Shown here piece after piece: positions 1-64,000 of a stretch of DNA of 64,000 nt. How positions within the stretch are numbered: the first letter of the stretch is position 1; every line of letters starts with the position of its first letter. A model generated the notes under the pieces. That model had not been told where the DNA came from. It saw nothing but the letters and a program-made list of their open reading frames with translations, and made no database searches. Origin of the DNA: Trueperaceae bacterium (GTDB taxonomy: Bacteria > Deinococcota > Deinococci > Deinococcales > Trueperaceae); NCBI GenBank assembly GCA_965215565.1, contig CBDCDZ010000004.1:4329474-4393473 (forward strand). Direction: 5' to 3'. The translations under genes and the position numbers were made by a program.

Positions 1-110
1 GCACCCTCCAAGATTGGGAGCAGGGACGGCGAGAGCCTTCGGGGGCTGCGAAGACGTTGCTCAAAGTGGCGGAGCGTTGTCCTGAGATTTTGCGGGAGGT
101 GGCAGCTTAG
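1..110 (+). CDS. 3' end of XRE/HigA-like HTH protein (truncated by window edge)
   Basis: Frame from nt 3 reads TLQDWEQGRREPSGAAKTLLKVAERCPEILREVAA*, the WEQGRR.PSG.A motif of HigA/NadS-type HTH proteins. Confidence 0.8.
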   Translation, partial: TLQDWEQGRREPSGAAKTLLKVAERCPEILREVAA

Positions 111-181
111 TTATTGGGAGTGGGAGAAGATTGACCTCTCAGTAAAGATAGCGAAGTGGGAAGAGGTGACGGAGATGCTGA

Positions 182-499
182 ATGCAAAAGCATGATGTAG
201 AGATAGAGAAGCGCTACCTAATGCTGAAAGGAGTACTCGAGCAACTCGCTGAGCGCTTTTATGACAATCCAGGTATTCAAGCTTTACGCAAAGAGAACCG
301 TTATGACGTTGTTGAGCAAGTTAAAGACTACGCTAATCATAGCGAATTTAGCATTTCATTCGAGACACTTGTAGATCAGCTTTACGAATTTGACATAGCG
401 ATTTCAAAAGAAGATGTCAAGCACATCCGGTACGTGGCTGACCTCTTAAAAATTCCTTACAAACGCTGGGGTTTTGTGCGTCGCTTGGTTAGAAATTGA
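182..499 (+). CDS. MafI-like immunity protein (orphan)
   Basis: 105 aa, AT-rich; H.E..I.FE.L.DQLYE.DI.IS pattern resembles MafI family. Confidence 0.55.
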   Translation: MQKHDVEIEKRYLMLKGVLEQLAERFYDNPGIQALRKENRYDVVEQVKDYANHSEFSISFETLVDQLYEFDIAISKEDVKHIRYVADLLKIPYKRWGFVRRLVRN

Positions 500-676
500 C
501 CCGGAGATTGTCGGATAGAAATCACCTTTTTCTTCGTCCTAAACGGCTCAAACTGTAGCTCAGACACCTTGCTTTTCGGCTCAAAATTGAGTACAATAAA
601 TTCAAATTAGTTAGACGCTCCAAGCGCAACTTCACCTCTTTAGACAACCTGAATTTCTCGCACAGAGGAGTCACTT

Positions 677-1750
677 TTGCCTGTAGCCGAGCCCATCCGC
701 CCGACCTCAGCCACCTCACGCCCTGCCCCTGCCAAGAAGCCCAAGCTCTGGACCCCTAAGCGTGTCCTCTTCACCCCGGACGCCTTAGAGCAGCCCTTTG
801 GTCAGCAGATGTACGAGCGCATGACCTCTTTAGGTTTAGATATCACCGAACTCAAGAGCAACCGCGTCACGGGCTTGCGCGGCAAAGACGAGCGTGAGAC
901 CTACCGCCTCGCCAAGCAGACCCTAGCGGTGGTCAACGCGCCCCCCAGCATGATGAAGCTCCAGCCCATCCCACCCTCGGCGGACTGGCAGTTTCACCTC
1001 GCTAAGGGCTGCCCCGCGCACTGCCAGTATTGCTATTTGGCGGGCTCCCTGTCGGGTCCACCCGTGACCCGCGTCTACGCTAATTTGCCTGAGATTTTGG
1101 GTCATCTAGCGCAGTACGAGAACGGTCCGACCTCTTTCGAGGTGTCGTGCTACACCGACCCGCTCGGTCTGGAGCACCTCACGGGCAGCTTGTCCGAGTG
1201 CATCAAGTATTTCGGCACGCGCACGGACGGCTCACTGCGCTACGTGAGCAAGTTCGACGCGGTGGACGGGTTGCTCGACTTGCCGCATAACGGTCAGACT
1301 CGCGCCCGCGCATCGGTCAACGCTGAGCTTATCGGCAAGAGGCTCGAGGGTGGCACCGCCCCCGTCTCCGCCCGCTTAGGAGCCATCCGCAAGCTCGCCC
1401 AGGCGGGCTATCCCGTCGGCTTAGTCATCGCGCCCATCATGCCTATCGAGGGCTGGCGTGAGCACTACACCGCCTTGTTCGGCGAGATCGAGGCGACCCT
1501 AGACTTCCCCGTGGACCTCACCTTCGAGCTGATCAGCCACCGCTTCACGCCCGGCTCGAAAGAGGTCTTGGAGGGCTGGTATCCGAACAGCAGCCTCGAC
1601 CTGAGCGAGGAGAACCGCAGCGTCAAGCGCAACAAGTTCGGCGGCACGAAGTTCGTCTACACGAAGGACACGATGAAGACCTTGCGCGAGTTTTTCGAGG
1701 CGGAGATAGCCGTGCGCTTTCCCGAGGCGCAACTTCTGTACTGGACGTAA
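677..1750 (+). CDS. splB: Spore photoproduct lyase family radical SAM protein
   Basis: CPAHCQYC motif, FEVSCYTD motif, KFG..K.VY C-terminus; GAGGAG RBS before TTG. Confidence 0.85.
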   Translation: MPVAEPIRPTSATSRPAPAKKPKLWTPKRVLFTPDALEQPFGQQMYERMTSLGLDITELKSNRVTGLRGKDERETYRLAKQTLAVVNAPPSMMKLQPIPPSADWQFHLAKGCPAHCQYCYLAGSLSGPPVTRVYANLPEILGHLAQYENGPTSFEVSCYTDPLGLEHLTGSLSECIKYFGTRTDGSLRYVSKFDAVDGLLDLPHNGQTRARASVNAELIGKRLEGGTAPVSARLGAIRKLAQAGYPVGLVIAPIMPIEGWREHYTALFGEIEATLDFPVDLTFELISHRFTPGSKEVLEGWYPNSSLDLSEENRSVKRNKFGGTKFVYTKDTMKTLREFFEAEIAVRFPEAQLLYWT

Positions 1751-1817
1751 GCAGATGTACGTGAGGTGTTGGCTGCTGGCGGCTGACACCTCTTCTCTTT
1801 TGGTTTAGGAGACCTCT

Positions 1818-2870
1818 CTGAATCTTCTCAACGTCAAAAAGATTTATCTCGAGCCCGACGTCCCCGCCTATCCACGCGGCATGGAAATCTTAGCCCGCTT
1901 CCCCGACGCGGAGCAAATTGAAATCCCATCTCATTGGAACATCCCCAGCTTGCACGGCAACGAGGGTTCGGTGGACGACTGGGTACGTATCAAGCGCGAC
2001 GTGCTCGTTTTGGGCGTGCGTAAGTCGCTACCTGTGCGTGAAAATGGGCGGAGCGGCGACTTTATCGCGCCGGGCACCGCGAACGGCTGCGCGATGGCCT
2101 GCGCCTACTGCTACGTGCCGCGCCGCAAGGGGTACGCCAACCCCATCAGCACCTTTGTGAATATCGACGCGGTTTGCAAAGCGATTCGCCGTCACGCCGC
2201 TAAACAGCCTCCCAAGCCACTTCTTCAAACCGACCCTAAATGTTGGGTCTACGATATCGGCGAGAACAGCGACTGTTCGGTGGACGCGCTCATCTCAGAC
2301 AACGTCCGCGACCTCGTAACGCTCTTTTGGGAACTTCCGAATGTAAAGGCGTCCTTTGCGACCAAGTACGTCAATTGCGACCTCTTGAACTACGATCCGC
2401 AGGGCAAGACCCGCATCCGCTTCTCGCTCATGCCGCAGAAGATCGCCAAGACCGTAGACGTGCGCACCTCACCTATGAGCGAGCGTATCGCAGCGGTGAA
2501 CGACTTCGTGGCGGCGGGCTATGAAGTACATCTCAACTTCAGCCCGATTATCTTGTACGAAGGCTGGTTAGAGGACTACGCGGCACTTTTAGAAGAGGTG
2601 GACGACGTACTCTCCGACGAAGCTAAGGCGCAGCTCAAGTGCGAGGTCATCTTCCTGACGCACAATGAGGGGCTGCATGAGGTCAATTTAGGGTGGCACC
2701 CGAAAGCCGAAGACCTACTCTGGACGCCTGAGAACCAAGAGGCCAAGGTGTCGAAGATGGGTGGGAGGAATGTGCGGTACAAGCGCGGGTTTAAGGGGGC
2801 GCGGGTGCGGGAGTTTAGGAGGTTGCTAGAGGAGAGGTTGCCGTATTGTGAGGTGCGGTATGCGTTTTGA
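1818..2870 (+). CDS. Second SplB-family radical SAM protein (probable CTG start upstream of ATG 1881)
   Basis: GCAMACAYCY motif, YDIGENSD, EVHLNFSP, C-terminal RYAF; frame open to 1809 with AGGAG at 1807-1811 and CTG at 1818. Confidence 0.8.
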   Translation: MNLLNVKKIYLEPDVPAYPRGMEILARFPDAEQIEIPSHWNIPSLHGNEGSVDDWVRIKRDVLVLGVRKSLPVRENGRSGDFIAPGTANGCAMACAYCYVPRRKGYANPISTFVNIDAVCKAIRRHAAKQPPKPLLQTDPKCWVYDIGENSDCSVDALISDNVRDLVTLFWELPNVKASFATKYVNCDLLNYDPQGKTRIRFSLMPQKIAKTVDVRTSPMSERIAAVNDFVAAGYEVHLNFSPIILYEGWLEDYAALLEEVDDVLSDEAKAQLKCEVIFLTHNEGLHEVNLGWHPKAEDLLWTPENQEAKVSKMGGRNVRYKRGFKGARVREFRRLLEERLPYCEVRYAF

Positions 2871-2995
2871 GCGATGGTTGCGGGTATTTCTCTTCCGACC
2901 TTCGCGCTGAATATTCCACAACTACAACGAGATGTGACCTTTTAGGAGAATTCCGCTCTACGATGTCGTACATTTCTTAACTGGGTGATTCTATT

Positions 2996-3316
2996 ATGCA
3001 AATAGGTGACTATATCATCTTCCCAAGCGGAGGCGCGGCTGTCGCACTCGTTTATATTTTTATTTCCACCGCTATCGGCGTCCTGAGCTGGTTTTTCTAC
3101 CTCTTTCGTGTCGGCGGCGCTCGTTTAGCGAAGAAGCAGTTTCAGACTGACCATCCAGGTATGCGTATCGCTAAGAGCAAATCGTTTCGTCTCGGCAACT
3201 ATAATTATGTCGAATTTCGACTTAAAACGGGGGAGTCCGTCTTCTACCGGATTGCTCGAGAGCAAGAGATGGCGTGGGAAGTATCTAATCCAAATGTGGC
3301 ACAAAGTAGGCTGTAG
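2996..3316 (+). CDS. Hypothetical membrane protein
   Basis: 106 aa with one N-terminal hydrophobic helix. Confidence 0.5.
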   Translation: MQIGDYIIFPSGGAAVALVYIFISTAIGVLSWFFYLFRVGGARLAKKQFQTDHPGMRIAKSKSFRLGNYNYVEFRLKTGESVFYRIAREQEMAWEVSNPNVAQSRL

Positions 3317-3353
3317 TGCTGATTCAACCCAGGGCTGCTCTGCCGAAAAACTC

Positions 3354-3576
3354 ATGATCCCGCCAAGAGACGCTCGAAACGATCAACGAACTCCTCCCTC
3401 AGCAACCGCAAGAGAAGCTCGAGGCACTCCTATCTTGGCTTGAGCAAGAAGACGACGCTTTCAAGGCGCGGCTACGTGCTGACGTTGGCGCTGGTAAGTT
3501 TGACCAACTCATTGCTGATGTGATTGCTGAAGACGAAGCTGGAGAGACCCTAGACCTTGAAGCGTCGTGCGATTAA
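3354..3576 (+). pseudogene. Frameshifted small antitoxin-like gene
   Basis: Frame 3364-3576 reads QETLETINELL...ADVGAGKFDQLIADVIAEDEAGETLDL; ATG 3354 is 1 nt out of frame (ATGATCCCGCCAA). Confidence 0.5.
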
Positions 3577-3643
3577 GGCGTTGCTGAACTTCCCAAGCTC
3601 GAGCGCTAGGATGTCTTCGCGGTTCTCAAGCTATAATCAACCT

Positions 3644-3865
3644 ATGGAACGTATTATGATTGACCCTAATATCTGCAACGGACGTCCGGTTATTAAGGGG
3701 ACGCGCATTACGGTGCAAACTGTGCTCGAGTTTCTAGGTGCGGGCGATTCCATTGAGGACATTTTAGGCGAGTATCCGAGCCTGACACGCGAAGATATCT
3801 TGGCGAGTTTACGTTACGCCTCACGCTTGTCAGCCAACCGCTTTACGCTCGAGCGGGTTGCGTGA
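3644..3865 (+). CDS. DUF433 antitoxin (VapB45-like), leaderless
   Basis: IDPNICNGRPVIKGTRITV motif; TATAAT at 3632-3637, ATG 6 nt later. Confidence 0.9.
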   Translation: MERIMIDPNICNGRPVIKGTRITVQTVLEFLGAGDSIEDILGEYPSLTREDILASLRYASRLSANRFTLERVA

Positions 3866-4204
3866 CCGGATTTCTACTTGATGAGAACTTGCCTGCCAAA
3901 CTTCGCTTTATGCCTTCGCTACCTGTTATTCACGCACGAAATCTAGGAGAAAGTCCTAGCGACACCGAGTTGTGGGCTTATGCGCAAGCGAATGATTTAG
4001 CTGGTTATCACCAAGGACGTGGACTTCTCTGCACGCATTTTGTCTGCTAAGCCGCCGCCTAGGATTGTGCATCTGCGATTTGGCAATTTGCGACTAGCCG
4101 CTTTCCACACGCATCTAGCGCACGTTTGGCCTCGGGTTGAAACGCTGTTAGCCTCCAACAAACTCGTGAACGTCTATCTGGACCGTTTAGAAGCTGTGAC
4201 TTAG
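3862..4204 (+). pseudogene. DUF5615 PIN-like toxin (VapC45-like), frameshifted
   Basis: FLLDENLP...SDTELW in one frame, VITKDVDFS...PPPRIVHLRFGN in the next; extra base near 4003. Confidence 0.85.
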
Positions 4205-4245
4205 AAGCTCGAGCCTCTTTAAACCTAGTTTGCTAAACTAACTTT

Positions 4246-4497
4246 GCGACAACACGAAAACGCAGGTTTATCACCGATGAGGCGAGCAACCCTGTCGCGG
4301 TAATTTTATCCTTGGAAGATTATGCCCACGTTCATGCGATTTTCAAGCCCAACCAGAGCGAAGAGGATGAATTGGACCTCATGCAAAGGACCGCGAATGA
4401 TGCCGCTTTCCCGAGTGATCTAAAGCAAACCATGAAGGACTTCGAGCACGCCGATGCAGGATGGCGGGAGTCCACTGGGTGCTCGAGGTTCGCATAG
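4246..4497 (+). pseudogene. Antitoxin-like gene lacking a start codon
   Basis: Open frame KRRFITDEASNPVAVILSLEDY...MKDFEHAD; TAAACT at 4234-4239 followed 6 nt later by in-frame GCG instead of ATG/GTG. Confidence 0.45.
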
Positions 4498-4566
4498 TAG
4501 ACAAAAAGAGACGCGGATTCCGCTACTGCTGAAATTTGCGTCTTCACAACTTCTGTTCCTAGCCAA

Positions 4567-5679
4567 TCACCCAAACTGCGTCAACCCGACGCTCGGCGTC
4601 GCCCGGTCTCTCTGAATGTCAATCTGCGTCGCCGCCATCTTGAATGCTTGCGAACTCGTCGCGGCGGTCATGCCGGTGACGTAGTCGATGAGGTCATCGC
4701 GGTAGAGGTCCGCTAGGGCGTCGTCGAAAATCTGCATCCCGTCGAGTTTGGAGTCTTTAAGGGCGTCGTAAAGTTCCGCGTTGCGGTCCTCGTCGCGCAA
4801 GAGGTCTTTGATGCGCAAGGTACCCTTCATGATCTCCATCGCGGCGACGCGCCCGCCGTTCATACGGGGCAAGAGGCGCTGTGAGACGATGCCGACGAGC
4901 GAGTCGGCGAAGAGGATGCGCGCCGAGTCGCGCTCGTGCGGCGGGAAGAGTTCCATGACGCGGTTCACCGTGCGCACAGTGTCGAGCGTGTGGAGCGTGC
5001 TGAAGACCAAGTGACCCGTCTGGGCGGCTGAGATGGCGGCTGCCGCCGTCGCGTAGTCGCGAATTTCCCCGATCATGATGACCTCGGGGTCTTGGCGCAT
5101 CGCGGCGACGAGTGCCTCGCTAAAGGAGGGCGCGTCCACGCCGATTTCCCGCTGGACGATGACCGACTTTTTCGCGCGGTGCAGGTACTCGATAGGGTCT
5201 TCCACGGTGATGATCATCTTGTTATGCGAGACGTTGATCTCGTCGATGATGCGCGACAGCGTCGTGGACTTGCCCGAGCCCGTCGGACCCGTCACGAGGA
5301 TGAGCCCCTTCTCCTGGTCACGGAAGTAGTCGATGAGTTCTGGCGCTAAGTTCACCACTTGAAGCTGCGACTCGTCGCTGTTGATGACGCGCAAGACCGC
5401 GCTGACCGAGCCGCGCTGCCGGAACAAGTTGACGCGGAAGCGGCTCATGCCGGGGATGCTGTAAGCGAGGTCCGCTTGGTGCTTCTCTTGGAAAATCGCC
5501 TTTTGCCTATCGTCGCACATGATCTTGACGAACGACTCGGTCATAGCGGGCGTGAGTTGGGTTTGCCCTACGGGAACGAGTTTGCCGCCGACGCGCGCCA
5601 TCGGCGGCAAGCCGGCGTGCAGGTGAATATCCGATGCGCCCTTGGCGACGAACTGGGTGAGCATGTCGTTAAAAGTCAT
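4567..5679 (-). CDS. pilT: Type IV pilus retraction ATPase PilT/PilU
   Basis: ASDIHL, Walker A GPTGSGKSTT, EDPIEY, RQDPEVIMIGEIRD, TGHLVFSTLHT. Confidence 0.9.
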   Translation of the reverse strand: MTFNDMLTQFVAKGASDIHLHAGLPPMARVGGKLVPVGQTQLTPAMTESFVKIMCDDRQKAIFQEKHQADLAYSIPGMSRFRVNLFRQRGSVSAVLRVINSDESQLQVVNLAPELIDYFRDQEKGLILVTGPTGSGKSTTLSRIIDEINVSHNKMIITVEDPIEYLHRAKKSVIVQREIGVDAPSFSEALVAAMRQDPEVIMIGEIRDYATAAAAISAAQTGHLVFSTLHTLDTVRTVNRVMELFPPHERDSARILFADSLVGIVSQRLLPRMNGGRVAAMEIMKGTLRIKDLLRDEDRNAELYDALKDSKLDGMQIFDDALADLYRDDLIDYVTGMTAATSSQAFKMAATQIDIQRDRATPSVGLTQFG

Positions 5680-5734
5680 ATGCCCGTTATTGTAGCGGCG
5701 CGAGAGGGTGTGTGGAGCGCAAATCCTCATATTC

Positions 5735-5846
5735 TAGCAGGTATTATCTGGTCAGAAACACGCTCACTGTAGAAAATACTGCTCAGCACGCACATTATGA
5801 GATGAGGTCTGCAGCACTCCGTCTCAGTATGTTTTGGAACTATTTA
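5735..5846 (+). mobile_element. MITE-like repeat, family A copy
   Basis: TAGCAGGTATTATCTGG...TCTCAGTATGTTTTGGAACT, aligns with the other family A copies. Confidence 0.75.
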
Positions 5847-5981
5847 TAGCAAGTCCAGCGAGAACGCCCCACATAGCTTCATCTGGTCAGACGCCCCTAC
5901 GTCGCAAAGTATTGCCGAGTTGCGCACATCAGGGAATAATTTCCATGTTTGTTCGTCTCGTTAAGCTACGGAACTGCTGTA
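5847..5981 (+). mobile_element. Divergent family A-like element abutting the previous copy
   Basis: Starts TAGCAAG, contains CATCTGGTCAGA, ends GGAACTGCTGTA. Confidence 0.45.
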
Positions 5982-6011
5982 GCAGGTGCTGCAGAAGCGT
6001 TAAACTGACGC

Positions 6012-6623
6012 ATGATCGATATTACTAGAATCCTCAAGACCAAATATCCCACCTGGCCCGGTGACACCGACTTCAAGCTCAAAGACACCGCCAACATGAG
6101 AGACGGCTCGCCTGTCAACATCATGGCGATAAAAACTACGACGCACGTCGGCACGCACCTAGACGCGCCGTATCACTACACGGACGAGGGCGATAAGCTC
6201 GGCGCGGTCCCGCTAGAATTGCTCGTCGGCGACGCGCAGGTTTTACATACGCTCGCTTACGACGCGGTGCCCGCTGAAACGGTCTCGCACTTCGGTTCGC
6301 TGCCAGAGCGAATACTCTTCTTCACCGGGGAGCCCGATGTGTGGACTGACTTTCCCGAAGACTTCACCGCGCTCACGCCGGAACTCATTCACGCGCTGAG
6401 CGAACGCGGCGTCAAAGTCGTCGGCGTTGACAGCCCGAGCGTAGACAAATTCAGCAGTAAGGACTTGCCCGTCCACAAGGCGTGCGCCGAGACGGGTGTC
6501 TACATCGTCGAGGGGCTGAACTTGCAAGGGGTGGACGAAGGGCGCTATCACCTTATCTGCCTGCCGCTCAACATGCCCGACGCCGACGCTTCGCCGGTGC
6601 GGGCCGTCCTCACGAAACCGTGA
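6012..6623 (+). CDS. kynB: Cyclase family protein / kynurenine formamidase
   Basis: HVGTHLDAPYH metal motif, GVDSPSVD, DASPVRA; adjacent to kynU; leaderless (TAAACT 6001-6006). Confidence 0.85.
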   Translation: MIDITRILKTKYPTWPGDTDFKLKDTANMRDGSPVNIMAIKTTTHVGTHLDAPYHYTDEGDKLGAVPLELLVGDAQVLHTLAYDAVPAETVSHFGSLPERILFFTGEPDVWTDFPEDFTALTPELIHALSERGVKVVGVDSPSVDKFSSKDLPVHKACAETGVYIVEGLNLQGVDEGRYHLICLPLNMPDADASPVRAVLTKP

Positions 6624-6633
6624 TCTGGTTACG

Positions 6634-7815
6634 ATGAAGCGCGAAGCCTTCTTACTCCCCAAAGGCATCTACTTAGACGGCAACTCGCTCGGACCGCTTT
6701 CCTACGGCGCGCAAGCCGCTATTGAGCGGCGGCTCAAGCAGTGGCAGGTCTACGGCGTGAGCGCGTGGGAGGAGTGGTTCGCGCTCGCTGAGCGGCTCTC
6801 CCCGGCGCTCGCCAAGCTCGTCGGCGCGAAGCCGAGCGAGGTCATCGCGGCGGGCACCCTGACGGGCAACCTTCACGCGCTACTCGCCACCTTCTACCGC
6901 CCCAAAGGGCGGAGGCGCAACCTGCTCGCCACCTCACTCGACTTCCCGAGCGACCTCTACGCGCTACAAGCTTGGGCGGAGCGTGAGGGCGCGGAGCTTA
7001 AACTCGTCCCCTCGAGAAATCCCTACACCCTCCACCTAGGCGACATCCGAGACGCGCTAACTGACGACATCGCCCTCGCTGTACTGCCTACGGTCCTCTA
7101 CCGGAGCGGACAACTCCTGAACGTCGAAGAGGTCACGGCGCTCGCGAAGAAACGAGGAATCACAATAGGCTGGGACGCGGCGCACTCAATTGGTGCAGCA
7201 CCACATACTTTCCATAAGGCGGGCGCGGACTTCGCGGTGTGGTGCTCGTACAAGTACCTCAACGCGGGTCCGGGAGCGCCCGGCGGCTTGTTCGTCCACG
7301 AGAAACACCATCATCTCAAGCCAGGGCTACCCGGCTGGTGGGGAAATGACAAGGCGACGCAGTTTGAAATGAAACACGAGTTTACGCCCGCTGAGGGCGC
7401 GAGCGCGTACCAGATCAGCACGCCGAGCATCTTGGCGTTAGGGGGGCTCGAGGGCGCATTGGCGCTGTTCGAAGAGGTCGGGATTGAAGCCATCCGCCAA
7501 CGCTCTTTGGGCCTCACGGATTATCTTATTGAACTCGCCGACGAACACTTGCCCGAGATGACGCTACGAACGCCTCGCGACCACGCCGAGCGCGGAGGGC
7601 ACATCGTGTTGGAGCATCCCGACGCCAAACAGCTCAGCGCCACCTTGCGCGCGCGCGACATCATCCCCGACTACCGCGAGCCCAACCTCTTGCGCCTTGC
7701 GCCCGCTGCCCTCTACAACACCGAAGCGGAGTTGGGAGAGGTCGTTGAGGTTCTGAAAGAGCTGTTGGCGAGTGGCAGCTACAAAAAAGTTAAGGCCGAG
7801 CAGCAGGTGACTTGA
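6634..7815 (+). CDS. kynU: Kynureninase
   Basis: IYLDGNSLG, DFAVWCSYKYLNAGPG (PLP lysine), PGWWG. Confidence 0.95.
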   Translation: MKREAFLLPKGIYLDGNSLGPLSYGAQAAIERRLKQWQVYGVSAWEEWFALAERLSPALAKLVGAKPSEVIAAGTLTGNLHALLATFYRPKGRRRNLLATSLDFPSDLYALQAWAEREGAELKLVPSRNPYTLHLGDIRDALTDDIALAVLPTVLYRSGQLLNVEEVTALAKKRGITIGWDAAHSIGAAPHTFHKAGADFAVWCSYKYLNAGPGAPGGLFVHEKHHHLKPGLPGWWGNDKATQFEMKHEFTPAEGASAYQISTPSILALGGLEGALALFEEVGIEAIRQRSLGLTDYLIELADEHLPEMTLRTPRDHAERGGHIVLEHPDAKQLSATLRARDIIPDYREPNLLRLAPAALYNTEAELGEVVEVLKELLASGSYKKVKAEQQVT

Positions 7816-7949
7816 AAGCCCGCTGCTCTTGGCCCATTCACCCCGGTTGAACTAACCCAAACGCCCGACTCAAACGCTTCACGTTAAAAAACCCTCGAGT
7901 TTTAGCTCACCACCTCACCCCGGACAAATGCGCCATAATACTGGGTGTT

Positions 7950-8915
7950 ATGACCCAGCGAGGCGCGATCACCAAAGCGAGACGTTTAGCGAGCCTACCC
8001 GAACTCCTCGAGCGAAAACCGCGCACGACCACCGAACTTGCTGAACTTTTTGGCGTTCCGAGGCGTACAGTTCAGCGCGACTTAGAGACGCTGCGTGAGG
8101 AAGGCTACGAGATTGACAGCCCTGCGCGCGGCCTCTACCTCATCCCCTCCAACCCCTCGAGTCTCAACGCCGTCGAAGCGCTCGCCGTCCACGCCGCCAC
8201 CAGGCTCCTCTACCACCACGCCCCAGCACGCAACCCGCACTACCGCTCCGCTTTAGAAAAGCTCGCCTCCTTGCTACCAGAACCGGCGCGAGGCGTCGCG
8301 CTGAGCAGCGTAGAGGCGCTGGGTGAGCGCCCTCCCGACGACAGGGCGCTCGAGCTTGCCGCTCAAGCGTGGTTCGAAGGGCGCGTGCTCGGGTTCGAGT
8401 ATCTCTCGCCGAGCGGCTCGGGCAAGTGGCGCGCTAAAGCGCTAGAGATTTATATGATCGAGATCAACCGGGCCAACCTCGCCCCCTACGCCATCGGTTT
8501 CGAGCGCAGCTTTCACAAAAGGATACTCACCTGGAAGCTCTCGCGAATGCGCAACACGCGCCTACTTGGAGACACCTACACCATCCCTCAGAACTTCGAT
8601 CCGAGGGACTACTTAGAGACCGCTTGGGGTGTCATCGGCACCAGTGGCGGAGAGACCGTAGCCGTGAAGTTGCGCTTCGCACCCGAGGCCGCTCACCGCT
8701 TACGTGAAGGCGGCTACCCGAACATGAGCATCGAGCGGGAACTAGCCGACGGCGCTTTAGAGGTCTCCATCCAGGCTGGCACGAACGACGAAGGGTTCCC
8801 CTTAGAGCTTCTCCCCTGGGTGCAGAGTTGGGGTCCGCGCGTCGAGGTGCTAGAACCCGCGAACTTGCGCGAACGCTGGTTAGAGGAGGCCCGGCGCGTC
8901 GCTGGGGTATACTAG
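7950..8915 (+). CDS. HTH-WYL-WCX transcriptional regulator (YafY/PafBC-like), CRISPR-adjacent
   Basis: N-terminal wHTH (ELAELFGVPRRTVQRDL), WYL region (WKLSRM), C-terminal WGPRVEVLEPANLR. Confidence 0.9.
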   Translation: MTQRGAITKARRLASLPELLERKPRTTTELAELFGVPRRTVQRDLETLREEGYEIDSPARGLYLIPSNPSSLNAVEALAVHAATRLLYHHAPARNPHYRSALEKLASLLPEPARGVALSSVEALGERPPDDRALELAAQAWFEGRVLGFEYLSPSGSGKWRAKALEIYMIEINRANLAPYAIGFERSFHKRILTWKLSRMRNTRLLGDTYTIPQNFDPRDYLETAWGVIGTSGGETVAVKLRFAPEAAHRLREGGYPNMSIERELADGALEVSIQAGTNDEGFPLELLPWVQSWGPRVEVLEPANLRERWLEEARRVAGVY

Positions 8916-8916
8916 G

Positions 8917-9029
8917 TAGCAGGTATCATCTGGTTTGAGACGCTCCCACTTTGAAGAACACGCTCTAGCACGCACGTTCAGAGATGATATCTGCGGCACT
9001 TTGTCTCAGTATGTCGTGGAACTGCTGTA
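8917..9029 (+). mobile_element. MITE-like repeat, family A copy
   Basis: TAGCAGGTATCATCTGGTTTGAG...GGAACTGCTGTA. Confidence 0.8.
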
Positions 9030-9114
9030 GATAGCGCATGTTCGTGAGGACGTTGACAACTCATGCTCGAGACTTAGAAGGGGTAAAACGCTAGTTTTGC
9101 CGTCTGGGTCTAGT
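9030..9114 (+). promoter_or_regulatory. CRISPR array 1 leader
   Basis: AAAACGCTAGTTTTGCCGTCTGGGTCTAGT nearly identical to the sequence before array 2. Confidence 0.8.
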
Positions 9115-9691
9115 CTATTCCCCACGTGTGTGGGGATGAACCGCGAGCATCGCCAAACGCAAAGAGTACATCAAACTATTCCCCACGTGTGTGGGGATGA
9201 ACCCACTGGGCAGAGTTGCCCCGTGAGACGTTGCAACTATTCCCCACGTGTGTGGGGATGAACCGCTCGACAAGGCGCGTTCACAGTCGTTAAGAGACTA
9301 TTCCCCACGTGTGTGGGGATGAACCGAACTTAGCCGCGTCGGTCTGCTCGTAAGCGTCCTATTCCCCACGTGTGTGGGGATGAACCGTAACGAGCTGAGC
9401 GATTTACTATATTGCATTGCTATTCCCCACGTGTGTGGGGATGAACCGCTGGCTGTTTCACAGCAAACTAGGATACGCGACTATTCCCCACGTGTGTGGG
9501 GATGAACCGCGGCGTGCTGCGCCTGGACACCTCGAACGTCACTATTCCCCACGTGTGTGGGGATGAACCGAGGTTTACCTCAAGTTAGCGCAGGTTAGCG
9601 AACTATTCCCCGCGTGTGTGGGGATGAACCGTATCAGTGGACAACGCTCAGCCAATATATTCCCTATCCCCACGTGTGTGGGGATGAACCG
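9115..9691 (+). CRISPR. Type I-E CRISPR array 1: 10 repeats, 9 spacers of 32 nt
   Basis: Repeat CTATTCCCCACGTGTGTGGGGATGAACCG, 61-nt period; R2 ends in C, R9 has A>G, R10 lacks one T. Confidence 0.98.
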
Positions 9692-9774
9692 GGTCATTTC
9701 CCATATGGAATTGTCACCCTCTGGGGTATAGTAAAGAAGTGTAACACGCACGACACTCACCCAAAGGAGCAACT

Positions 9775-10119
9775 ATGTCCGAACCGACCGCCAACACCAA
9801 CTTCAGTGACACCGAACGTCGCGCCCTTATCCTCGAGGGCGCGACGGGTGAAATGAGCAAACGACTCGACGACATTCACGCTGATATTAAAGAGCTGCGT
9901 GGCAGCGCCCGCGACGACAACCGTGAGCTACGCGCTGACATCAAGACAAACGCTGAGGCGACCCAGGCGGCTTTACTCAACGTTCAAACCAACATCATTG
10001 ACGTACAAAAGAGCGTGATTAGCGTGCAGAACAGCATTAACCTAATGACGTGGCGACTGCTCGGCGGCGTGTTGCTTCTACTCATCGTCAACGGCATCAT
10101 TGACCGGGTGTTTTCATGA
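9775..10119 (+). CDS. Coiled-coil protein with C-terminal TM helix (DUF1640/XhlA-like architecture)
   Basis: AAGGAG RBS; heptad pattern; hydrophobic C-terminus WRLLGGVLLLLIVNGII. Confidence 0.75.
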   Translation: MSEPTANTNFSDTERRALILEGATGEMSKRLDDIHADIKELRGSARDDNRELRADIKTNAEATQAALLNVQTNIIDVQKSVISVQNSINLMTWRLLGGVLLLLIVNGIIDRVFS

Positions 10120-10403
10120 ACGCACCTAACTCTTCCCCCGCGTCTGCGGCTAGCGGGAGCGTCCACGCGACAGAGGTGAACCCCTTACGCATACGCGAAA
10201 AGCTCGGCTTGTCGCAGAGTCAATTTGCTGAACTACTTAGCGTGAGTAAGAAAACCTTGCAGAATTGGGAGCAGGAGGTCCGCGCCCCATCCGGTCCAGC
10301 GCTGTCACTTCTTAAACTCGTTGCCGCCGACCCGAAACACGCCGCGCGAACGTTAGGCTCCGCAGAATCCGGCTTTGCCGGTTCGTTAGGGGTGAAGCGG
10401 TGA
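10116..10403 (+). CDS. XRE-family HTH protein (HigA/NadS-like)
   Basis: IREKLGLSQSQFAELLSVSKKTLQNWEQ..R.PSGPA..LL; ATGA overlap with upstream ORF. Confidence 0.9.
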   Translation: MNAPNSSPASAASGSVHATEVNPLRIREKLGLSQSQFAELLSVSKKTLQNWEQEVRAPSGPALSLLKLVAADPKHAARTLGSAESGFAGSLGVKR

Positions 10404-10816
10404 AAGGGTTGAGGGCATTTTTAGCAGCGCTTTTGTGTGTTCTTTTGGGCGCGTGCGGTGAGGTGGACATCGACACAGGTTAGAGCATAGGTTAAGGCTG
10501 AAAGCCTCAGCATCTGAGATGCTCACCTGTGTTCAAAGGCTCTTAGCCTTCACCTGTGCAACCCACTACCGAGGAGTACCGGGCGCTGCTCACAGGTGAA
10601 TGCTGAGAGCGTCCGGCAGTCGCCGTAACCTGTGAGCGCCGCCTTATAGACGGCTACACGCTGCACGACGTGTATCAAGTGACGGCGGGTGAGCAGGTGA
10701 CGGCTAAGAGCCGAGCTGAGCTTTGCTCTAACCTGTGCGAGCAAGACCTCATCGAGCCGGATGGCGTCATCGTGGGCCTATTCCCCACGTGTGTGGGGAT
10801 GAACCGGAGAAAATGA
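10400..10816 (+). pseudogene. Lipoprotein-like gene with five in-frame stops
   Basis: GTG start overlapping HTH stop; MKGLRAFLAALLCVLLGAC lipobox; stops at 10481, 10493, 10499, 10544, 10604, then frame open to TGA 10814. Confidence 0.5.
10778..10806 (+). CRISPR. Solitary perfect array-1-type repeat
   Basis: Exact CTATTCCCCACGTGTGTGGGGATGAACCG. Confidence 0.97.
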
Positions 10817-11022
10817 TGGATGACATGAAACCGGTAACGAGCATGGCTGACGTTCCCGACTTCTCTACAGATGAGGAAGAGCAAGCGTTCTGGGCGACGC
10901 ATTACATCGGCGACGATGTGCTCGTCACTCCGCGCGAACTGTCTGACCAGCCGCTTCCTCCCCCGCGTCCACGCAGGGTTGAATCCAAGCGTATCTCGCT
11001 CACGCTCGAGCCAAGTGAATGA
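10813..11022 (+). pseudogene. CopG/BrnA-type antitoxin, C-terminally truncated
   Basis: VPDFSTDEEEQAFWATH and SKRISLTL motifs; RHH helices missing, MKYQ-like remnant just downstream. Confidence 0.7.
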
Positions 11023-11092
11023 AATATCAGCAACGCTGCTGACCTCCCATCGCCATTGACCTCATAATCTAAGGGCGGCAGAAGGCAGCTTC

Positions 11093-11680
11093 TCAAATAT
11101 CCGCTAGAATTTTCTCAGCTAACTGCTTGGCAACCTTCTCTTTCGCTTCCTCTTCTCGCCGCGCTTTGTCGTACTTCGCTGCTCTGACCTCGAGCTTCTC
11201 GCCCAATATGCGGAGGGCGCGTTCAGGTTTCATAAAGGGATTGAGCACGAAGCTGTACGTCCGCTTCCGCTGCCGGTCAATGGCTAAAATTTGATAATGT
11301 TTTGGACTTAGCAGCGCAGCGAGTTCAAAGCGTCCCATGCGCTCTGCTGCGATAATCTGCGAGTCTTTGAGCTTGTTCTCTAAGTCCCAACGGCTAAGTT
11401 CACGGTCACTACCAAATGTCGGACGCATTCCGAGGATATTCCACAAAAAGGGGATGCCGAATGATGCTAGGAAAGAGAGTCCAAGAGAGAGCGGTAAAAC
11501 ACCGACTCTCTGCCAAAATTCGCTACCCCACACGATAAGCGCAGTGCCAAGGACTGCCGTCGCAATAAACGTATACATTGCCCAGACTGGCAAGTAAGCC
11601 TCCCCTCTAATAGCAGCGTTGAACCGCTTGTGCCACGGTGCTTTGTCTATTAGTAGGTCTCTAAACAATGTATCTGACAT
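11093..11680 (-). CDS. Two-TM hypothetical protein divergent from cas3
   Basis: AGGAGG RBS before ATG 11680; two hydrophobic helices; charged helical C-terminus. Confidence 0.7.
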   Translation of the reverse strand: MSDTLFRDLLIDKAPWHKRFNAAIRGEAYLPVWAMYTFIATAVLGTALIVWGSEFWQRVGVLPLSLGLSFLASFGIPFLWNILGMRPTFGSDRELSRWDLENKLKDSQIIAAERMGRFELAALLSPKHYQILAIDRQRKRTYSFVLNPFMKPERALRILGEKLEVRAAKYDKARREEEAKEKVAKQLAEKILADI

Positions 11681-11808
11681 GCACGTCCTCCTATTGCAGA
11701 TGATAACGAAGTGCTGAACCCTTATTATCGCATATTGCGCTTGGTGAGTGAGGGGCGCGTCAGCTATTACGAGGCACAGTACGAGCGAGCGATTGCAAGA
11801 TTTTACTT

Positions 11809-11841
11809 GCGTCACCAATTGACGTTAGAGCGTGATATATC
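11809..11841 (+). promoter_or_regulatory. Palindromic operator + -10 of cas3 (GCGTCA-N5-TGACGT-N10-TATATC)
   Basis: Motif shared with the cas8e upstream region; ATG 6 nt after the -10-like hexamer. Confidence 0.6.
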
Positions 11842-11847
11842 TGTTTC

Positions 11848-14592
11848 ATGCCTAAGTTGAGCCAACGAGCACAGAGCTTCTGGGCGAAGAGCCCTAAAAA
11901 AGGTGAGCCGTTCGAGTCCCACCCCGTTATCGCTCACCTCTTGGACGTAGCCGCGAGTGCGTCCGAAATTCTGAAACTCGAGCCCGAGAAGATAACTGCT
12001 CTGTACGCCGGTGACTTCAAGCTGTGCGAAAGTGAGGCTGCCCTTTGGGTTTGCGCTCTGGCAGGGTTGCATGACCTTGGCAAAGTGAGCCCAGCGTTTC
12101 AGCAACTCTGGACTCCGGGGTTGGAGAAACTTATTTCGGTTGCTCCCGAGTTTGATTGGCATACTACCGACTCGCTTGCCCCTTCGTCCCCACCAGGCTA
12201 CGTTTCTCACAGTGTAGTCAGCCAGGTCATACTGCCTAGCTTGCTGAAAGCAAAAGGCTTTCAGGGTACGTTAGCAAAGGGCGTTGCGGACGCTGTCGGC
12301 TGTCACCACGGGTTTCGAGCAGATGGTCAAGAACTCGGTGAGGCGTGTAAAAAGAAAGAGAAGGGACGCGAGGTCTGGGACGACGCGCGTGAAGAGATAT
12401 TCAGAGCAGTATTAGAGGTCGTTGGCGTTACGGATAGCCCCGAGGTGAAAAAACTAAGCGCAGCAGGCTTTATGCGCCTTGCGGGTCTAACGAGCTTTGC
12501 AGATTGGATCGGCTCGAGCCTCTATCCCTCACTAAGCTTCGTCGGGTATGAGAATGACCTGGAAGGTTACTACGAAGAGGCGAAGGTGGCAGCGCGACAT
12601 AGGTTAGCTGAATTGGGTTGGACAAAGCGTACGCCTCTACACACGGACGCGCGACTACTGGAGGATACCTTCGCTTATCTCACTCGTGAAGAAGGCAAGC
12701 CGTTCTCGCCGCGCACGCTCCAGACAGAAGTCGAGAAGCTGTTGAGGGAGGTCTCCGCGCCAACCCTTCTACTCATCGAAGCGCCGATGGGCGAAGGTAA
12801 AACGGAGGCTGCATTCTACGCGCACCTGCGCCTGCAAACCGAACTCGGTCACAGAGGGATGTACGTGGCGCTGCCCACGATGGCAACCGGAAACGCGATG
12901 TTCAGCCGGACGGCTGAGTTCTTGAACGAGCAAGCCGAGGGACGGACGGTTCCGCTCGACTTGCAGCTTTTGCACGGGGCGACGCAGCTCAATAGTGTCT
13001 ATCAAGCGCTTCAGAGCGAAGTGCGTCCTAACTTTCCCGATGAAGAGAAGCTCGAGCACGTCCAAGCGAGAGAGTTCTTCACGCACAAGAAGCAAGCCCT
13101 TCTTTCGGAGTATGGCGTCGGCACGGTGGACCAGGCGCTACTGACCATTTTGAACATTCGGCATCAGTTCGTGAGGCTGTGGGGTCTCGGCAACCGCGTC
13201 GTCATCATCGACGAGGTTCACGCTTACGACACCTACACCTCAGAACTCGTGAATGGACTCGTGCGCTGGCTCCACGCACTCGGCTCGAGCGTCGTTTTAC
13301 TGAGCGCGACCCTCTCCGAGAAATCTCGTAACGAGTTGCTCGAGGCTTACGGCGGGGAGGCAAAAGAGACCGAAGGCTATCCGCGCATCTTCAAAGTTGC
13401 TGCTGGTGAAACCGAAGTCTTTCCGTTCGACGCCGAATCTAAGCGTAAGGTCGAGATAGCTGTCCATCACCTCGCCGCAGATTTGGACACCATCGTTCGG
13501 CTGTTGGAGGATAAGCTCGCAAAAGGTGGTTGCGCAGTCTGCATTGTCAACACGGTAAACCGGGCGCAAGAGCTTTATAAGAAGCTCGGGGGGAAAGATA
13601 CGTACCTCTTTCACGCCCGCTATCCTGCCGAAGAACGCGCTGAGATTGAGACTCATATCTTAGAGACGTTTGGCAAAGCAGCAACGAGGGAGAACGGCAA
13701 GCGCCCGCACCGCGCTATCCTTATCGCCACCCAAGTCGTAGAGCAGTCGCTCGACCTCGACTTCGACCTCATGGTCACAGACTTAGCACCAGTGGACCTC
13801 ATTATCCAACGGGCAGGGCGCATGTGGCGGCACGAGCGCCCGTCGTCAGAGCGCCCTATCTCTGAGCCACAGCTCTTCATCGCGGGCATGGAGCATGAGG
13901 GAGAGCTGCCGGAGTTGTCACGCTATTTTTGGGACAGGGTCTATCAGCCTTTTATCCTCTACAAAACCTGGGACGTGCTGCAAGGTAAAACTCAGCTCAC
14001 GCTGCCCACTGATATTGACGACCTTGTGCAGCGCGTTTATGACGGTGATAGTGAACCGCTCCAAGCGAGGCTTTCAGAAGAGGCGTTTGAGCAAGCTGAA
14101 GAAAATCAGCGCAAGTTCGTGGAGGAGCGAAAGGCTGATAAAAGCCTCGCACGTGAAGCAATCATCAGTCAGGTGAGGAAGAACGGTGAGCTTGCGCTAC
14201 GCGACCCGACCAGAGTTAGAGAAGAAGAGGACAAACCGAATGGACTGCCAGCCGTTTTTACGCGCAAAGGGCAACCCTCAGTGCTCGCCGTTCCCCTCTT
14301 TGAGCGCGGCGGTGAATACTTCTTGGATGCCGAAGCAAAAAAGCCCTATGACGCTAAAAAGCCGCTCGAGACCTATAAACGCTCCGTCCGCCTGAGCAGG
14401 CGCGGGTTTCCTCAAGCACTTGAGAAGCACAATGCGGCGCAGGGATTTGAAGAGACTTTTAAGCACTGGGAGAAGAACCCGCTTTTGCAAAACTGCGTTC
14501 CACTTGTGCTAGATACGGATGGAAGCGTTGTCGTGGGTCAAACGAGAGTAAGACTGGATAGCGTTTTAGGCGTGGTGTATGAAAGCGCCTAA
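11848..14592 (+). CDS. cas3: CRISPR helicase/nuclease Cas3
   Basis: HD domain (HLLDV, HDLGK, HHG, ADWIGS), APMGEGKT, DEVH, QRAGRMWRH. Confidence 0.97.
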   Translation: MPKLSQRAQSFWAKSPKKGEPFESHPVIAHLLDVAASASEILKLEPEKITALYAGDFKLCESEAALWVCALAGLHDLGKVSPAFQQLWTPGLEKLISVAPEFDWHTTDSLAPSSPPGYVSHSVVSQVILPSLLKAKGFQGTLAKGVADAVGCHHGFRADGQELGEACKKKEKGREVWDDAREEIFRAVLEVVGVTDSPEVKKLSAAGFMRLAGLTSFADWIGSSLYPSLSFVGYENDLEGYYEEAKVAARHRLAELGWTKRTPLHTDARLLEDTFAYLTREEGKPFSPRTLQTEVEKLLREVSAPTLLLIEAPMGEGKTEAAFYAHLRLQTELGHRGMYVALPTMATGNAMFSRTAEFLNEQAEGRTVPLDLQLLHGATQLNSVYQALQSEVRPNFPDEEKLEHVQAREFFTHKKQALLSEYGVGTVDQALLTILNIRHQFVRLWGLGNRVVIIDEVHAYDTYTSELVNGLVRWLHALGSSVVLLSATLSEKSRNELLEAYGGEAKETEGYPRIFKVAAGETEVFPFDAESKRKVEIAVHHLAADLDTIVRLLEDKLAKGGCAVCIVNTVNRAQELYKKLGGKDTYLFHARYPAEERAEIETHILETFGKAATRENGKRPHRAILIATQVVEQSLDLDFDLMVTDLAPVDLIIQRAGRMWRHERPSSERPISEPQLFIAGMEHEGELPELSRYFWDRVYQPFILYKTWDVLQGKTQLTLPTDIDDLVQRVYDGDSEPLQARLSEEAFEQAEENQRKFVEERKADKSLAREAIISQVRKNGELALRDPTRVREEEDKPNGLPAVFTRKGQPSVLAVPLFERGGEYFLDAEAKKPYDAKKPLETYKRSVRLSRRGFPQALEKHNAAQGFEETFKHWEKNPLLQNCVPLVLDTDGSVVVGQTRVRLDSVLGVVYESA

Positions 14593-14614
14593 ATGCTTAC
14601 TTGTCTATCCTCTG

Positions 14615-14647
14615 GCGTCACTAAATGACGCTTCACCATATTAAAGT
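14615..14647 (+). promoter_or_regulatory. Palindromic operator + -10 of Cascade operon (GCGTCA-N5-TGACGC-N10-TAAAGT)
   Basis: Perfect 6-bp inverted repeat and TANNNT. Confidence 0.65.
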
Positions 14648-14668
14648 GAGTTGAAGGAGGACCAAACA

Positions 14669-16285
14669 TTGGCTACGTTCAACCTCATTACAAAACCTTG
14701 TATTCCTGTACGAGTAAATGGAAAACTCGAGCACTACTCCCTCGAACAAACGCTTTTGGACGCGAAAGACATTGAGCGCATAGAGGACGCCTCTCCTCTC
14801 GTTGTAGTCGCGCTGCACCGGCTTCTGCTCGCCATTCTCTACCGCGCCCTCAACCCTGACAGCACTGAAGAGATTGGGGAGTGGCTCGAGGACGGCTTTC
14901 CAGAGGAGGGCATACGCACCTACTTGGAGAAGTGGAAACCTCACTTCGATTTGTTTGATGCGAAACGCCCTTTTTATCAGGTAGCAGACCTCGAGCAAGC
15001 TACCTTCGGCAAGCCGATTGAGCCGAAAGCCTGGACCGAACTCGCGCCCGAGGTGCGTGACGGCGGTCAGGGGGCGTCGCTCTTCAACCATCTTAACGAA
15101 GTTGCAGAGCCGATTCCTGCCGCCACAGCGTTTCACCAACTGCTCGTCCGTCAGACCTTTGCGCTAGGCGGGCTTAGCAGAACTTTCGTAGATTCGGCGA
15201 AGAATGCCCCTTCCCCAAACGCAGTCTTTCTCATACCACATGGGCAGAATTTACACGAAACACTCTGTTATTGTCTCGACCCTAACAACTACACACACCA
15301 TGAGGACGACGTGCCATTCTGGGAGCGCAATACAGCTTATGATGTCGCTTACCTAGAAAGGACAAGAGAAGAGCCGGTTTTAGGCTGTGTTCAAGTGTAT
15401 ACCTGGATGAGCCGCTCAGTGAAGCTCATCCCGCTCGAGACGGACGATGGTCCTTATGTTGAGGAAATCTACTTTGCCTCCGGCATCGCGCCGAAGTTCG
15501 AAATCGCTCAGTATTTCGACCCGATGGTTGGAAAGAGAGTTAAGTCCGGTAAAACCGAGAATAGCCTTACCTTTATTCGCTTCGATGGAAATAAGCAATT
15601 CTGGCGAGACTTCCAATCGCTATTCGCTGAACAGCAAACAGGTATAGCACCACGTGTAATTAGCCTATCTGCCCGCCTAGCATCTGAGTTCAACCGTAAT
15701 GTGAATCTCGGCGTTTACGGCATCAATAACAAGCAGGCAAAAGTAAACTTTGCGCGACAAGAAAACCACATTCTTCCCGAGGCTGTTAGCGCTGATAGGA
15801 CAGAAGATGTTTATGCCACGCTTGCAAACTCGCTCACGCAAACGGACAAGCTGGGGTATTCGCTAAGAAAAGCAATCTTTGAAATACATATTCACCTTGA
15901 CCCCGAGCTTCGGATTAAAGATAAGAAGAAGCGAGAGGAATTCTGGCGAAAGGTCAACGCTCCACCTCCTCCTAAAGAGAATCCTACGATTACTCGGTTG
16001 AGAACGGCAGTGAATACATCCTACGGAGTTAGTTTTTATTGGTCTACACTGAGCCGTCTCTTTCCAGAGTTATTGGACCAGCTCACCGCTGACTTCAAAC
16101 CCAAAGAAGTCCAACGTTATTGGGCGCAGAGACTCCTAGATGCTTCTGACCGCGCCTGGACGCTCGCCCGCGCCGCCGCTGGCGACGACGCCTACGCCCT
16201 CCGCGCCATCTACTCTGCCGAAGGCATCCTACGCGCCGCGCAGAGCGAGTTTCGCACTCTCACTACATCTCAGGAGGCAGCATGA
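14669..16285 (+). CDS. cas8e: Type I-E Cas8e (Cse1/CasA)
   Basis: FNLITKPCIPV, ALHRLLLAIL, FDLFD..RPFYQ; AGGAGG before TTG 14669. Confidence 0.92.
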   Translation: MATFNLITKPCIPVRVNGKLEHYSLEQTLLDAKDIERIEDASPLVVVALHRLLLAILYRALNPDSTEEIGEWLEDGFPEEGIRTYLEKWKPHFDLFDAKRPFYQVADLEQATFGKPIEPKAWTELAPEVRDGGQGASLFNHLNEVAEPIPAATAFHQLLVRQTFALGGLSRTFVDSAKNAPSPNAVFLIPHGQNLHETLCYCLDPNNYTHHEDDVPFWERNTAYDVAYLERTREEPVLGCVQVYTWMSRSVKLIPLETDDGPYVEEIYFASGIAPKFEIAQYFDPMVGKRVKSGKTENSLTFIRFDGNKQFWRDFQSLFAEQQTGIAPRVISLSARLASEFNRNVNLGVYGINNKQAKVNFARQENHILPEAVSADRTEDVYATLANSLTQTDKLGYSLRKAIFEIHIHLDPELRIKDKKKREEFWRKVNAPPPPKENPTITRLRTAVNTSYGVSFYWSTLSRLFPELLDQLTADFKPKEVQRYWAQRLLDASDRAWTLARAAAGDDAYALRAIYSAEGILRAAQSEFRTLTTSQEAA

Positions 16286-16826
16286 GCGAGAAGACGGACA
16301 GGTTCATCTCTTACTTATGGAAGCTAGACCGCAAAGCCTTCGCCGAGCTGCGGCGCAGCCTCAGCGACGAACCGGGGCGCTCTATCCCTGCGATTCCTTA
16401 CGTAGAGCGCTTCACCCTCGGTGAGCGCCGCTGGAATCAGCAGATGTACTACTTAGTGGCGGGGCTCTTTTGCCTTGTGGAGCGCCCGCTCGAGCAGAGT
16501 GCAACACCGCCCCCACCGCGCCAACAGAGCTTCGGCAGCAGCGTTGGAAGGCTCTACGTTCTTAAAGAGAAAAGCGCCAGCACCGAACGCCGCTTTATCC
16601 GGCTGCTCGACGCCGACGCGGGACAGCTCGCCGAGCGGCTTCGCCAGATGGTGTCTTTGCTGCGCTCCGAAGGCGTCGAAGTCGGTTGGTCGCGGCTTTT
16701 GAACGACCTGCTTTACTGGCACGCCGACGACTGCAACATCCAGCACCGCTGGGCTCGAGAGTTTTACATGCAAGAAGCCAAGAGCGAAAGAGCATCCGAA
16801 ACGGAAGAAGTGACAGGAGGAACCGC

Positions 16827-16830
<4 letters not shown>
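16282..16830 (+). CDS. cse2: Type I-E Cas11 (Cse2/CasB)
   Basis: AELRRSL, ERRFIRLLDAD, LL.DLL.W, WAREFY. Confidence 0.92.
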
Positions 16831-17965
<1,135 letters not shown>

Positions 17966-17969
<4 letters not shown>

Positions 17970-18598
17970 CGCACACGCTGTTACTTTGCTTGGCGGGTCC
18001 GCTCCAGTCGTGGGGCACGAAGTCCCGCTTCGACGAACGCGACACCGAACTCGAGCCCTCGAAAAGCGGCGTAATCGGGCTCTTATGTGCGGCGCTCGGC
18101 GTTGATCGGCACGAGGCGGAACCCGTTCTAAAGCTTGCCGAGATGCCGATGGGCGTTCGCGTTGACCGCGAGGGGGTGTTGCAGCGCGACTATCACACTG
18201 CTCAGAGAATTGACTATAGCGGTAGGGTGCGAGATACAGTCGTCTCGCACCGCTACTTCCTTTCGGACGCCGTTTTTCTCGTAGGTTTTGAGAGTGAGGA
18301 TAGAAGTTTTCTCGCGGAGGTACAAGCGGCTTTGAAGAATCCACACTGGTCTCTTAGCCTCGGGCGCAAGTCTTTTGTGCCGTCACGCCCGATTTGGTTG
18401 TCCGACGGTCTTGTTCAGAAGAGCTTGGACGATGCCTTATGTCAGTATCCAAATCTCACGAACGAAGAGCCAGTGCGCTTAGTGCTCGAGAGTTCACGCG
18501 GCTCACTACGAACAGACCAGCCGCTCTCGAGCTTTCATGAGCGCCGTTTCGGTACGCGCTATGTTACGAGTGAGCCGTGGAGCCACCCATGTACTTGA
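17966..18598 (+). CDS. cas5e: Type I-E Cas5 (CasD)
   Basis: LAGPLQSWG...PSKSGVIGLLCAALG, LGRKS. Confidence 0.95.
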
Positions 18599-19314
18599 GC
18601 AAACTCGTCTTAAACCCTCGTGCTCATCAAGTACGCCGCGATCTCACCAACCCCTACCAGACCCACGCCAGCCTCTGCTGGGCGTTTCGCAAACCTGAAG
18701 CGCTCTCAGAAGCCGAAACTGGAAGCTGGGAACGCGGCAAAACCGTGTATCCCTTTTTGTGGCGCTTGGAGCCGCCCCAGCCTCGCGCTGCACCAATCCT
18801 CTTAGTTCAGAGCGAAGTGGAACCTCAGTGGGACGTTTTCGCCGAGCGACACCCAAACTACTTTAGCCGAAAGGTCAAGGTAGGTAAGCTTCCCCTCGAG
18901 CACCTTGTACAGGGTCAAACCCTGCGCTTCCGTCTCAAAGCTAACCCGACCGTCACCAAGCGGCACGATGACCAACCCGATAAGCAGAAGCGCGTCGGGC
19001 TCTACAAGATGGAGGATTTACTCGGCTACCGGAGTGATAACGGCGAATGGATACTTGGCTGGATTGAGCGGCAGAGCGACTTTGGCACAGAGCAGCGCGG
19101 CTTCGTGGTCGGCGCACAGGACGTTATTTTGCGCAACACCGAGCGCTTGCGTTTTCATAAACATGAAGGAGGTCATCCCATCACCTTGCAGTCCGCGCTC
19201 TTCGACGGCTACTTGAAGATTACCGACGTAGACCTATTCAAAGAGACGCTCGCTAAGGGCGTCGGCAAAGCCAAAGGGCTCGGCTTCGGTCTCCTCTCGG
19301 TTGCGAGAGCCTGA
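18589..19314 (+). CDS. cas6e: Type I-E Cas6e (Cse3/CasE)
   Basis: MYLSKLVLN, FRLKANP, C-terminal GVGKAKGLGFGLL. Confidence 0.95.
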   Translation: MYLSKLVLNPRAHQVRRDLTNPYQTHASLCWAFRKPEALSEAETGSWERGKTVYPFLWRLEPPQPRAAPILLVQSEVEPQWDVFAERHPNYFSRKVKVGKLPLEHLVQGQTLRFRLKANPTVTKRHDDQPDKQKRVGLYKMEDLLGYRSDNGEWILGWIERQSDFGTEQRGFVVGAQDVILRNTERLRFHKHEGGHPITLQSALFDGYLKITDVDLFKETLAKGVGKAKGLGFGLLSVARA

Positions 19315-20297
19315 TGCCCTCCTTACGCAACCTCCGCGAACTCCCCAAATTCCGCGACGGTCTCTCGTACCTCTACATCGAGCGCGGACGCATCGAGCAA
19401 GACGCTAAAGCCATCGCCTGGTACGGCGAAGAGGGCAAGGTGAGCGTACCCGCCGCCGCGCTGGGCGTCTTGATGCTCGGTCCCGGCACCAGCATCACCC
19501 ACGAAGCCGTGAAAGCCTTGGCGGATAACGGCTGCTTCATCAACTGGGTTGGCGAGGACAGCGTGCGCTTTTACGCGGGCGGCACAGGCGAGACGCGCAG
19601 CAGCGCCAACCTCATGCGCCAAGCGGAGTACTGGGCGGATAGTGGCAAACACCTTCAGGTAGTGCGGCGCATGTATGAGATGCGTTTTGAGGGTGGGTTA
19701 GAACCGGGGCTCACCCTCGAGCAGATTCGCGGCAAAGAGGGCGTGCGGGTGCGCACCATCTACGCCCAGATGAGTAAGGAGACCGGCGTCCCCTGGCACG
19801 GGCGCAGCTACAAACGCGGTGCTTGGGGCAGCGCTGACCCTATCAACCGCGCCCTCTCCGCCGGAGCCGCTTGCGTCTACGGCGTTTGCCACGCCGCTAT
19901 CGTTTCAGCAGGCTACAGCCCCGCACTTGGCTTTATCCACACAGGCAAGCAACTCTCCTTCGTCTACGACATCGCCGACCTCTACAAGATGGAGGTGCTC
20001 GTACCCGCCGCCTTTAGACTCGTCGCCGAGTCAGACGAGCACGTAGAGAGCCGCGTTCGGCATCACCTTAGAGACGCCATGCGCGAGGCGCGGATGTTGG
20101 AGCGCGTCGTGAGCGACCTGCACAGCCTTTTCAGCAGCGACGCCGAGAGTAATGAACGCTTTGCCGAGGACGGCGCAGCACCGGGTGAGCTGTGGGACCC
20201 GAGCGGCAACGTGGAAGGAGGGGTGAGCTATGGTGGTGATGACGCTCGAGAAAGTACCGACGAGCCTACGCGGAGAACTGAGCCGCTGGATGGTTGA
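19314..20297 (+). CDS. cas1: Type I-E Cas1
   Basis: LMLGPGTSITHEA, RGKEGVRVR, LGFIHTG..LSFVYDIADLYK. Confidence 0.97.
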   Translation: MPSLRNLRELPKFRDGLSYLYIERGRIEQDAKAIAWYGEEGKVSVPAAALGVLMLGPGTSITHEAVKALADNGCFINWVGEDSVRFYAGGTGETRSSANLMRQAEYWADSGKHLQVVRRMYEMRFEGGLEPGLTLEQIRGKEGVRVRTIYAQMSKETGVPWHGRSYKRGAWGSADPINRALSAGAACVYGVCHAAIVSAGYSPALGFIHTGKQLSFVYDIADLYKMEVLVPAAFRLVAESDEHVESRVRHHLRDAMREARMLERVVSDLHSLFSSDAESNERFAEDGAAPGELWDPSGNVEGGVSYGGDDARESTDEPTRRTEPLDG

Positions 20298-20583
20298 AGT
20301 TTCGACAGGCGTCTACGTCGGCAAACTGAGCGCTTTGGTGCGCGACCTCTTGTGGGAAAAGGTCACGAAGAGCAAACGCACCGGGCGCTGTTGTCAGGTC
20401 TACCGCACCAACACCGAACAAGGGTTTGCCATTCGCATGGACGGCGACTCGGAAAGGAGTGTCGTTGACCTGGACGGGTTATACTTAGTGGCAGTGAAAA
20501 ACGCGGCGTGGGAAAAGATGTTTGTTGAACCTGCCGAGGACCATGACAGACCCGATGGAGACATAGAGGGGTCAAAACGCTAG
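20230..20583 (+). CDS. cas2: Type I-E Cas2
   Basis: MVVMTLEKVPTSLRGELSRWMVEVSTGVYVG, EQGF, DLDGL. Confidence 0.95.
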   Translation: MVVMTLEKVPTSLRGELSRWMVEVSTGVYVGKLSALVRDLLWEKVTKSKRTGRCCQVYRTNTEQGFAIRMDGDSERSVVDLDGLYLVAVKNAAWEKMFVEPAEDHDRPDGDIEGSKR

Positions 20584-20603
20584 TTTTGCCGTCTGGGTCA
20601 AGT

Positions 20604-20992
20604 CTATTCCCCACAGGCGTGGGGATGAACCGAACCAATGGTGCGAATAGGCTCAACTATTCCCCACAGGCGTGGGGATGAACCGACACCGTGTGCGAAG
20701 AAACGGTGCATGATTTCCTATTCCCCACAGGCGTGGGGATGAACCGTATAGACACTCGGACCCAAGCGGCGAAACATGCCCTATTCCCCACAGGCGTGGG
20801 GATGAACCGAGATGGATACATCCAACTGGCACATTCAGGACCTATTCCCCACAGGCGTGGGGATGAACCGCCTCTCTCTTCACCTTCAGTTTTTTGGCTA
20901 GCCTATTCCCCACAGGCGTGGGGATGAACCGTAGAACTCGTCGATTTGCCCGATGTCCTTGCCCTATTCCCCACAGGCGTGGGGATGAACCG
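20604..20992 (+). CRISPR. Type I-E CRISPR array 2: 7 repeats, 6 spacers (24, 32, 34, 32, 32, 32 nt)
   Basis: Repeat CTATTCCCCACAGGCGTGGGGATGAACCG. Confidence 0.98.
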
Positions 20993-21002
20993 CTGAATGA
21001 GA

Positions 21003-21036
21003 AAGCCCCTAGTTGGGCTAGGGGTCTTTTCTTTTT
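21003..21036 (+). terminator. Intrinsic terminator after array 2
   Basis: CCCCTAG-TTGGG-CTAGGGG followed by a T-rich tract. Confidence 0.8.
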
Positions 21037-21054
21037 GACTCAGTGGACTTTTCT

Positions 21055-21130
21055 TGGTGGAGCTGGGGGGATTCGAACCCCCGACCTCGTGAGTGCGATT
21101 CACGCGCGCTCCCAACTGCGCCACAGCCCC
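21055..21130 (-). tRNA. tRNA-Ala(CGC)
   Basis: 76-nt cloverleaf GGGGCTG...CAGCTCCACCA, G3:U70, anticodon loop ATCGCAC, GGTTCGAATCC. Confidence 0.95.
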
Positions 21131-21140
21131 AGGCTTTAAG

Positions 21141-21169
21141 AGTCTACCGCGCTATTAGAGAGGCGTCAA
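21141..21169 (-). promoter_or_regulatory. Sigma70-type promoter of tRNA-Ala
   Basis: TTGACG-N17-TAGACT on minus strand. Confidence 0.75.
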
Positions 21170-21185
21170 GCTAGGGAGAACATAG

Positions 21186-21404
21186 TAGCAGGTATCATCT
21201 GGTTTGAGTGCGCGGAGCGATGCGAAGCAACAATCTCACTTTGAAAAGCAGTGTTCAGCACGCAAATTCAGAGATGAAATCCCGCTAGCTTCGCTGAGAC
21301 CTTTGGCGTTGCCAAAACTTCCGTTTGCGTAGCCCTTACTTCGTGAAGCTTCGCGCACCTTCGGGAGAAGCGCTCATCCGTCTCAGTATGTTTTGGAATT
21401 GCTA
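21186..21404 (+). mobile_element. MITE-like family A copy with two internal insertions
   Basis: Family A ends present, with extra segments near 21209-21231 and 21283-21376. Confidence 0.7.
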
Positions 21405-21460
21405 AAGAATAGGGTCCTGCGTTCCTTCCCTTTGCCTCCGCTGACCTCTTAGTGCTCGAG

Positions 21461-21918
21461 CTAAGATACCTCTTCACGCTGCGCTAACTCCGCGAGCTTG
21501 TCGAACTGCTTCATTGTCCCGAGCGAGATGAGGTGGTCTCCCGCGCTCAGCACGAAGTCTCCGCCTGGATTGCTGCCTTGTCTTCCACTTTGCGCCTTTC
21601 GTCCTGACCGCTGAGCTGCACCGCCACGAGGTGTTCCATGACCGCTGTGGAGAGGTAAAAGAGGCTCGCGATGCCCGTCATCGCTACGACTACCGTAAAG
21701 ATGCGCCCGACGCCGCTGAGTGGATGAATTTCATTATAGCCCACCGTCGTGATGGTGATAAAGGTCATGTAGAGGGCGTCGAGCCAAGTGCCGCCCTCGC
21801 TGAGCCACAAGAGGTAGTAGCCGAACGTGCCGACGACGATGATGCCGACAGCCAGAACAATGGGGTACTTGAGACGACGGATGAGGTCGGAGAAGTTCGG
21901 TTCGTGAGCGTCTGGCAC
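21461..21918 (-). pseudogene. Potassium channel/TrkA protein with internal deletion
   Basis: Pore TITTVGYNE and TMs, then out-of-frame TrkA_C tail SNPGGDFVLSAGDHLISLGTMKQFDKL; RCK-N domain absent. Confidence 0.75.
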
Positions 21919-21980
21919 GAGGGTATTATCTCCCAAATCCGGTGGATGATACAAACCATTAGAGGTTGACGCGGCGTCCG

Positions 21981-22733
21981 CTACCAGTAGAGGTCATACC
22001 TCGTATTCTTACTTCGCACCTCGGCGTTCGGTTTTCGGTCTCCCAGTGTCGGCGCGCTGCGCGGGCGCTTCACTACGGCGCGCTTTCGGGCGCAGGTCAG
22101 TGCGGCATCTAAGACCTCAGCCGCGTCTTCGTCGCCACCTACCAATATCCGAAAGAGACGCATCTCCTTTTTCTGCAACGCGGACTTGTTGCCGTGCGGG
22201 TACATCGGGTCTAAGTAGACTACGTCGGGGCGCTCTGCGCCTGGCAGGGCGCGCATGACCTCGGCTGCCTGCCCGACGGTGAGCGACATGTGCGCGGCGA
22301 CGGCGGACGTTTCAGGCTCCTGCCCGGCCCGCCGCAGCCCGTCCTCCAAAAGTGCCCCGACCACGGGCGACCTCTCGACGAGGTGGACGGTGCAGCCGAG
22401 CGTTGCTAGTACCCATGCGTCTTGCCCGAGCCCTGCGGTGGCGTCTAAAACGTGCGGCGCGTCGTCCGCTTTTAGGCCTACCGCCCGCGCCAGCGGCTGC
22501 TTCTTGCCGCCGCCGAACCGCCGCCGATGCGCCGCCTTGCCGCCGACGAAGTCCACGTAGACCGCGCCAGTCGGTGCGCCGACCTCGCGCAGCTCGAGCC
22601 GCGCTTCCGTCCAAACGAGCAAGAGGTCAGCCCCAGGGAACTCGAGCGAGGTGAGAGGTAAGCTCAGTCTCTTCGCGAGGTCTTGTGCTCGCTCAGCGGT
22701 CTGCTCGGAAGAGGGGGCAACAGCGACGCGCAT
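21981..22733 (-). CDS. rsmJ: 16S rRNA m2G1516 methyltransferase
   Basis: VDFVGG..AHRR, DATAGLGQD, YLDPMYPH, KKEM, VVKRP; TAAAAT 7 nt before ATG. Confidence 0.92.
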   Translation of the reverse strand: MRVAVAPSSEQTAERAQDLAKRLSLPLTSLEFPGADLLLVWTEARLELREVGAPTGAVYVDFVGGKAAHRRRFGGGKKQPLARAVGLKADDAPHVLDATAGLGQDAWVLATLGCTVHLVERSPVVGALLEDGLRRAGQEPETSAVAAHMSLTVGQAAEVMRALPGAERPDVVYLDPMYPHGNKSALQKKEMRLFRILVGGDEDAAEVLDAALTCARKRAVVKRPRSAPTLGDRKPNAEVRSKNTRYDLYW

Positions 22734-22884
22734 GACGTCTATTTTAAGAGGTGCTGCGCTCAGCAAAACGTTGTCAGGTTAGCGTTTCCAAAAGGTTCTG
22801 CGCCAATTGTAGCTGAGGGTAATGTTGTTAAAAGGTCAATTTGATACCTTAATATTTAAGGCATTTATACCACAGGAGGATATT

Positions 22885-23268
22885 ATGGCAGTCGATGATT
22901 TAAGACAAAACAAGATGATGACGCACTTGTTGGAGAGCCTCGAGGACGGCAAAGACATCGGTCACTACGGACGCTTGGTGTTCACGATGGTGGCGCGTCA
23001 CTTCGTGAGTAACGACGAACTCGTCGACCTCTTAGCGCAGGATAAAGATGAGGACAAGGACGAGGCGAGGGGTCTGGTGCAGCAGGTCGAAGACGCGGAC
23101 TATAGCCCGCCCAGCCGCGACACCATCCTCGGCTATCACAAGCAGCAAGACTTTCCGATCCTGCCCGACGCGGACGACCCGGACGTTGGCAACGTCTATC
23201 AGGATTTGACCTTCCCTGACCATGTGTACGAGAGCATCGCGGAGTACCGGGAGCAGAAGGCGAGCTAG
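22885..23268 (+). CDS. Conserved hypothetical protein
   Basis: AGGAGG RBS; GKDIGHYGRLVF; acidic. Confidence 0.75.
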   Translation: MAVDDLRQNKMMTHLLESLEDGKDIGHYGRLVFTMVARHFVSNDELVDLLAQDKDEDKDEARGLVQQVEDADYSPPSRDTILGYHKQQDFPILPDADDPDVGNVYQDLTFPDHVYESIAEYREQKAS

Positions 23269-23272
23269 AAAG

Positions 23273-23342
23273 TAGCAATGAGCAACGAGCAATGAGTCTA
23301 AAGCCTTTCACTCGTTGCTCATTGCTTTTAACTCATTGCTGC
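23273..23342. repeat. Heptamer tandem repeats (AGCAATG) in inverted arrangement between convergent genes
   Basis: AGCAATG AGCAACG AGCAATG ... CTCGTTG CTCATTG. Confidence 0.7.
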
Positions 23343-23343
23343 T

Positions 23344-23874
23344 TTACTCAACAACGACGCGGTACGTGAAGACCTCTTCTTGGGCGGGCTCCACCGGCGT
23401 GAGCAGCGTCCAGCGGACTGCAGCGTAGGCGCTTGGCGCGACGACGTCACCTGAGCCGCCCGTTCCCTCGTCCGAGCTTGTCACGGGTGGCTCGCTGTAG
23501 GTCTCGCCGTCGGCGGTGAATTCGGTCAAGATGCGTTCCGAACTCGGCGTAGCGGAATCTTCAATGTAGCGTGTGCCCTCGGGGATAGGCCCGGTAACGA
23601 CTACCGTGCCAGCGGGCAAGGTGGTCTCCTCTTGGCTGCTGACTGTCAGCCGGTACTCGACGACTTGCCCCGGTCTGGCGGTCGAGGCGGCGCTGAAGCG
23701 CTCCTCCACGTCGCCGCTCTCATTTGTGACCTCGCTGACGACGAACGCCTCAACGCCCACCGTGACGGGTTCGGTACCGCTCTGCGTGCCGCTCTCGCCG
23801 CCGGTTTGTGCCCCTGCGAATCCTAATGCGGTTAAACAAATGGTGAGGTAGAAAATCGTTACTTTACGCTGCAT
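23344..23874 (-). CDS. Secreted DUF11-like protein
   Basis: Signal peptide; ARPGQVVEYRL, PIPEGTRY, VRWTL. Confidence 0.7.
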   Translation of the reverse strand: MQRKVTIFYLTICLTALGFAGAQTGGESGTQSGTEPVTVGVEAFVVSEVTNESGDVEERFSAASTARPGQVVEYRLTVSSQEETTLPAGTVVVTGPIPEGTRYIEDSATPSSERILTEFTADGETYSEPPVTSSDEGTGGSGDVVAPSAYAAVRWTLLTPVEPAQEEVFTYRVVVE

Positions 23875-24104
23875 GACTGCCTCCAAAGCTTGGCTTGATT
23901 TTAGTTTCTCAGTCGCGTTATCGCTGCTCTCATCTATCGTGCCTGACTTTACCTACAAACATATGAAAGAATCATTAAGGTAGTCGGTGTAGAGTGGATT
24001 TTACGCTGCTTAATTGGAAGGTTAAGAGGTTGTTTTGCTATGTTCTTCTTGTCTAAAATCGAAGTTGAACTCGAGCCTCCCTACGAACTTACAACACTGC
24101 CGCT

Positions 24105-25685
24105 CTAGCCCGAGGCTACCTGTAAGCCTCGGCTGCGCTCCTTCTCCACCTCCGCGCTGCTGAGCGTTTGGGGCACGCTTCCGATGCCGAGCCCCACGAG
24201 CGCCCAGATGAGCGGATCGACATTCTGCGTGGCGAACCAGAACATACCGTAGAGCAGATATGTGGCGAGGGCGAGCAGCGTGGCGAGGGCGAGGGGGGTG
24301 TGCGCCCGGTAGAGCAGCCTCGAGCAGGCGAGCAAAAACCCCATGAAGAGAAGCATCGCGGGCAAGCCGCTGGCGAAAGCAATATCTAGAAAGTAGTTGT
24401 GGACGCCGTAGGGGTTCATCGCGGTGAGCGTAAGGGTGCCCGTTTCGGGGTGCGTGTAAATCGCGAGCTTGCCGACGCGGAGCGCGTCTTTGGCGATAGG
24501 CTCGGGCAGAAATTCGCGCATGAGCGTGTCAGCTTGTTCGGGCGTAGCGAGCGGCCACACGACGTTGGCGAGCGCGTACGCGCCGTGACCCGTCAGCGGG
24601 CGCTGCGCTATCGCCTGCGCCGCCACGTCCCAAAGGATCATGCGGTGCGAGACGTTCGCGTCTTCGCCCTGCACCGCCGCGCCGATTCGCCCCATGCGAA
24701 ACTGCGCGTGAGACGAGGTTTGCACCACGCCAAAGCCAGCGCCCAGCGCGAGCGCGCTCAGGAGCAACACCCGCGCGCGGTAGCGCTGCGTGTAGAAGAG
24801 GATGTAGCCAACCAATACGCCCAGCACCATCACGGCGGCGAGGAGCCCCGCGCGGCCGCCGCTCGCCACGAGCGCGGCGGCTAAGACCGCGATGAGCACG
24901 CCGTCTACGAGGCTGAGCTGCGCCGAGAGTGCGCGCCACGAAAACCAGAAGACGAGCGCGACGCCTACAAACGCAGAAACATACGCCTGATGTCCCATCG
25001 AAGCCAAGAGGTTCGTGCGGAGCTGCGTCGCCGGATCGAGTAGCGACATCGGCTCGAACCCGTGCGCCTCGGTCAGCGTCCAGAGGCCTACTAAAGCTGC
25101 GCCCCCTATCATCATCATGAGGGGGACGCGCAGCGGCAGCACCTTGCTCGAGGCTAAGACCGCCGCGATCAGCGCCAAGCTGTACCAGGCGCTCTCGAGC
25201 ACCTTGATGACCACGCTCTCGAGCTGGTTGCTTAAAAAGGGCAGACCGAAGTTGAGGTTGGCAGGACTGAAAAAACTCGCGACGATGAGCGAGAGGATAA
25301 ACGCGCCGAGCCACCAGAAGGTGGTCTGCGCGGGCGGCGGTACGAGTCCCGACAAGAGGCGCGAGGAGGGCACGCCGTCACCTCGCAACCTCTTCGCGCG
25401 CCAGATGACTAGCGCCACGCCGAGCACCCAGAGCAGCACGAAGGTGACGACTTTGGGCACGAGCGTCTCGATCTGTTCCTCCTCCTGAAAGTCGGCGATC
25501 GAGGTGGGAAACGCCCGCACGAGCGTGTCGGGCAAGCGCCCCAAGGGAAATACAATGAAGATGAGAGACCAGAAGAGAAGATGTAAGGTGCGTTCTGTAG
25601 AGTGGGTCATCTTGGAAAAAGGAGGCGCTTTCTGTACCCCGTTGGGGTCTATCGTCGTTGGGCTGTCTCTATTTTTAGAGTTCAC
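24105..25685 (-). CDS. O-antigen ligase family membrane protein
   Basis: Multi-TM; SGGRAG, R..LW..A...I..RPLTGHG, HNYFLD. Confidence 0.75.
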   Translation of the reverse strand: MNSKNRDSPTTIDPNGVQKAPPFSKMTHSTERTLHLLFWSLIFIVFPLGRLPDTLVRAFPTSIADFQEEEQIETLVPKVVTFVLLWVLGVALVIWRAKRLRGDGVPSSRLLSGLVPPPAQTTFWWLGAFILSLIVASFFSPANLNFGLPFLSNQLESVVIKVLESAWYSLALIAAVLASSKVLPLRVPLMMMIGGAALVGLWTLTEAHGFEPMSLLDPATQLRTNLLASMGHQAYVSAFVGVALVFWFSWRALSAQLSLVDGVLIAVLAAALVASGGRAGLLAAVMVLGVLVGYILFYTQRYRARVLLLSALALGAGFGVVQTSSHAQFRMGRIGAAVQGEDANVSHRMILWDVAAQAIAQRPLTGHGAYALANVVWPLATPEQADTLMREFLPEPIAKDALRVGKLAIYTHPETGTLTLTAMNPYGVHNYFLDIAFASGLPAMLLFMGFLLACSRLLYRAHTPLALATLLALATYLLYGMFWFATQNVDPLIWALVGLGIGSVPQTLSSAEVEKERSRGLQVASG

Positions 25686-26262
25686 AAAGCTTGCGCAGGT
25701 GCTAGCACGTTCGCGCCTCTAGCTTACCGCCTCTCTCATGTGAATGATTATGCTCGCGTCACAACGACACGCTTAGGTTTATGGTTACAGAGTGTTTTGG
25801 GTCATCTATTTCACATAGTGCGCTGTCAGCGAGATGAGGAAACCACGCTCCTGATGTGTAGAAAGAACCGAAAAGCGTTTGGGACCAAAAGACTCGAGAA
25901 GGAAACGCAATGCGAGCGCAGAACGGGGTATGAACACATCCGCCTGCTACCTCTAAGCTAGGACGGGTGCTAAAACGTGAGCTGACATGTCGGTCACGGC
26001 TCGAGGGCCTGCTCGTTCAATCTCATTCAGTTTTCGGCAAAAGCGCGGCGGCGTTGCGGGAAATATACCATCTTTGTGACCTTGGGTCTCGAGATGTACT
26101 CCCGTTTCAGCTCTGCGCAGCCTCTCCGCGCCGAAAACTCGTCATACTATTAGGGTACATGAAAGGGTTGTGTGAACGGCTTTCCTGAGCGGGTTATGAG
26201 CCTTTCGCACAGGTAACGAGAACTCGTGTTCTCGTTGAGGGGGCAGTCCAGGAAGGAATGCG

Positions 26263-27237
26263 ATGAAGTACTACAAGGTTCCCCGTACCGACTTAGAGGT
26301 CAGCCGCCTCGCCTACGGTACCTGGCATTTAGGCGGCACTTGGGACAAGACGCCGCCAGGCGATGAAATTAAGACGAGGGCAAGCGACCTCATCGTCAAG
26401 GCGTACGAACTTGGCGTCAACCACGTCGACTTGGCCGATATCTATACGCTCGGCAAGTCCGACGAGGTGGTGGGTTACGCCCTCAAACGAAACCCAAGGC
26501 TGCGTGACAAGCTGGTCCTGCAAGAAAAAGCGGGTATCATTATCGGCGACGATCCTGACTTCGGTCCGCCCTCACGCTACGACTTTTCGTTCGACCATCT
26601 CGTGAAGGCCGTCGAAACGAGCTTGCGTCGTCTGGGCACGGACTACGTCGACCTCTTGGCCTTTCACCGCCCCGATCCGCTCGTCGATTTAGAAGAGGTG
26701 GCGCGGGCGGTAGAACATTTGCACAGCGCGGGTATGGTGCGCTACTTCGGGGTGAGCAACCACAGCGCGGCGCAAGTCGAGCTGCTCCAAAAACATCTGG
26801 ACCAACCCCTGGTGGTGAATCAGCTCGAGCTGAGCCTTCTACATCCCTACTTGATTAGCAGTGGCGTCTTGGTGAACCGCGCGGACGCGCCTTTCGCGCA
26901 CACGGACGGAACCCTGGAATACTGCCGCTTGAAGGGCATCATGGTGCAAGCCTGGTCGCCCGTCGCAGGCGGGCGGCTCTTTAAGGTTGCGGATGACGCG
27001 CCGCAAAACGAGCGGGACGCAGCGGACCTCATTGCTAAACTCGCTGAGGAAAAGGAAACGAGCAAAGAGGCTATCGCGCTCTCGTGGCTGCTGCGTCACC
27101 CCGCTGGAATCCAGCCGATTTTAGGTACCGAAAAGATTTCGCGCCTGGAAAGTTGCGCTCAGGCTGATGAGATAGGACTTACGCGCAGAGAGTGGTACAG
27201 CCTGTTAGAAGCGGCGAGAGGGGAGAGCGTTCCCTGA
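26263..27237 (+). CDS. Aldo/keto reductase
   Basis: DLADIY, HRPDPL, GVSNH, QAWSP, WLLRHP. Confidence 0.92.
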
Positions 27238-28427
27238 TGCTAACGTCTAACCGAGAACCTGAAAAAGCCGGAAGTCCGAACATCAACGTCCGCTCCGCCC
27301 ACCTCACCGGCGCGGAAGTCGCCTGGTTCGCGCCCATCTGCGACGACGATTACGAGTTTTTAGGCGTGCCCGATAAGGGTCTTAAATCGACCTTCGCGCA
27401 CAGCGCCGATGTCCTCTTGCGCGCTGACACGCTCGGCTACCGCAACATCTTATGCCCGTCGTCGTATCAAGTCGGGCAGGATACCTGGACGTTTGCCTCG
27501 GGCGTCGCGCCGCAGACACGAAATATCAACCTGCTCACCGCCATTCGCTGCGGCGAGTTGCACCCGCCGATGTTGGCGCGGGCCGTCGCGACGCTCGACC
27601 ACATGCTCCAAGGGCGCTTGACTATCAACATCATCTCGTCGAATTTGCCCGGTGAAGACCTGGACTCGGCGGCGCGGTACGGGCGCTCTCGTGAGGTCAT
27701 AAAAATCTTAAAGCAAGCGTGGACGCAAGAGTATATCGACTTCTCGGGCGACTTCTACAACATCAAGCTGGACACGACGGAGCCCGTGAAGCCCTATCAG
27801 CAAGGCGGTCCGCTCCTCTACTTCGGCGGCTACTCCCCGGCTGGCAAAGACCTCTGCGCCGAGCACTGCGACGTCTACCTCATGTGGCCCGACACCGAAG
27901 AGAATTTGCGCGGGCATATGGAGGATTTGAGCGCGAGGGCCGAAGCGTACGGGCGCACCCTCGACTACGGCTTGCGCGTGCACGTCGTCGTGCGAGAGAC
28001 CGAGGAAGAAGCGCGTGAGGCGGCGCAGAAGCTGGTGTCTAAACTCGACGACGTCAGAGGCTCCGAGATCAAAAACCGCGCTCTGGACGCCCGCACGCTA
28101 GGCGTCTCTCTCCAGAGCGAAGCGCGAAAAAAGTCCGACGCCGAAGGCTACGCTGAGCCGCACCTTTGGACGGGCATCGGGCGCGCCCGTTCGGGTTGCG
28201 GTGCGGCGCTCGTCGGTAACCCCGAGCAGATCACTGAAAAGTTGAGGCGCTATCACCAGATGGGCATCCGCGCCTTTATCCTCTCGGGCTATCCGAGCTT
28301 AGACGAATGTAAGCGCTTTGGGGAGCTGGTCTTGCCGGGGCTCGAGACCCTCTCCTTACCGCAAAAACTCGGACGCATTCCCTCAGAGGAGCCGCTGACG
28401 CCGCTGGGGGCAGGGCCGAGGCGGTGA
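27237..28427 (+). CDS. LLM-class flavin-dependent monooxygenase (SsuD-like)
   Basis: ATLDH, LYFGGYS, GAALVG, FILSGYP; TGATG overlap with upstream gene. Confidence 0.88.
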
Positions 28428-28449
28428 AAGAGCTAAAGTATTAAGGCGT

Positions 28450-28528
28450 TTTTAGCATTTCAGCTCGTCAGTGTGTCAGCACTTCAGGGGAAAATCTGAA
28501 GTGCTGACACGCTGAAATGCTGAGTTGC
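28450..28528. repeat. Octamer tandem repeats forming a hairpin between convergent genes
   Basis: ...GTGTCA GCACTTCA / TGAAGTGC TGACAC GCTGAAATGC. Confidence 0.65.
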
Positions 28529-29836
28529 TTATCCTTTGACCCCCCCCGCCTGCGTCTGCCCCGTCAGCGCTTCCTGGAACGAGTAGAAGATAAATAAAAT
28601 CGGCAAACTCCCTAAGACCGCGCTCGCCGCGAGCGAGCCCCACTGCGTGTTGAACTGCTGCCCGGCGCTAAACGTGCGCAGCCCGATGCCGATGGTCCAG
28701 CGGTTGTCGCCGGTCAAGAGGATGTTGGCTAAGATGAACTCGCTATACGTGCCGATGAACTGCAACAAGAAGATGAAGATGAGCATCGGCACGCTTAGAG
28801 GCAAGATGATGCGCCAGAATGCGCCCCAGCGCGTCGCGCCGTCCACCATCGCCGCCTCTTCCAAACTCGGGCTGACCGATTCCAGATATCCTTTGAAAAT
28901 CCACGACGAAAAGGCAATTGCGCCGCCCGAATACGCCAGAATCAAGCCGACGAAGGAGTTGAGCAGCCCTAAGAAGTTCATGAGGTAGAAAATAGCGACA
29001 ATCGCCATAAACGCCGGGAACATCTGCACGAAAACAAAGGTCAGGAGTGTCCCGTAGCGCCCCTCGAACTTCATGCGGGCGAAGGCGTAGCCCGCCGTCG
29101 CGCTGATGATCACGGCGAGTAGCCCGGTGACCCCCGATACAAGCAGCGTGTTGCGGATGAAGAGCACCACTTTCTTCTCACTCGCCGACGCTTGGCGCTG
29201 ACCGTTCTCGTTGACCCTGTAGAACTGCTCGGGCGTGATGCTGAGCACTAAAATAGCCGCCGAGAGGAAGAGCGTCCAGCCGAAAATCGTCTGCAGCCGC
29301 TCCGTGCGAACGCCGCCGCCCATGCGCTTACGGATGGCAACGAAGGTGAGCCCGACGATAGCGAGCACGAACACCGCGATCAAAATCCACTGGTACCAGA
29401 GGATGTGCGTTTCGCTCAGGATTCTCTGATACTGCACGAATGAAAAGCGCGACGGGTCGGGTAGGATTCCGGCGCGCACCAAGAGGTTGCCCTCGTTTGG
29501 CGGCGCAGAAAGTAGGTTGTTGTTGCGGTTAAAGGAGACCGCGACTAAGTTGATGACCGGGTAGAGCACCAGCACGAGCGCCACCCAGATGAACATGTGC
29601 GTAGCGGAGGTCAGCGCGTACTGCGTCGCCTTAGCGGGGCGCGTGGCGCGTCCGTAGAGGTACGCCGCCAAGCCGATGCCACCTGTGATAAGCACGAAAG
29701 CGAGCAAGAACCACGCCCAGCCGTACGGGATGACGAGGAACTGACCGCGCCGCTCCTGCGCAAAGGCGACAGAGAAACTGAGTAGAGCGAGTAGGGGGAG
29801 GGCCCTAGCCGCCATCATAGTCGTACGGTTCATCAT
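28529..29836 (-). CDS. malG: Maltose/maltodextrin ABC permease
   Basis: EEAAMVDGA loop, YAFARM, QMFP. Confidence 0.85.
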   Translation of the reverse strand: MMNRTTMMAARALPLLALLSFSVAFAQERRGQFLVIPYGWAWFLLAFVLITGGIGLAAYLYGRATRPAKATQYALTSATHMFIWVALVLVLYPVINLVAVSFNRNNNLLSAPPNEGNLLVRAGILPDPSRFSFVQYQRILSETHILWYQWILIAVFVLAIVGLTFVAIRKRMGGGVRTERLQTIFGWTLFLSAAILVLSITPEQFYRVNENGQRQASASEKKVVLFIRNTLLVSGVTGLLAVIISATAGYAFARMKFEGRYGTLLTFVFVQMFPAFMAIVAIFYLMNFLGLLNSFVGLILAYSGGAIAFSSWIFKGYLESVSPSLEEAAMVDGATRWGAFWRIILPLSVPMLIFIFLLQFIGTYSEFILANILLTGDNRWTIGIGLRTFSAGQQFNTQWGSLAASAVLGSLPILFIFYSFQEALTGQTQAGGVKG

Positions 29837-31452
29837 GTGTTGGACTCCTCCTTGAGCGCGCCCGTCACGCGGAAGTTGACGAGGCTCACGGCGATGGTAA
29901 TAAAGAAGATGATGAGCGAAATTGCCGAGGCGAGCCCGTACGCCGAGCCCCCCTGACTCTGAAAGGCTTCGTTGTACGCCCACGAGATCAAGATATCCGT
30001 GGAGCGCGCCGTCGAGGTGTAGCCCTCGACAAAGGGTCCGCCGCCCGTGAGCAAAAAGACCACCGCGAAGTTGTTGAAGTTAAAGGCGAAACCTGTGAGC
30101 GCAATCGGCACGAGCGCGGTGCGTAAAAGCGGCGCGGTTACGCCCGTAAAGCGCCGCCAAGCGTTCGCGCCGTCGATTTTGGCGGCTTCGTAGAGGTCAT
30201 TGGGAATCGCGGAGAGTGCGCCCAGCGTCGCCGTCATCATGAAGGGGAAGCCGAGCCACAAGTTGACGAGCAAAATCGCGCTCCGCGCCGCCCAGGGGTC
30301 GCCCAGCCAGTTGAGCGTCTCCAGGTCGAGCAGTGCCAAAATCCGGTTGATCGCGCCGAAGTTCGTGTTCAAAAAGCCCTTCCATACCTGAATCGTGATG
30401 ATGGGCGGCAGCGCCCAGGGAACGATGAGCAGGGTGCGGTAGAGGTTGCGAAGGCGCAGTTCGGGGTTGTTGAGGAGCACCGCCAAAAAGACGCCGAAGG
30501 CGATGTTGATGATCATGGTCAACACGGCGAAGGCGACGTTCCAGGTGAAAACAGGGATGAGCGTGCGGCTCGCTTGCCGCAAAATCGTGCTGAAGTTGCC
30601 GAAGCCGATGAAGCCGAAGTCGTTGTAGCGGGCGATCGCTTCGGGCTCCAAGTCTTCGGGTAGCGCCCTCGCTAACGTGATCGTATCGCCCTCGTTGCCC
30701 GCCATCGTGCGGGTGATGCCGGCGCGGTTAAGCGCGAGGCGTACGTTGCTGAGGTCAACCGCGTCGGGCGAAGCGTTGGCGAGAATGGGTGGGATACCCT
30801 GCAAGGTGAGGGTGTCGCCGTCACTGCTCGAGACCGACACCTGCACCGGAAAGCCCTGTACATTGAGCGTCGCCGTTTCGACTTCGCGCCCCTCGGGGAT
30901 CGCCTCTTCTAAAGTCAGCGTGTCCCCCTCCAAGCTCGCGCCTACCGCCTCTTGCGTCCCCGAGGCGTAGATGATGGCGCGCACCCCGTTACAACCGTTG
31001 CGCATCGCGCCGCAGTTAAAGGTGCGCGGGTTTTCGATCGTGATCGTCTCACCGTCGGCGCTCACCACATTCGTCGTCGAGGCGACGTTGAGCTGACCGT
31101 TGAGGCTGCCCGCGTAGTCTGTAAAAGCGAGCACCACCGTCAAAATAACCGGGAAAAAGGTGAACGTCAGCAGAAATAGAATGGCGGGCAAGAGATAGTA
31201 CCAGGGCATGATCCATTCGAAACGCTGCGCGATGATACTAAGCGCCGCGATCATCGCCGCAATGCCAAAGATGAGCCCCGTGTAGACGGGCGCGTCAGGA
31301 ATGATAAACTGCAGAAGCCAGTACCCCGCGACGCCTCCTAAAATACCGATGCCGATAGCGAGCGTCAGCAGCAGCAGCGAGAGCCACAAACTCGCCTGTA
31401 CACTTTTGGGACCCTTGGGTAAGAAGTCGCTTACCGAACGGGATAAATCCAT
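29833..31452 (-). CDS. malF: Maltose/maltodextrin ABC permease
   Basis: LYEAAKIDGA, FAFNFNNF, TDILIS. Confidence 0.88.
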   Translation of the reverse strand: MDLSRSVSDFLPKGPKSVQASLWLSLLLLTLAIGIGILGGVAGYWLLQFIIPDAPVYTGLIFGIAAMIAALSIIAQRFEWIMPWYYLLPAILFLLTFTFFPVILTVVLAFTDYAGSLNGQLNVASTTNVVSADGETITIENPRTFNCGAMRNGCNGVRAIIYASGTQEAVGASLEGDTLTLEEAIPEGREVETATLNVQGFPVQVSVSSSDGDTLTLQGIPPILANASPDAVDLSNVRLALNRAGITRTMAGNEGDTITLARALPEDLEPEAIARYNDFGFIGFGNFSTILRQASRTLIPVFTWNVAFAVLTMIINIAFGVFLAVLLNNPELRLRNLYRTLLIVPWALPPIITIQVWKGFLNTNFGAINRILALLDLETLNWLGDPWAARSAILLVNLWLGFPFMMTATLGALSAIPNDLYEAAKIDGANAWRRFTGVTAPLLRTALVPIALTGFAFNFNNFAVVFLLTGGGPFVEGYTSTARSTDILISWAYNEAFQSQGGSAYGLASAISLIIFFITIAVSLVNFRVTGALKEESNT

Positions 31453-31686
31453 CTCAACTCCTCTTTTTGCAGGAATCATCTAAGACGCGCTTGGTTGGAC
31501 CTTAGCCCGTGAAAGATGAATCCGCGCTATTTAAATGTAGAAAGTAAGAAACCTAACAGCAGCCTGTCGCATCTCAGTGTGGAGGAGCGTGCACAGAGGG
31601 TGTTTCACGCTTTTCTCTACTCGTTGTGTGCCCTAATAAAAATGCCAGGAGTTAGACTCCTGGCATGACCCGTATGACTAAACGCC

Positions 31687-32871
31687 TTAGTTCCCCTGAA
31701 TCTCGCTAATCGCGGTCTCTAGCGCCGCTTCGATGTTGCTGTCGGGGCTCTCTAAGATGACGGTCAACGCGGACGCCATCGGCTCCCAAACTTGACCCAT
31801 CTCCGGGATGTTGGGCATGGGCACCGCGTTCGCGAGCGCCTCGGAGAAGCCCGCGATGACAGGATCGTCCGCCACTTGCTCGGCTGCGCCCTGCGAGGAG
31901 GGGACGCGCCCGCTGCGGTTGGCTAGGTCCACCTGCGCTTCGGGGCGTGTGACCCACTTGGCGAAGTTCGCCGCTGTCGTCTTGTTCTGGCTGAACTCGT
32001 TCATCAAGATGCCTTGTACGCCCATGAAGCCGTTGAACTCGGTACCGTCCGCCATCGCTGGAATCGGTATCACCGAAACGGAGATGTTCTCGGGAATATT
32101 CGTCATCATCCAGGGACCGTTATAGATCATGCCGAGCTTGCCGTCCACAAAGAGCCCTTCGGCGACCTGCGTGTCGGTGTCAGCGGGGATGAGACCGTAC
32201 TCGTACTGTAAAGAGCGCATCAACTCTGCACCTTCGACTGAGCCCTCGTTGGCGAGACCTAAGTCGTTAGGTTCTAAGTCTCCGTTATCGCCCCTATCGA
32301 AGACGTAGCCGCCCAAGCTGTTGATCCAGACATACGAGAAGTAGAAGTTCTTGATGTCATAAAGAAAGCCGAAGTTGCCCTCACTCGTAAGGCTCTCCGC
32401 TTGGCTGATGAAGTCTTCGAAGGTAGCGGGCGACTCCGGTACGAGATCGGTATTGACCACGAGCGCCGGCCCCTCGACGTACATGGGTAGCCCGAACAAG
32501 CGGTTGTTAAAGGTAAAGGCTAAGAGCGCCTGCTCCGAGAGGTCTTCGCGGTACTGCTCGGTGGAGAACTGGCTCATGTCTGCGAGAACGCCGCCCGCCG
32601 CCATCTCACCAATTTGGTCGTGCGGAATCGGCACGATGAGGTCGGAGGCTTCGCCTTCGGGGGCGGACAGCAGCATTTTCTGCTTGATCTCACCCAAGTC
32701 AATGCGGGTAATCTGCACGGGCACACCGAAGTTTTGCTCGAAGGAGGCAGCTTGGCTCTGGAGCCACTCCAAGTCGGTGTCGCCGAAGTGCGTCCAAACG
32801 GTGACGGGCTGCTGCGCGAACGCCCCGCCTAACATGAACAACGTCGTAAGGAGAAGTGCTAATTTTTTCAT
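31687..32871 (-). CDS. malE: Maltose/maltodextrin-binding protein
   Basis: Signal peptide, PHDQIG, NGPW, MPNIPEMGQVW. Confidence 0.88.
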   Translation of the reverse strand: MKKLALLLTTLFMLGGAFAQQPVTVWTHFGDTDLEWLQSQAASFEQNFGVPVQITRIDLGEIKQKMLLSAPEGEASDLIVPIPHDQIGEMAAGGVLADMSQFSTEQYREDLSEQALLAFTFNNRLFGLPMYVEGPALVVNTDLVPESPATFEDFISQAESLTSEGNFGFLYDIKNFYFSYVWINSLGGYVFDRGDNGDLEPNDLGLANEGSVEGAELMRSLQYEYGLIPADTDTQVAEGLFVDGKLGMIYNGPWMMTNIPENISVSVIPIPAMADGTEFNGFMGVQGILMNEFSQNKTTAANFAKWVTRPEAQVDLANRSGRVPSSQGAAEQVADDPVIAGFSEALANAVPMPNIPEMGQVWEPMASALTVILESPDSNIEAALETAISEIQGN

Positions 32872-33095
32872 CTAACATCCTTTCTTGAAACCTGGTCTAT
32901 AAAGCTTATCCTACTTGACCCAAGTCGTCGCTAGCAGACAGCGTCGCTATTCTCTATCTACCTCTAACGGTTTTGGGTTCGCCTCGAGCCCACCTCAACA
33001 AGCCGCAGTTGTGACAGCGCGGTACTAAAACGCTCTACAATCTGACGAAACCTTGTGTACGTTGAGAAGACTCTCGAGCTGTGATACTAAAACGC

Positions 33096-33124
33096 AGTTT
33101 ACCGTGCATGTGGGGGGTTGTCCA
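33096..33124 (-). promoter_or_regulatory. Putative malE promoter
   Basis: TGGACA-N17-TAAACT on minus strand. Confidence 0.5.
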
Positions 33125-33195
33125 GTCTTTCACATAATGTTTTGGAAGCCCTGAGCTTCACACTTTCTTCAGGTCTCATTCACGCAGCAGTTACA

Positions 33196-33306
33196 TAGCA
33201 GGTATCATCTGGTTTGAGACACTCTCACTGTAGAAAACACTGTTTAGCACGCACTTTGTAAGATGATATCTGCGGCACTCTGTCTCAGTATGTTTTGGAA
33301 GTGCTA
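33196..33306 (+). mobile_element. MITE-like family A copy
   Basis: TAGCAGGTATCATCTGG...GGAAGTGCTA. Confidence 0.8.
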
Positions 33307-33330
33307 ACATAACGAACTAGGATAAACGAA

Positions 33331-33396
33331 CGCAGGCATCATCTCTGAGTGTGCGTGCTAGACTGTGTTCTTCACAGTGAGCGTGTTTGTGACCAG
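33331..33396 (-). mobile_element. Partial family A copy
   Basis: Reverse complement contains CTCACTGTGAAGAACAC...AGCACGCAC...GAGATGATGCCTGC. Confidence 0.65.
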
Positions 33397-33521
33397 CTCC
33401 GAACGTGTTCACGAAGTCGCTAGCGGGACGCGACCACGCGCGTTACGAAGTTTTCGCACTTGCGAAACGCGGAGCCTTGTGAGACAGACTTTGATTGAGC
33501 GAAGCTATACGAAGTAACTTA

Positions 33522-33633
33522 TAGCAGTTCCATTTATCGTTGCTACACTTCTTCGCAGATATCATCACAATCAAGTGCGTGCTAAACAATGTTCTCTTCG
33601 GTGAGGGCGTAGCTGACCAGATGATACCTGCTA
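33522..33633 (-). mobile_element. MITE-like family A copy
   Basis: TAGCAGTTCC...CCAGATGATACCTGCTA. Confidence 0.8.
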
Positions 33634-33653
33634 TGTATGTTAGCTTAGCTCGC

Positions 33654-35486
33654 ATGGACACGTTCGCTTTTCATTCTCCCGCCGAAGGTCTCTCCCGTCA
33701 AGATGAGAGGTGGCGCGTCACGCTCCAGCTACCGCGCAAACTCAACGTTGAAACCGCCTGGGTCCGCAGTGAGCCCGACAACGAAGAGTTTTTAAGCCCG
33801 CTGACGCGCCAAAAAATAGAGGGTGCCTGGGCGTTTTACGAGGGCGAACTGCGCCTCAACCGAGCCGAAGAGGTCACGCTCTACGCCTTTAAGTTTCTCG
33901 TGGACGGTTATCAGCACTGGCTCGCACAGGGTGGCGTCTCACCCTACTTTCCCGAGCGCGACGTGCACTTTCGCCTCAACCCCTCGTATGAGCCTGCTCG
34001 CTGGGTCTGGTCTTCAGTGTTCTACCAAATTTTCCCCGAACGCTTTTGTGATGGCGATCCGAGCAACAACGTCACGGACGGCGAGTACCTTTACGAAGGA
34101 GAGCCCGTCGTCGCCAAAGAATGGGGCGAACTGCCTGAGCGCTCTCAAGGACCGCGCGAATTTTACGGCGGAGACTTGGCGGGCATCCGTCAGAAGCTGC
34201 CCTACTTGGAAGACTTAGGCGTCACAGCGCTCTATCTAAACCCTATCTTCGTGTCGCCCTCGAGCCACAAATACGACACGGTGGACTACCTCAAGGTGGA
34301 CCCGCACTTCGGCACGAACGAGGCGTTCGCCGAACTCTGCGGTGACCTGAAAGAGCGCGACATGCGCATTATCCTCGACGCCGTCATCAACCACACCTCC
34401 GAACGCCATCCCTGGTTCGACCGCTACGGCGAGTACGACGAGGCGGGCGCGTACGGTTCGGCGGAGGCGGCGACGAGAGAGTTCTACACCTTTTACGACG
34501 AGGAGCCCGAGGCGTATCACGGCTGGGTAGGCGTCGAGACGCTCCCCACGCTCGATTACAACGCCCCCGAGTTGCGCAGGCGCATCTACGAGGCCGACGA
34601 CGCGGTGTTGCGCACCTGGCTCAAGCCACCCTATGAGATCGACGGCTGGCGTTTCGACGTGCTGCACATGTTGGGTGAGGGCGACGGCGCGCGCAACAAC
34701 GCCGAATACGTGCGCCACTTCCGCCGCACCTTACGCGAGGAAAACCCCGAAGCCTACATGTTAGGCGAGCACTTCTACGAGGCGACGAAATGGCTCCAGG
34801 GCGATCAGGAGGACGCCGCTATGAACTACGACGGCTTCGCCCGCCCGCTCTGGGCGTTCTTCGCCGAAACTGACCACAAGAGTCATCCGGTCAAGATCGA
34901 CGCGGCAACGTTGGACGCGGTCATGACCCGCTCGCGCGCCCGCCTCCCTTTCGAGATTCAGCTCTCGCAGTTCAATCTCTTGGGCTCACACGACACGCCG
35001 CGTTTCTTGACGCGCGTGAAGGGCAACCGTGACCTCATGAAAGCCGCCGTGACCCTCCTTTTTACCTACATCGGCGTGCCGTGTGTCTACTACGGCGATG
35101 AGGTTGGTCTGGAGGGCGGCGACGACCCGGACTGCCGCCGCACCTTTCCTTGGGATGAGGCGGCGTGGGACAAGGATTTAAGAGGTCACGTTCAAACGCT
35201 CATCGCCTTCCGCGAGACACATGAAGTTTTACAAAGAGGTGCGTTGGTAACGCTCTACGCCGAAGGGGACGTCTATGCGTTTGCGAGAGTTTTAGGTAGT
35301 GGTGTCGCGATCACCGTTGTGAATAGGGGAGAAGAGGTCAGCGTCTCTTTGCCTGTTTGGACGTTGGGTTTAGACGATGTGGCGCTGACCTCTTTACTGA
35401 ACGACCAAAAGATTGAGGCTGAAGAGGGAAAGCTTGAGCTTCATCTGCCCAAACACTCGAGCGTCGTCCTTCACAACCTTGGTTAG
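33654..35486 (+). CDS. malZ: Maltodextrin glucosidase (GH13)
   Basis: FYQIFPERF, GWRFDV, GEHF, LGSHD, YYGDE; TAGCTT 7 nt before ATG 33654. Confidence 0.85.
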   Translation: MDTFAFHSPAEGLSRQDERWRVTLQLPRKLNVETAWVRSEPDNEEFLSPLTRQKIEGAWAFYEGELRLNRAEEVTLYAFKFLVDGYQHWLAQGGVSPYFPERDVHFRLNPSYEPARWVWSSVFYQIFPERFCDGDPSNNVTDGEYLYEGEPVVAKEWGELPERSQGPREFYGGDLAGIRQKLPYLEDLGVTALYLNPIFVSPSSHKYDTVDYLKVDPHFGTNEAFAELCGDLKERDMRIILDAVINHTSERHPWFDRYGEYDEAGAYGSAEAATREFYTFYDEEPEAYHGWVGVETLPTLDYNAPELRRRIYEADDAVLRTWLKPPYEIDGWRFDVLHMLGEGDGARNNAEYVRHFRRTLREENPEAYMLGEHFYEATKWLQGDQEDAAMNYDGFARPLWAFFAETDHKSHPVKIDAATLDAVMTRSRARLPFEIQLSQFNLLGSHDTPRFLTRVKGNRDLMKAAVTLLFTYIGVPCVYYGDEVGLEGGDDPDCRRTFPWDEAAWDKDLRGHVQTLIAFRETHEVLQRGALVTLYAEGDVYAFARVLGSGVAITVVNRGEEVSVSLPVWTLGLDDVALTSLLNDQKIEAEEGKLELHLPKHSSVVLHNLG

Positions 35487-35493
35487 AACTGGT

Positions 35494-36606
35494 TCAAATC
35501 AAACTGATGTACCTGCCGCCCGGAAGCTGCTTGACGACGCCCTGCAATTCCAGAAGCGTGAGCGTCGGCAAGAGGTCGGCGGTGGTTTTCCCCGTCGCGC
35601 TCATCAGATCGTCGAGTAGGGGAGAGCCGCGCTCCTGGATGGCTCTAACGAGGCTACGTCCTGGCTCTTCTAGAGAGGTTAGAGGAACGGCGTTTTCTTT
35701 TGTATTTGCCTCGCGCCAGCCGAACTCTTGCAACACATCGCCCGCGCTCTGCACCATCGTCGCGCCCTGCTTTAAGAGCGCTAGCGTGCCCGCCGCTTTG
35801 CTGTCGCCGACTCTGCCAGGGACAGCAAATATGGTGCGCCCTTCCTCGAGTGCGAACTCCGCCGTGATGAGCGCGCCCGACTTGAGCCCGCCCTCCACGA
35901 CCAAGACGCCTTTGGATAGTCCATTGATAATTCTATTGCGCCCCGGAAAGTTCGTCGCGCGCGGACCGCTGCCTATTCTATACTCGCTGACAACCGCACC
36001 GTGAGCGTCCAGAATCTCTTCGGCTAACCTCTGGTTCTGACGCGGATAAATCACGTCTACGCCCGAGCCGAGCACCGCGACGGTCTGTCCACCCTCGCTT
36101 TGCACCGCACCCCTATGCGCTGCGCTGTCCACGCCGAGCGCCAAACCGGAGACCACCACGACGCCCGCTCGCGCCAAGTCCTTGCCAAAGTTGAGGCTCA
36201 GATTGAGCGCGTACTGGCTCGCGTTGCGCGTGCCGACGATACCGACGGCTTTAGTCTGAGAAAGCGCGGGCGGCAGCGTTCCGCGTATATAGATCAAGGG
36301 CGGAGGGTCATAGATATTTCTTAAAGATTCGGGGTAGCTGGGGTGCTCGAGGTGCAAAAGTGTAATACCGAGGCGTCCGGCGCGCTCTATCTCCTTCTCG
36401 ACCTCTTCGCTGATTTTTGTGGAGGCTCGAGCCGCTACGAGCGACGCAATCAGCTTAGGACCCACACCCTCAACCTCTTTTAGTGCGTCCGGCTCCGCCT
36501 CCAAAACCGCCCTCGCCCCGCCGAAATGCTCACCTAGCACCTTGATTTTGCGCGGACCTAGACCGGGGGTGAAAGAGAGGAAGAGAAAAGCCCTGAGCGC
36601 GTCCAT
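35494..36606 (-). CDS. dprA: DNA-processing protein DprA
   Basis: IVGTR, VSGLALGVD, FPGRNRII, SGALITA. Confidence 0.95.
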   Translation of the reverse strand: MDALRAFLFLSFTPGLGPRKIKVLGEHFGGARAVLEAEPDALKEVEGVGPKLIASLVAARASTKISEEVEKEIERAGRLGITLLHLEHPSYPESLRNIYDPPPLIYIRGTLPPALSQTKAVGIVGTRNASQYALNLSLNFGKDLARAGVVVVSGLALGVDSAAHRGAVQSEGGQTVAVLGSGVDVIYPRQNQRLAEEILDAHGAVVSEYRIGSGPRATNFPGRNRIINGLSKGVLVVEGGLKSGALITAEFALEEGRTIFAVPGRVGDSKAAGTLALLKQGATMVQSAGDVLQEFGWREANTKENAVPLTSLEEPGRSLVRAIQERGSPLLDDLMSATGKTTADLLPTLTLLELQGVVKQLPGGRYISLI

Positions 36607-36700
36607 GAGAGGACATCGTAGCAGGGCAAACGTGCGCGTGGAGGTGAAACGCTCACGAGAAGGGCAGAATTCAGTAGTCAGCGTAAAGAGCTACTGACTA

Positions 36701-36832
36701 TAGCAATTAACATAAGTACTGATTGGAATAGCGCAAGTATCATTCTCAAATGTGCGTGCTACACGGTGTTCTATATCGTGAGAGCGTTGCTCCGCAAAAC
36801 TTACGTACACTCAAACCAAATGATACTTGCTA
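36701..36832 (-). mobile_element. MITE-like family A copy with ~20-nt insertion
   Basis: TAGCAATT...CTCAAACCAAATGATACTTGCTA. Confidence 0.7.
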
Positions 36833-36847
36833 TACTGATACCCGTTG

Positions 36848-37795
36848 TTAAGCTGGCGTGAACCTATACTCCTCACCGACTTGTGCGATGTAACCCAGTC
36901 CGGGAAAGGCGAAGTGATAGGCGAAGATGCGCGTGCCGTCGCTCGAGGCGCGGTTCAGGATGTCGCGGCGCGTCTCGGCAGCTTGCTCCGGGTTTCCATC
37001 AAACGCGAACGCCCAGTCGGGGTGCAGGGGCGAAATCAGCGCGTGGGTGGCGGTGTCGGCGATATGCAAGACGCTCTCGTCACCCGAGCTAACAATGAAA
37101 TTCATGTGTCCCGGCGTGTGTCCAAAGGCTTCGACTGCCTCTACACCGCTCACGACTTCATCGCCGCCGCTGTAGTACGTGATTTGATTCGCGTCTACAG
37201 CGGGCTGCAGCTTCTCGAGCGCGGTCTGCGCTCCGTCGTTATCTTCGGGTGCACTCTGCAAAAAGTCCCATTCCGCTTGCGAGAGGTAGTGCATGGCGTT
37301 CGGAAAGGTGAGCGTCCCCTCACTCGACATGCCCGAGATGTGATCGCCGTGATAGTGCGAGATGATCACGTTGCTAACGTCGCCGGGTGAGACGCCGAGG
37401 GCTTCTAACGTCGGTACGAGGTTTTGCCCGGTGCCCGTGTCGATGAGGGTGTAGTCGCCACCCATGTTAAGGAGCATCACGTTCGCCGTGCCGCTGATGA
37501 CGTCAGTAGGCAGGTTGTACTGCCCCAAAAGCTCGCCTACAGCGCCCTCGGGTGCGCCGCCACCGTACATGGAAGGCTGCAACTCCAAGGTTGTCTCTTG
37601 AAACACGGTGACTTGTGTGTCACCGAGTTGGAAGCGTTCTAGGGCGAGGGGGAGAGAGGGACCTCCGCCCGATGCACCGCCAGTATCTTGTGCGCTCACC
37701 ACTCCTAAATTCGCAAGGCTCGCGCCGAGCGCGCCTGCGCCTAGCCCTTTGAGAAGCTTTCGGCGAGACAAGGGACGTTTCGTATCTTTAGACAT
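36848..37795 (-). CDS. Tat-exported MBL-fold metallo-hydrolase
   Basis: SRRKLLK twin-Arg signal, HYHGDH, GHTPGH. Confidence 0.88.
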   Translation of the reverse strand: MSKDTKRPLSRRKLLKGLGAGALGASLANLGVVSAQDTGGASGGGPSLPLALERFQLGDTQVTVFQETTLELQPSMYGGGAPEGAVGELLGQYNLPTDVISGTANVMLLNMGGDYTLIDTGTGQNLVPTLEALGVSPGDVSNVIISHYHGDHISGMSSEGTLTFPNAMHYLSQAEWDFLQSAPEDNDGAQTALEKLQPAVDANQITYYSGGDEVVSGVEAVEAFGHTPGHMNFIVSSGDESVLHIADTATHALISPLHPDWAFAFDGNPEQAAETRRDILNRASSDGTRIFAYHFAFPGLGYIAQVGEEYRFTPA

Positions 37796-37812
37796 GCGTT
37801 TCCTCCTTATTA

Positions 37813-37923
37813 TAGCAGGTATCATCTGGTTTGAGCCAATCTCACGAGATAGAACATTGTATAGCACGCACTTTATGGGATGATACCTGCGTGATTCAAG
37901 CTCAGTACTTCTGATAACCGCTA
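37813..37923 (+). mobile_element. MITE-like family A copy
   Basis: TAGCAGGTATCATC...GATGATACCTGC...AACCGCTA. Confidence 0.75.
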
Positions 37924-38014
37924 TGATTTACCTTTCGTACCGTAACGTCAGAGAAGAGAAAGAACCGTATTGAGTGATACGGCTGGGGCCTTGAGCGACA
38001 CTTGAGCGCCCACG

Positions 38015-38554
38015 TTAGTTTTCCAAAAGTGCCTGTACGAGTGGCACAGTCTGAGTAACGATGCGCTCTATATCAGCGGTAGCTAAAGGTTCGCTACGAA
38101 TTACTTCACGCATGAGGGCGACACCTAAAAGCTGCGCCGCCACAAGGCTCGCTCTCAATTCTTTGTCTTTGCCTGTCATGAGGCTCGAGAGTGGCGCGGT
38201 GAACCGGTCTTCTATGTTCTCGCGCAGTAGCGCGCTCGCCTGCTCGTTCGCTGCCGAACGCAACAGGGCCAAGAGCGGATCGAAGTCACGCTTATTTAAG
38301 ATATAGCGCACTAAGGCTTCACCGAGCTGTTCACGCGGCATTGCAAGGAGCGCGCCAAGGTCAACCTTTTGCGTCACCGCCTGTTCAAAAAGCGCCTCTT
38401 TGGAACCGAAGTAGCGAATGACCAAAGCGACATTGACCCCGGCAGCCTCAGCGATGTCGCGCACGCCGACCTGCTCAAAGCTCTGAGCGCTGAAATGCTC
38501 ACGCGCTGCGCTGAGGATAGCGGCTTCGGTGGCTTCGCGCTTGGTTCTGTACAT
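38015..38554 (-). CDS. TetR family regulator
   Basis: VRDIAEAAGVNVALVIRYFGSKE. Confidence 0.92.
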   Translation of the reverse strand: MYRTKREATEAAILSAAREHFSAQSFEQVGVRDIAEAAGVNVALVIRYFGSKEALFEQAVTQKVDLGALLAMPREQLGEALVRYILNKRDFDPLLALLRSAANEQASALLRENIEDRFTAPLSSLMTGKDKELRASLVAAQLLGVALMREVIRSEPLATADIERIVTQTVPLVQALLEN

Positions 38555-38619
38555 GCTCGACCCCTCTAACTTTAAGAATAGCACGTCTCTCTCGCCGAAA
38601 TAAACAACCGTTGACAAAG

Positions 38620-38665
38620 TGTAAGCGGTTGTTTACAGTAAGTTTGTAAGCGAACGTTTACAAAC
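38620..38665. promoter_or_regulatory. Two palindromic TetR operators
   Basis: TGTAAGCGGTTGTTTACA and TTTGTAAGCGAACGTTTACAAA between divergent tetR and SDR. Confidence 0.75.
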
Positions 38666-38674
38666 TGAAAGGAT

Positions 38675-39526
38675 GTGAACGAGGTGGTCAAAGAAAGAGA
38701 TAAAGTCGCCCTGGTGACGGGAAGTTCGTCGGGGATCGGTTTAGCAGCCGCTACAATGCTTAAAGAGGCAGACTTCACGGTCTACGCCTCGGCGCGGCGA
38801 GCCGAGTCCTTGCATGATTTGCAAAAGAGAGGGTTTCGCACGGTGCAACTCGACGTGACGAATGAAGATTCGATGCGACACGCAGTAGCGCACATCGAGA
38901 AAGAGCACGGCGCGGTGGACGTGCTCGTGAATAACGCGGGCTACGGGCAGAACGGACCTCTCGAGGTGCTGCCCCTAGACGATATTCGGCGGCAGTTCGA
39001 AACCAACGTGTTTGGACTCTTGCGGCTCTCTCAACTCGTCTTACCTGGAATGCGCTGCAAGGGGTGGGGGCGCATCATCAACGTGGGCTCCATCGGCGGC
39101 ACGTTCGCCACGCTCGGGGCGGGCGCGTATCACGCTAGCAAGTTTGCCGTGGAAGCCTTTTCGGACGCACTACGAGCCGAGGTGGAAGCTTTCGGGATAG
39201 ATGTTTCTCTTATCCAGCCAACAGGCGTCTACACAGGTTTTGAAAAAGCGATGTCCACGGGTTATCCAGAGGTATCGCCGGATAACCCCTACTATACTTT
39301 CACCGAGAACCACAAAGAAGCGTCAGCAGCGGTCTTTCAGGGGCGGAATACGGCGGGCGTCGTGAGCGCGGAAAGGGTCGCGCAGAAGATTCTCCGCGCA
39401 GCCACCGTCAAGCGTCCGCGCACGCGCTACAAGGTTGGCGCGAGTGCCCACGTGCTCTTCCATGCGCGCCGTTTGTTGTCTGACCGTGCTTGGGACAAAG
39501 TAACGCGCTCGCAGTTTCCCATGTAG
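38675..39526 (+). CDS. SDR oxidoreductase
   Basis: TGSSSGIG, NNAG, YHASK. Confidence 0.92.
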   Translation: MNEVVKERDKVALVTGSSSGIGLAAATMLKEADFTVYASARRAESLHDLQKRGFRTVQLDVTNEDSMRHAVAHIEKEHGAVDVLVNNAGYGQNGPLEVLPLDDIRRQFETNVFGLLRLSQLVLPGMRCKGWGRIINVGSIGGTFATLGAGAYHASKFAVEAFSDALRAEVEAFGIDVSLIQPTGVYTGFEKAMSTGYPEVSPDNPYYTFTENHKEASAAVFQGRNTAGVVSAERVAQKILRAATVKRPRTRYKVGASAHVLFHARRLLSDRAWDKVTRSQFPM

Positions 39527-39772
39527 CCTGAAGGGTCGCGCAAAAAAAGAGCACCACCGTGGTGACGGGTGCTCTTAGAATACTCCATCCTGAAAAGATA
39601 GGAGTAGAGGTTGGTGCGCGGTTGCCTCGCCCGCGTTTCGTACCTTTTTACGCTTACGCGCCGAGCGTAGTACGAACTCGAGCAAGCATTATCCCATTGC
39701 CGCTTGCTAGGGCCTCCCGGTTACGGTTAAGAGAGCGCTACCTCTCCGTTGCCAGGTACCTCAGAGCTTCCT

Positions 39773-40009
39773 CTATCTACTTACGTAGAAGAGGTTGCGA
39801 ATTTCCTCACCTTCGAGGAAGTATCTTACGTGGATACTTATCTCGTCGATAAGGGCTTCGCTAAGCCCCAAATGACCAGTGAAGTGACGCACTAGATTCA
39901 AGTCACTGTCAAACTTGGCCTGATACCCAATTAGGGTATCGCCTTGTTTGATAGTGACGATGAACCTTTCTGCATCACCATCATCACTAGTCACGCTGAA
40001 AAAGTTCAT
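39773..40009 (-). CDS. Hypothetical protein
   Basis: GGAG RBS before ATG 40009; 78 aa. Confidence 0.5.
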   Translation of the reverse strand: MNFFSVTSDDGDAERFIVTIKQGDTLIGYQAKFDSDLNLVRHFTGHLGLSEALIDEISIHVRYFLEGEEIRNLFYVSR

Positions 40010-40186
40010 AGCCTTCTCCAACATGTGCCACACACTCGGTCAAGGGCGGTGTGACGTCTCCCTAGCGGTAGTGTAGAAGAAAAGAGGTGCGCGGATTGGC
40101 TTAACTGGACGCGGCGGCTCGAGGCGGAGTAAGCTGCGAGTATCAACGTCAACCGCGTTGATACTGTTGTATACGAATAAAGTAAA

Positions 40187-40594
40187 ATGAGTAACAAAAA
40201 ATCTGACGGTGTGCGCGAAGCTGTCTTCGCAATCTTTTTGATTCCTTCGTTGCTTGTAGTTTTCGGCGTCAGAGCGAGCCTAACGATCCTCGTTAGCTCT
40301 GCTGGTGCGCTGATATTCGCAAGTATCGTCGTGGTGATCGTCGAGCATATGCTCGAGCGCTTCGCCCTGCGAAAAGAGCAGCGTGAACAGCGCCGCGCGC
40401 TTTGCGCAGTGCCCCTGCGAATAGCCCTCAGGAGCACGAACCCCGCCTTGCAAGCGGCTGCGCTCTCTGCCGTCCAGCGCCTCGGCTTCACGTCAGCGGC
40501 GCTCGAGGAGGTGTACCAGAACTACACCTTCGAGCAGCTCCTAGAGAGTGCTGAGCCTGAGGACGACTCGGGGACCACCCTCGAGTCCGACTAA
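40187..40594 (+). CDS. Hypothetical two-TM protein
   Basis: Hydrophobic N-half; followed by terminator at ~40620-40652. Confidence 0.6.
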   Translation: MSNKKSDGVREAVFAIFLIPSLLVVFGVRASLTILVSSAGALIFASIVVVIVEHMLERFALRKEQREQRRALCAVPLRIALRSTNPALQAAALSAVQRLGFTSAALEEVYQNYTFEQLLESAEPEDDSGTTLESD

Positions 40595-40799
40595 GCAAAA
40601 CAAGTCCTCGTATGAGGCAGCGCACAGCTTACAAGGCTGTGCGTTTTTCTTTGGCTCGAGGGGTAGCGCCCGGCTAACCTCTTTCAAGATAATGCGCGGC
40701 TAGAGGCTACTGGTACGACTCATGATGCTTTCTGCTTAGTATTTCTTTAAGCGTGCGCAAACCCGTAAGATAGAAACAGTTGAATTGTGGGAAAACAGC

Positions 40800-40976
40800 A
40801 TGAAGATTACGTTTTACTTGTCATATGAATTGACCAAAGAAGAATTGCAAGAAGCCGCTCAAGAGGCGGCTGTTAGGGCGATTCTCGCTCGGCAGAGTTT
40901 CAAGCTCACCGTTGTGAGAGCAAAGGCGCTCGAGAAAGGCTCCCGCGAGCCTATCGAGGCGCAGGCTTCTTTTTAA
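40800..40976 (+). CDS. Small hypothetical protein
   Basis: 58 aa; followed by terminator at ~41004-41034. Confidence 0.5.
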   Translation: MKITFYLSYELTKEELQEAAQEAAVRAILARQSFKLTVVRAKALEKGSREPIEAQASF

Positions 40977-41262
40977 GTGAGCCTGCGCAGCCTAGATTAG
41001 CGTAAGTCCGGGTCAACCGCCCGGACTTCTTTTTGCCCCCGAGCGCCAGGATAACAGCGGACGGTTTCCCTAAAGTCAACCTCGCCGCGCTGACGGTTGT
41101 GAAATGTGCTGTCGGGGGTTCGAGCAGCTTTTGTACACTCGACAGTTCGCCAGAACCAACGACGCTGTGTGCGGCGAATATTTCACAGGTCAACGCCGAA
41201 GCTAAAGAGCGCGTCGGCGCTCCAGGTCTGCTAGCTTTAGAAGGTAGTTTCTGGAGAACGTC

Positions 41263-41598
41263 ATGTTTTCGCAATATCCCTTCCCCTACCAGCCTCACCT
41301 CGTCGAGAGGCTGCATTCATACACTTCGCATATCCTGCTCGCGGATATTGCGGTGATAAGCCGAATCGACCTTATCTACCAGGTTGACACCGGCTGGGAG
41401 CACGTGACGATCTTCGCTCCTGGGCTCAGGTCCGAGTGGAACGAAGAAAAGCGGCTCGCCGCCGCGCTCCTCTTTCGCGAGGCGGTGCGGCGCGTCGGCA
41501 GGTGGGGTTGGGAGCGCTATGCGCTAAGCTTCCAGCGCTTAGACCCGGTCAGCTTCGGGCTCTTAGGGGAGAGCTTGCTTCCAGTGACTCGCCGTTAA
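41263..41598 (+). CDS. Hypothetical protein
   Basis: GGAG RBS; terminator at ~41618-41651. Confidence 0.55.
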   Translation: MFSQYPFPYQPHLVERLHSYTSHILLADIAVISRIDLIYQVDTGWEHVTIFAPGLRSEWNEEKRLAAALLFREAVRRVGRWGWERYALSFQRLDPVSFGLLGESLLPVTRR

Positions 41599-41804
41599 AT
41601 CCTCCCTAGCGGGAGGTAGGCACGCGCCACACGCGCCGTGCCTTTCTTTTTGTCATTTCAAGGTCTTTTTGTGCTGAGAAGAGCCCGAACGTTAAAGATT
41701 TTGTCACGCGCTCGTCATGCTACGCTCTAAGAGGCTAACGAAGACAACTTCTTGAGAAAGTAAAGCGTTTTCTGTTTAGCTGTGTAAATTGACAACTAAA
41801 GAAC

Positions 41805-43283
41805 ATGACACAAAAAAAATGCCGTGTCATCTATCAGCTAATGACTGATAGATTTAACCGGCTGTCCGAAAGAATGCTGGCACGCATAGCGGCTAGCATT
41901 GACCCCGACTTCATCAATGAATGGGCGGATGAAATTGCCGCAGGGTGGATGTACCCTGTGGAGCGGGAGAACCCAGTTGGTTGGCACGGGGGAAACTACC
42001 CTGGGCTAGCCTTGAAAATTCAAGAAGGTTACTTTGCGAATCTATCCAACACCTTATTGGTCTCGGGTCCCTGCCTCCAGGTGAAGGAGCGAATTGGTCC
42101 TTTGACAGGTCTTATGGAGGTGCCCTACCATGGGTACCATCCGGCAGATTTGTTACTGCCTAACAAGCGCTTTGGCTCCGTGAGCGGCTTGAGAAAGCTC
42201 TCGCGGGAAGCCAACAGTAAAGGCATTGAGTTGATGATGGACGCAGTTCATCACCTCGGCTCGCCCGACGCTGAGCTTTACCGGGAGCGCCCCGATCTTT
42301 TCTTACCCGTGGGTGAGTGGAGTTGGTCCGAGCTTCCACTTTTCGACATGCGAAATTCCGAAGCTAGACGCTACGTCTGGCAGAGTTTTCGCTACTGGCG
42401 AGAGCGCGGCATTCAAGGCTTCCGCTGGGATACAGCGGGGCACCTTTCTTTGGAGTACCTTTCCGATTTGGTGCAATCGCCTTTGTCTCCCGTTCACGGC
42501 ACCTACTCCTTTGGAGAGGTGTTCGATGGGAACATCGCGGCGCTCGTTCCCTTTCTCAATGTGGGGATGAGTGCACTGGATTATCCGCTCCACTTCAAAA
42601 TCCTGGACTGCCTAGCAGTTCCAGGTGGGCACGGGCCGCTGAACGAGTTAGCCGCGCACATGCGCCGCTATCAAGAACTTGGCGTTGATCAGTCTAAACT
42701 CGTGCGCTTTTTAGACAACCCAGATACGTCTCGGTTTGTCTGGGAAGTGTTGAAGCGGCACTTTGCGGACCCCGCTAGCGAGAGAGGGAGTGATCCTATT
42801 GATCCTTTCTACGCGCGTCAGCGCTTGGATTTGGGGCTCTCTTACCTCTTCTCACTCGAGGGCGACATTCTCATCTACTACGGTACCGAATGCGGTATTG
42901 CAGGGGAAGGGATGCGCTCACCTTTCGGAGAAAACCGCTTGAGCATGGATTTTTCCTTGTCTCAGCGGCTAAAACCTCGTCTACAAGCGCTCTACCGCGC
43001 AAGAATGAACAATTCTGCCTTAGTAAACGGTGACTACCGTGAACTTTGGCAGCCCCAATGGGGCGGCGCAGCGGTTTTGTGTCATGCTCGAGTCAACAAC
43101 GAGCAGGCAGTAGTCGTTGTCTTAAACAACGGCAATTTGCCTGCTGAGGTGGACATTCCGGTGCATGGTCTCTTAGGTGAGATCATCTCCGAGCTGACCG
43201 GACGCTCTCACAACATGAGGGCGGACGGCAATCTAGTCGGTACTGTTCCGGCTAGAACGCTCTATATGTTCACATCTAAATAA
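41805..43283 (+). CDS. Divergent GH13 alpha-amylase family protein
   Basis: IYQLMTDRF, YHGY, GFRWDTAGH, FGEVF, FLDNPD, IYYGTE. Confidence 0.8.
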   Translation: MTQKKCRVIYQLMTDRFNRLSERMLARIAASIDPDFINEWADEIAAGWMYPVERENPVGWHGGNYPGLALKIQEGYFANLSNTLLVSGPCLQVKERIGPLTGLMEVPYHGYHPADLLLPNKRFGSVSGLRKLSREANSKGIELMMDAVHHLGSPDAELYRERPDLFLPVGEWSWSELPLFDMRNSEARRYVWQSFRYWRERGIQGFRWDTAGHLSLEYLSDLVQSPLSPVHGTYSFGEVFDGNIAALVPFLNVGMSALDYPLHFKILDCLAVPGGHGPLNELAAHMRRYQELGVDQSKLVRFLDNPDTSRFVWEVLKRHFADPASERGSDPIDPFYARQRLDLGLSYLFSLEGDILIYYGTECGIAGEGMRSPFGENRLSMDFSLSQRLKPRLQALYRARMNNSALVNGDYRELWQPQWGGAAVLCHARVNNEQAVVVVLNNGNLPAEVDIPVHGLLGEIISELTGRSHNMRADGNLVGTVPARTLYMFTSK

Positions 43284-43372
43284 GCTAAGTTACTCTTAGC
43301 GTTTCGCCAGGCATACCTTTACGGGTTCCTGGCGATTTTTTTGTCCCTAAGCGGCGTGTTTCTTTTCAGTCA

Positions 43373-44665
43373 ATGTCATCTATATCTCCCTACCCTGACT
43401 CAGTTTTAGGCTCAACTGTGAAATTTTACACTCGCACGTATCTCAACTTAGCTCAGTTTAGCTTTGGTTGTAGGGCTACGCTAAAAGAGTTCATTTATCG
43501 CGCATTTTTCAGTGCGCATAGAACATTGACAATCTTTCTGTTTTTCTTATACCAGTTTGTATCTGGTATCGGCGAGCGGATGTCTGCTGCAGCTTTGGAA
43601 CTGCGGTCTTTCGAGGCTGCTGGTTCGAGCGCTGTGGCATTCGTTCAAACCCTGCCGCTTATCGTCATCGTGCTAGGGAGTCCCTTCTTGGGCTCCATAG
43701 CAGGGCGATTAAGGCTGCGGCCCTCGATGGTCATGTTGAATATCCTTCTGGGATTCTTCCCTCTAGGACTCTACGTGGCCTACCGCCAGGACGCCAGCAC
43801 ATTGGTGTTTGGTCTTATCCTAGCGGCTGCTACAGCGCCGCAGGTCCTGTTGGCAAACCTGCAAACCAGAACCTTCCAAGGACTGGTGCGTGGGTTTAGC
43901 GTGCAAGACCGGGATAAGTTGGGCTCTGGTCAAAGTGCCAGCCAAAACCTTTATAAAGGTGCTGGCGGTTGGCTAGGCTCTGCTCTGTATGGGCAAGTCC
44001 AGGGCGGTGTGTTCCTCGTGGATATGGCGACCTATTGGGTCGCTGCTGCTATGGTGCCGCTCTTTGCGAGACCAGAAGCGCCGCGAGTGGTGCCCCGGCT
44101 TTCTCGTAAGCGGCGCTTAGTCGCTCTACGCAGAGTGCGTCGTAACATCCCAGCAGTGATTGCTGGTCTCGCAACGTTCATCTTTGCGGGTGTTATTGAT
44201 GTTTTGGGTCCGGCTATCGTTAGCGGCGACCCAACTGCCTTGGCAAACTACAAGGGAGCCTTCTTCCTTGGCGAGCTTGTGGGTTCGTTGACGTGGGCAG
44301 CCGTGTATACGCCGGGTACTCGGAGCCTTCCTTGGGCCTTGGCTGCGTTAGCGGCAACTACTGGCTTAATGCCTGTGGCTGCGCAGTGGTCGCTGCTTGA
44401 GGGTGTGCGAGCCGTGCAGGGTTCCTTGGTGAGCCTCGCTGGTATCCTCGCGTTCAACCGTATTGTGGTTGGACAGCGGAGCAAACTGGTTGGCTTCGTT
44501 GGGGGCAGCTACACTGCGGTAGGTGTACTTGTCCAGATCATTGCAGCTAATGCTGCTGGGCGTATCTCTGATGCGTTTGGTCCTGCAGTAGGGCTTTATG
44601 CTACCGCAATTACCATCGCTGTCTTGATGGTGTTCTCCTTTATAGGCGTGCGCCGTACCAGATAG
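43373..44665 (+). CDS. MFS transporter
   Basis: About 12 hydrophobic segments; GRISDAFG motif. Confidence 0.75.
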   Translation: MSSISPYPDSVLGSTVKFYTRTYLNLAQFSFGCRATLKEFIYRAFFSAHRTLTIFLFFLYQFVSGIGERMSAAALELRSFEAAGSSAVAFVQTLPLIVIVLGSPFLGSIAGRLRLRPSMVMLNILLGFFPLGLYVAYRQDASTLVFGLILAAATAPQVLLANLQTRTFQGLVRGFSVQDRDKLGSGQSASQNLYKGAGGWLGSALYGQVQGGVFLVDMATYWVAAAMVPLFARPEAPRVVPRLSRKRRLVALRRVRRNIPAVIAGLATFIFAGVIDVLGPAIVSGDPTALANYKGAFFLGELVGSLTWAAVYTPGTRSLPWALAALAATTGLMPVAAQWSLLEGVRAVQGSLVSLAGILAFNRIVVGQRSKLVGFVGGSYTAVGVLVQIIAANAAGRISDAFGPAVGLYATAITIAVLMVFSFIGVRRTR

Positions 44666-44829
44666 CAATGTTTACCCAAGCCTCACTTCCCGTGAGCTTG
44701 GGTTCTTTTTTTGTCTGTCTTTTGCGTTGTCGCATGAAAAACTTGCTAGCTCACCCACAAAAAAGGACCTCAAGAGGTTGAGGTCCTTACGTCGAGCGTT
44801 GTGACCCCGGCTCGAGCGGGGCGTCGGTC

Positions 44830-45024
44830 TTATTTGTTCTTTATCTGGTATATGGCTGAGTAGCTGTAAGCCACACCAACCAAGTAGCAGAAAACGCCAA
44901 CCTCTCTGTCGCGGCCGCTGTTACCGCTATTTTCTGACGCAACAACCGCCAACGTCCCGGTGGTAAAGCACAAAGAGGTGAAGGCGAAGGTGAGAACGAG
45001 TTCGGAAAAACGTAGAAAGCGCAT
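44830..45024 (-). CDS. Small membrane protein
   Basis: 64 aa, two hydrophobic segments; minus-strand terminator at ~44759-44788. Confidence 0.4.
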   Translation of the reverse strand: MRFLRFSELVLTFAFTSLCFTTGTLAVVASENSGNSGRDREVGVFCYLVGVAYSYSAIYQIKNK

Positions 45025-45120
45025 AGTAGTGCCTCGAGAACGACAACAGCACCATAGCGCATAACCTAAACTGAAAAACGAATTAGGATTCGCCCAACCA
45101 GCTCGAATCGGGAAAATGGC

Positions 45121-46644
45121 TCACAATTCTCCCCTTTCCAACTTCTCTTTAACCTCTTTCGCCCGCGCCAAAATCTCACCCTTGACCTCTTCACCTCGTT
45201 TATCCCAATTCGCCATCATCAGCGACATGCGCGGATTTTTACCAAACTTCTCCTTGTGCCTATCTAAGAAGTCCCAATAGAGGCTGTTAAAAGGGCAAGC
45301 GTTCTCCTCCGTCGTCTTCGTATGACTGTACGAACATCCCCTACAATAGTCGCTCATCTTGTTGATGTAATTCGCGCTCGCCGCATACGGCTTCGTCGTA
45401 AAGGAGCCTAGATCGGCGTATTGACTCATCCCGATGACGTTGGGGACCATGACCCACTCGAGCGCGTCAATGTAGCACGCCGTAAACCATTCGGTCAGCT
45501 TCTGCGGATTGACGCCCGCAATCAGCGCGAAGTTGCCCAAGACCATGAGCCGCTGGATGTGGTGGGTGTGACCCGTTTCGCGGAGTTGTTTAATAGTGTG
45601 GTGCAAACAGTTCATCTGCGTGTCGCCGCTCCAGAAGAACTCGGGTACGCCGCGTTCATGCCCCAACTTATTCTGCTCGCGAAATTCGGGCATCTTGAGG
45701 CGGTAGACCTGAAACATGAATTCGCGCCAGCCCGAGACTTGGCGGATGAAACCCTCTATGCTGTTCAAAGGAATTTTGCGGTGTCCGTCGGCGGCGTATT
45801 CCAATGCCATCTCACAGACCTCTCGAGGATGCAAGAGTCCCATACTCAGTGGCGCACTTAGCAGCGAGTGGTAGAGCGTCGTTTCGCCCTGCACCATCGC
45901 ATCTTCGAAGGGTCCGAAGTCGCGTAAGCGGTTGGCGCAGAAATCTTCTAAGGCTTCTAATGCCTGAGCCCTCGTCACTGGCCAGTCAAATCCCTCAGCC
46001 CTGCCAAAGTGATTCGGCACAACCTCTTCAACAAATGCAATGACCTCTTGCGTGATGTTGTCCGGTTCAAAGCTCGGTGGCTCCGGGTAGTCATGCCCCT
46101 CTTTCGGTGGACGGCGGTTCTCCTTGTCAAAGTTCCACTTTCCGCCTACGGGTTGCCCATCCTCTTCCATGAGCCAGCCCGTCTTTTCGCGCACGGTGCG
46201 GTAGAAGTACTCCATGCGGAGCGTTTTGCGGTCAATCGCCCATTCGTCGAACTCGTCCGGTGAGATGAGCCAGAGGTCGTTCGGAACGAGGTTTAGCGTG
46301 CCGCCGTACTTTTCTGCTGCCTCTTTGAGAAGCGCGTCGTATCCGTAGTCATTGGGCTGCATGGTGGTGAGGTCTGCGTTCGGGTGTTCTTGCAAATACG
46401 CTTCAATCCCCGCCTCAAACGAGTCGGCAGTTCGGTAGAAAACGCTGAATCCGTCTTGCTCCAACTCCTTTGCAAAGTGCCGCATCGCGGAGAAGATCAT
46501 GACTAGTTTTTGCTTGTGGTGGGGGATGCTACGTGCAAGCTCGAGTGACTCGATCATCAACACGGATGTGTCTTCGGGCGTGGCGTCAGCGAGAGGTCCG
46601 ACTTGGCGGGTGAGTTGGTCGCCTAAGACGAGGATGTGGGTCAT
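45121..46644 (-). CDS. FeS-containing bacterial cryptochrome/(6-4) photolyase (PhrB/CryB type)
   Basis: LGDQL, HHKQK, RMEYFY, HHIQRLMV, KPYAAS, four conserved Cys (MNC, YCRGC, ACPF). Confidence 0.92.
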   Translation of the reverse strand: MTHILVLGDQLTRQVGPLADATPEDTSVLMIESLELARSIPHHKQKLVMIFSAMRHFAKELEQDGFSVFYRTADSFEAGIEAYLQEHPNADLTTMQPNDYGYDALLKEAAEKYGGTLNLVPNDLWLISPDEFDEWAIDRKTLRMEYFYRTVREKTGWLMEEDGQPVGGKWNFDKENRRPPKEGHDYPEPPSFEPDNITQEVIAFVEEVVPNHFGRAEGFDWPVTRAQALEALEDFCANRLRDFGPFEDAMVQGETTLYHSLLSAPLSMGLLHPREVCEMALEYAADGHRKIPLNSIEGFIRQVSGWREFMFQVYRLKMPEFREQNKLGHERGVPEFFWSGDTQMNCLHHTIKQLRETGHTHHIQRLMVLGNFALIAGVNPQKLTEWFTACYIDALEWVMVPNVIGMSQYADLGSFTTKPYAASANYINKMSDYCRGCSYSHTKTTEENACPFNSLYWDFLDRHKEKFGKNPRMSLMMANWDKRGEEVKGEILARAKEVKEKLERGEL

Positions 46645-46769
46645 GCTCTAGAGCGTATAAAACCGTCTCACAGTAAAAAACGGCGGCGGGTGCTTTTCTC
46701 TCGCTAAATCACTTGCTAACTATGACGCAGCACTGAGTCAAACACGGCAATCTCCTGTTAAGTTGTTTT

Positions 46770-47579
46770 ATGGATTTAGCATTTAATGGACGACTCGCCG
46801 TTGTGACGGGCGCAGATTCGGGCATCGGCTTACGCACGGCGATCACCTTGGCAGCGGAGGGCGCGAAGGTCATCATCAGCGATATTGAGGTGGATTCGCT
46901 TCAAGACGCCGTCAAGAAAGTTAAAGAAGAGGTGCAGGGCGCGGAGGTGACTCACGTTGCCGCTGACCTCACAAATCCCGACGACGTAAAGAAGTTGCTG
47001 CAAACAGCAGATGAGCAGGGCGGCGCGGCGGTTGTCGCGCACCTTGCTGGGACACGGGGGGCGGCGGGAGACTTTCTCGAGCTAACGGACGACGGCTGGA
47101 TGGAGACCCTCAACGTGGACCTCATGAGCGCCGTGCGCGTCTGCCGTGCCTTTATTCCAGGGATGAGGGAGCGCGGTTATGGACGCATCGTTCTAACCGC
47201 CTCGGAGAACGCCATTCAGCCCTACGTAGACGAGACGCCCTACAACGCCGCTAAAGCGGGCGTTATCAACCTGACCAAAGGGCTCTCCAAAGCGTACGGT
47301 GAAGACGGTGTGCACGTGAACGTAGTCTCGCCCGCCTACGTCAAATCGCCTATGACCGACAAGATGATGGAGCAGCGAGCCGAGTCGATGGATACGGATG
47401 TGGATACCGCTGTCGAGACCTTTTTGGAGGAGGAGCGCCCTGGCATCAACTTAGGGCGGCGCGGCAGGGCGCAAGAGGTCGCCAATGTCATCGCCTTTTT
47501 GTGCTCGGACCTGGCGTCGTATGTAGACGGGTCGAACTACCGGGTAGATGGTGGGGCGGTCTTAACGGCGTTTGGTTGA
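46770..47579 (+). CDS. SDR oxidoreductase
   Basis: TGADSGIG, YNAAK, VDGG. Confidence 0.92.
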   Translation: MDLAFNGRLAVVTGADSGIGLRTAITLAAEGAKVIISDIEVDSLQDAVKKVKEEVQGAEVTHVAADLTNPDDVKKLLQTADEQGGAAVVAHLAGTRGAAGDFLELTDDGWMETLNVDLMSAVRVCRAFIPGMRERGYGRIVLTASENAIQPYVDETPYNAAKAGVINLTKGLSKAYGEDGVHVNVVSPAYVKSPMTDKMMEQRAESMDTDVDTAVETFLEEERPGINLGRRGRAQEVANVIAFLCSDLASYVDGSNYRVDGGAVLTAFG

Positions 47580-47647
47580 GCGAGCGTACAACGCAATTTT
47601 CAAAGCTCCTAACGACTTTTGTCTACAAAATTTTCCGTTCTAAGCGC

Positions 47648-48238
47648 TTAGTAAGCGAGTTCGGCGGCGAATCTCTCAGCCGTAGCAGGAGGATTAAGCA
47701 GCCTAGCAAACTGAATGCGAGATTCGTTACTTTGGTCACCCATTGCAATATTGAGTACAATTCTTTCGCGGTATTCACCTCTTCCGAAAATGCCCTCTTC
47801 ATCGAGGTTTCGTAAGACTTTGACGCAGGTTGAGAAGGCGATCCGAAGGAGTTGGTCGCCCTTCTCTTCGCTCCCTTCGTCTTCGTCGTCATAAGCGGCT
47901 GACAGCGCTTCATCAAACTCGAGCATTATTTTGAAGCTCTCATCCATCATATCCTCGTGCAAAAGATGATAGGGCGAATCTGCGTAACTCCACTTCAATA
48001 AGGTTTTCAACTGGTCTAACGATTGGTTTTTATAACGCTCGTTCGTTTGATACCTTATTGCCACCTGTTCTAATCCCTCGAACGTCGAACAGGTAGGTGA
48101 CAGATAGCCGAGACCATCGGTTGTGTAGAGCGCCATAGAGTAGATATGCTGGTCCGACAAGTCATCTCTAATCTGTGAGAACGTATCTTTGGCTTCTTCG
48201 TATAAAATCTTTTCCATATCTTCTAAGTTAAAGCTCAA
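47648..48238 (-). CDS. DUF4303-like protein (putative immunity protein)
   Basis: IYSMALYT, LKWSYADSPY, LDEEGIFG, ARLLNP; AT-rich. Confidence 0.65.
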   Translation of the reverse strand: MSFNLEDMEKILYEEAKDTFSQIRDDLSDQHIYSMALYTTDGLGYLSPTCSTFEGLEQVAIRYQTNERYKNQSLDQLKTLLKWSYADSPYHLLHEDMMDESFKIMLEFDEALSAAYDDEDEGSEEKGDQLLRIAFSTCVKVLRNLDEEGIFGRGEYRERIVLNIAMGDQSNESRIQFARLLNPPATAERFAAELAY

Positions 48239-48261
48239 TATTTACCTCACAGTGTGCAGAA

Positions 48262-49719
48262 TTATCTTTCCACAACCTCTTTACGCTCCCCCAACTTCCA
48301 CCGCACCCCTTCAGGCGTATCCTCTAACACCACACCCAACGCCGCCAACCTATCGCGAATCGCGTCCGCCGAGCTAAAGTCGCGCCTGACTCTAGCCTCT
48401 TGCCGCTGCTCACTCACTAAGTTGACGAGCCCATCCAAAATCTCAGTGTAGTCTTCGGACTGCGCAACCTGACCGCTGCCGAGTACGCCCAAGACCTCTC
48501 CTGCGAGGTCGTCATAAAAGGTTTTAGCGGCGTGCAAGTAGTCCTGACCGGGCGCTTTTGCCAATTTCGCGTTGATGTCTCTCGTCGCATCGAAGAGTGC
48601 GGCAATCGCCCGAGGTGTATTGATGTCGTCGTCCATCGCCGCGTCGAACTGGTTGCGGTAGCTCGTTAAAGGGTCATCCTGTTCTACCTCTTCATCTCCA
48701 AGACGGCGCGTGACCTCAGCGTAAGTCTCCTGAATACGGCGTAGCCCCTGAGTAGAGCCCCGCAAACTCTCCTCGCTAAAGTCCGAGACCGAGCGGTAGT
48801 GCGTCCCTAAGAGGTGAAAGCGCACGGCGATGGGGTCGTGGTTTTTGAAGAGGTCGGCGAGCGTCACGAAATGACCTTTCGACTTCGCCATCTTCTCACC
48901 GCCTAAAGTCACCATGTTGAAGTGCATCCAGGTGTTGGCAAATTGTTTTCCTGCCGCTTTCGCCTGGGCAATCTCGCACTCGTGGTGCGGAAAGATGAGG
49001 TCTAAGCCGCCGCCGTGGATGTCGAAGTGGTCGCCCAGATATTTGGTGCTCATGACCGAGCATTCGATGTGCCAGCCGGGATAACCTTCGCCCCAGGGGG
49101 AGGACCAGCGCATGATGTGGTTCGGCTCGGCTTTCTTCCACAGCGCGAAGTCGCGCGGGTCGTCCTTCTCGCCGCGCACCTGCACGCGGGTTCCTTCTAC
49201 TAAATCGTCGGTATTGCGCCCCGAGAGTTCGCCGTAGGCGTCCCACGCGGACACGTCGAAATAAACGGAGCCGTTACGCTCATACGCGACGCCCGCTTCA
49301 ATAAGTGCCTCCGCGAGTTCGATTTGCTCGGTGATGTGACCTGACGCGCGTGGCACGACATCGGGGCGGCGCACGTTCAAGCGGCTCAGCGCGTCGAAAT
49401 ACGCCCAGAAGTACTTCTCGGCGATTTCCATAGGCTCGAGCCTCTCCAGTTTGGCCCGCTTGAGGAGTTTGTCCTCGCCCTCGTCGGCGTCATCCGTCAA
49501 GTGCCCTACGTCGGTGATGTTCGAGACCATGCGGACGCGGTAGCCTTTGCGCTCTAAATAGCGCTTCAATACGTCGAAAGTGATGGGACCTCTCGCGTGG
49601 CCTAAATGCGGCTCGCTGTAGACCGTTGGACCGCAGAAGTAAATACCGACGTGTCCTTCGCTGATGGGCGTGAAGGGTTTTTTGGTGCGGGTCAGGCTGT
49701 TGTAAAGCTCGAGGGGCAT
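48262..49719 (-). CDS. cysS: Cysteine-tRNA ligase
   Basis: [29 protein letters not shown]. Confidence 0.97.
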
Positions 49720-49900
49720 AGGGGAAAGCTCCTTTGCAGGCGAAGAGGTTGTGAGGTTAGGTTTTTAGAGGGAGGAAGCGTGTCAGGAAAACCTGAAGTA
49801 CTGACTAGCTGACTAGCTACAAAAACATCGTTTTATATGAGCCTCAAAGGTCATCGTTCCAAGAGTCTAGCACAAAGTACGTGCGTTAAACTGGCGTGCG

Positions 49901-50506
49901 ATGTCTATGACCTCTTACTTCACCGTTGCCAAAGAAGCTGAACTCGAAGAGGTGGTGAAAGGCTCTAAGTTCATCGGGTTTGTCTCGAGCGTCCACAGTG
50001 TCAAGACAGCCCTAGCCAAACTCGAAGAGGTTCGCGCAACCTACCCAGACGCCACACATCACCCCTGGGCGTACCTCATCGGCGGCGAAATGCGTTTTTC
50101 GGATGACGGTGAGCCGGGCGGAACGGCGGGGCGTCCGATGCTCGAGACGTTGCAGAAGCGCAATCTGGATAGAGTCTTAGGTGTAGTGACGCGCTACTAC
50201 GGCGGGACGAAACTCGGCGCGGGCGGTTTAGTGCGGGCGTATGGCGGGACGCTCGCGAAAACGCTGGACATGGCAGGCGTCGTAGAGGTTAAGCCTACCG
50301 TGACCTTTTTCGTGAACGTTCCCTTTGCTGAGATGGACGCGGTGCATAGACTCTTGGACGAGTGGCGCGGGCTGCGTAAAGGGGAGGCGGGCTATTCGGC
50401 GGAGGGGCTACGGCTCGAGGTGACGCTTTTCGCGGAGAATAAGGAGAGGTTGGAGCGTGCGCTTACCGAAGTGACGAGAGGGCAGGTCATTTTTGACGCT
50501 GAATAG
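49901..50506 (+). CDS. yigZ: YigZ/IMPACT family protein
   Basis: SDDGEPGGTAG, RYYGGTKLGAGGLVRAY. Confidence 0.92.
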   Translation: MSMTSYFTVAKEAELEEVVKGSKFIGFVSSVHSVKTALAKLEEVRATYPDATHHPWAYLIGGEMRFSDDGEPGGTAGRPMLETLQKRNLDRVLGVVTRYYGGTKLGAGGLVRAYGGTLAKTLDMAGVVEVKPTVTFFVNVPFAEMDAVHRLLDEWRGLRKGEAGYSAEGLRLEVTLFAENKERLERALTEVTRGQVIFDAE

Positions 50507-50520
50507 GTTGTAAGAGAAGG

Positions 50521-50573
50521 CAGCGCTATCTCATAGGGGTGGGTTTGAAACCCACTCCTATGAGATAGCGCTG
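50521..50573. repeat. Long palindrome (REP/MITE-like)
   Basis: CAGCGCTATCTCATAGGGGTGGGTTT-G-AAACCCACTCCTATGAGATAGCGCTG, 26-bp stem with one G-T. Confidence 0.8.
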
Positions 50574-50745
50574 TACATGGGTAAAGTCGAGGATTCGAGA
50601 AACTTTGGATGTTAAGCCGTTTTGTTCGTCAGCCACAAGCATTTCATCTGTAGCAAAGTGATAGCCCTGCTGAGTTGCGTCCAGGGTTTTCCCGTTTTCT
50701 GCGGCGTCGCCGATTTTTCTTTCAGGCATCCTCAGCGCTTCTCGT

Positions 50746-51696
50746 TCACAGTTTCCACTCGAAACCAGTTTCCTTCTCTGACCGGTCCCAGAGTTTCGTC
50801 ATGACGGCCTTATCAAAGGCGTAGGGTTCAAGCGTGCCCTTACCGACTGGACCGGTCCATTCCATGCGGCCCGTGGGACCGTAAAGGGCCCGCTGCTCCA
50901 GGCCATCCTGGGTTGCGCACATGACTTCCGGGTAGGAGCCCTTTTCGGCCGACTGAACCAGGGGAGACAGCGACATGAGCCGGAACACAATCCGTGTTCC
51001 AAGACCACCGCTGGTGCTGATTAGCGAGGTTGCGGACGAGCCGGGGTGGCAAACGTAGACTTCGACATCCTTGTTTGCTTCTTTGACCTTATCTTGCAGT
51101 TCGTAGGCAAACATCATCTGAGCCAGCTTGCTCTGGCTGTAAGCGGGATTGGCCCGGTAATTCTCTTCCCAGTTCATGTCGCCAAACTGGATCGTCCTCA
51201 GCCCCATTTTATAGCCTAGACTTGCAACAACCACGATGCGACCTTCTGATTCTTCAATGCGGCCAAAGAGCATCCCACACAGGACGAAATGGCCGTAATG
51301 GTTGGTGCCGAGCTGACTTTCAAAACCATCAACGGTGAACTTCTGTGTGGGCACCTGTGCGATGGCGGCGTTGCAAATCAGCGCGTCGATCTGCGGAACC
51401 GTCTTCAACACTTCTGCCGCTGCTTCGCGCACGCTCGCAAGCTCGGCCAGGTCCATGCGAACAAAACTCACATCTGCGCCCACGCCGAACTCCTGTTTTA
51501 GGGTCGCGATAGCGACGGTTGACTTATCGGCGTTGCGGTTCAGCGTCACCACTTTTGCGCCTTTGGACAGAAGTATCCGCGTTGCCTCAAATCCTGTACC
51601 AGCGTTAGCACCCGTGATGAGATAAGTTTTGCCTTCAAGGGAGCCGAGTCGCTCCGGTGTCCAGCCCTTTGGTCCAAATGTTTTTTGCATAGTCAT
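50746..51696 (-). CDS. SDR oxidoreductase (retinol dehydrogenase-like)
   Basis: TGANAGTG, NAAI, YSQSK, CHPG. Confidence 0.9.
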   Translation of the reverse strand: MTMQKTFGPKGWTPERLGSLEGKTYLITGANAGTGFEATRILLSKGAKVVTLNRNADKSTVAIATLKQEFGVGADVSFVRMDLAELASVREAAAEVLKTVPQIDALICNAAIAQVPTQKFTVDGFESQLGTNHYGHFVLCGMLFGRIEESEGRIVVVASLGYKMGLRTIQFGDMNWEENYRANPAYSQSKLAQMMFAYELQDKVKEANKDVEVYVCHPGSSATSLISTSGGLGTRIVFRLMSLSPLVQSAEKGSYPEVMCATQDGLEQRALYGPTGRMEWTGPVGKGTLEPYAFDKAVMTKLWDRSEKETGFEWKL

Positions 51697-51784
51697 TGTT
51701 CAAACTCCTTGTTTTGTGTGAGATGGTTTTTTGCTCGTGCGATAGATGCCCCTGCCTGAAACAACATGCATCCTTTTTAGTTTA

Positions 51785-51810
51785 GCTGTAAGTAAAAGTT
51801 TACTTACAGC
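51785..51810. promoter_or_regulatory. TetR operator
   Basis: GCTGTAAGTAAAAGTTTACTTACAGC; same core recurs at 52396-52421. Confidence 0.8.
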
Positions 51811-51821
51811 AACTTAAAAAA

Positions 51822-52394
51822 CTATTTCATTCCTTGCCAAAAAATATCTAACACCTCCCTTAGATCAGCTTTTTCGGTACCCTGTAATTTTTGAAGCGAC
51901 TCGCGGACTAATTGGCTGAGTGCGCCATAAACCGCAGCAATGATGATGTCATTGTGAATGTCTTGGCGGATGAGCTTGTTTGCTTTTGCTTCGTTGAGAA
52001 GATTCGTGAGTAGGTTGAACGTCTGCTCGAGCGCGCCGGCTTCATTCTCTTTTTTGATTGAGGCAGCGCGGTTTAAGGTTTCAAATAGGACAAGACGTTC
52101 AGGCTGCTCTAAAAAAGAACCAAACAAATCCTCAAGAAACCCCGTAAAGCGCTCCTCGGCGGTGCCCTCCTGCTGGCTGAAGCGCTTAGCATAGTCTTCT
52201 ATCTCCCTGGCGATACAGAGATAAACTTCAGCTAAGAGGTCATCTTTGTTATCAAAGTGGCGGTAGAGCGCCCCGTCGGTTAGACCCGCTCGTTTGGCAA
52301 TCTTGCTGACGCGAGCAGCGTCCAGACCCTCTTCAATGATGAGGTCAGCGGCGGCGTTTAAGATTTTTTGACGTGTGCCCATACCACCCTTCAA
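51822..52394 (-). CDS. TetR family regulator
   Basis: IAKRAGLTDGALYRHFDNKDDL. Confidence 0.92.
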   Translation of the reverse strand: MKGGMGTRQKILNAAADLIIEEGLDAARVSKIAKRAGLTDGALYRHFDNKDDLLAEVYLCIAREIEDYAKRFSQQEGTAEERFTGFLEDLFGSFLEQPERLVLFETLNRAASIKKENEAGALEQTFNLLTNLLNEAKANKLIRQDIHNDIIIAAVYGALSQLVRESLQKLQGTEKADLREVLDIFWQGMK

Positions 52395-52395
52395 A

Positions 52396-52421
52396 GGCGT
52401 AAGTAAATGTTTACTTACGCC
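52396..52421. promoter_or_regulatory. TetR autoregulatory operator
   Basis: GGCGTAAGTAAATGTTTACTTACGCC. Confidence 0.8.
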
Positions 52422-52558
52422 GGTAGATTAACCCATTAAGATTACCCTGTCAAGCTGTGCTCAACGCTTTCCATTGACCCAAACGCTAGTCACGCTTCTT
52501 GAAAACCACCATTTTTAAGAGAGGTAAACGAAGAGGTGCAGCCACTTGAAGAAACTGC

Positions 52559-54124
52559 TCAGCGGAAGTAGTCGCGCAAGATGTCTTGGTATTCCACTGG
52601 AATGCGACCCTCGTTAATGGCTTCTTCAGCGGCGCGTTCGTATTCGGCGTTCGTTTGCGCGTTCGGGATGTCCACCACGTCAGAGCCGGGGGCTAGAGTC
52701 TCACCCGCGGCGTTCGTCGCGCCCGCGCCGCGCTGCCCCTCCAGCAGCTCGGGATTGGTCTGCGGCGTGCCCTCCAGACGTTCCGCTGAGCTAGGGGTGG
52801 ACGCTGACGGGAGGCTGCCTGCACCGTCCCCTTCCTCGCCTTCAGCGCCGCCGCCCTCCTCCTCACCCTCTTGGGGTCCGCCTGAGCCGCCCTCGGCGCT
52901 CTCGCCCTGATTGGGATCGCCTTCGCCCTGACCACCTCTTCCTTGCCCCTCCTCTTGTTGCTGTCCCTCCTGTTGGCTTTCACTCTCGCCTTGCGCGCTC
53001 TGGGGCTGCTCGCCCTCTGCTTCCTGCTCCTGCTCGGAGGGCGTACCCTCCGAGCCGCCCGCTTCCTGCTCGCCCTCGCGGGGGGCTTGGGTCTGTTCTG
53101 GGGCGTCCGCACCGGACGCGCCCTCGCCGCCGCCATCTTGCGTCGCTTCGTCCCCTTGCTCTCCTTGCCCCTGTTGACTCTCTTGCTCCTGCCCTTCTTG
53201 TTCCCCCTGCGCCTCTCGTGCGCCCTGGTTCGGCTGCGCCTCGCTCGGCGCGTCCGGCTGGCTCTGGCTCGGCTCAGTGTTCTGCTCGGCGCTCTGCTCG
53301 CCTTGCGCCTCGCCTCTCGCGAAGGGGTTGCGCTCCGCGCCACTCGGCGGCGCGTCGTTCTCCTGCGCCTCCAACGACTCTAGGTAGCGCTCCAACGTCT
53401 CACTATCCGCGTCCCCGCCCGCGCTCGCCTCGCCGCCCTCACCGCTCGAGTCTTCACCAGGTGCGTCGAAGGTGCGCTCCAACTCGGGTTGCGCGTCCTC
53501 TTCGGCGTTCTCTACCTCAGCGGCTTCAGGGGACGTGTCGGGCGCGCTATCGGGTTGGCTGTCCGCGTCGCTTTGCGCGGCGGGTGGCGCGCTTTCATTC
53601 GGTCCCAAGGGCGCGTTTCCGCCACCAAAGCCGCCCCCGATGCCAGGCAGACCGATGGCGGGGAGTACGGCTAAGCTAAGCGCTACCGCGAGCAGCGGGA
53701 GCCACCAGGGTTGGGCGGTGGGGGGCTCGAGCCGCCCCGCCGTGCGCTCCACCTGTACGCCAAGTGCCTCGAAGAAACCGTAGCTGTCTTCTGCTTGAGT
53801 GTTCGCGGGCTCCGCTTGCGTCCGTTCTAAAGCGGTGCGGTAGGCGAGCCCCGCACGTTCGTCGATCCAGCGGAGCGCCCAGGGCTCGGCGCGTTCCAAG
53901 CGCCAGGCGAAGCCGGCTAAAAAGCCCACGCCGACGAGCGCGAGGTGTAGCGCCGTAGGGAGGCCGACGAGCCAAGCGACAAAAGACGCGGCGAGCGCGG
54001 CGCTCGAGCACACGAAGAGCCTCGAGCGCCGCGCGCGTCCGCTCGCGAGTTGGCGGTGCAAGGTCAGGGGTGACGCTACGTTCTGAGGTTTGTCTTTCTG
54101 CCTTTGGCTGGGTTTGATCAACAT
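52559..54124 (-). CDS. Membrane protein with long acidic Q/E/G-rich tail
   Basis: TM helices, low-complexity region, C-terminal IPVEYQDILRDYF. Confidence 0.7.
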   Translation of the reverse strand: MLIKPSQRQKDKPQNVASPLTLHRQLASGRARRSRLFVCSSAALAASFVAWLVGLPTALHLALVGVGFLAGFAWRLERAEPWALRWIDERAGLAYRTALERTQAEPANTQAEDSYGFFEALGVQVERTAGRLEPPTAQPWWLPLLAVALSLAVLPAIGLPGIGGGFGGGNAPLGPNESAPPAAQSDADSQPDSAPDTSPEAAEVENAEEDAQPELERTFDAPGEDSSGEGGEASAGGDADSETLERYLESLEAQENDAPPSGAERNPFARGEAQGEQSAEQNTEPSQSQPDAPSEAQPNQGAREAQGEQEGQEQESQQGQGEQGDEATQDGGGEGASGADAPEQTQAPREGEQEAGGSEGTPSEQEQEAEGEQPQSAQGESESQQEGQQQEEGQGRGGQGEGDPNQGESAEGGSGGPQEGEEEGGGAEGEEGDGAGSLPSASTPSSAERLEGTPQTNPELLEGQRGAGATNAAGETLAPGSDVVDIPNAQTNAEYERAAEEAINEGRIPVEYQDILRDYFR

Positions 54125-54126
54125 GG

Positions 54127-54747
54127 CTACTTGTCCTTGCGCGAAGTCGCGCGCACGAGATAGAGCAGGGTTGCGCCCGCGCAGAGGACCGCGAGGGTGA
54201 GGTGAATTGTAGAAACTTGGGTGATGGCGGTGAAGGGGTTCAGGACAGCCTGCCTCGTCCAGGTGCTCACCCACACGTCGAACGAGACCACGCCGACGAG
54301 GATGAGCGGCACGGCGAGGGGCAGCAGGGTGCGCAGCCTGAGCGTGCCAAGCAGCGTGCCGAGCAGCGTGCCGACGCCGAAAAAGGCGATGAGGTCGACG
54401 GTGCATAGGAGCGGTGCCCACCAGAAGGGCGTGACGGGGTAGCTCGCGGCGTAGGTGGCGGCGTCTAGAGGCAGCGTGAGGACGTGAAAGCAGCCGAGCG
54501 CGGCGAGCGTGAGGCGCTGCTCGTTGAGGGAACGTGCACTCGCGCTGCCGCCGTAAGCCAGCGCGAGCAGCGCCAGCGCCGCCACCTTGACCTGCTCCAA
54601 GGTATACCAACTGTTGTTGGCCTCTTGCGCGTCCGAGGGCCAGGTGATGACCAGCACGAAGATGAGGAGCGCCATGAGCGCCATGAGCAGTTGCGTCATG
54701 TCTTCGCGCCGCAGCAGGGCGCTGAGCCCTCTGAGGGGAGAGGTCAC
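54127..54747 (-). CDS. Hypothetical membrane protein
   Basis: About six TM segments; operon overlap. Confidence 0.7.
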   Translation of the reverse strand: MTSPLRGLSALLRREDMTQLLMALMALLIFVLVITWPSDAQEANNSWYTLEQVKVAALALLALAYGGSASARSLNEQRLTLAALGCFHVLTLPLDAATYAASYPVTPFWWAPLLCTVDLIAFFGVGTLLGTLLGTLRLRTLLPLAVPLILVGVVSFDVWVSTWTRQAVLNPFTAITQVSTIHLTLAVLCAGATLLYLVRATSRKDK

Positions 54748-56267
54748 AGCGCACCCTCCGCTGCGCCGCTACGAGTGTTTATCCCTCTCCGCTCTCCGCG
54801 CTGCCCAGAGGTTGGTGAGCGTTGCCGCACACCTTCTGAGGCCGCACTAGATGGGGTGTCAGGTAGGGCGGCGTCAGGTGGGACATCTGGCAGGGCGACG
54901 TAGATGTGACCGCCACTGCGGGCGAGGGCGCTGCCGCTAGGGAGATGCGGTAGGAGCGCTCGGTAGGGGGACGGCGGCAGACTGTCGCGCATCCGCGCGT
55001 CGAGGCGTTCGCCCGCCGCCACCGCAGGCTGCTGCCCGAGCCCGATGACGAAGACGTCGCCTAGAGAGGTTGACCCGCCGTTGACGAGCCTGTCGCCCTC
55101 CCAGTAGAACGTCGCCGCGTCCAGGCGCGGCGCGAGGATGAGCGTGACCGCTGACCAGCGCGGCATTTCGAAGCGCAACCCGTCCGGCGACGTGTGCCAC
55201 GAGGTCAGCTCGAGCGGGTAGGCGTCCGCCGCTAGGCGGCGCGTCCCTTCGGGCAGGCTAAAGAGCGTGCGCAACTCCAGCGTCTGCGCGAGTCCGCCGC
55301 TCGCCAAGCTCAGGCTGCGGCTGCGCGTCAAAGTGGCGTCGCTAGGGCGCAGATAGCCCCACGCGCCCGCCGCGAAGAGCAGCGCCAGCGAGAGCCCTGC
55401 GAAGAGTCCCGGCACGCGCCCGAAGCGAACGACTAAAAGCGCGGCGAGCGCGTACGCGCTCGCGCCCAGAAAGACCACCTGCTGCGGCACGCTCCGCGGA
55501 CCGCGCTGCATGTCGGGCGAGATGAGCGCGCCGAGTAGCGCCTTTTGCTCGAGCCTCGGGCGCTGCGCCTCTACGCGGGTGTTCTCGTCCTCATCAGACG
55601 GCTCGTCCGCTCGCGCGTCTGTGCGTACGAGCCACCCTGCGCCGAGGCGTCGCGCGCGCTCCGGCGCGAGCGCGCGCAGTTCGCCCGAAGGGTTTAAAAG
55701 AAAAACGGCAGTGCCCGCCGCTGCCGCTGCCGCTACGGTTCGCGTCTGTGCGTCGCCGCCTAGCCGCAGCGTCTCGACGCCCGCGTAAGCGCCCGGACGT
55801 GCGGGCAGCGCGCCTGGGCGCACGTCTACGACTCTGGCCTCTCGCCCAGCGTCAGGTAGCGCGGTGTCGCCCGCGTCCAAGCTGATATCCAAGAGATGCA
55901 GCGGACGCGGGTCAACCCGGCGTCTGTCGACGCTGCCGCTCGCCAGGACGCTGTCTTGGGTTCTCACCGCCCACGTCAGGCGTCGCCACGCCGGAATATA
56001 GAGGTCATCCTCAAACACGAACAAGCCGCCGCCGCCCGCCAGAGGTGCCCTGTAACGCACCATTTGCTCACCGTCACGCAGGTTGCCCTGATCGAGTTCT
56101 AAAACGAACTCCGCCGCGCCTTGGTCTCGCAGCGAGACGCGCAACGGGTTCCACGTGTTCGCGACGACTTCATTGGAGAAGCCCAGCGTCACCTCAACCC
56201 CGCTGCTCTGCGCGAACGCAGCGCTGAGCACTAAGGAGAGCGCGAAGATAAGACCGACTCTGACCAC
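54744..56267 (-). CDS. Hypothetical exported/membrane protein
   Basis: TAAACT 7 nt before GTG 56267; signal peptide; WNPLRVSL. Confidence 0.65.
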   Translation of the reverse strand: MVRVGLIFALSLVLSAAFAQSSGVEVTLGFSNEVVANTWNPLRVSLRDQGAAEFVLELDQGNLRDGEQMVRYRAPLAGGGGLFVFEDDLYIPAWRRLTWAVRTQDSVLASGSVDRRRVDPRPLHLLDISLDAGDTALPDAGREARVVDVRPGALPARPGAYAGVETLRLGGDAQTRTVAAAAAAGTAVFLLNPSGELRALAPERARRLGAGWLVRTDARADEPSDEDENTRVEAQRPRLEQKALLGALISPDMQRGPRSVPQQVVFLGASAYALAALLVVRFGRVPGLFAGLSLALLFAAGAWGYLRPSDATLTRSRSLSLASGGLAQTLELRTLFSLPEGTRRLAADAYPLELTSWHTSPDGLRFEMPRWSAVTLILAPRLDAATFYWEGDRLVNGGSTSLGDVFVIGLGQQPAVAAGERLDARMRDSLPPSPYRALLPHLPSGSALARSGGHIYVALPDVPPDAALPDTPSSAASEGVRQRSPTSGQRGERRGINTRSGAAEGAL

Positions 56268-56399
56268 TGCCTCTAGTTTACCAGGTAGCACCCCGGAAAC
56301 CGTGACTTGCATAGACGAAATGAGATAACAGGAGGGTGTAGAAACCGCCGAAGCAGACATGGCGTAAAAAGCTGATGAGTACACAAAGAATGGAGGTGG

Positions 56400-56600
56400 T
56401 AGCGCTATTCGGAATGATATAGAGGTCAAACAAGGGGTTGTAATACGAGGTTGCACGGAATAGTTTGCAAACTATTCCGTGCCCATCTGTGATGGGACGT
56501 AAACTCGGCGCTTCGCTGAAAAGCTCTAACGCCCTTAGTTAGGGTAAGTAAACTGTACAATTCCGTATAACCCCTTGCTCATTACGCGGAAACGGCGCAA
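56400..56600. repeat. Nested palindromic element (MITE-like family B)
   Basis: CAAGGGGTTGTAATACG / CGTATAACCCCTTG arms; internal perfect GCACGGAATAGTTTGCAAACTATTCCGTGC. Confidence 0.6.
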
Positions 56601-56717
56601 GACATACCCGTTGGCATTCGCCCTGAACCCACTACCAGAATGGATACACAAAGAAGACGCGCTCGAGTCTACTCGAGCGCGTCTTCTTCGCAGCGCTGAG
56701 ATTGCGCTACTAAACGC

Positions 56718-56897
56718 TTAGGAGGCGAGGTTGAGGAAGAACGCTGCTGAGCCGCCCGTATCGCCACCTGTTTCGCCGCCCGTACCGTCGCCACCCGTTT
56801 CTTCGATGGGGGCGGGCTCGTTGGGATCGTCGCTACTATCGCAACCGACCAGCGCGGTCGCTAAAACTAAAGAGAAAATCAAGAAAGCACGTTTCAT
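56718..56897 (-). CDS. Small lipoprotein (59 aa, below ORF-track cutoff)
   Basis: AGGAG RBS; MKRAFLIFSLVLATALVGC lipobox; TGG repeats; terminator hairpin ~56652-56688. Confidence 0.75.
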   Translation of the reverse strand: MKRAFLIFSLVLATALVGCDSSDDPNEPAPIEETGGDGTGGETGGDTGGSAAFFLNLAS

Positions 56898-57204
56898 GGT
56901 GTGGACTCCTATATGAGTGAGAATTTTTACACCTCGCGGCGGTGCAAAGTGCTAATGAAAAGGGTGACATGTGAAGATATGAGAATCTTGTAGTGTTTAT
57001 GAGAAGATTGGGATGAAAGTATGGTGAGAGCACCTGAAGTGACGAGGCTCGAGGTGTCGACGGCGCAAAAGGGTCAGTTCGGTGAAGAAATGATAAAACA
57101 AAATGAGGTGAAATTTCCGGTTTGATCGGTATCTTAGGTTGTATCCCGCCGAACTGCGACGCGAGGACGGGTCCATTCGGTAGCCCGAACGTCCTCTGAC
57201 CGGA

Positions 57205-57975
57205 CTAGACCTCCCCCAGATACGCCCGCTTCATCGCTTCATTGTTCAAGAGTTCTTTCGCTGGACCGCTCAAAACAACCTCGCCCGTTTGCAGCACGTA
57301 GCCTCTGTCGGCAACCCCGAGCGCTACGTTCGCGTTTTGCTCCACCACGAACACGCTGATGCCGCGCTCGTTGACCTGCTTGATGATCTGAAAAATCTTC
57401 TCGACGAAAAGCGGCGCGAGCCCCATCGAAGGCTCATCCATCAAGATGAGCTTGGGGCGGCTCATCAGGGCGCGGCCCATCGCTAGCATCTGCTGTTCGC
57501 CCCCGGACATGGTGCCGCCCATCTGCGTCACGCGCTCGGCGAGGCGCGGGAAGAGGTCAAAGACGTAGTCCATGTCGTCTTTGATGTCCTGCTTGTTGTC
57601 GCGCAGGTACGAGCCCATCTCCAAGTTCTCTTTCACGGTCATCTTGGGGAAGATGCGGCGGTTTTCGGGTACGACGGCCATGCCGCGCTGGATGCGCTCC
57701 GCCGTCGAGAGGGTGTCGGCGCGTTCGCCCTGAAGATACATTTCGCCCTCGGAAACACCGACGACGCCCAAAATCGTCTTGAGCGTCGTGGACTTACCCG
57801 AAGCGTTGCCCCCTAAGAGACAGACCATCTCGCCGGGGTAGATGACCATGTCCACCTCGTTGAGCACGCGGATGGGACCGTAATGCGTAGTGACCTTGCG
57901 GAGTTCTAGGAGCTTTTCCCTGTCGTCCGTTCGTACGGCGGCTTTCTCTTTGGAGTAGACGGCAACCTCGCTCAC
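57205..57975 (-). CDS. livF: Branched-chain amino acid ABC ATPase
   Basis: GGNASGKST, SGGEQQM, DEPSMGL. Confidence 0.9.
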   Translation of the reverse strand: MSEVAVYSKEKAAVRTDDREKLLELRKVTTHYGPIRVLNEVDMVIYPGEMVCLLGGNASGKSTTLKTILGVVGVSEGEMYLQGERADTLSTAERIQRGMAVVPENRRIFPKMTVKENLEMGSYLRDNKQDIKDDMDYVFDLFPRLAERVTQMGGTMSGGEQQMLAMGRALMSRPKLILMDEPSMGLAPLFVEKIFQIIKQVNERGISVFVVEQNANVALGVADRGYVLQTGEVVLSGPAKELLNNEAMKRAYLGEV

Positions 57976-58066
57976 GAATGCACCTCGCTGTAACCGTACC
58001 CCTGACGAATTTTGCTACGCCCGCCGACCACTTGACACCTTGATGTCATCCTCGAGCCTCTCAACC

Positions 58067-58888
58067 TCACAGCGCACCCCCGGATTGTTCTATCTTCCTT
58101 TCGCCCGTCGTCTTCGCCTCCGCCGCTTTCTTGCCGAGATACGCCTCGATGACTTTCGGATCGTTGACGACTTCTTTATAGCCACCCTCGGCGATCTTTT
58201 GCCCGTAGTCGAGCACGATCACGCGGTCACTGATTTCACCGACTAGGTTCATCTTGTGCTCGACTAAGAGAACCGTATAGCCCCCTTCGTCGCGCATCCG
58301 TTTGATGATTTGGGTGATTTCGCCCGTCTCTTTCGGGTTCATCCCGGCCGAAGGCTCGTCTAGGAGCAGAAGCTTCGCGCCCGTCGCCATCGCCCGCGCC
58401 ATCTCGGTGCGGCGGCGGTTCGCGTACGACAAGACGTAGACGGGTTGGTGCAAGCGGAAGCTCATCAGTCGTGGACCGAAGAAGGAGAGCTTCTCCAGCG
58501 CCAACTCGTGCATCTCGCGCTCCTTTTTGCGGTAGCCAGGCGTTCTGAGCACAGCGGACACCCAGTTGGATTTGAGCTTGTGGTGCTGCGGAATGAGCAC
58601 GTTATCCAAGACCGAGAGGTTGGTAAAGAGCCGCAGGTTTTGAAAGGTACGCGCGACGCCTCTATCCACGATTTTATTCGGCGAGAGCCCGACGATGGAG
58701 CGGTCCTCGAAGCGGATGTCGCCGGAGTCAGGCTTATACACGCCCGTGATAAGGTTGAAAAAGGTGGTCTTGCCCGCGCCGTTCGGTCCGATGACGGAGA
58801 CGATTTCGCCCTCGCCCACCTTGAGGTTGAGATTGGTGATCGCTTGCAAGCCGCCGAAGGATTTGTTGAGGTTGGTGATCTCGAGCAT
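58067..58888 (-). CDS. livG: Branched-chain amino acid ABC ATPase
   Basis: GPNGAGKTT, ARTFQN, DEPSAGMN. Confidence 0.9.
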   Translation of the reverse strand: MLEITNLNKSFGGLQAITNLNLKVGEGEIVSVIGPNGAGKTTFFNLITGVYKPDSGDIRFEDRSIVGLSPNKIVDRGVARTFQNLRLFTNLSVLDNVLIPQHHKLKSNWVSAVLRTPGYRKKEREMHELALEKLSFFGPRLMSFRLHQPVYVLSYANRRRTEMARAMATGAKLLLLDEPSAGMNPKETGEITQIIKRMRDEGGYTVLLVEHKMNLVGEISDRVIVLDYGQKIAEGGYKEVVNDPKVIEAYLGKKAAEAKTTGERKIEQSGGAL

Positions 58889-58889
58889 C

Positions 58890-60365
58890 CTAGTCCTCCG
58901 CCCTTTGCCCTTCTATTTGCCTGTCCGTCCGGGTGATGTCTTTCGCAGGTGTGTCCGCTTTGGATAGGTTTGTCTTAGGCTCACGCGCCGAAGCGAGCTG
59001 CGCTGTTTTGTCCTCGTTCAGTTCAGGGTTCGAGAGCCAAGCGTCTTGCGCCCGCTCCTCGTCGGTGGGCTCGTCGCGGCGTTCACGCAGCACCCACGCC
59101 CAGTTGAATTCGGCGCGCCCTAACAGCCCTTCGGGGCGAAACACCATGATGATGACGAGCAGCACCGCCAAGGCGATGCGCCGCAGCCCGAACGCCTGAA
59201 AGGTTCCCTCCCAGTAGCCCAACGCAGGCGCGAGTAGGCTCGCCAAGAGCACCGCGCCGCCCGCCGCTGCTAAAACGTAAATGCCTATATTTAAGCGCGG
59301 TCTGAGCCGCAAAGAGGTGCGGTAGACGTACGTTGCGCCCGCCGCCGCTAATAGCAGCAGCCCCGCCGCGAGCGCCCACGTCGTCAGCTCGTAGGGTTGC
59401 TCCAAAGGGTCGCCGTACTGCAGCACGAACACCACAAGTGCCATCCCAAAGAGCGTCCCCGTGACCGAGCCCGTGCCGCCGACGCTGATGGCAACCAAGA
59501 AGAAGAAGGTCAAAAAGAAGAGAAACGAGTCGAGCCGCGCCGAGGCGAGCCACGAGACATAGAGCCCGCCCGAGACGCCCGCGAAAAAGGCGGAGAGCGT
59601 AAAGGCTAAGACCTTGTGATAGGCGAGGTTCACGCCCATCGCCTCCGCTGCGATCTCGTCCTCGCGGATGCCTTGAAGGGCTCGCCCATAGGATGAAAAT
59701 TTGAGCTTCGCCATCACAAAGGTGGTGAACGCCAAGATACCGAAGGTCCACCAGACGCTCGTGCCGATGGCTCTAGGAATCCCTGTGAAGCCCAGCGCAC
59801 CGTTTGTGAAGGGCGCAAAGAGGTCCGTCGAGGCTAAGAGGCGGATGATTTCGCCGAAGCCGAAGGTGACGATAGCCAAGTAGTCGCCGCGCAGACGGAG
59901 ACTCGGAAAGCCCACAATCAGCCCGAACACCGCCGCAACGAGCCCGCCGATAAAGAGCGCGATCAAAAAGCGCACCCACAGCGTTTCAGGCGTGGTGAGC
60001 GCGTCTAATCCTAAATTATCCAGCCAGTTCTGCACGCTCAAACTCAGCGTGAAGTCGTTCAGGCGGCTCCGAGCGCTGTCTGCGATGCGCTGCCGGTTCG
60101 TCTCGGGCAGGATTAAAAGCGCGGTGATGTAGCCGCCAATGAGCATGAAGCCGTGATGACCCAAGGAGAGAATGCCGGTCACGCCGTTGATGAGGTTGAG
60201 GCTTACGGCGGCAATACTCCAGATGGCGAAAAGCGCGGAGACCTGGCGGAGTTTGACGCTGGGTCCGCTGTCGATCAGGAAGAGAACGAGCGCTAAAACG
60301 CCCAACCCCGCGAGCGTCAGGAGCGCGTTGCGTCCGCTTTTGCTTGCCTGAGGGTTCTTGCTCAT
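58890..60365 (-). CDS. livM: Branched-chain amino acid ABC permease
   Basis: LRLRGDYLAIVTFGFGE, IREDEIAA. Confidence 0.9.
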   Translation of the reverse strand: MSKNPQASKSGRNALLTLAGLGVLALVLFLIDSGPSVKLRQVSALFAIWSIAAVSLNLINGVTGILSLGHHGFMLIGGYITALLILPETNRQRIADSARSRLNDFTLSLSVQNWLDNLGLDALTTPETLWVRFLIALFIGGLVAAVFGLIVGFPSLRLRGDYLAIVTFGFGEIIRLLASTDLFAPFTNGALGFTGIPRAIGTSVWWTFGILAFTTFVMAKLKFSSYGRALQGIREDEIAAEAMGVNLAYHKVLAFTLSAFFAGVSGGLYVSWLASARLDSFLFFLTFFFLVAISVGGTGSVTGTLFGMALVVFVLQYGDPLEQPYELTTWALAAGLLLLAAAGATYVYRTSLRLRPRLNIGIYVLAAAGGAVLLASLLAPALGYWEGTFQAFGLRRIALAVLLVIIMVFRPEGLLGRAEFNWAWVLRERRDEPTDEERAQDAWLSNPELNEDKTAQLASAREPKTNLSKADTPAKDITRTDRQIEGQRAED

Positions 60366-61564
60366 ACCTTCTCCGACAAATCTTCGCCGATGATGCCGCT
60401 AGGACGCACGAGCAAAACGATGATAAGGAGCGCGAAGGCGAGCGAATCGCGGTACTGCGTGATGCCGGGAAAGAGCGCCGTGAAGAAGTTCTCCATAAAA
60501 CCTAGTAGGAGCCCGCCTAAAACCGCCCCTGGCAAGCTGCCGATGCCGCCGATCACCGCCGCCGCAAACGCCTTGATGCCCGGCAAAATACCCAGAATCG
60601 CGGGCTGCGAGAGGACCTGATAGCTCATCCCCCAGAGTACGCCCGCCGCCGCTGCCAACATCGAGCCGAGCAAGAAGGTGATGGCGATAACGCGGTTCAC
60701 GTTGACGCCCATCATCTGCGCGACTTCGGGGTCTTGCGAGGTCGCGCGCATCGCCTTGCCGAGGCGCGTGCGCGAGATAAAGAGCGTCAGGGCAATCACG
60801 AGCACGAGCGTGACAATGACGACCAAAAAGATAGCCCTCGAGGTAAAGACCGTCCCCCCAAAAATCTCGAAGCTGACGTTGTTCGTCCAAATCGTATCTG
60901 GGCGATACGGCGTCACGTTACGCGTAAACGCCAACACGCCGAAGTTTTGCAAGAAGAACGACATGGCGATGGCGGTAATCAGCAGCGAAATGCGCGGCGC
61001 ACCGCGGAGCGGTCTATAGGCGATGCGGTCTAAGGCGATACCGACGACGCCCGTAATCAACATGCTCGCCACGAGCGCCGCGATCCAGTTGAGGTTGGTG
61101 CTGCTATAGAGGAGCGTGAAGCCGACGAGCCCGAGCGCCCCGCCCGCGTAGACAATTGGGTCTCGCAGGGTGCCGCGCCACAAGCTCAGGGCGTACATAA
61201 AACCTACCGCCGTAAGCGCCCCCGCAACGACCGCCCACGGCAAGCTGTAAGGCGTGTTCGCGAAAACGAAGTACGACACGAACGCCCCCACCATGAAGAC
61301 CTCGCCGTGCGCGAAGTTGATGAGGCGGATGATGCCGTAGACCATCGTGTAGCCGAGCGCGATGAGCGCGTAGAGGCTGCCGAGCTGCAAAGACTGCATA
61401 AACGCGCCCACGAAGAACGAAGGTTGATAGTTTTGCGCGGTGACAAGATAGATTAAGCGCCACGCGATAAGCGCGAGCACTGCCGCGCCAAAGATATAGG
61501 GGAGATACGCACTAAAAGAGGGCGTATTTTTTGATTTAGCCTGTGGTTGAGCCAACAGTGTCAC
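60362..61564 (-). CDS. livH: Branched-chain amino acid ABC permease
   Basis: YALIALGYTMVYG, INFAHGE, KAFAAAVIGGIG. Confidence 0.9.
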   Translation of the reverse strand: MTLLAQPQAKSKNTPSFSAYLPYIFGAAVLALIAWRLIYLVTAQNYQPSFFVGAFMQSLQLGSLYALIALGYTMVYGIIRLINFAHGEVFMVGAFVSYFVFANTPYSLPWAVVAGALTAVGFMYALSLWRGTLRDPIVYAGGALGLVGFTLLYSSTNLNWIAALVASMLITGVVGIALDRIAYRPLRGAPRISLLITAIAMSFFLQNFGVLAFTRNVTPYRPDTIWTNNVSFEIFGGTVFTSRAIFLVVIVTLVLVIALTLFISRTRLGKAMRATSQDPEVAQMMGVNVNRVIAITFLLGSMLAAAAGVLWGMSYQVLSQPAILGILPGIKAFAAAVIGGIGSLPGAVLGGLLLGFMENFFTALFPGITQYRDSLAFALLIIVLLVRPSGIIGEDLSEKV

Positions 61565-61737
61565 CTCGAGACGAAATACGTAGCGCTATGCGTGTTGAAT
61601 GGTGTATCTTCATTTGCGGAATACCTCGTATAGACTGTAGTTTACCCTATTATTTCCAAACTGGACAAAGATTTCTCAGGTAAAAATAGGCAGAGAAAAG
61701 GGGCGGCAAGACCGCCCCTCCGTAGGAAACGTGTGCG

Positions 61738-62934
61738 TCAGTTGCCGCCCGTTTCGCCGCCGGTCATATCGCCAGTCATGCCGCCGGTCGCGTCGCCCTG
61801 ACCGGTGCTCACATTGAAGAGCGGTTCGCCGGGGTAGGTGGCGTTTTCATAGGTGAAAAAGCCCATGACGCGGTCAGCAGGGGTGCCGTCGGTGCCCTCA
61901 TAGGTGATGCTGCCCGTTACACCGGGGAAGTCCGAAAGACTCTGAAGCGCGTCGCGCACCGCTTCGGCGTCTACCTCACCCGCTTGGGTCATCGCTTCAA
62001 CTAAGACGTTATAGGAGTCCGCGCCCGCTAGCGTAAAGCCGTTAAAGGTGCCGTCGGGCTGCGACTCGCCGAAGAAGCTCTGGAACTCCGCGGCGCGCTC
62101 GGCAGCGTCACCCGTAAGCTGCTCGGGGATAGCGAAGGCTGTAAAGGTCCAGCCGTTGATGGCTTCGCCTGCGCCGTCCACGCATTGTGGGTCATCCGAG
62201 GCGTCTGCGCCGATGAGGGGCGTGTCGGTAAAGCCCTGCTGACGGAGTTGCACGACGAAGGGTGCGGCTTCCGAGCAGAAGATGGGCGCGTAGATGGCGT
62301 CAGGGTTGAACTGGCGGATTTCATTGATCTGCGAGGCGAAGTCCACCTGGTTGGCGACGACGTCGACGACGAGCGTCTCGCCGCCCATCTCCTCGAAGTT
62401 GTCCTGGAAAAAGCCCGCTAAGCCGAAGCTGTAGTCGTCGTCTTGCTGGCGCACGATGGCGACGCGCTGAGCCCCGACCTCGTCGGAGGCGTAACCCGCA
62501 GCGACCTCACCCTGGAATTCGTCATTGTACGCCATGCGGAAGATGTAGTCGCCGATCTGCGTGGTGGCGTTGTTCGTTGAACTCGGCGTGATCTGCACGA
62601 TGCCCGCCTCTTGCAGCACTTCGGCGGCAGGAATCGCTTGGCTCGAGCCCCCCGTACCGATGACCGCCACGACGCCCTCGTCCACGAAGCGGTTGGCGCA
62701 CGCGATCGAGCCCTCGGGTGTGGACTGGTTGTCACAGACCGAGAGTTCGACGGGGCGTCCTAACACCTCGGACTGCTGCTCTAAGGCCGCGCGCACACCC
62801 TCTAATTCCGGCGTGCCGAGCGCCACGAGGCGACCTGAGAGTTCTAAGTTGACGCCGACGGTGATCGGACCGTCATCCTGGGCGAACGCCGCACCAAACG
62901 TCACTAAAACGATTAAGGCTAAAAGTTTCTTCAT
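61738..62934 (-). CDS. livK: Branched-chain amino acid ABC substrate-binding protein
   Basis: Signal peptide; ELSG, YIFRM..D.FQG. Confidence 0.8.
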   Translation of the reverse strand: MKKLLALIVLVTFGAAFAQDDGPITVGVNLELSGRLVALGTPELEGVRAALEQQSEVLGRPVELSVCDNQSTPEGSIACANRFVDEGVVAVIGTGGSSQAIPAAEVLQEAGIVQITPSSTNNATTQIGDYIFRMAYNDEFQGEVAAGYASDEVGAQRVAIVRQQDDDYSFGLAGFFQDNFEEMGGETLVVDVVANQVDFASQINEIRQFNPDAIYAPIFCSEAAPFVVQLRQQGFTDTPLIGADASDDPQCVDGAGEAINGWTFTAFAIPEQLTGDAAERAAEFQSFFGESQPDGTFNGFTLAGADSYNVLVEAMTQAGEVDAEAVRDALQSLSDFPGVTGSITYEGTDGTPADRVMGFFTYENATYPGEPLFNVSTGQGDATGGMTGDMTGGETGGN

Positions 62935-63456
62935 CGCTTCCTCCTTGAATTTGACTGTGAAAAAATCCACGTGTACGAGCTATTTTAACTGTGACGTGAA
63001 ACCACTGTCAATGAGAGGGGGGTTCATTAAGGTGTTGATAAAATTCAGCTTAGGCGAATTTGAGTGACGAAGTAGACGGGTGGGTGGAGCTTTACGCACC
63101 CACAGTTACTAACTTTTGCCTTCTATTCCATCAATCCTTTTCCGAATTCAGATACGGCATTACTCGTACTTTTCTAAAGGTTGCCATTCCATCAAATTTT
63201 CATGAGCTTGCGATGAAAAAGTGCTAAAAAAGCAACCTTTTGACCCTTTTTTGGCAACCTTTTGGCAACCTTCGTTCTTTAGAGTGAGAACAGGCCGGGT
63301 AGAAAATCCTGGCATAGGAGAAAAGAGAAAAAGATGAAATAGAAACCCCAACTGCTTTTACCATCAGCCTCTTGAGCTTCAACGTCTTCAACCTTGGCTA
63401 CAAAGTTCATATACCAAGTTTTTTGAAGATCGATGAGAAGTTCAAGCAAGATAGCT

Positions 63457-64000
63457 AGGCTCTGTTGAAATTCTTCAGTACTAGTTGTTAGAAAAGGGCA
63501 TGAGCGACGTAAGAATCAAGGCTAAGCAGTGGACTAAAATCAAGGCATTCTTAGATGAGAACCCGCAGGTGTATGTAGGACAGGAGAAGCAGTGCCGTAA
63601 ATTTGTTGAAGGGGTACTGTGGATGTTGCGTTCGGGTGCACAGTGGCGACTTCTCCCCCCGAGGTATGGCAATTGGAACAGTGTGTATAAGCGTTTTGAC
63701 AGATGGAGTGAACGAGGCATCTGGAAGGAAATGTTTGAGCACTTTGCTGATGATCCCGATATGGAAAGTGTGATGATGGACGGCAGTGTCGTGCGAGCCC
63801 ATGCGTGTTCGGCAGGTGCGCCCCATAAAAAAGGGGTCAAGAAGAACAACACCTCGGCTATAGTCGCGGCGGGTTCAGTAGCAAGATACACGTCTTAGTC
63901 GATGCTTTAGGCAATCCGTTGCGGCTCTTACTCAGTGCCGGACAAGCGCACGAAGCGCCTTATGCCAAAGCCTTACTCGCAGACTATGAGGTTGAATTTG
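63457..64000 (+). mobile_element. IS5-family insertion sequence (two-ORF type), truncated by window edge
   Basis: Left end near TAGGCTCTGTTG; orfA 63500-63898 (RSGAQWR.LP..YG.W.SVY.RF.RW); -1 frame continues LGYSRGGFSSKIH...DALGNPL. Confidence 0.92.

Follow-up and report, generated by a model that had tools for sequence, protein, structure and literature searches.

A palindrome before cas3 and cas8e as candidate operator of a DriD-like WYL activator at type I-E CRISPR-Cas loci of Deinococci

The organization of a type I-E CRISPR-Cas locus was analyzed in a 64,000-nucleotide stretch (the window) of contig CBDCDZ010000004.1 from a Trueperaceae bacterium. Genes and arrays are distributed in the window as follows:

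7950..8915, + strand: wHTH-WYL-WCX transcription factor, 321 aa (Pfam HTH_11, WYL, WCX), predicted homodimeric activator
9115..9691, + strand: CRISPR array 1, 10 repeats (period 61 nt); a further, orphan repeat lies at 10778
11848..14592, + strand: cas3, HD nuclease-helicase, 914 aa
14669..20583, + strand: type I-E operon cas8e-cas11-cas7-cas5-cas6e-cas1-cas2
20604..20992, + strand: CRISPR array 2, 7 repeats

The gene order is thus that of type I-E: cas3, cas8e, cas11, cas7, cas5, cas6e, cas1, cas2. An HTH-WYL-WCX gene had been read at 7950 from the sequence, and Pfam indeed gives HTH_11-WYL-WCX for 7950-8915; a specific NCBIfam family for the protein was not found. A distance of 2.9 kb, which includes a CRISPR array and small genes, separates the WYL gene from cas3; in 48 of 80 relative loci, counted from the locus table, the WYL gene is located immediately 5' of cas3. 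A protein search of genome contigs returned a single locus. Self-targeting by the 15 spacers of the window was considered and rejected, their best other matches covering 18-24 bases, which is the background level.

The original prediction drew attention to two similar strings, at 11809-11841 before cas3 and at 14615-14647 before cas8e. Both were found at these coordinates, and contain or adjoin the following elements:

11810..11824, + strand: operator 1, palindrome CGTCA-CCAAT-TGACG, in the cas3 promoter (predicted -38 to -24)
11836..11841, + strand: -10-like hexamer TATATC, 6 nt 5' of the cas3 ATG (predicted leaderless mRNA)
14616..14630, + strand: operator 2, palindrome CGTCA-CTAAA-TGACG, within the 76-bp cas3/cas8e gap
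14642..14647, + strand: -10 hexamer TAAAGT, upstream of cas8e
14654..14660, + strand: Shine-Dalgarno-like AAGGAGG, read from the sequence, before the cas8e TTG

At both cas operators a 15-bp core CGTCA-N5-TGACG is followed by 11 nt and then by the -10-like hexamer. The TATATC before cas3 lacks the final T of TANNNT; a genome of the same genus carries the identical hexamer at cas3, and the core of operator 1 is also identical there though Cas3 is just 48% identical. TTGACG was ruled out as an ordinary -35, since it lies 11 nt from the -10 and not 16-18 nt, and a sigma-70 scan found a promoter at neither cas operator. The more likely start of cas8e, judging from its position behind AAGGAGG, is the TTG at 14669 rather than 14651. 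Transcription is predicted to begin at the A of the cas3 ATG (about 11848) and, for cas8e, about 7 nt past the -10 (about 14654). An operator was not found in front of array 1, with zero exact palindromes between 8916 and 11809.

Conservation of this arrangement was examined in loci of Deinococci, which were picked by protein similarity, independently of the motif. A site was defined as the published DdaA motif with a -10 at offset 11. The conservation expected at WYL-linked loci was borne out: a site is present at cas3 and/or cas8e in 50 of 61 loci (before cas3 in 44/61, before cas8e in 31/56), and absent from 11. Upstream of control genes the counts are 0/54 for cas7, 0/54 for cas5, 0/54 for cas6e and 2/51 for cas1. 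In five whole Thermus-like genomes, all composite matches (10/10) fall at cas3/cas8e operators; the reversed control has no match. Autoregulation was rejected: just 3 of 81 loci have a site upstream of the WYL gene, and the window is not one of them. Genomes carrying the WYL gene elsewhere have 9 unlinked type I-E loci, and 5 of these are without the site. Of 7 type I-E loci from genomes in which a full-length member of the cas-linked WYL family was not detected, 2 have the site; one genome of this set is 87% complete and one contig ends inside cas3.

The spacing is fixed: NANNNT occurs at offset 11 in 56 of the 63 unique aligned sites, and at any other offset (6 to 17) in at most 8. A -35 at normal spacing was found at none of the 63: at 16-18 nt, every one departs from TTGACA in at least 3 positions. 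Both halves of the palindrome are equally conserved in this alignment, their core G and C reaching about 2 bits. Many -10 boxes are weak (e.g. CACACT, GAAGGT, TATATC), and several Thermus sites are exact TGTCGG-N10-TANNNT. A start codon follows the -10 hexamer by 5-8 nt at 37 of 39 cas3 sites, and at cas8e an SD-like word comes after the site in 19 of 27 cases. Where cas3 and cas8e stand in tandem with a gap >25 nt between them, 28 of 34 loci have the second site, compared with 2 of 13 loci with coupled genes. At the sequence level, the layout of palindromes and predicted promoter boxes is conserved across Thermus, Deinococcus and relatives.

We also considered the distribution of the motif in the whole genome of the window. 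RCGTCA-N5-TGACGY occurs 3 times in 4.49 Mb, two of them at the cas operators; other spacer lengths (2-4, 6-9) of this palindrome give 0-5 occurrences each. The looser CGWCA-N5-TGWCG has 11 occurrences (about 1.5e-4 per 60-bp stretch), and TA is found at the -10 position in only two of these, the cas operators. A matrix scan returned 15 sites >13 bits, compared with 13-55 for permuted matrices, scores below about 18 falling inside this background. Operator 2 is the best-scoring site of the genome. Both cas operators and a site beside dinB are among the top sites, the rest of which, including the next-best hits (3807095, 3524641, 3393141), are without a fitting downstream gene; a genome-wide regulon was rejected. 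No recA/recJ-type target of an SOS-independent DNA-damage regulon was found among the top-scoring sites inspected. Since no DNA-repair gene was found behind the other top-scoring sites, the predicted regulon looks local to the cas promoters.

The site beside dinB, at C4:2105879, is bidirectional, has the same core and 11-nt spacing, and belongs to a SiwR-like WYL paralogue which is encoded there and has the same RTVQR helix. Cross-talk between the two proteins is therefore possible in this genome. Other WYL matches in this genome are distant from the cas locus. Among the first 30 class-wide loci, 14 are beside a SiwR-like WYL gene and 1 is before cas3: the motif is common to class A WYL proteins and is not limited to the cas-linked family.

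The original prediction assigned the WYL protein to the activators and not to repressors such as CapW/BrxR, and its class agrees with this. Its best PDB match is DriD both by sequence and by fold. Profile search gave E 3e-17 for DriD and 2.5e-11 for PafBC, and no CapW/BrxR entry among 32 hits at E<=1. Foldseek gave 9e-17 for DriD (TM 0.54), 3e-14 for PafBC and 2e-7 to 1e-6 for CapW/BrxR (TM about 0.3). Three helices at 74-126 of the predicted structure model form a helical bundle, so that Pfam, model and Foldseek together assign to a single gene the wHTH, helical bundle, WYL and WCX of DriD.

Residues R39, R43, Y180, K196 and R199 are invariant across 63 aligned homologues. DriD R37, R41, Y168, R189, Y192 and R207 correspond to R39, R43, Y151, R174, Y180 and K196, which are conserved in 61-63 of the 63. 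R39 and R43 are the base-reading arginines of the recognition helix, and both sites of the window fit CGXC-N7-GXCG. At the positions of ssDNA contact in DriD, Y151, R161, R174, Y180 (within APYAIG), W195 and K196 match, whereas two differ: L193 stands opposite the base-stacking R204 of DriD (R in 44/63 homologues), and I229 aligns with Y240. The RWHVR motif is absent from the protein. In DriD, Glu40 reads the outer C of the half-site (PMC10853764). The outer bases are retained in 79 of 80 half-sites where this position is E, in 43 of 48 where it is Q and in 9 of 18 where it is L. This E/Q/L covariation tracks clades, with very few independent changes.

In Thermus thermophilus HB8, the homologue of the WYL protein is probably TTHB186; the WYL gene in front of cas3 in that strain encodes WP_011229118.1. 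Plasmid pTT27 contains two exact palindromes only, before cas3 and casA. A wider CRISPR regulon was rejected in this strain, the type III-A, type III-B and second type I operons of pTT27 and Argonaute all being without the site. In HB8 expression data, TTHB187-194 rise jointly with TTHB186, and TTHB188 is listed as the first gene of a separate operon (PMC7662524); read-through could be an alternative cause of the rise of TTHB187. Phage induction of cas genes continues without crp, and the review reporting this names no factor (PMC3497052). Argonaute as a source of ssDNA gains no support from the ago knockout, which lowers TTHB187-194 but likewise CRISPR genes without the site (PMC4229858). A study of HB27 contains nothing on the cas operator, and our literature search, mostly outside subscription journals, found no paper characterizing TTHB186 or the Deinococcota operator.

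Taken together, it is likely, from the sites and the class of the protein, that the palindromes are operators of a predicted DriD-type homodimeric WYL activator which would recruit RNA polymerase upon ssDNA binding. We infer both that the WYL protein is the binder of these sites and that activation is the direction of control; by analogy, ssDNA would be its signal. The protein encoded at 7950 would bind both palindromes as a DriD-type homodimer, triggered by short single-stranded DNA, and in this form would recruit RNA polymerase to the promoters of cas3 and Cascade-cas1-cas2, which lack a -35. The ssDNA could come from phage replication, DNA damage or degradation by Cas3. Such a homodimer is likely ssDNA-gated and dedicated to type I cas promoters. 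A positive feedback, by which ssDNA pieces made by Cas3 activate the WYL protein and raise Cas3, Cascade and Cas1-Cas2, is a more tentative possibility; interference would then amplify itself and primed acquisition. WYL-Cas3 fusions, of which 16 are found among the best 150 family representatives, would in that case be a tethered form, and the CRP-independent induction of cas genes in HB8 would be explained by this route. At one such locus, the fused WYL-Cas3 reading frame itself contains the operator and a leaderless start of cas3.

The alternative closest to this reading differs from it in a single step: activation would proceed by sigma adaptation as in PafBC, one HTH binding DNA and the second contacting sigma region 4, or respond to a ligand other than ssDNA. 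The proximal half-site does occupy the PafBC -26 position, with the exact PafBC-type string at several Thermus sites; the homodimeric SiwR needs the -26 region, and sigma adaptation has been proposed for it; the two ssDNA-contact positions unlike DriD would suit another ligand. However, PafBC motifs are non-palindromic, and the equal conservation of the half-sites argues that both HTH domains contact DNA, which is the DriD arrangement. The homodimeric DriD mode is the better fit for one WYL gene and a full palindrome, and we regard this alternative as unlikely. A different possibility is that the SiwR-like paralogue mainly or equally reads the activating sites, so that cas expression would track general genotoxic stress. 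It shares helix, core and spacing with the cas-linked system, SiwR-like loci are many of the class-wide hits, and sites remain in two of the seven type I-E loci of genomes lacking the cas-linked family. Yet 4 of 5 Thermus-like genomes have the sites with the cas-linked gene as sole PF13280 match, and the WYL gene adjoins cas3 in most relative loci or is fused to it in others, which makes this possibility quite improbable.

Repression, in which the WYL protein would block RNA polymerase at -10-only promoters until released by ssDNA like CapW/BrxR, appears improbable. In its favour, a -10 box alone can suffice for Deinococcus-Thermus promoters, and a dimer at -38 to -24 would overlap the polymerase footprint. 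CapW also senses ssDNA and governs defence genes (PMC11662680). But a repressor has no need of the exact spacing common to most sites, numerous -10 boxes are weak, and the protein is far from CapW/BrxR in sequence and fold. Hardly tenable is the idea that the palindrome is the site of some unrelated regulator, for instance CRP, or arises by chance. Up-regulation of the type I-E genes of T. thermophilus by CRP is reported, but the motif equals experimentally demonstrated WYL motifs, and the HB8 element ending in TCACA, which we take to be a CRP site, is found upstream of the WYL gene and at neither cas3 nor casA. The control-gene and reversed-motif counts exclude chance.

The DriD-like activator proposed here bears on how type I-E interference gets switched on during infection outside E. 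coli. It provides a candidate activator, two operators and predicted start sites for a circuit kept across Deinococci. The genetic model T. thermophilus HB8, for which CRP-independent phage induction of cas genes is reported, is included and offers a ready test of the circuit.

Among known WYL systems, DriD of Caulobacter crescentus (PDB 8TP8, 9PFQ; about 25% identity) shares the domain layout, an RxxxR helix that reads a CGWC-N7-GWCG palindrome, and promoters without -35 and with 11 nt to the -10. It differs in R204 and Y240 and in running a DNA-damage regulon (didA, bapE, recJ, dnaG), whereas the predicted sites here are at cas promoters and the gene is linked to cas3 or fused with it. There is published precedent for WYL activation of CRISPR-Cas by way of this motif: DdaA of Moraxellaceae binds CGWCA-N5-TGWCG and activates type I-F CRISPR-Cas in Acinetobacter, increasing cas transcription and interference (PMC12392091, PMC13010146). 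The likeness is one of motif and description; DdaA is a global SOS replacement, and its motif lies about 50 bp 5' of the start site according to its authors, compared with a predicted -38 to -24 here. One supplementary file of the DdaA study contains none of the terms "Deinococc", "Thermus" and "Truepera". Mycobacterial PafBC has in common with our system ssDNA-gated activation, RxxxR base readout and a GTCG/GACG half-site 11 nt 5' of TANNNT. The PafBC-like spacing of the original prediction is thus present, but is not specific to PafBC, since in published DriD promoters, too, the GTCG half-site is separated from the -10 by 11 nt (PMC13004042). PafBC is moreover a heterodimer acting by sigma adaptation on a single non-palindromic -26 element; here the site is a full palindrome, and one WYL gene stands at the cas locus in place of a tandem PafB/PafC arrangement. 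SiwR of Mycobacterium smegmatis, like the protein proposed here, acts as a homodimer that locally activates the genes next to it, and its palindrome takes in the -26 region; but it targets dinB-like genes, and the present genome carries a SiwR-like locus apart from the cas one. CapW/BrxR are likewise ssDNA-sensing WYL regulators adjoining defence operons; they are repressors, and our protein lacks their RWHVR motif and any profile match to them. These comparisons suggest one promoter geometry common to DriD, PafBC, SiwR-like proteins and the cas-linked WYL family.

The sequences preceding cas3 and cas8e in the window were analyzed. The two strings of the original prediction are present before these genes at the predicted coordinates, and each comprises an operator and a -10-like hexamer:

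Operator 1, 11810-11824, before cas3: 15-bp palindrome CGTCA-N5-TGACG, then 11 bases, then TATATC
Operator 2, 14616-14630, before cas8e: 15-bp palindrome CGTCA-N5-TGACG, then 11 bases, then TAAAGT

TATATC ends 6 nt upstream of the cas3 ATG (11848), and TAAAGT is followed by AAGGAGG and then TTG at 14669, on the cas8e side. Two arrays accompany a complete type I-E system at this locus; the HTH-WYL-WCX gene expected at 7950 was confirmed, 2.9 kb upstream of cas3. By pattern count, CGWCA-N5-TGWCG occurs 11 times in the whole 4.49-Mb genome, and only operators 1 and 2 have TA at the -10 position. This operator-promoter unit is real and conserved, and its most likely reader, with good confidence, is a cas-dedicated WYL activator of the DriD type.

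Other genes of the window were also recorded. Region 9775-11680, between array 1 and cas3, has an orphan repeat (10778) and small genes, namely a coiled-coil ORF with a membrane anchor, an HTH_3 gene and, divergent from cas3, one for a 195-aa predicted membrane protein without Pfam match, 67% identical to its counterpart in a same-genus genome. In region 677-2870 a gene assigned by Pfam to the spore photoproduct lyase family is followed by a putative second radical-SAM-like ORF; no operator was located upstream of them.

The WYL protein was matched at E<=1e-30 in 202 of the 364 genomes of class Deinococci. From the top of this match list 80 loci were taken, seven being passed over, mostly contig-end positions; the WYL gene is directly upstream of cas3 in 48 of them. 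Sites were defined as NGWCA-N5-TGWCN with at most one mismatch, searched in 175 nt around each gene start and followed 11 nt further by a hexamer whose second base is A and whose first or sixth base is T. Counts include the window and exclude four loci recognised as non-type-I-E; one cas3 row is an unpublished genome (G324), on which no claim rests. Sites were found before cas3 at 44/61 loci and before cas8e at 31/56, compared with 0/54 for each of the controls cas7, cas5 and cas6e, 2/51 for cas1 and 3/81 for the WYL gene; since related loci are not independent of one another, the counts do not have the standing of a statistical test. The motif search before orthologous cas3 and cas8e proposed with the original prediction thus finds conservation at 50/61 WYL-linked loci (at least one site). 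In the same-genus genome operator 1 is unchanged though its Cas3 shares only 48% identity; the second site is absent and the genes overlap there. Only two exact palindromes occur on the T. thermophilus HB8 plasmid NC_006462.1 (257 kb), before cas3 and casA; the exact count alone is used, since the matrix score of this plasmid and the training set are not independent.

Among 63 unique sites chosen by palindrome alone, NANNNT is present at offset 11 (11 nt past the palindrome) in 56; each of the other offsets between 6 and 17 has it in at most 8. At 16-18 nt, no sequence among the 63 comes within two mismatches of TTGACA. At 37 of 39 cas3 sites a start codon begins 5-8 nt downstream of the hexamer, the pattern expected of a leaderless mRNA; an SD-like word is present at 19 of 27 cas8e sites. 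The second operator occurs where room exists for a second promoter: 28/34 loci with a gap >25 nt, versus 2/13 with coupled genes.

Both sequence and predicted structure place the protein among WYL activators. DriD was the top match of the family profile search (E 3e-17), followed by PafBC, and no CapW or BrxR entry, the WYL repressors of defence operons, was among the matches listed. The predicted structure (mean pLDDT 89.6) matched DriD (E ~1e-16) and PafB (3e-14), with CapW/BrxR at ~1e-7 to 1e-6. R39 and R43, the arginines that read the bases, do not vary among aligned homologues, and conservation extends to most positions corresponding to ssDNA contacts (Y151, R174, Y180, K196); the window protein differs from DriD in having L193 and I229 instead of R204 and Y240. 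The geometry had been predicted to be PafBC-like. The spacing is right, tGTCgg-N10-tA-N3-T of the published PafBC motif being at equal distance from the -10, but it is not specific to PafBC, since the DriD promoters printed in PMC13004042 also count 11 nt from palindrome to CAANNT box. The spacing therefore marks the activator class, and the symmetry of the palindrome points to DriD, whose site is described in the same source as overlapping a missing -35, with recruitment of polymerase.

Concerning the reader of the sites, all ten composite matches (10/10, one counted on both strands) in five complete Thermus-like genomes fell on the two operators, compared with zero for the reversed control, and the cas-linked gene is the sole WYL match in 4 of the 5. 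DriD Glu40 contacts the outer base pair, according to PMC10853764; this base is kept in 79/80 half-sites where the matching residue is E, 43/48 for Q and 9/18 for L. This covariation tracks clades and is only suggestive of the cas-linked protein as reader. What argues against a single reader is that class A WYL proteins share this motif: of the 364 Deinococci genomes, 177 contain its strict form (reversed control 38/364), a SiwR-like WYL gene adjoins 14 of the 30 first-listed strict-pattern loci, and the window's genome also encodes a SiwR-like paralogue with its own site. The site is still found at 2/7 type I-E loci in seven genomes where no full-length family member was found, and at 4/9 unlinked type I-E loci in genomes with the WYL gene elsewhere. 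The paralogue's locus (contig C4, 2105879) has a single palindrome, shared by the SiwR-like gene and a divergent dinB gene, which serves both directions and is separated by 11 nt from a -10 on either strand, a layout repeated in many Deinococcus-like genomes.

The same WYL family and site are also upstream of type I-C and I-B-like operons and of a TPR-WYL operon. The latter, itself fronted by the operator, is often upstream of type I cas genes such as cas3; a TPR protein of ~550 aa precedes the WYL gene (L091:7596-9302, L129:12454-14112, L067:10327-11937). Among the best 150 family representatives, 17 are longer than 1000 aa; all but one of them (16) are fusions:

WYL-Cas3 fusions, loci L040:9468-13154, L041, L109, L110 and L114; proteins P0014-P0143

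They measure ~1220 aa in type I-E and ~1080 aa in type I-C. The fused reading frame of L040 and L041 encloses the operator, the -10 and a leaderless cas3 start, so that fused and free Cas3 are both possible. Fusions and in-frame operator speak for a close functional tie with Cas3 and motivate the hypothesis that ssDNA released when Cas3 degrades its target may feed back on the WYL activator.

Outside the window, a candidate type I-E CRISPR-associated Tn7-like transposon was noted (L116:5887-15531; C4 ~1548900-1558500). It contains TnsA, a TnsB-like gene broken by insertion, TniB/TnsC, a convergent TniQ, split cas8e/cas11, cas7, cas5, cas6e and a two-repeat mini-array; cas3 and cas1 had no match within the 20-kb locus. 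The best other genomic match of the single spacer (23/32) falls inside the flanking ruvC, in its 5' part, at a distance of ~950 bp. This identity is by itself background (other spacers 18-24); it is the position that suggests a homing guide. The Streptomyces telomeric type I-E CAST differs in having TnsBC and cas3. TniQ had no match among 127 other genomes of the family.

In HB8, phage induces type I-E genes by CRP-dependent and CRP-independent routes, according to a review (PMC3497052). The HB8 homologue TTH_RS10940 is probably TTHB186, by gene order, since TTHB187 is Cas3; the microarray table of PMC7662524 gives TTHB186 as putative regulator and begins a new operon at TTHB188. Another HB8 palindrome, GGTGACA-N6-TGTCACC (NC_006462.1 ~230345-230365), has cas4 on one side and, on the other, a second WYL gene that is only distantly related (24% identical) and for whose product it is possibly the operator. 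In Moraxellaceae, PMC12392091 describes DdaA as an activator which binds CGWCA-N5-TGWCG, the pattern of the window operators, and which is required for full type I-F interference. The predicted mode is most likely that of DriD and DdaA, the latter compared by motif and published role, rather than that of PafBC or CapW/BrxR.

Follow-up and report, generated by a model that had tools for sequence, protein, structure and literature searches.

A 1086-nt gene-bearing giant spacer in a type I-E CRISPR array of a Trueperaceae bacterium with a protospacer-like right end

The CRISPR Locus and Its Giant Spacer

The window, by which we mean the whole stretch of 64,000 nt that was analyzed, originates from a Trueperaceae bacterium (GCA_965215565.1, contig CBDCDZ010000004.1; genome G000 in the following) and harbors a CRISPR locus whose features are compiled in Table 1. 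The full cas gene set, 29-nt repeats with a hairpin, 32-nt spacers, and a leader identify it as a type I-E locus, whereby cas1e and cas2e are intact. The motif of the array 1 leader is also present in other leaders of the order, and both repeat and leader resemble those of records named Meiothermus. In array 1, repeats 1–10 are spaced 60–61 nt apart; repeat 9 carries one substitution and repeat 10 a 1-nt deletion (one T missing). At the array's trailer end, an interval of 1086 nt separates repeat 10 from repeat 11, which by its length does not correspond to a canonical 32-nt Cas1-Cas2 spacer. This interval is referred to as giant spacer or insert. According to a crude repeat finder, arrays 1 and 2 are the sole arrays in the genome, and the insert is single-copy apart from a dispersed palindromic repeat within it.

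Table 1. Features of the CRISPR locus in the window and giant spacers of related genomes.
Feature	Position	Strand	Remarks
WYL/WCX transcriptional regulator, upstream of array 1	7950..8915	+	Pfam WYL, WCX, HTH_11; orthologue in G001
Array 1 leader	9027..9114	+	near-identical to array 2 leader and G001 leader
Type I-E array 1, repeats 1–10	9115..9691	+	spacers: eight of 32 nt, one of 31 nt
Giant spacer (G000)	9692..10777	+	1086 nt, 56% GC, single copy; AAG before last 32 nt
ORF1, 114 aa	9775..10119	+	coiled coil and C-terminal hydrophobic stretch; strong Shine-Dalgarno 9763–9769
HTH_3 protein, 95 aa, antitoxin-like (HigA-2/NadS/MqsA class)	10116..10403	+	Pfam HTH_3 1.5e-9; phrog_2104 1.8e-19
Lipoprotein gene remnant	10400..10777	+	GTG start, lipobox Cys at codon 19; truncated by repeat 11 after codon 38, nested element set aside
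Nested REP/REPIN-like palindromic element	10474..10737		264 nt; 13-nt perfect inverted ends; fold z = -7.45
AAG, type I-E PAM	10743..10745	+	native coding sequence
Protospacer-sized 32 nt between PAM and repeat 11	10746..10777	+	inferred former spacer/protospacer
Repeat 11	10778..10806	+	perfect
Orphan CopG/BrnA-type antitoxin fragment	10813..11022	+	begins 6 nt past repeat 11; Pfam CopG_antitoxin 0.004, below cut-off
Complete type I-E operon cas3, cse1, cse2, cas7, cas5, cas6e, cas1e, cas2e	11848..20583	+
Array 2	20604..20992	+	7 repeats of variant sequence, no giant spacer
G001 giant spacer, orthologous site			970 nt; complete BrnT-BrnA pair and 3' end of HU-like gene; no AAG at 32 or 33
G020 giant spacer			1062 nt; Xre-RES; AAG before last 33 nt
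G054 giant spacer			882 nt; DUF4258-like/DUF2283 pair; AAG before last 33 nt
G005 type I-D arrays L211, L212	C1:4220213-4223754 and about 4243060-4243600
G005 type I-D giant spacers, trailer ends of the two arrays			1191, 547, 678, 503 nt; three in tandem

The initial annotation, which was made from the sequence alone, had pointed out this interval behind ten repeats and had named a misassembly as one finding that would speak against it. The left junction and repeat 11 are bridged with zero differences by the Logan contigs X1 #4 (9542–10518) and X1 #5 (10489–11166). Contigs of run X2 likewise cover the insert without differences, at a depth of ~22–24 that is flat across the insert and its flanks. 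Since runs X1 and X2 may be the source sample, this evidence is independent of the assembler but not of the sample. These data confirm that the giant spacer is real and no misassembly.

Several observations were made in the surroundings. Between the WYL/WCX gene and the leader lies a 110-bp MITE/REP-like element (8917–9026) with at least ~90 chromosomal matches at E<1e-13, which is missing from the orthologous G001 site. Downstream of repeat 11, the region 10807–11040 holds the antitoxin fragment without a toxin gene or promoter. Paralogues of this fragment were found and the G001 version has a longer 3' part; it is likely that the fragment is internally deleted. A near-identical antitoxin, followed by a repeat 133 nt further on, is present on X4 contig 29, and X2 contig 2 (1370 nt) opens with a repeat ~1.1 kb before a HigBA region; both contigs point to additional giant spacers in other strains. 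Divergent from cas3, the minus strand encodes a protein with hydrophobic segments (11093–11680), which has no match in Pfam, PHROG, or NCBIfam and shares 74% DNA identity with its G001 counterpart. The region of array 2 (20604–21130) includes spacers that are 24 and 34 nt long and closes with a terminator-like hairpin beside a tRNA-Ala gene, in front of which G001 has ~7.5 kb of extra DNA. Elsewhere in G000, contig C3 contains the same 1050-aa ORF twice and is perhaps a collapsed or doubled circle.

Gene Content of the Insert

The insert carries ORF1, the HTH_3 gene, and the lipoprotein gene remnant, which overlap by ATGA or GTGA, in agreement with the annotated translational coupling of three ORFs. 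ORF1 belongs to a small family with four homologues at 88–95% and one, P0006, at 56%. No Pfam or NCBIfam family was obtained over the cut-off and no toxin family matched, PHROG included. The atlas matches of ORF1 are mostly unnamed, except for one XhlA cluster at 0.91, so that the protein is weakly XhlA-like. The second ORF had been annotated as HigA-like, and its antitoxin-like character is substantiated by Pfam and phrog_2104. It is 53% identical to an HTH protein encoded behind an ORF that was judged by eye to be RelE/HigB-like (C4:1477396-1478003). However, no recognizable toxin gene is located upstream of the HTH gene in the insert. ORF1 and the HTH gene thus present a coupled two-gene operon with an antitoxin-like HTH protein but without a partner of a known toxin family. 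As no toxin is recognizable, addiction fails to explain the retention of this particular insert, and with its orphan antitoxin-like genes it may be neutral.

The third gene had been regarded as a decayed lipoprotein gene. It is a remnant indeed, but not merely a decayed one, as repeat 11 truncates it and the nested palindromic element splits it. The element belongs to a host family, whose 20-nt motif matches the chromosome 37 times, often in 45-nt tandems. Its 264 nt are a multiple of three, and its removal leaves an open frame of 38 codons that runs into repeat 11. Thus, the right end of the insert is a cut through a gene. The element is likely to have entered the cut lipoprotein gene after capture.

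A sigma-70 scan of 9692–9775 called no promoter, in conflict with the promoter-like region of the initial annotation; there is a -10-like TATAGT at 9727, with a -35-like hexamer only 10 nt away. No plus-strand terminator was called between repeats 10 and 11. The earlier statement that neither a transposase nor a convincing target duplication is visible was borne out. Pfam, PHROG, and NCBIfam searches detected no transposase or integrase in the insert and no integrase among the 20 ORFs scanned from 677 to 20583. The insert ends showed neither terminal inverted repeats nor a target duplication in the 25 longest (of 53) inverted pairs and the 20 largest (of 46) direct repeat families. All inverted arms found in the insert lie within 10474–10737.

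The Right End of the Insert Follows a PAM and a 32-nt Ruler

The last 32 nt of the insert are exactly abutted by an AAG, the type I-E PAM. The by-chance expectation for this is ~1.5% per position, which is the share of AAG among the insert positions. These 32 nt carry on the lipoprotein reading frame and therefore represent donor DNA. Two other origins of this arrangement were dismissed. An unrelated old spacer as the source of the last 32 nt is contradicted here by the frame continuity and elsewhere by the homology between G054 and G005 (see below). That the AAG is part of the palindromic element is contradicted by its other copies in the family, of which none (0/36) is followed by such a sequence. 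According to the available text of PMC9699676, the E. coli type I-E prespacer comprises 33 nt and is cut inside the AAG, so that its first base is the G. By this rule, AAG, 32 nt, and a repeat correspond to a protospacer in its native context that is joined to the repeat following the matching spacer. The arrangement of 32 donor-contiguous nt, a native PAM before them, and a whole repeat behind them is that of a recombination product. Since the right end is set by a PAM and a 32-nt ruler, it was defined by the CRISPR machinery.

Giant Spacers in Related Genomes

The array 1 repeat is present in 13 of 128 genomes of the family. Arrays were examined in 11 of these 13 (G094 has a single match), and type I-E giant spacers were found in four of the 11, namely G000, G001, G020, and G054. 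The type I-E array of G005 has none. An order-wide repeat pattern missed repeat 11 and returned mainly leaders, and was left out of the counts. In G020 and G054 the AAG precedes the last 33 nt, although a length of 33 nt did not occur among the 33 spacers of G020 that were examined, and in the G001 insert AAG is missing at both positions. Neither recombination nor capture by Cas1-Cas2 accounts for the +33 offsets or for the exception of G001. The end of the G001 insert, within the 3' part of the HU-like gene, lacks an AAG and seems to carry an imperfect duplication of 15 nt (L016:8150-8216). The G020 insert recurs in four JGI contigs, with both junctions in three of them and a different neighboring spacer in two; it thus outlasts its neighbors.

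In G005, giant spacers are located in type I-D arrays instead. Their cargo comprises the toxin–antitoxin (TA) module of G054 (82% identity), a GIY-YIG-like gene, a gene for a secreted protein, HicAB, and two ORFs of no assigned function. Behind the terminal repeat lies another antitoxin-like ORF. The type I-D arrays of G054, G055, and G009 contain no giant spacer, and an initially suspected one in G054 turned out to be a normal array. With GTN, which we take to be the type I-D motif, two of the four G005 inserts fit at 34–35 nt, which is not above chance and gives no clear PAM signal. The TA module that G054 and G005 have in common has different ends in each genome. The GIY-YIG-like gene is truncated at the repeat in G054 and runs on in G005, which marks the G054 end as a cut through a longer donor.

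All eight giant spacers of the family (four type I-E, four type I-D) start exactly at a whole repeat, and in several family and GTDB cases (see below) the array continues normally on both sides. The weight that the initial annotation gave to TA modules finds a counterpart in these relatives, as five of the eight contain a recognizable TA pair; this is a raw count without size-matched control, and since CRISPR loci also sit in TA-rich regions, it does not establish an enrichment.

The initial annotation had also proposed an element that integrates at repeats, or a module whose TA-like expression is tied to CRISPR processing. In a maintained function of this kind, Cas6e would excise a gene-bearing RNA, or a dedicated element would target repeats. 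Both repeats keep their hairpin, with no plus-strand terminator called between them, and the three tandem gene-bearing spacers of G005, some of them trimmed within a few bases of stop codons, would also fit. However, the cargo occurs in both orientations, being antisense in G001, in G020, and in three of the G005 inserts, genes are truncated where the inserts end, and one TA module occurs with differing ends. In addition, there is no integrase and no match of seed plus PAM. We therefore regard a maintained function as very improbable. The integrating element in particular finds no support, given the lack of an integrase or transposase, the two whole repeats, and the differing cargoes of the relatives.

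Similar Junctions in GTDB Genomes and Viral Contigs

GTDB genomes were scanned for AA[G/C], 32 nt, and a type I-E repeat in succession, whereby AAC served as an internal control consisting of a single triplet. Among the matches listed, 88 are distinct and represent 78 loci. Ordinary short spacers accounted for 43 of the 88, which were dropped (39 with AAC, mostly the letters of the previous repeat at 30-nt spacers). Eleven listed matches have an upstream repeat 346–3736 nt away, ten of them with AAG and one with AAC (p = 0.015 at an expected share of 0.55). The remaining 34 have no upstream repeat within 4 kb and also show an excess (26 AAG, 8 AAC). All 11 inserts with an upstream repeat begin exactly at a whole repeat. 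By eye from the ORF lists, they consist mostly of phage or plasmid DNA, often cut mid-gene; TA pairs occur in two of them (a HipA module and HigBA), and no transposase was seen in these lists or in the three ORFs searched against Pfam. Three cases (L109, L133, and L144) stem from isolates or a complete genome, in which the insert is present once. In Nitrospira, L144 and L275 (G344 and G718) show the same AAG, 32 nt, and repeat junction in a large phage-type gene, whereby G718 lacks the upstream type I-E array and has another CRISPR system in its place.

These cases bear on whether the junctions are assembly chimeras, or the AAG a coincidence beside an orphan repeat. In short-read graphs, a 33-nt identity between spacer and protospacer can join an array to donor DNA, and an AAG is expected in ~1.5% at one given position. 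Yet the present insert is bridged by contigs at flat depth, the genome contains neither a second copy nor a flank of a donor, and the same architecture is found in the three cases just named and in several G020 assemblies, so that we hold both explanations to be extremely improbable.

Among viral contigs, AAG is located at -35 in 19 of 46 repeats without a normal unit before them, against a background of 2.5% (p about 2e-18, computed with n = 47). Many of these repeats are solitary, and they stem mostly from metagenomic contigs. Solitary perfect type I-E repeats with AAG and 32 nt before them were noted in phage contigs at L074, L080, L082, L084, L088, L091, L094, and L098; only L098 is from an isolate, a prophage that has HicAB just downstream. 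Intact close relatives of phages with solitary repeats were searched for, and none was close. With the exception of L098, the viral junctions could be assembly chimeras. They are also a possible origin of solitary repeat units.

Donor Searches and the Left End

No donor of the insert was found in G000, G001, G002, G005, and G020, nor by means of ORF1 in the 127 other genomes of the family, nor in JGI metagenomes. The insert is likely a 1086-nt piece of mobile DNA. No remaining spacer matches the insert ends.

The left end could be assessed for another giant spacer, L160, which adjoins the leader of its array. Its closest phage, L232, shares 1493 nt with it at 92% identity, and there an AAG directly precedes the first base of the insert. 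Three less similar phages read AGG at this position. The right end of L160 lies outside the region common with the donors, and L160, the sole two-ended case, derives from a low-coverage short-read MAG. For L109, the homologues at the left end read AGC, AGG, or ATC, at only 74–81% identity. At the left ends of L144 and G020, homologous DNA is too distant for a PAM reading, and L133, L149, L127, L174, L123, and the G001 insert gave no usable one.

Two further explanations have to be weighed against these ends. The initial annotation had suggested that Cas1-Cas2 captured an oversized fragment. For this, an under-trimmed prespacer would have been integrated by one complex at the downstream PAM, which makes the leader-side joint, and by a second one at the upstream PAM, or by repair. 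Such a capture predicts the same right end of AAG and 32 nt as well as an AAG at the left end, and it agrees with the two whole repeats, the intact cas1e and cas2e, and the leader-adjacent position of L160. Moreover, RecC was not found in G000, and in E. coli RecBCD and RecJ trim prespacers, as stated in the available text of PMC9699676. Against it, the junctions of PAM, 32 nt, and solitary repeat in phage genomes are not predicted. Two integrases would have to share one repeat, for which we know of no description. Comparable inserts are also present in type I-D arrays and among Enterobacterales, a group equipped with RecBCD. Thus, the part of the suggestion that stands is that CRISPR machinery set the right end, by PAM and 32-nt ruler; recombination of spacers with their targets explains this end at least as well, and capture by Cas1-Cas2 itself appears unlikely to us.

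It could also be that only one junction was formed. Repeat 10 would then be the old terminal repeat of the array, and an element was fused to an array remnant by one spacer–protospacer crossover, the left end being set by a deletion. This would be in line with the mutated repeats 9 and 10 next to the perfect repeat 11, with the AAG excess among listed matches without an upstream repeat within 4 kb, and with the one right junction in differing left contexts in the two Nitrospira genomes. However, the exact start at a whole repeat in 8/8 family and 11/11 GTDB cases, the continuation of several arrays on both sides, and the PAM at the left end of L160 speak against a single junction, and we consider it quite unlikely.

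A Possible Route of Capture

The insert is one example of a recurring class that works like a product of spacer–protospacer recombination. In our assessment, it is moderately likely that it was captured through two colinear spacers, whereby a spacer-repeat-spacer unit was replaced with the donor DNA between the two protospacers. The observations behind this reading are the right end of PAM and 32 nt, the mid-gene cut, the recurrence with varied cargo, and the one two-ended case, L160. In such a scenario, two array spacers that match same-strand sites ~1.1 kb apart on one invader would recombine with their targets. According to the available text of PMC9699676, primed protospacers upstream of the priming site lie on its strand. 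Primed adaptation would thereby yield a colinear pair in which the newer spacer comes from upstream of the older one, as is established for E. coli type I-E and presumed here. The exchange at both 33-bp homologies might be simultaneous, or integration at one spacer might be followed by deletion through the other. A homology of 33 bp is short for RecA. Neither ddrB (DdrB-type annealing) nor recC was found in G000. The product would consist of a repeat, the DNA from the first protospacer up to the PAM and the second protospacer, and a repeat. Both guides would be lost in the exchange, so that the insert would not be self-targeted, and the captured piece would persist at the trailer end. The reciprocal exchange would leave a junction of AAG, 32 nt, and repeat in the phage, and junctions of this form are those seen in the viral contigs.

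A TA-rich cargo would most simply reflect selection. To judge from the relatives, captures that bear TA modules might be favored because they resist loss or deletion between repeats, or because they keep a cell alive when it destroys an addictive donor. Protection of a cell that loses an addictive donor is known as the concept of anti-addiction.

As a tentative generalization, CRISPR arrays may be general gene-capture sites, in which primed spacer pairs serve as homology arms that write 0.3–4 kb of invader DNA between protospacers into the array; selection would keep the TA pieces, and the reciprocal exchange would leave phages with solitary repeats, from which RNA anti-CRISPRs may have arisen. 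In the usual view, arrays store only snippets of ~30 nt, and long intervals are blamed on insertion sequences. If the generalization holds, arrays would bank antidotes of the elements they destroy and would grow integron-like tails such as the three tandem units of G005. In this concrete manner a cell could survive the clearing of an addictive plasmid or phage, and the solitary repeats of phages would have a possible origin. If PAM-defined kilobase captures are routine, CRISPR immunity would also allow genes to be gained at a fixed position in the chromosome. With its PAM, 32 nt, and repeat, and a further PAM preceding the left end, the signature allows the idea to be tested by census and genetic assay.

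Comparison With Known Systems

Kilobase captures in arrays bounded by PAMs were not found described in the literature searched, which left most subscription journals outside; likewise, the available text of PMC8047081, PMC4869251, and PMC10651486 describes neither PAM-defined long spacers nor a PAM before solitary repeats. Long spacers of E. coli, Pseudomonas aeruginosa, and Streptococcus thermophilus mostly match transposases or integrase cores (PMC4524480, available part, table S4). They resemble the present case as kilobase intervals between repeats; however, no transposase, insertion sequence (IS) end, or target duplication was found here, and the PAM geometry is unexpected for an IS. Foreign genes within an array are also known from prophage phiAP1.1 in the type II-A system of S. 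pyogenes, where, according to the available part of the report, the complete prophage integrates by means of an attP that matches over 8 bp, whereby a repeat is split (bioRxiv 10.1101/2020.10.09.333658). In contrast, both repeats are whole here, no integrase is present, and the ends lie at protospacer positions within genes.

As far as the available text of PMC9458426, PMC8501985, and bioRxiv 10.1101/2023.03.10.532045 goes, CreTA and CreR share with the present locus an extra repeat between array and cas3 and TA-like genes, whereas repeat 11 is perfect instead of degenerate and the cargo is protein-coding and differs between genomes. A search for CreTA/CreR guides or self-targeting within 8900–21500 (18 guides, 11-nt seed, 6 PAMs) gave 0 matches, so no guide to a promoter was found. 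Integron cassette arrays are tandem gene-bearing units between repeats and are rich in TA pairs. Giant spacers such as the tandem units of G005 are alike in outcome, but no integrase was found, fixed cassette ends are absent, genes are truncated where the inserts end, and there is no sign of excision or shuffling. Thus, the feature does not classify as an IS, a prophage at an att site, CreTA, or an integron cassette.

There is also a likeness to the recombination between phages and CRISPR loci known from transduction studies (Varble et al. 2019; Watson et al. 2018; both as given in the available text of PMC8616872), in which a spacer likewise provides the homology to the target that joins an array to invader DNA. 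The known system moves CRISPR loci by transduction. Here, by contrast, ~1 kb of invader-type genes became fixed between two whole repeats of a type I-E array, likely via two spacers, and the class to which this insert belongs recurs across phyla, with TA cargo.
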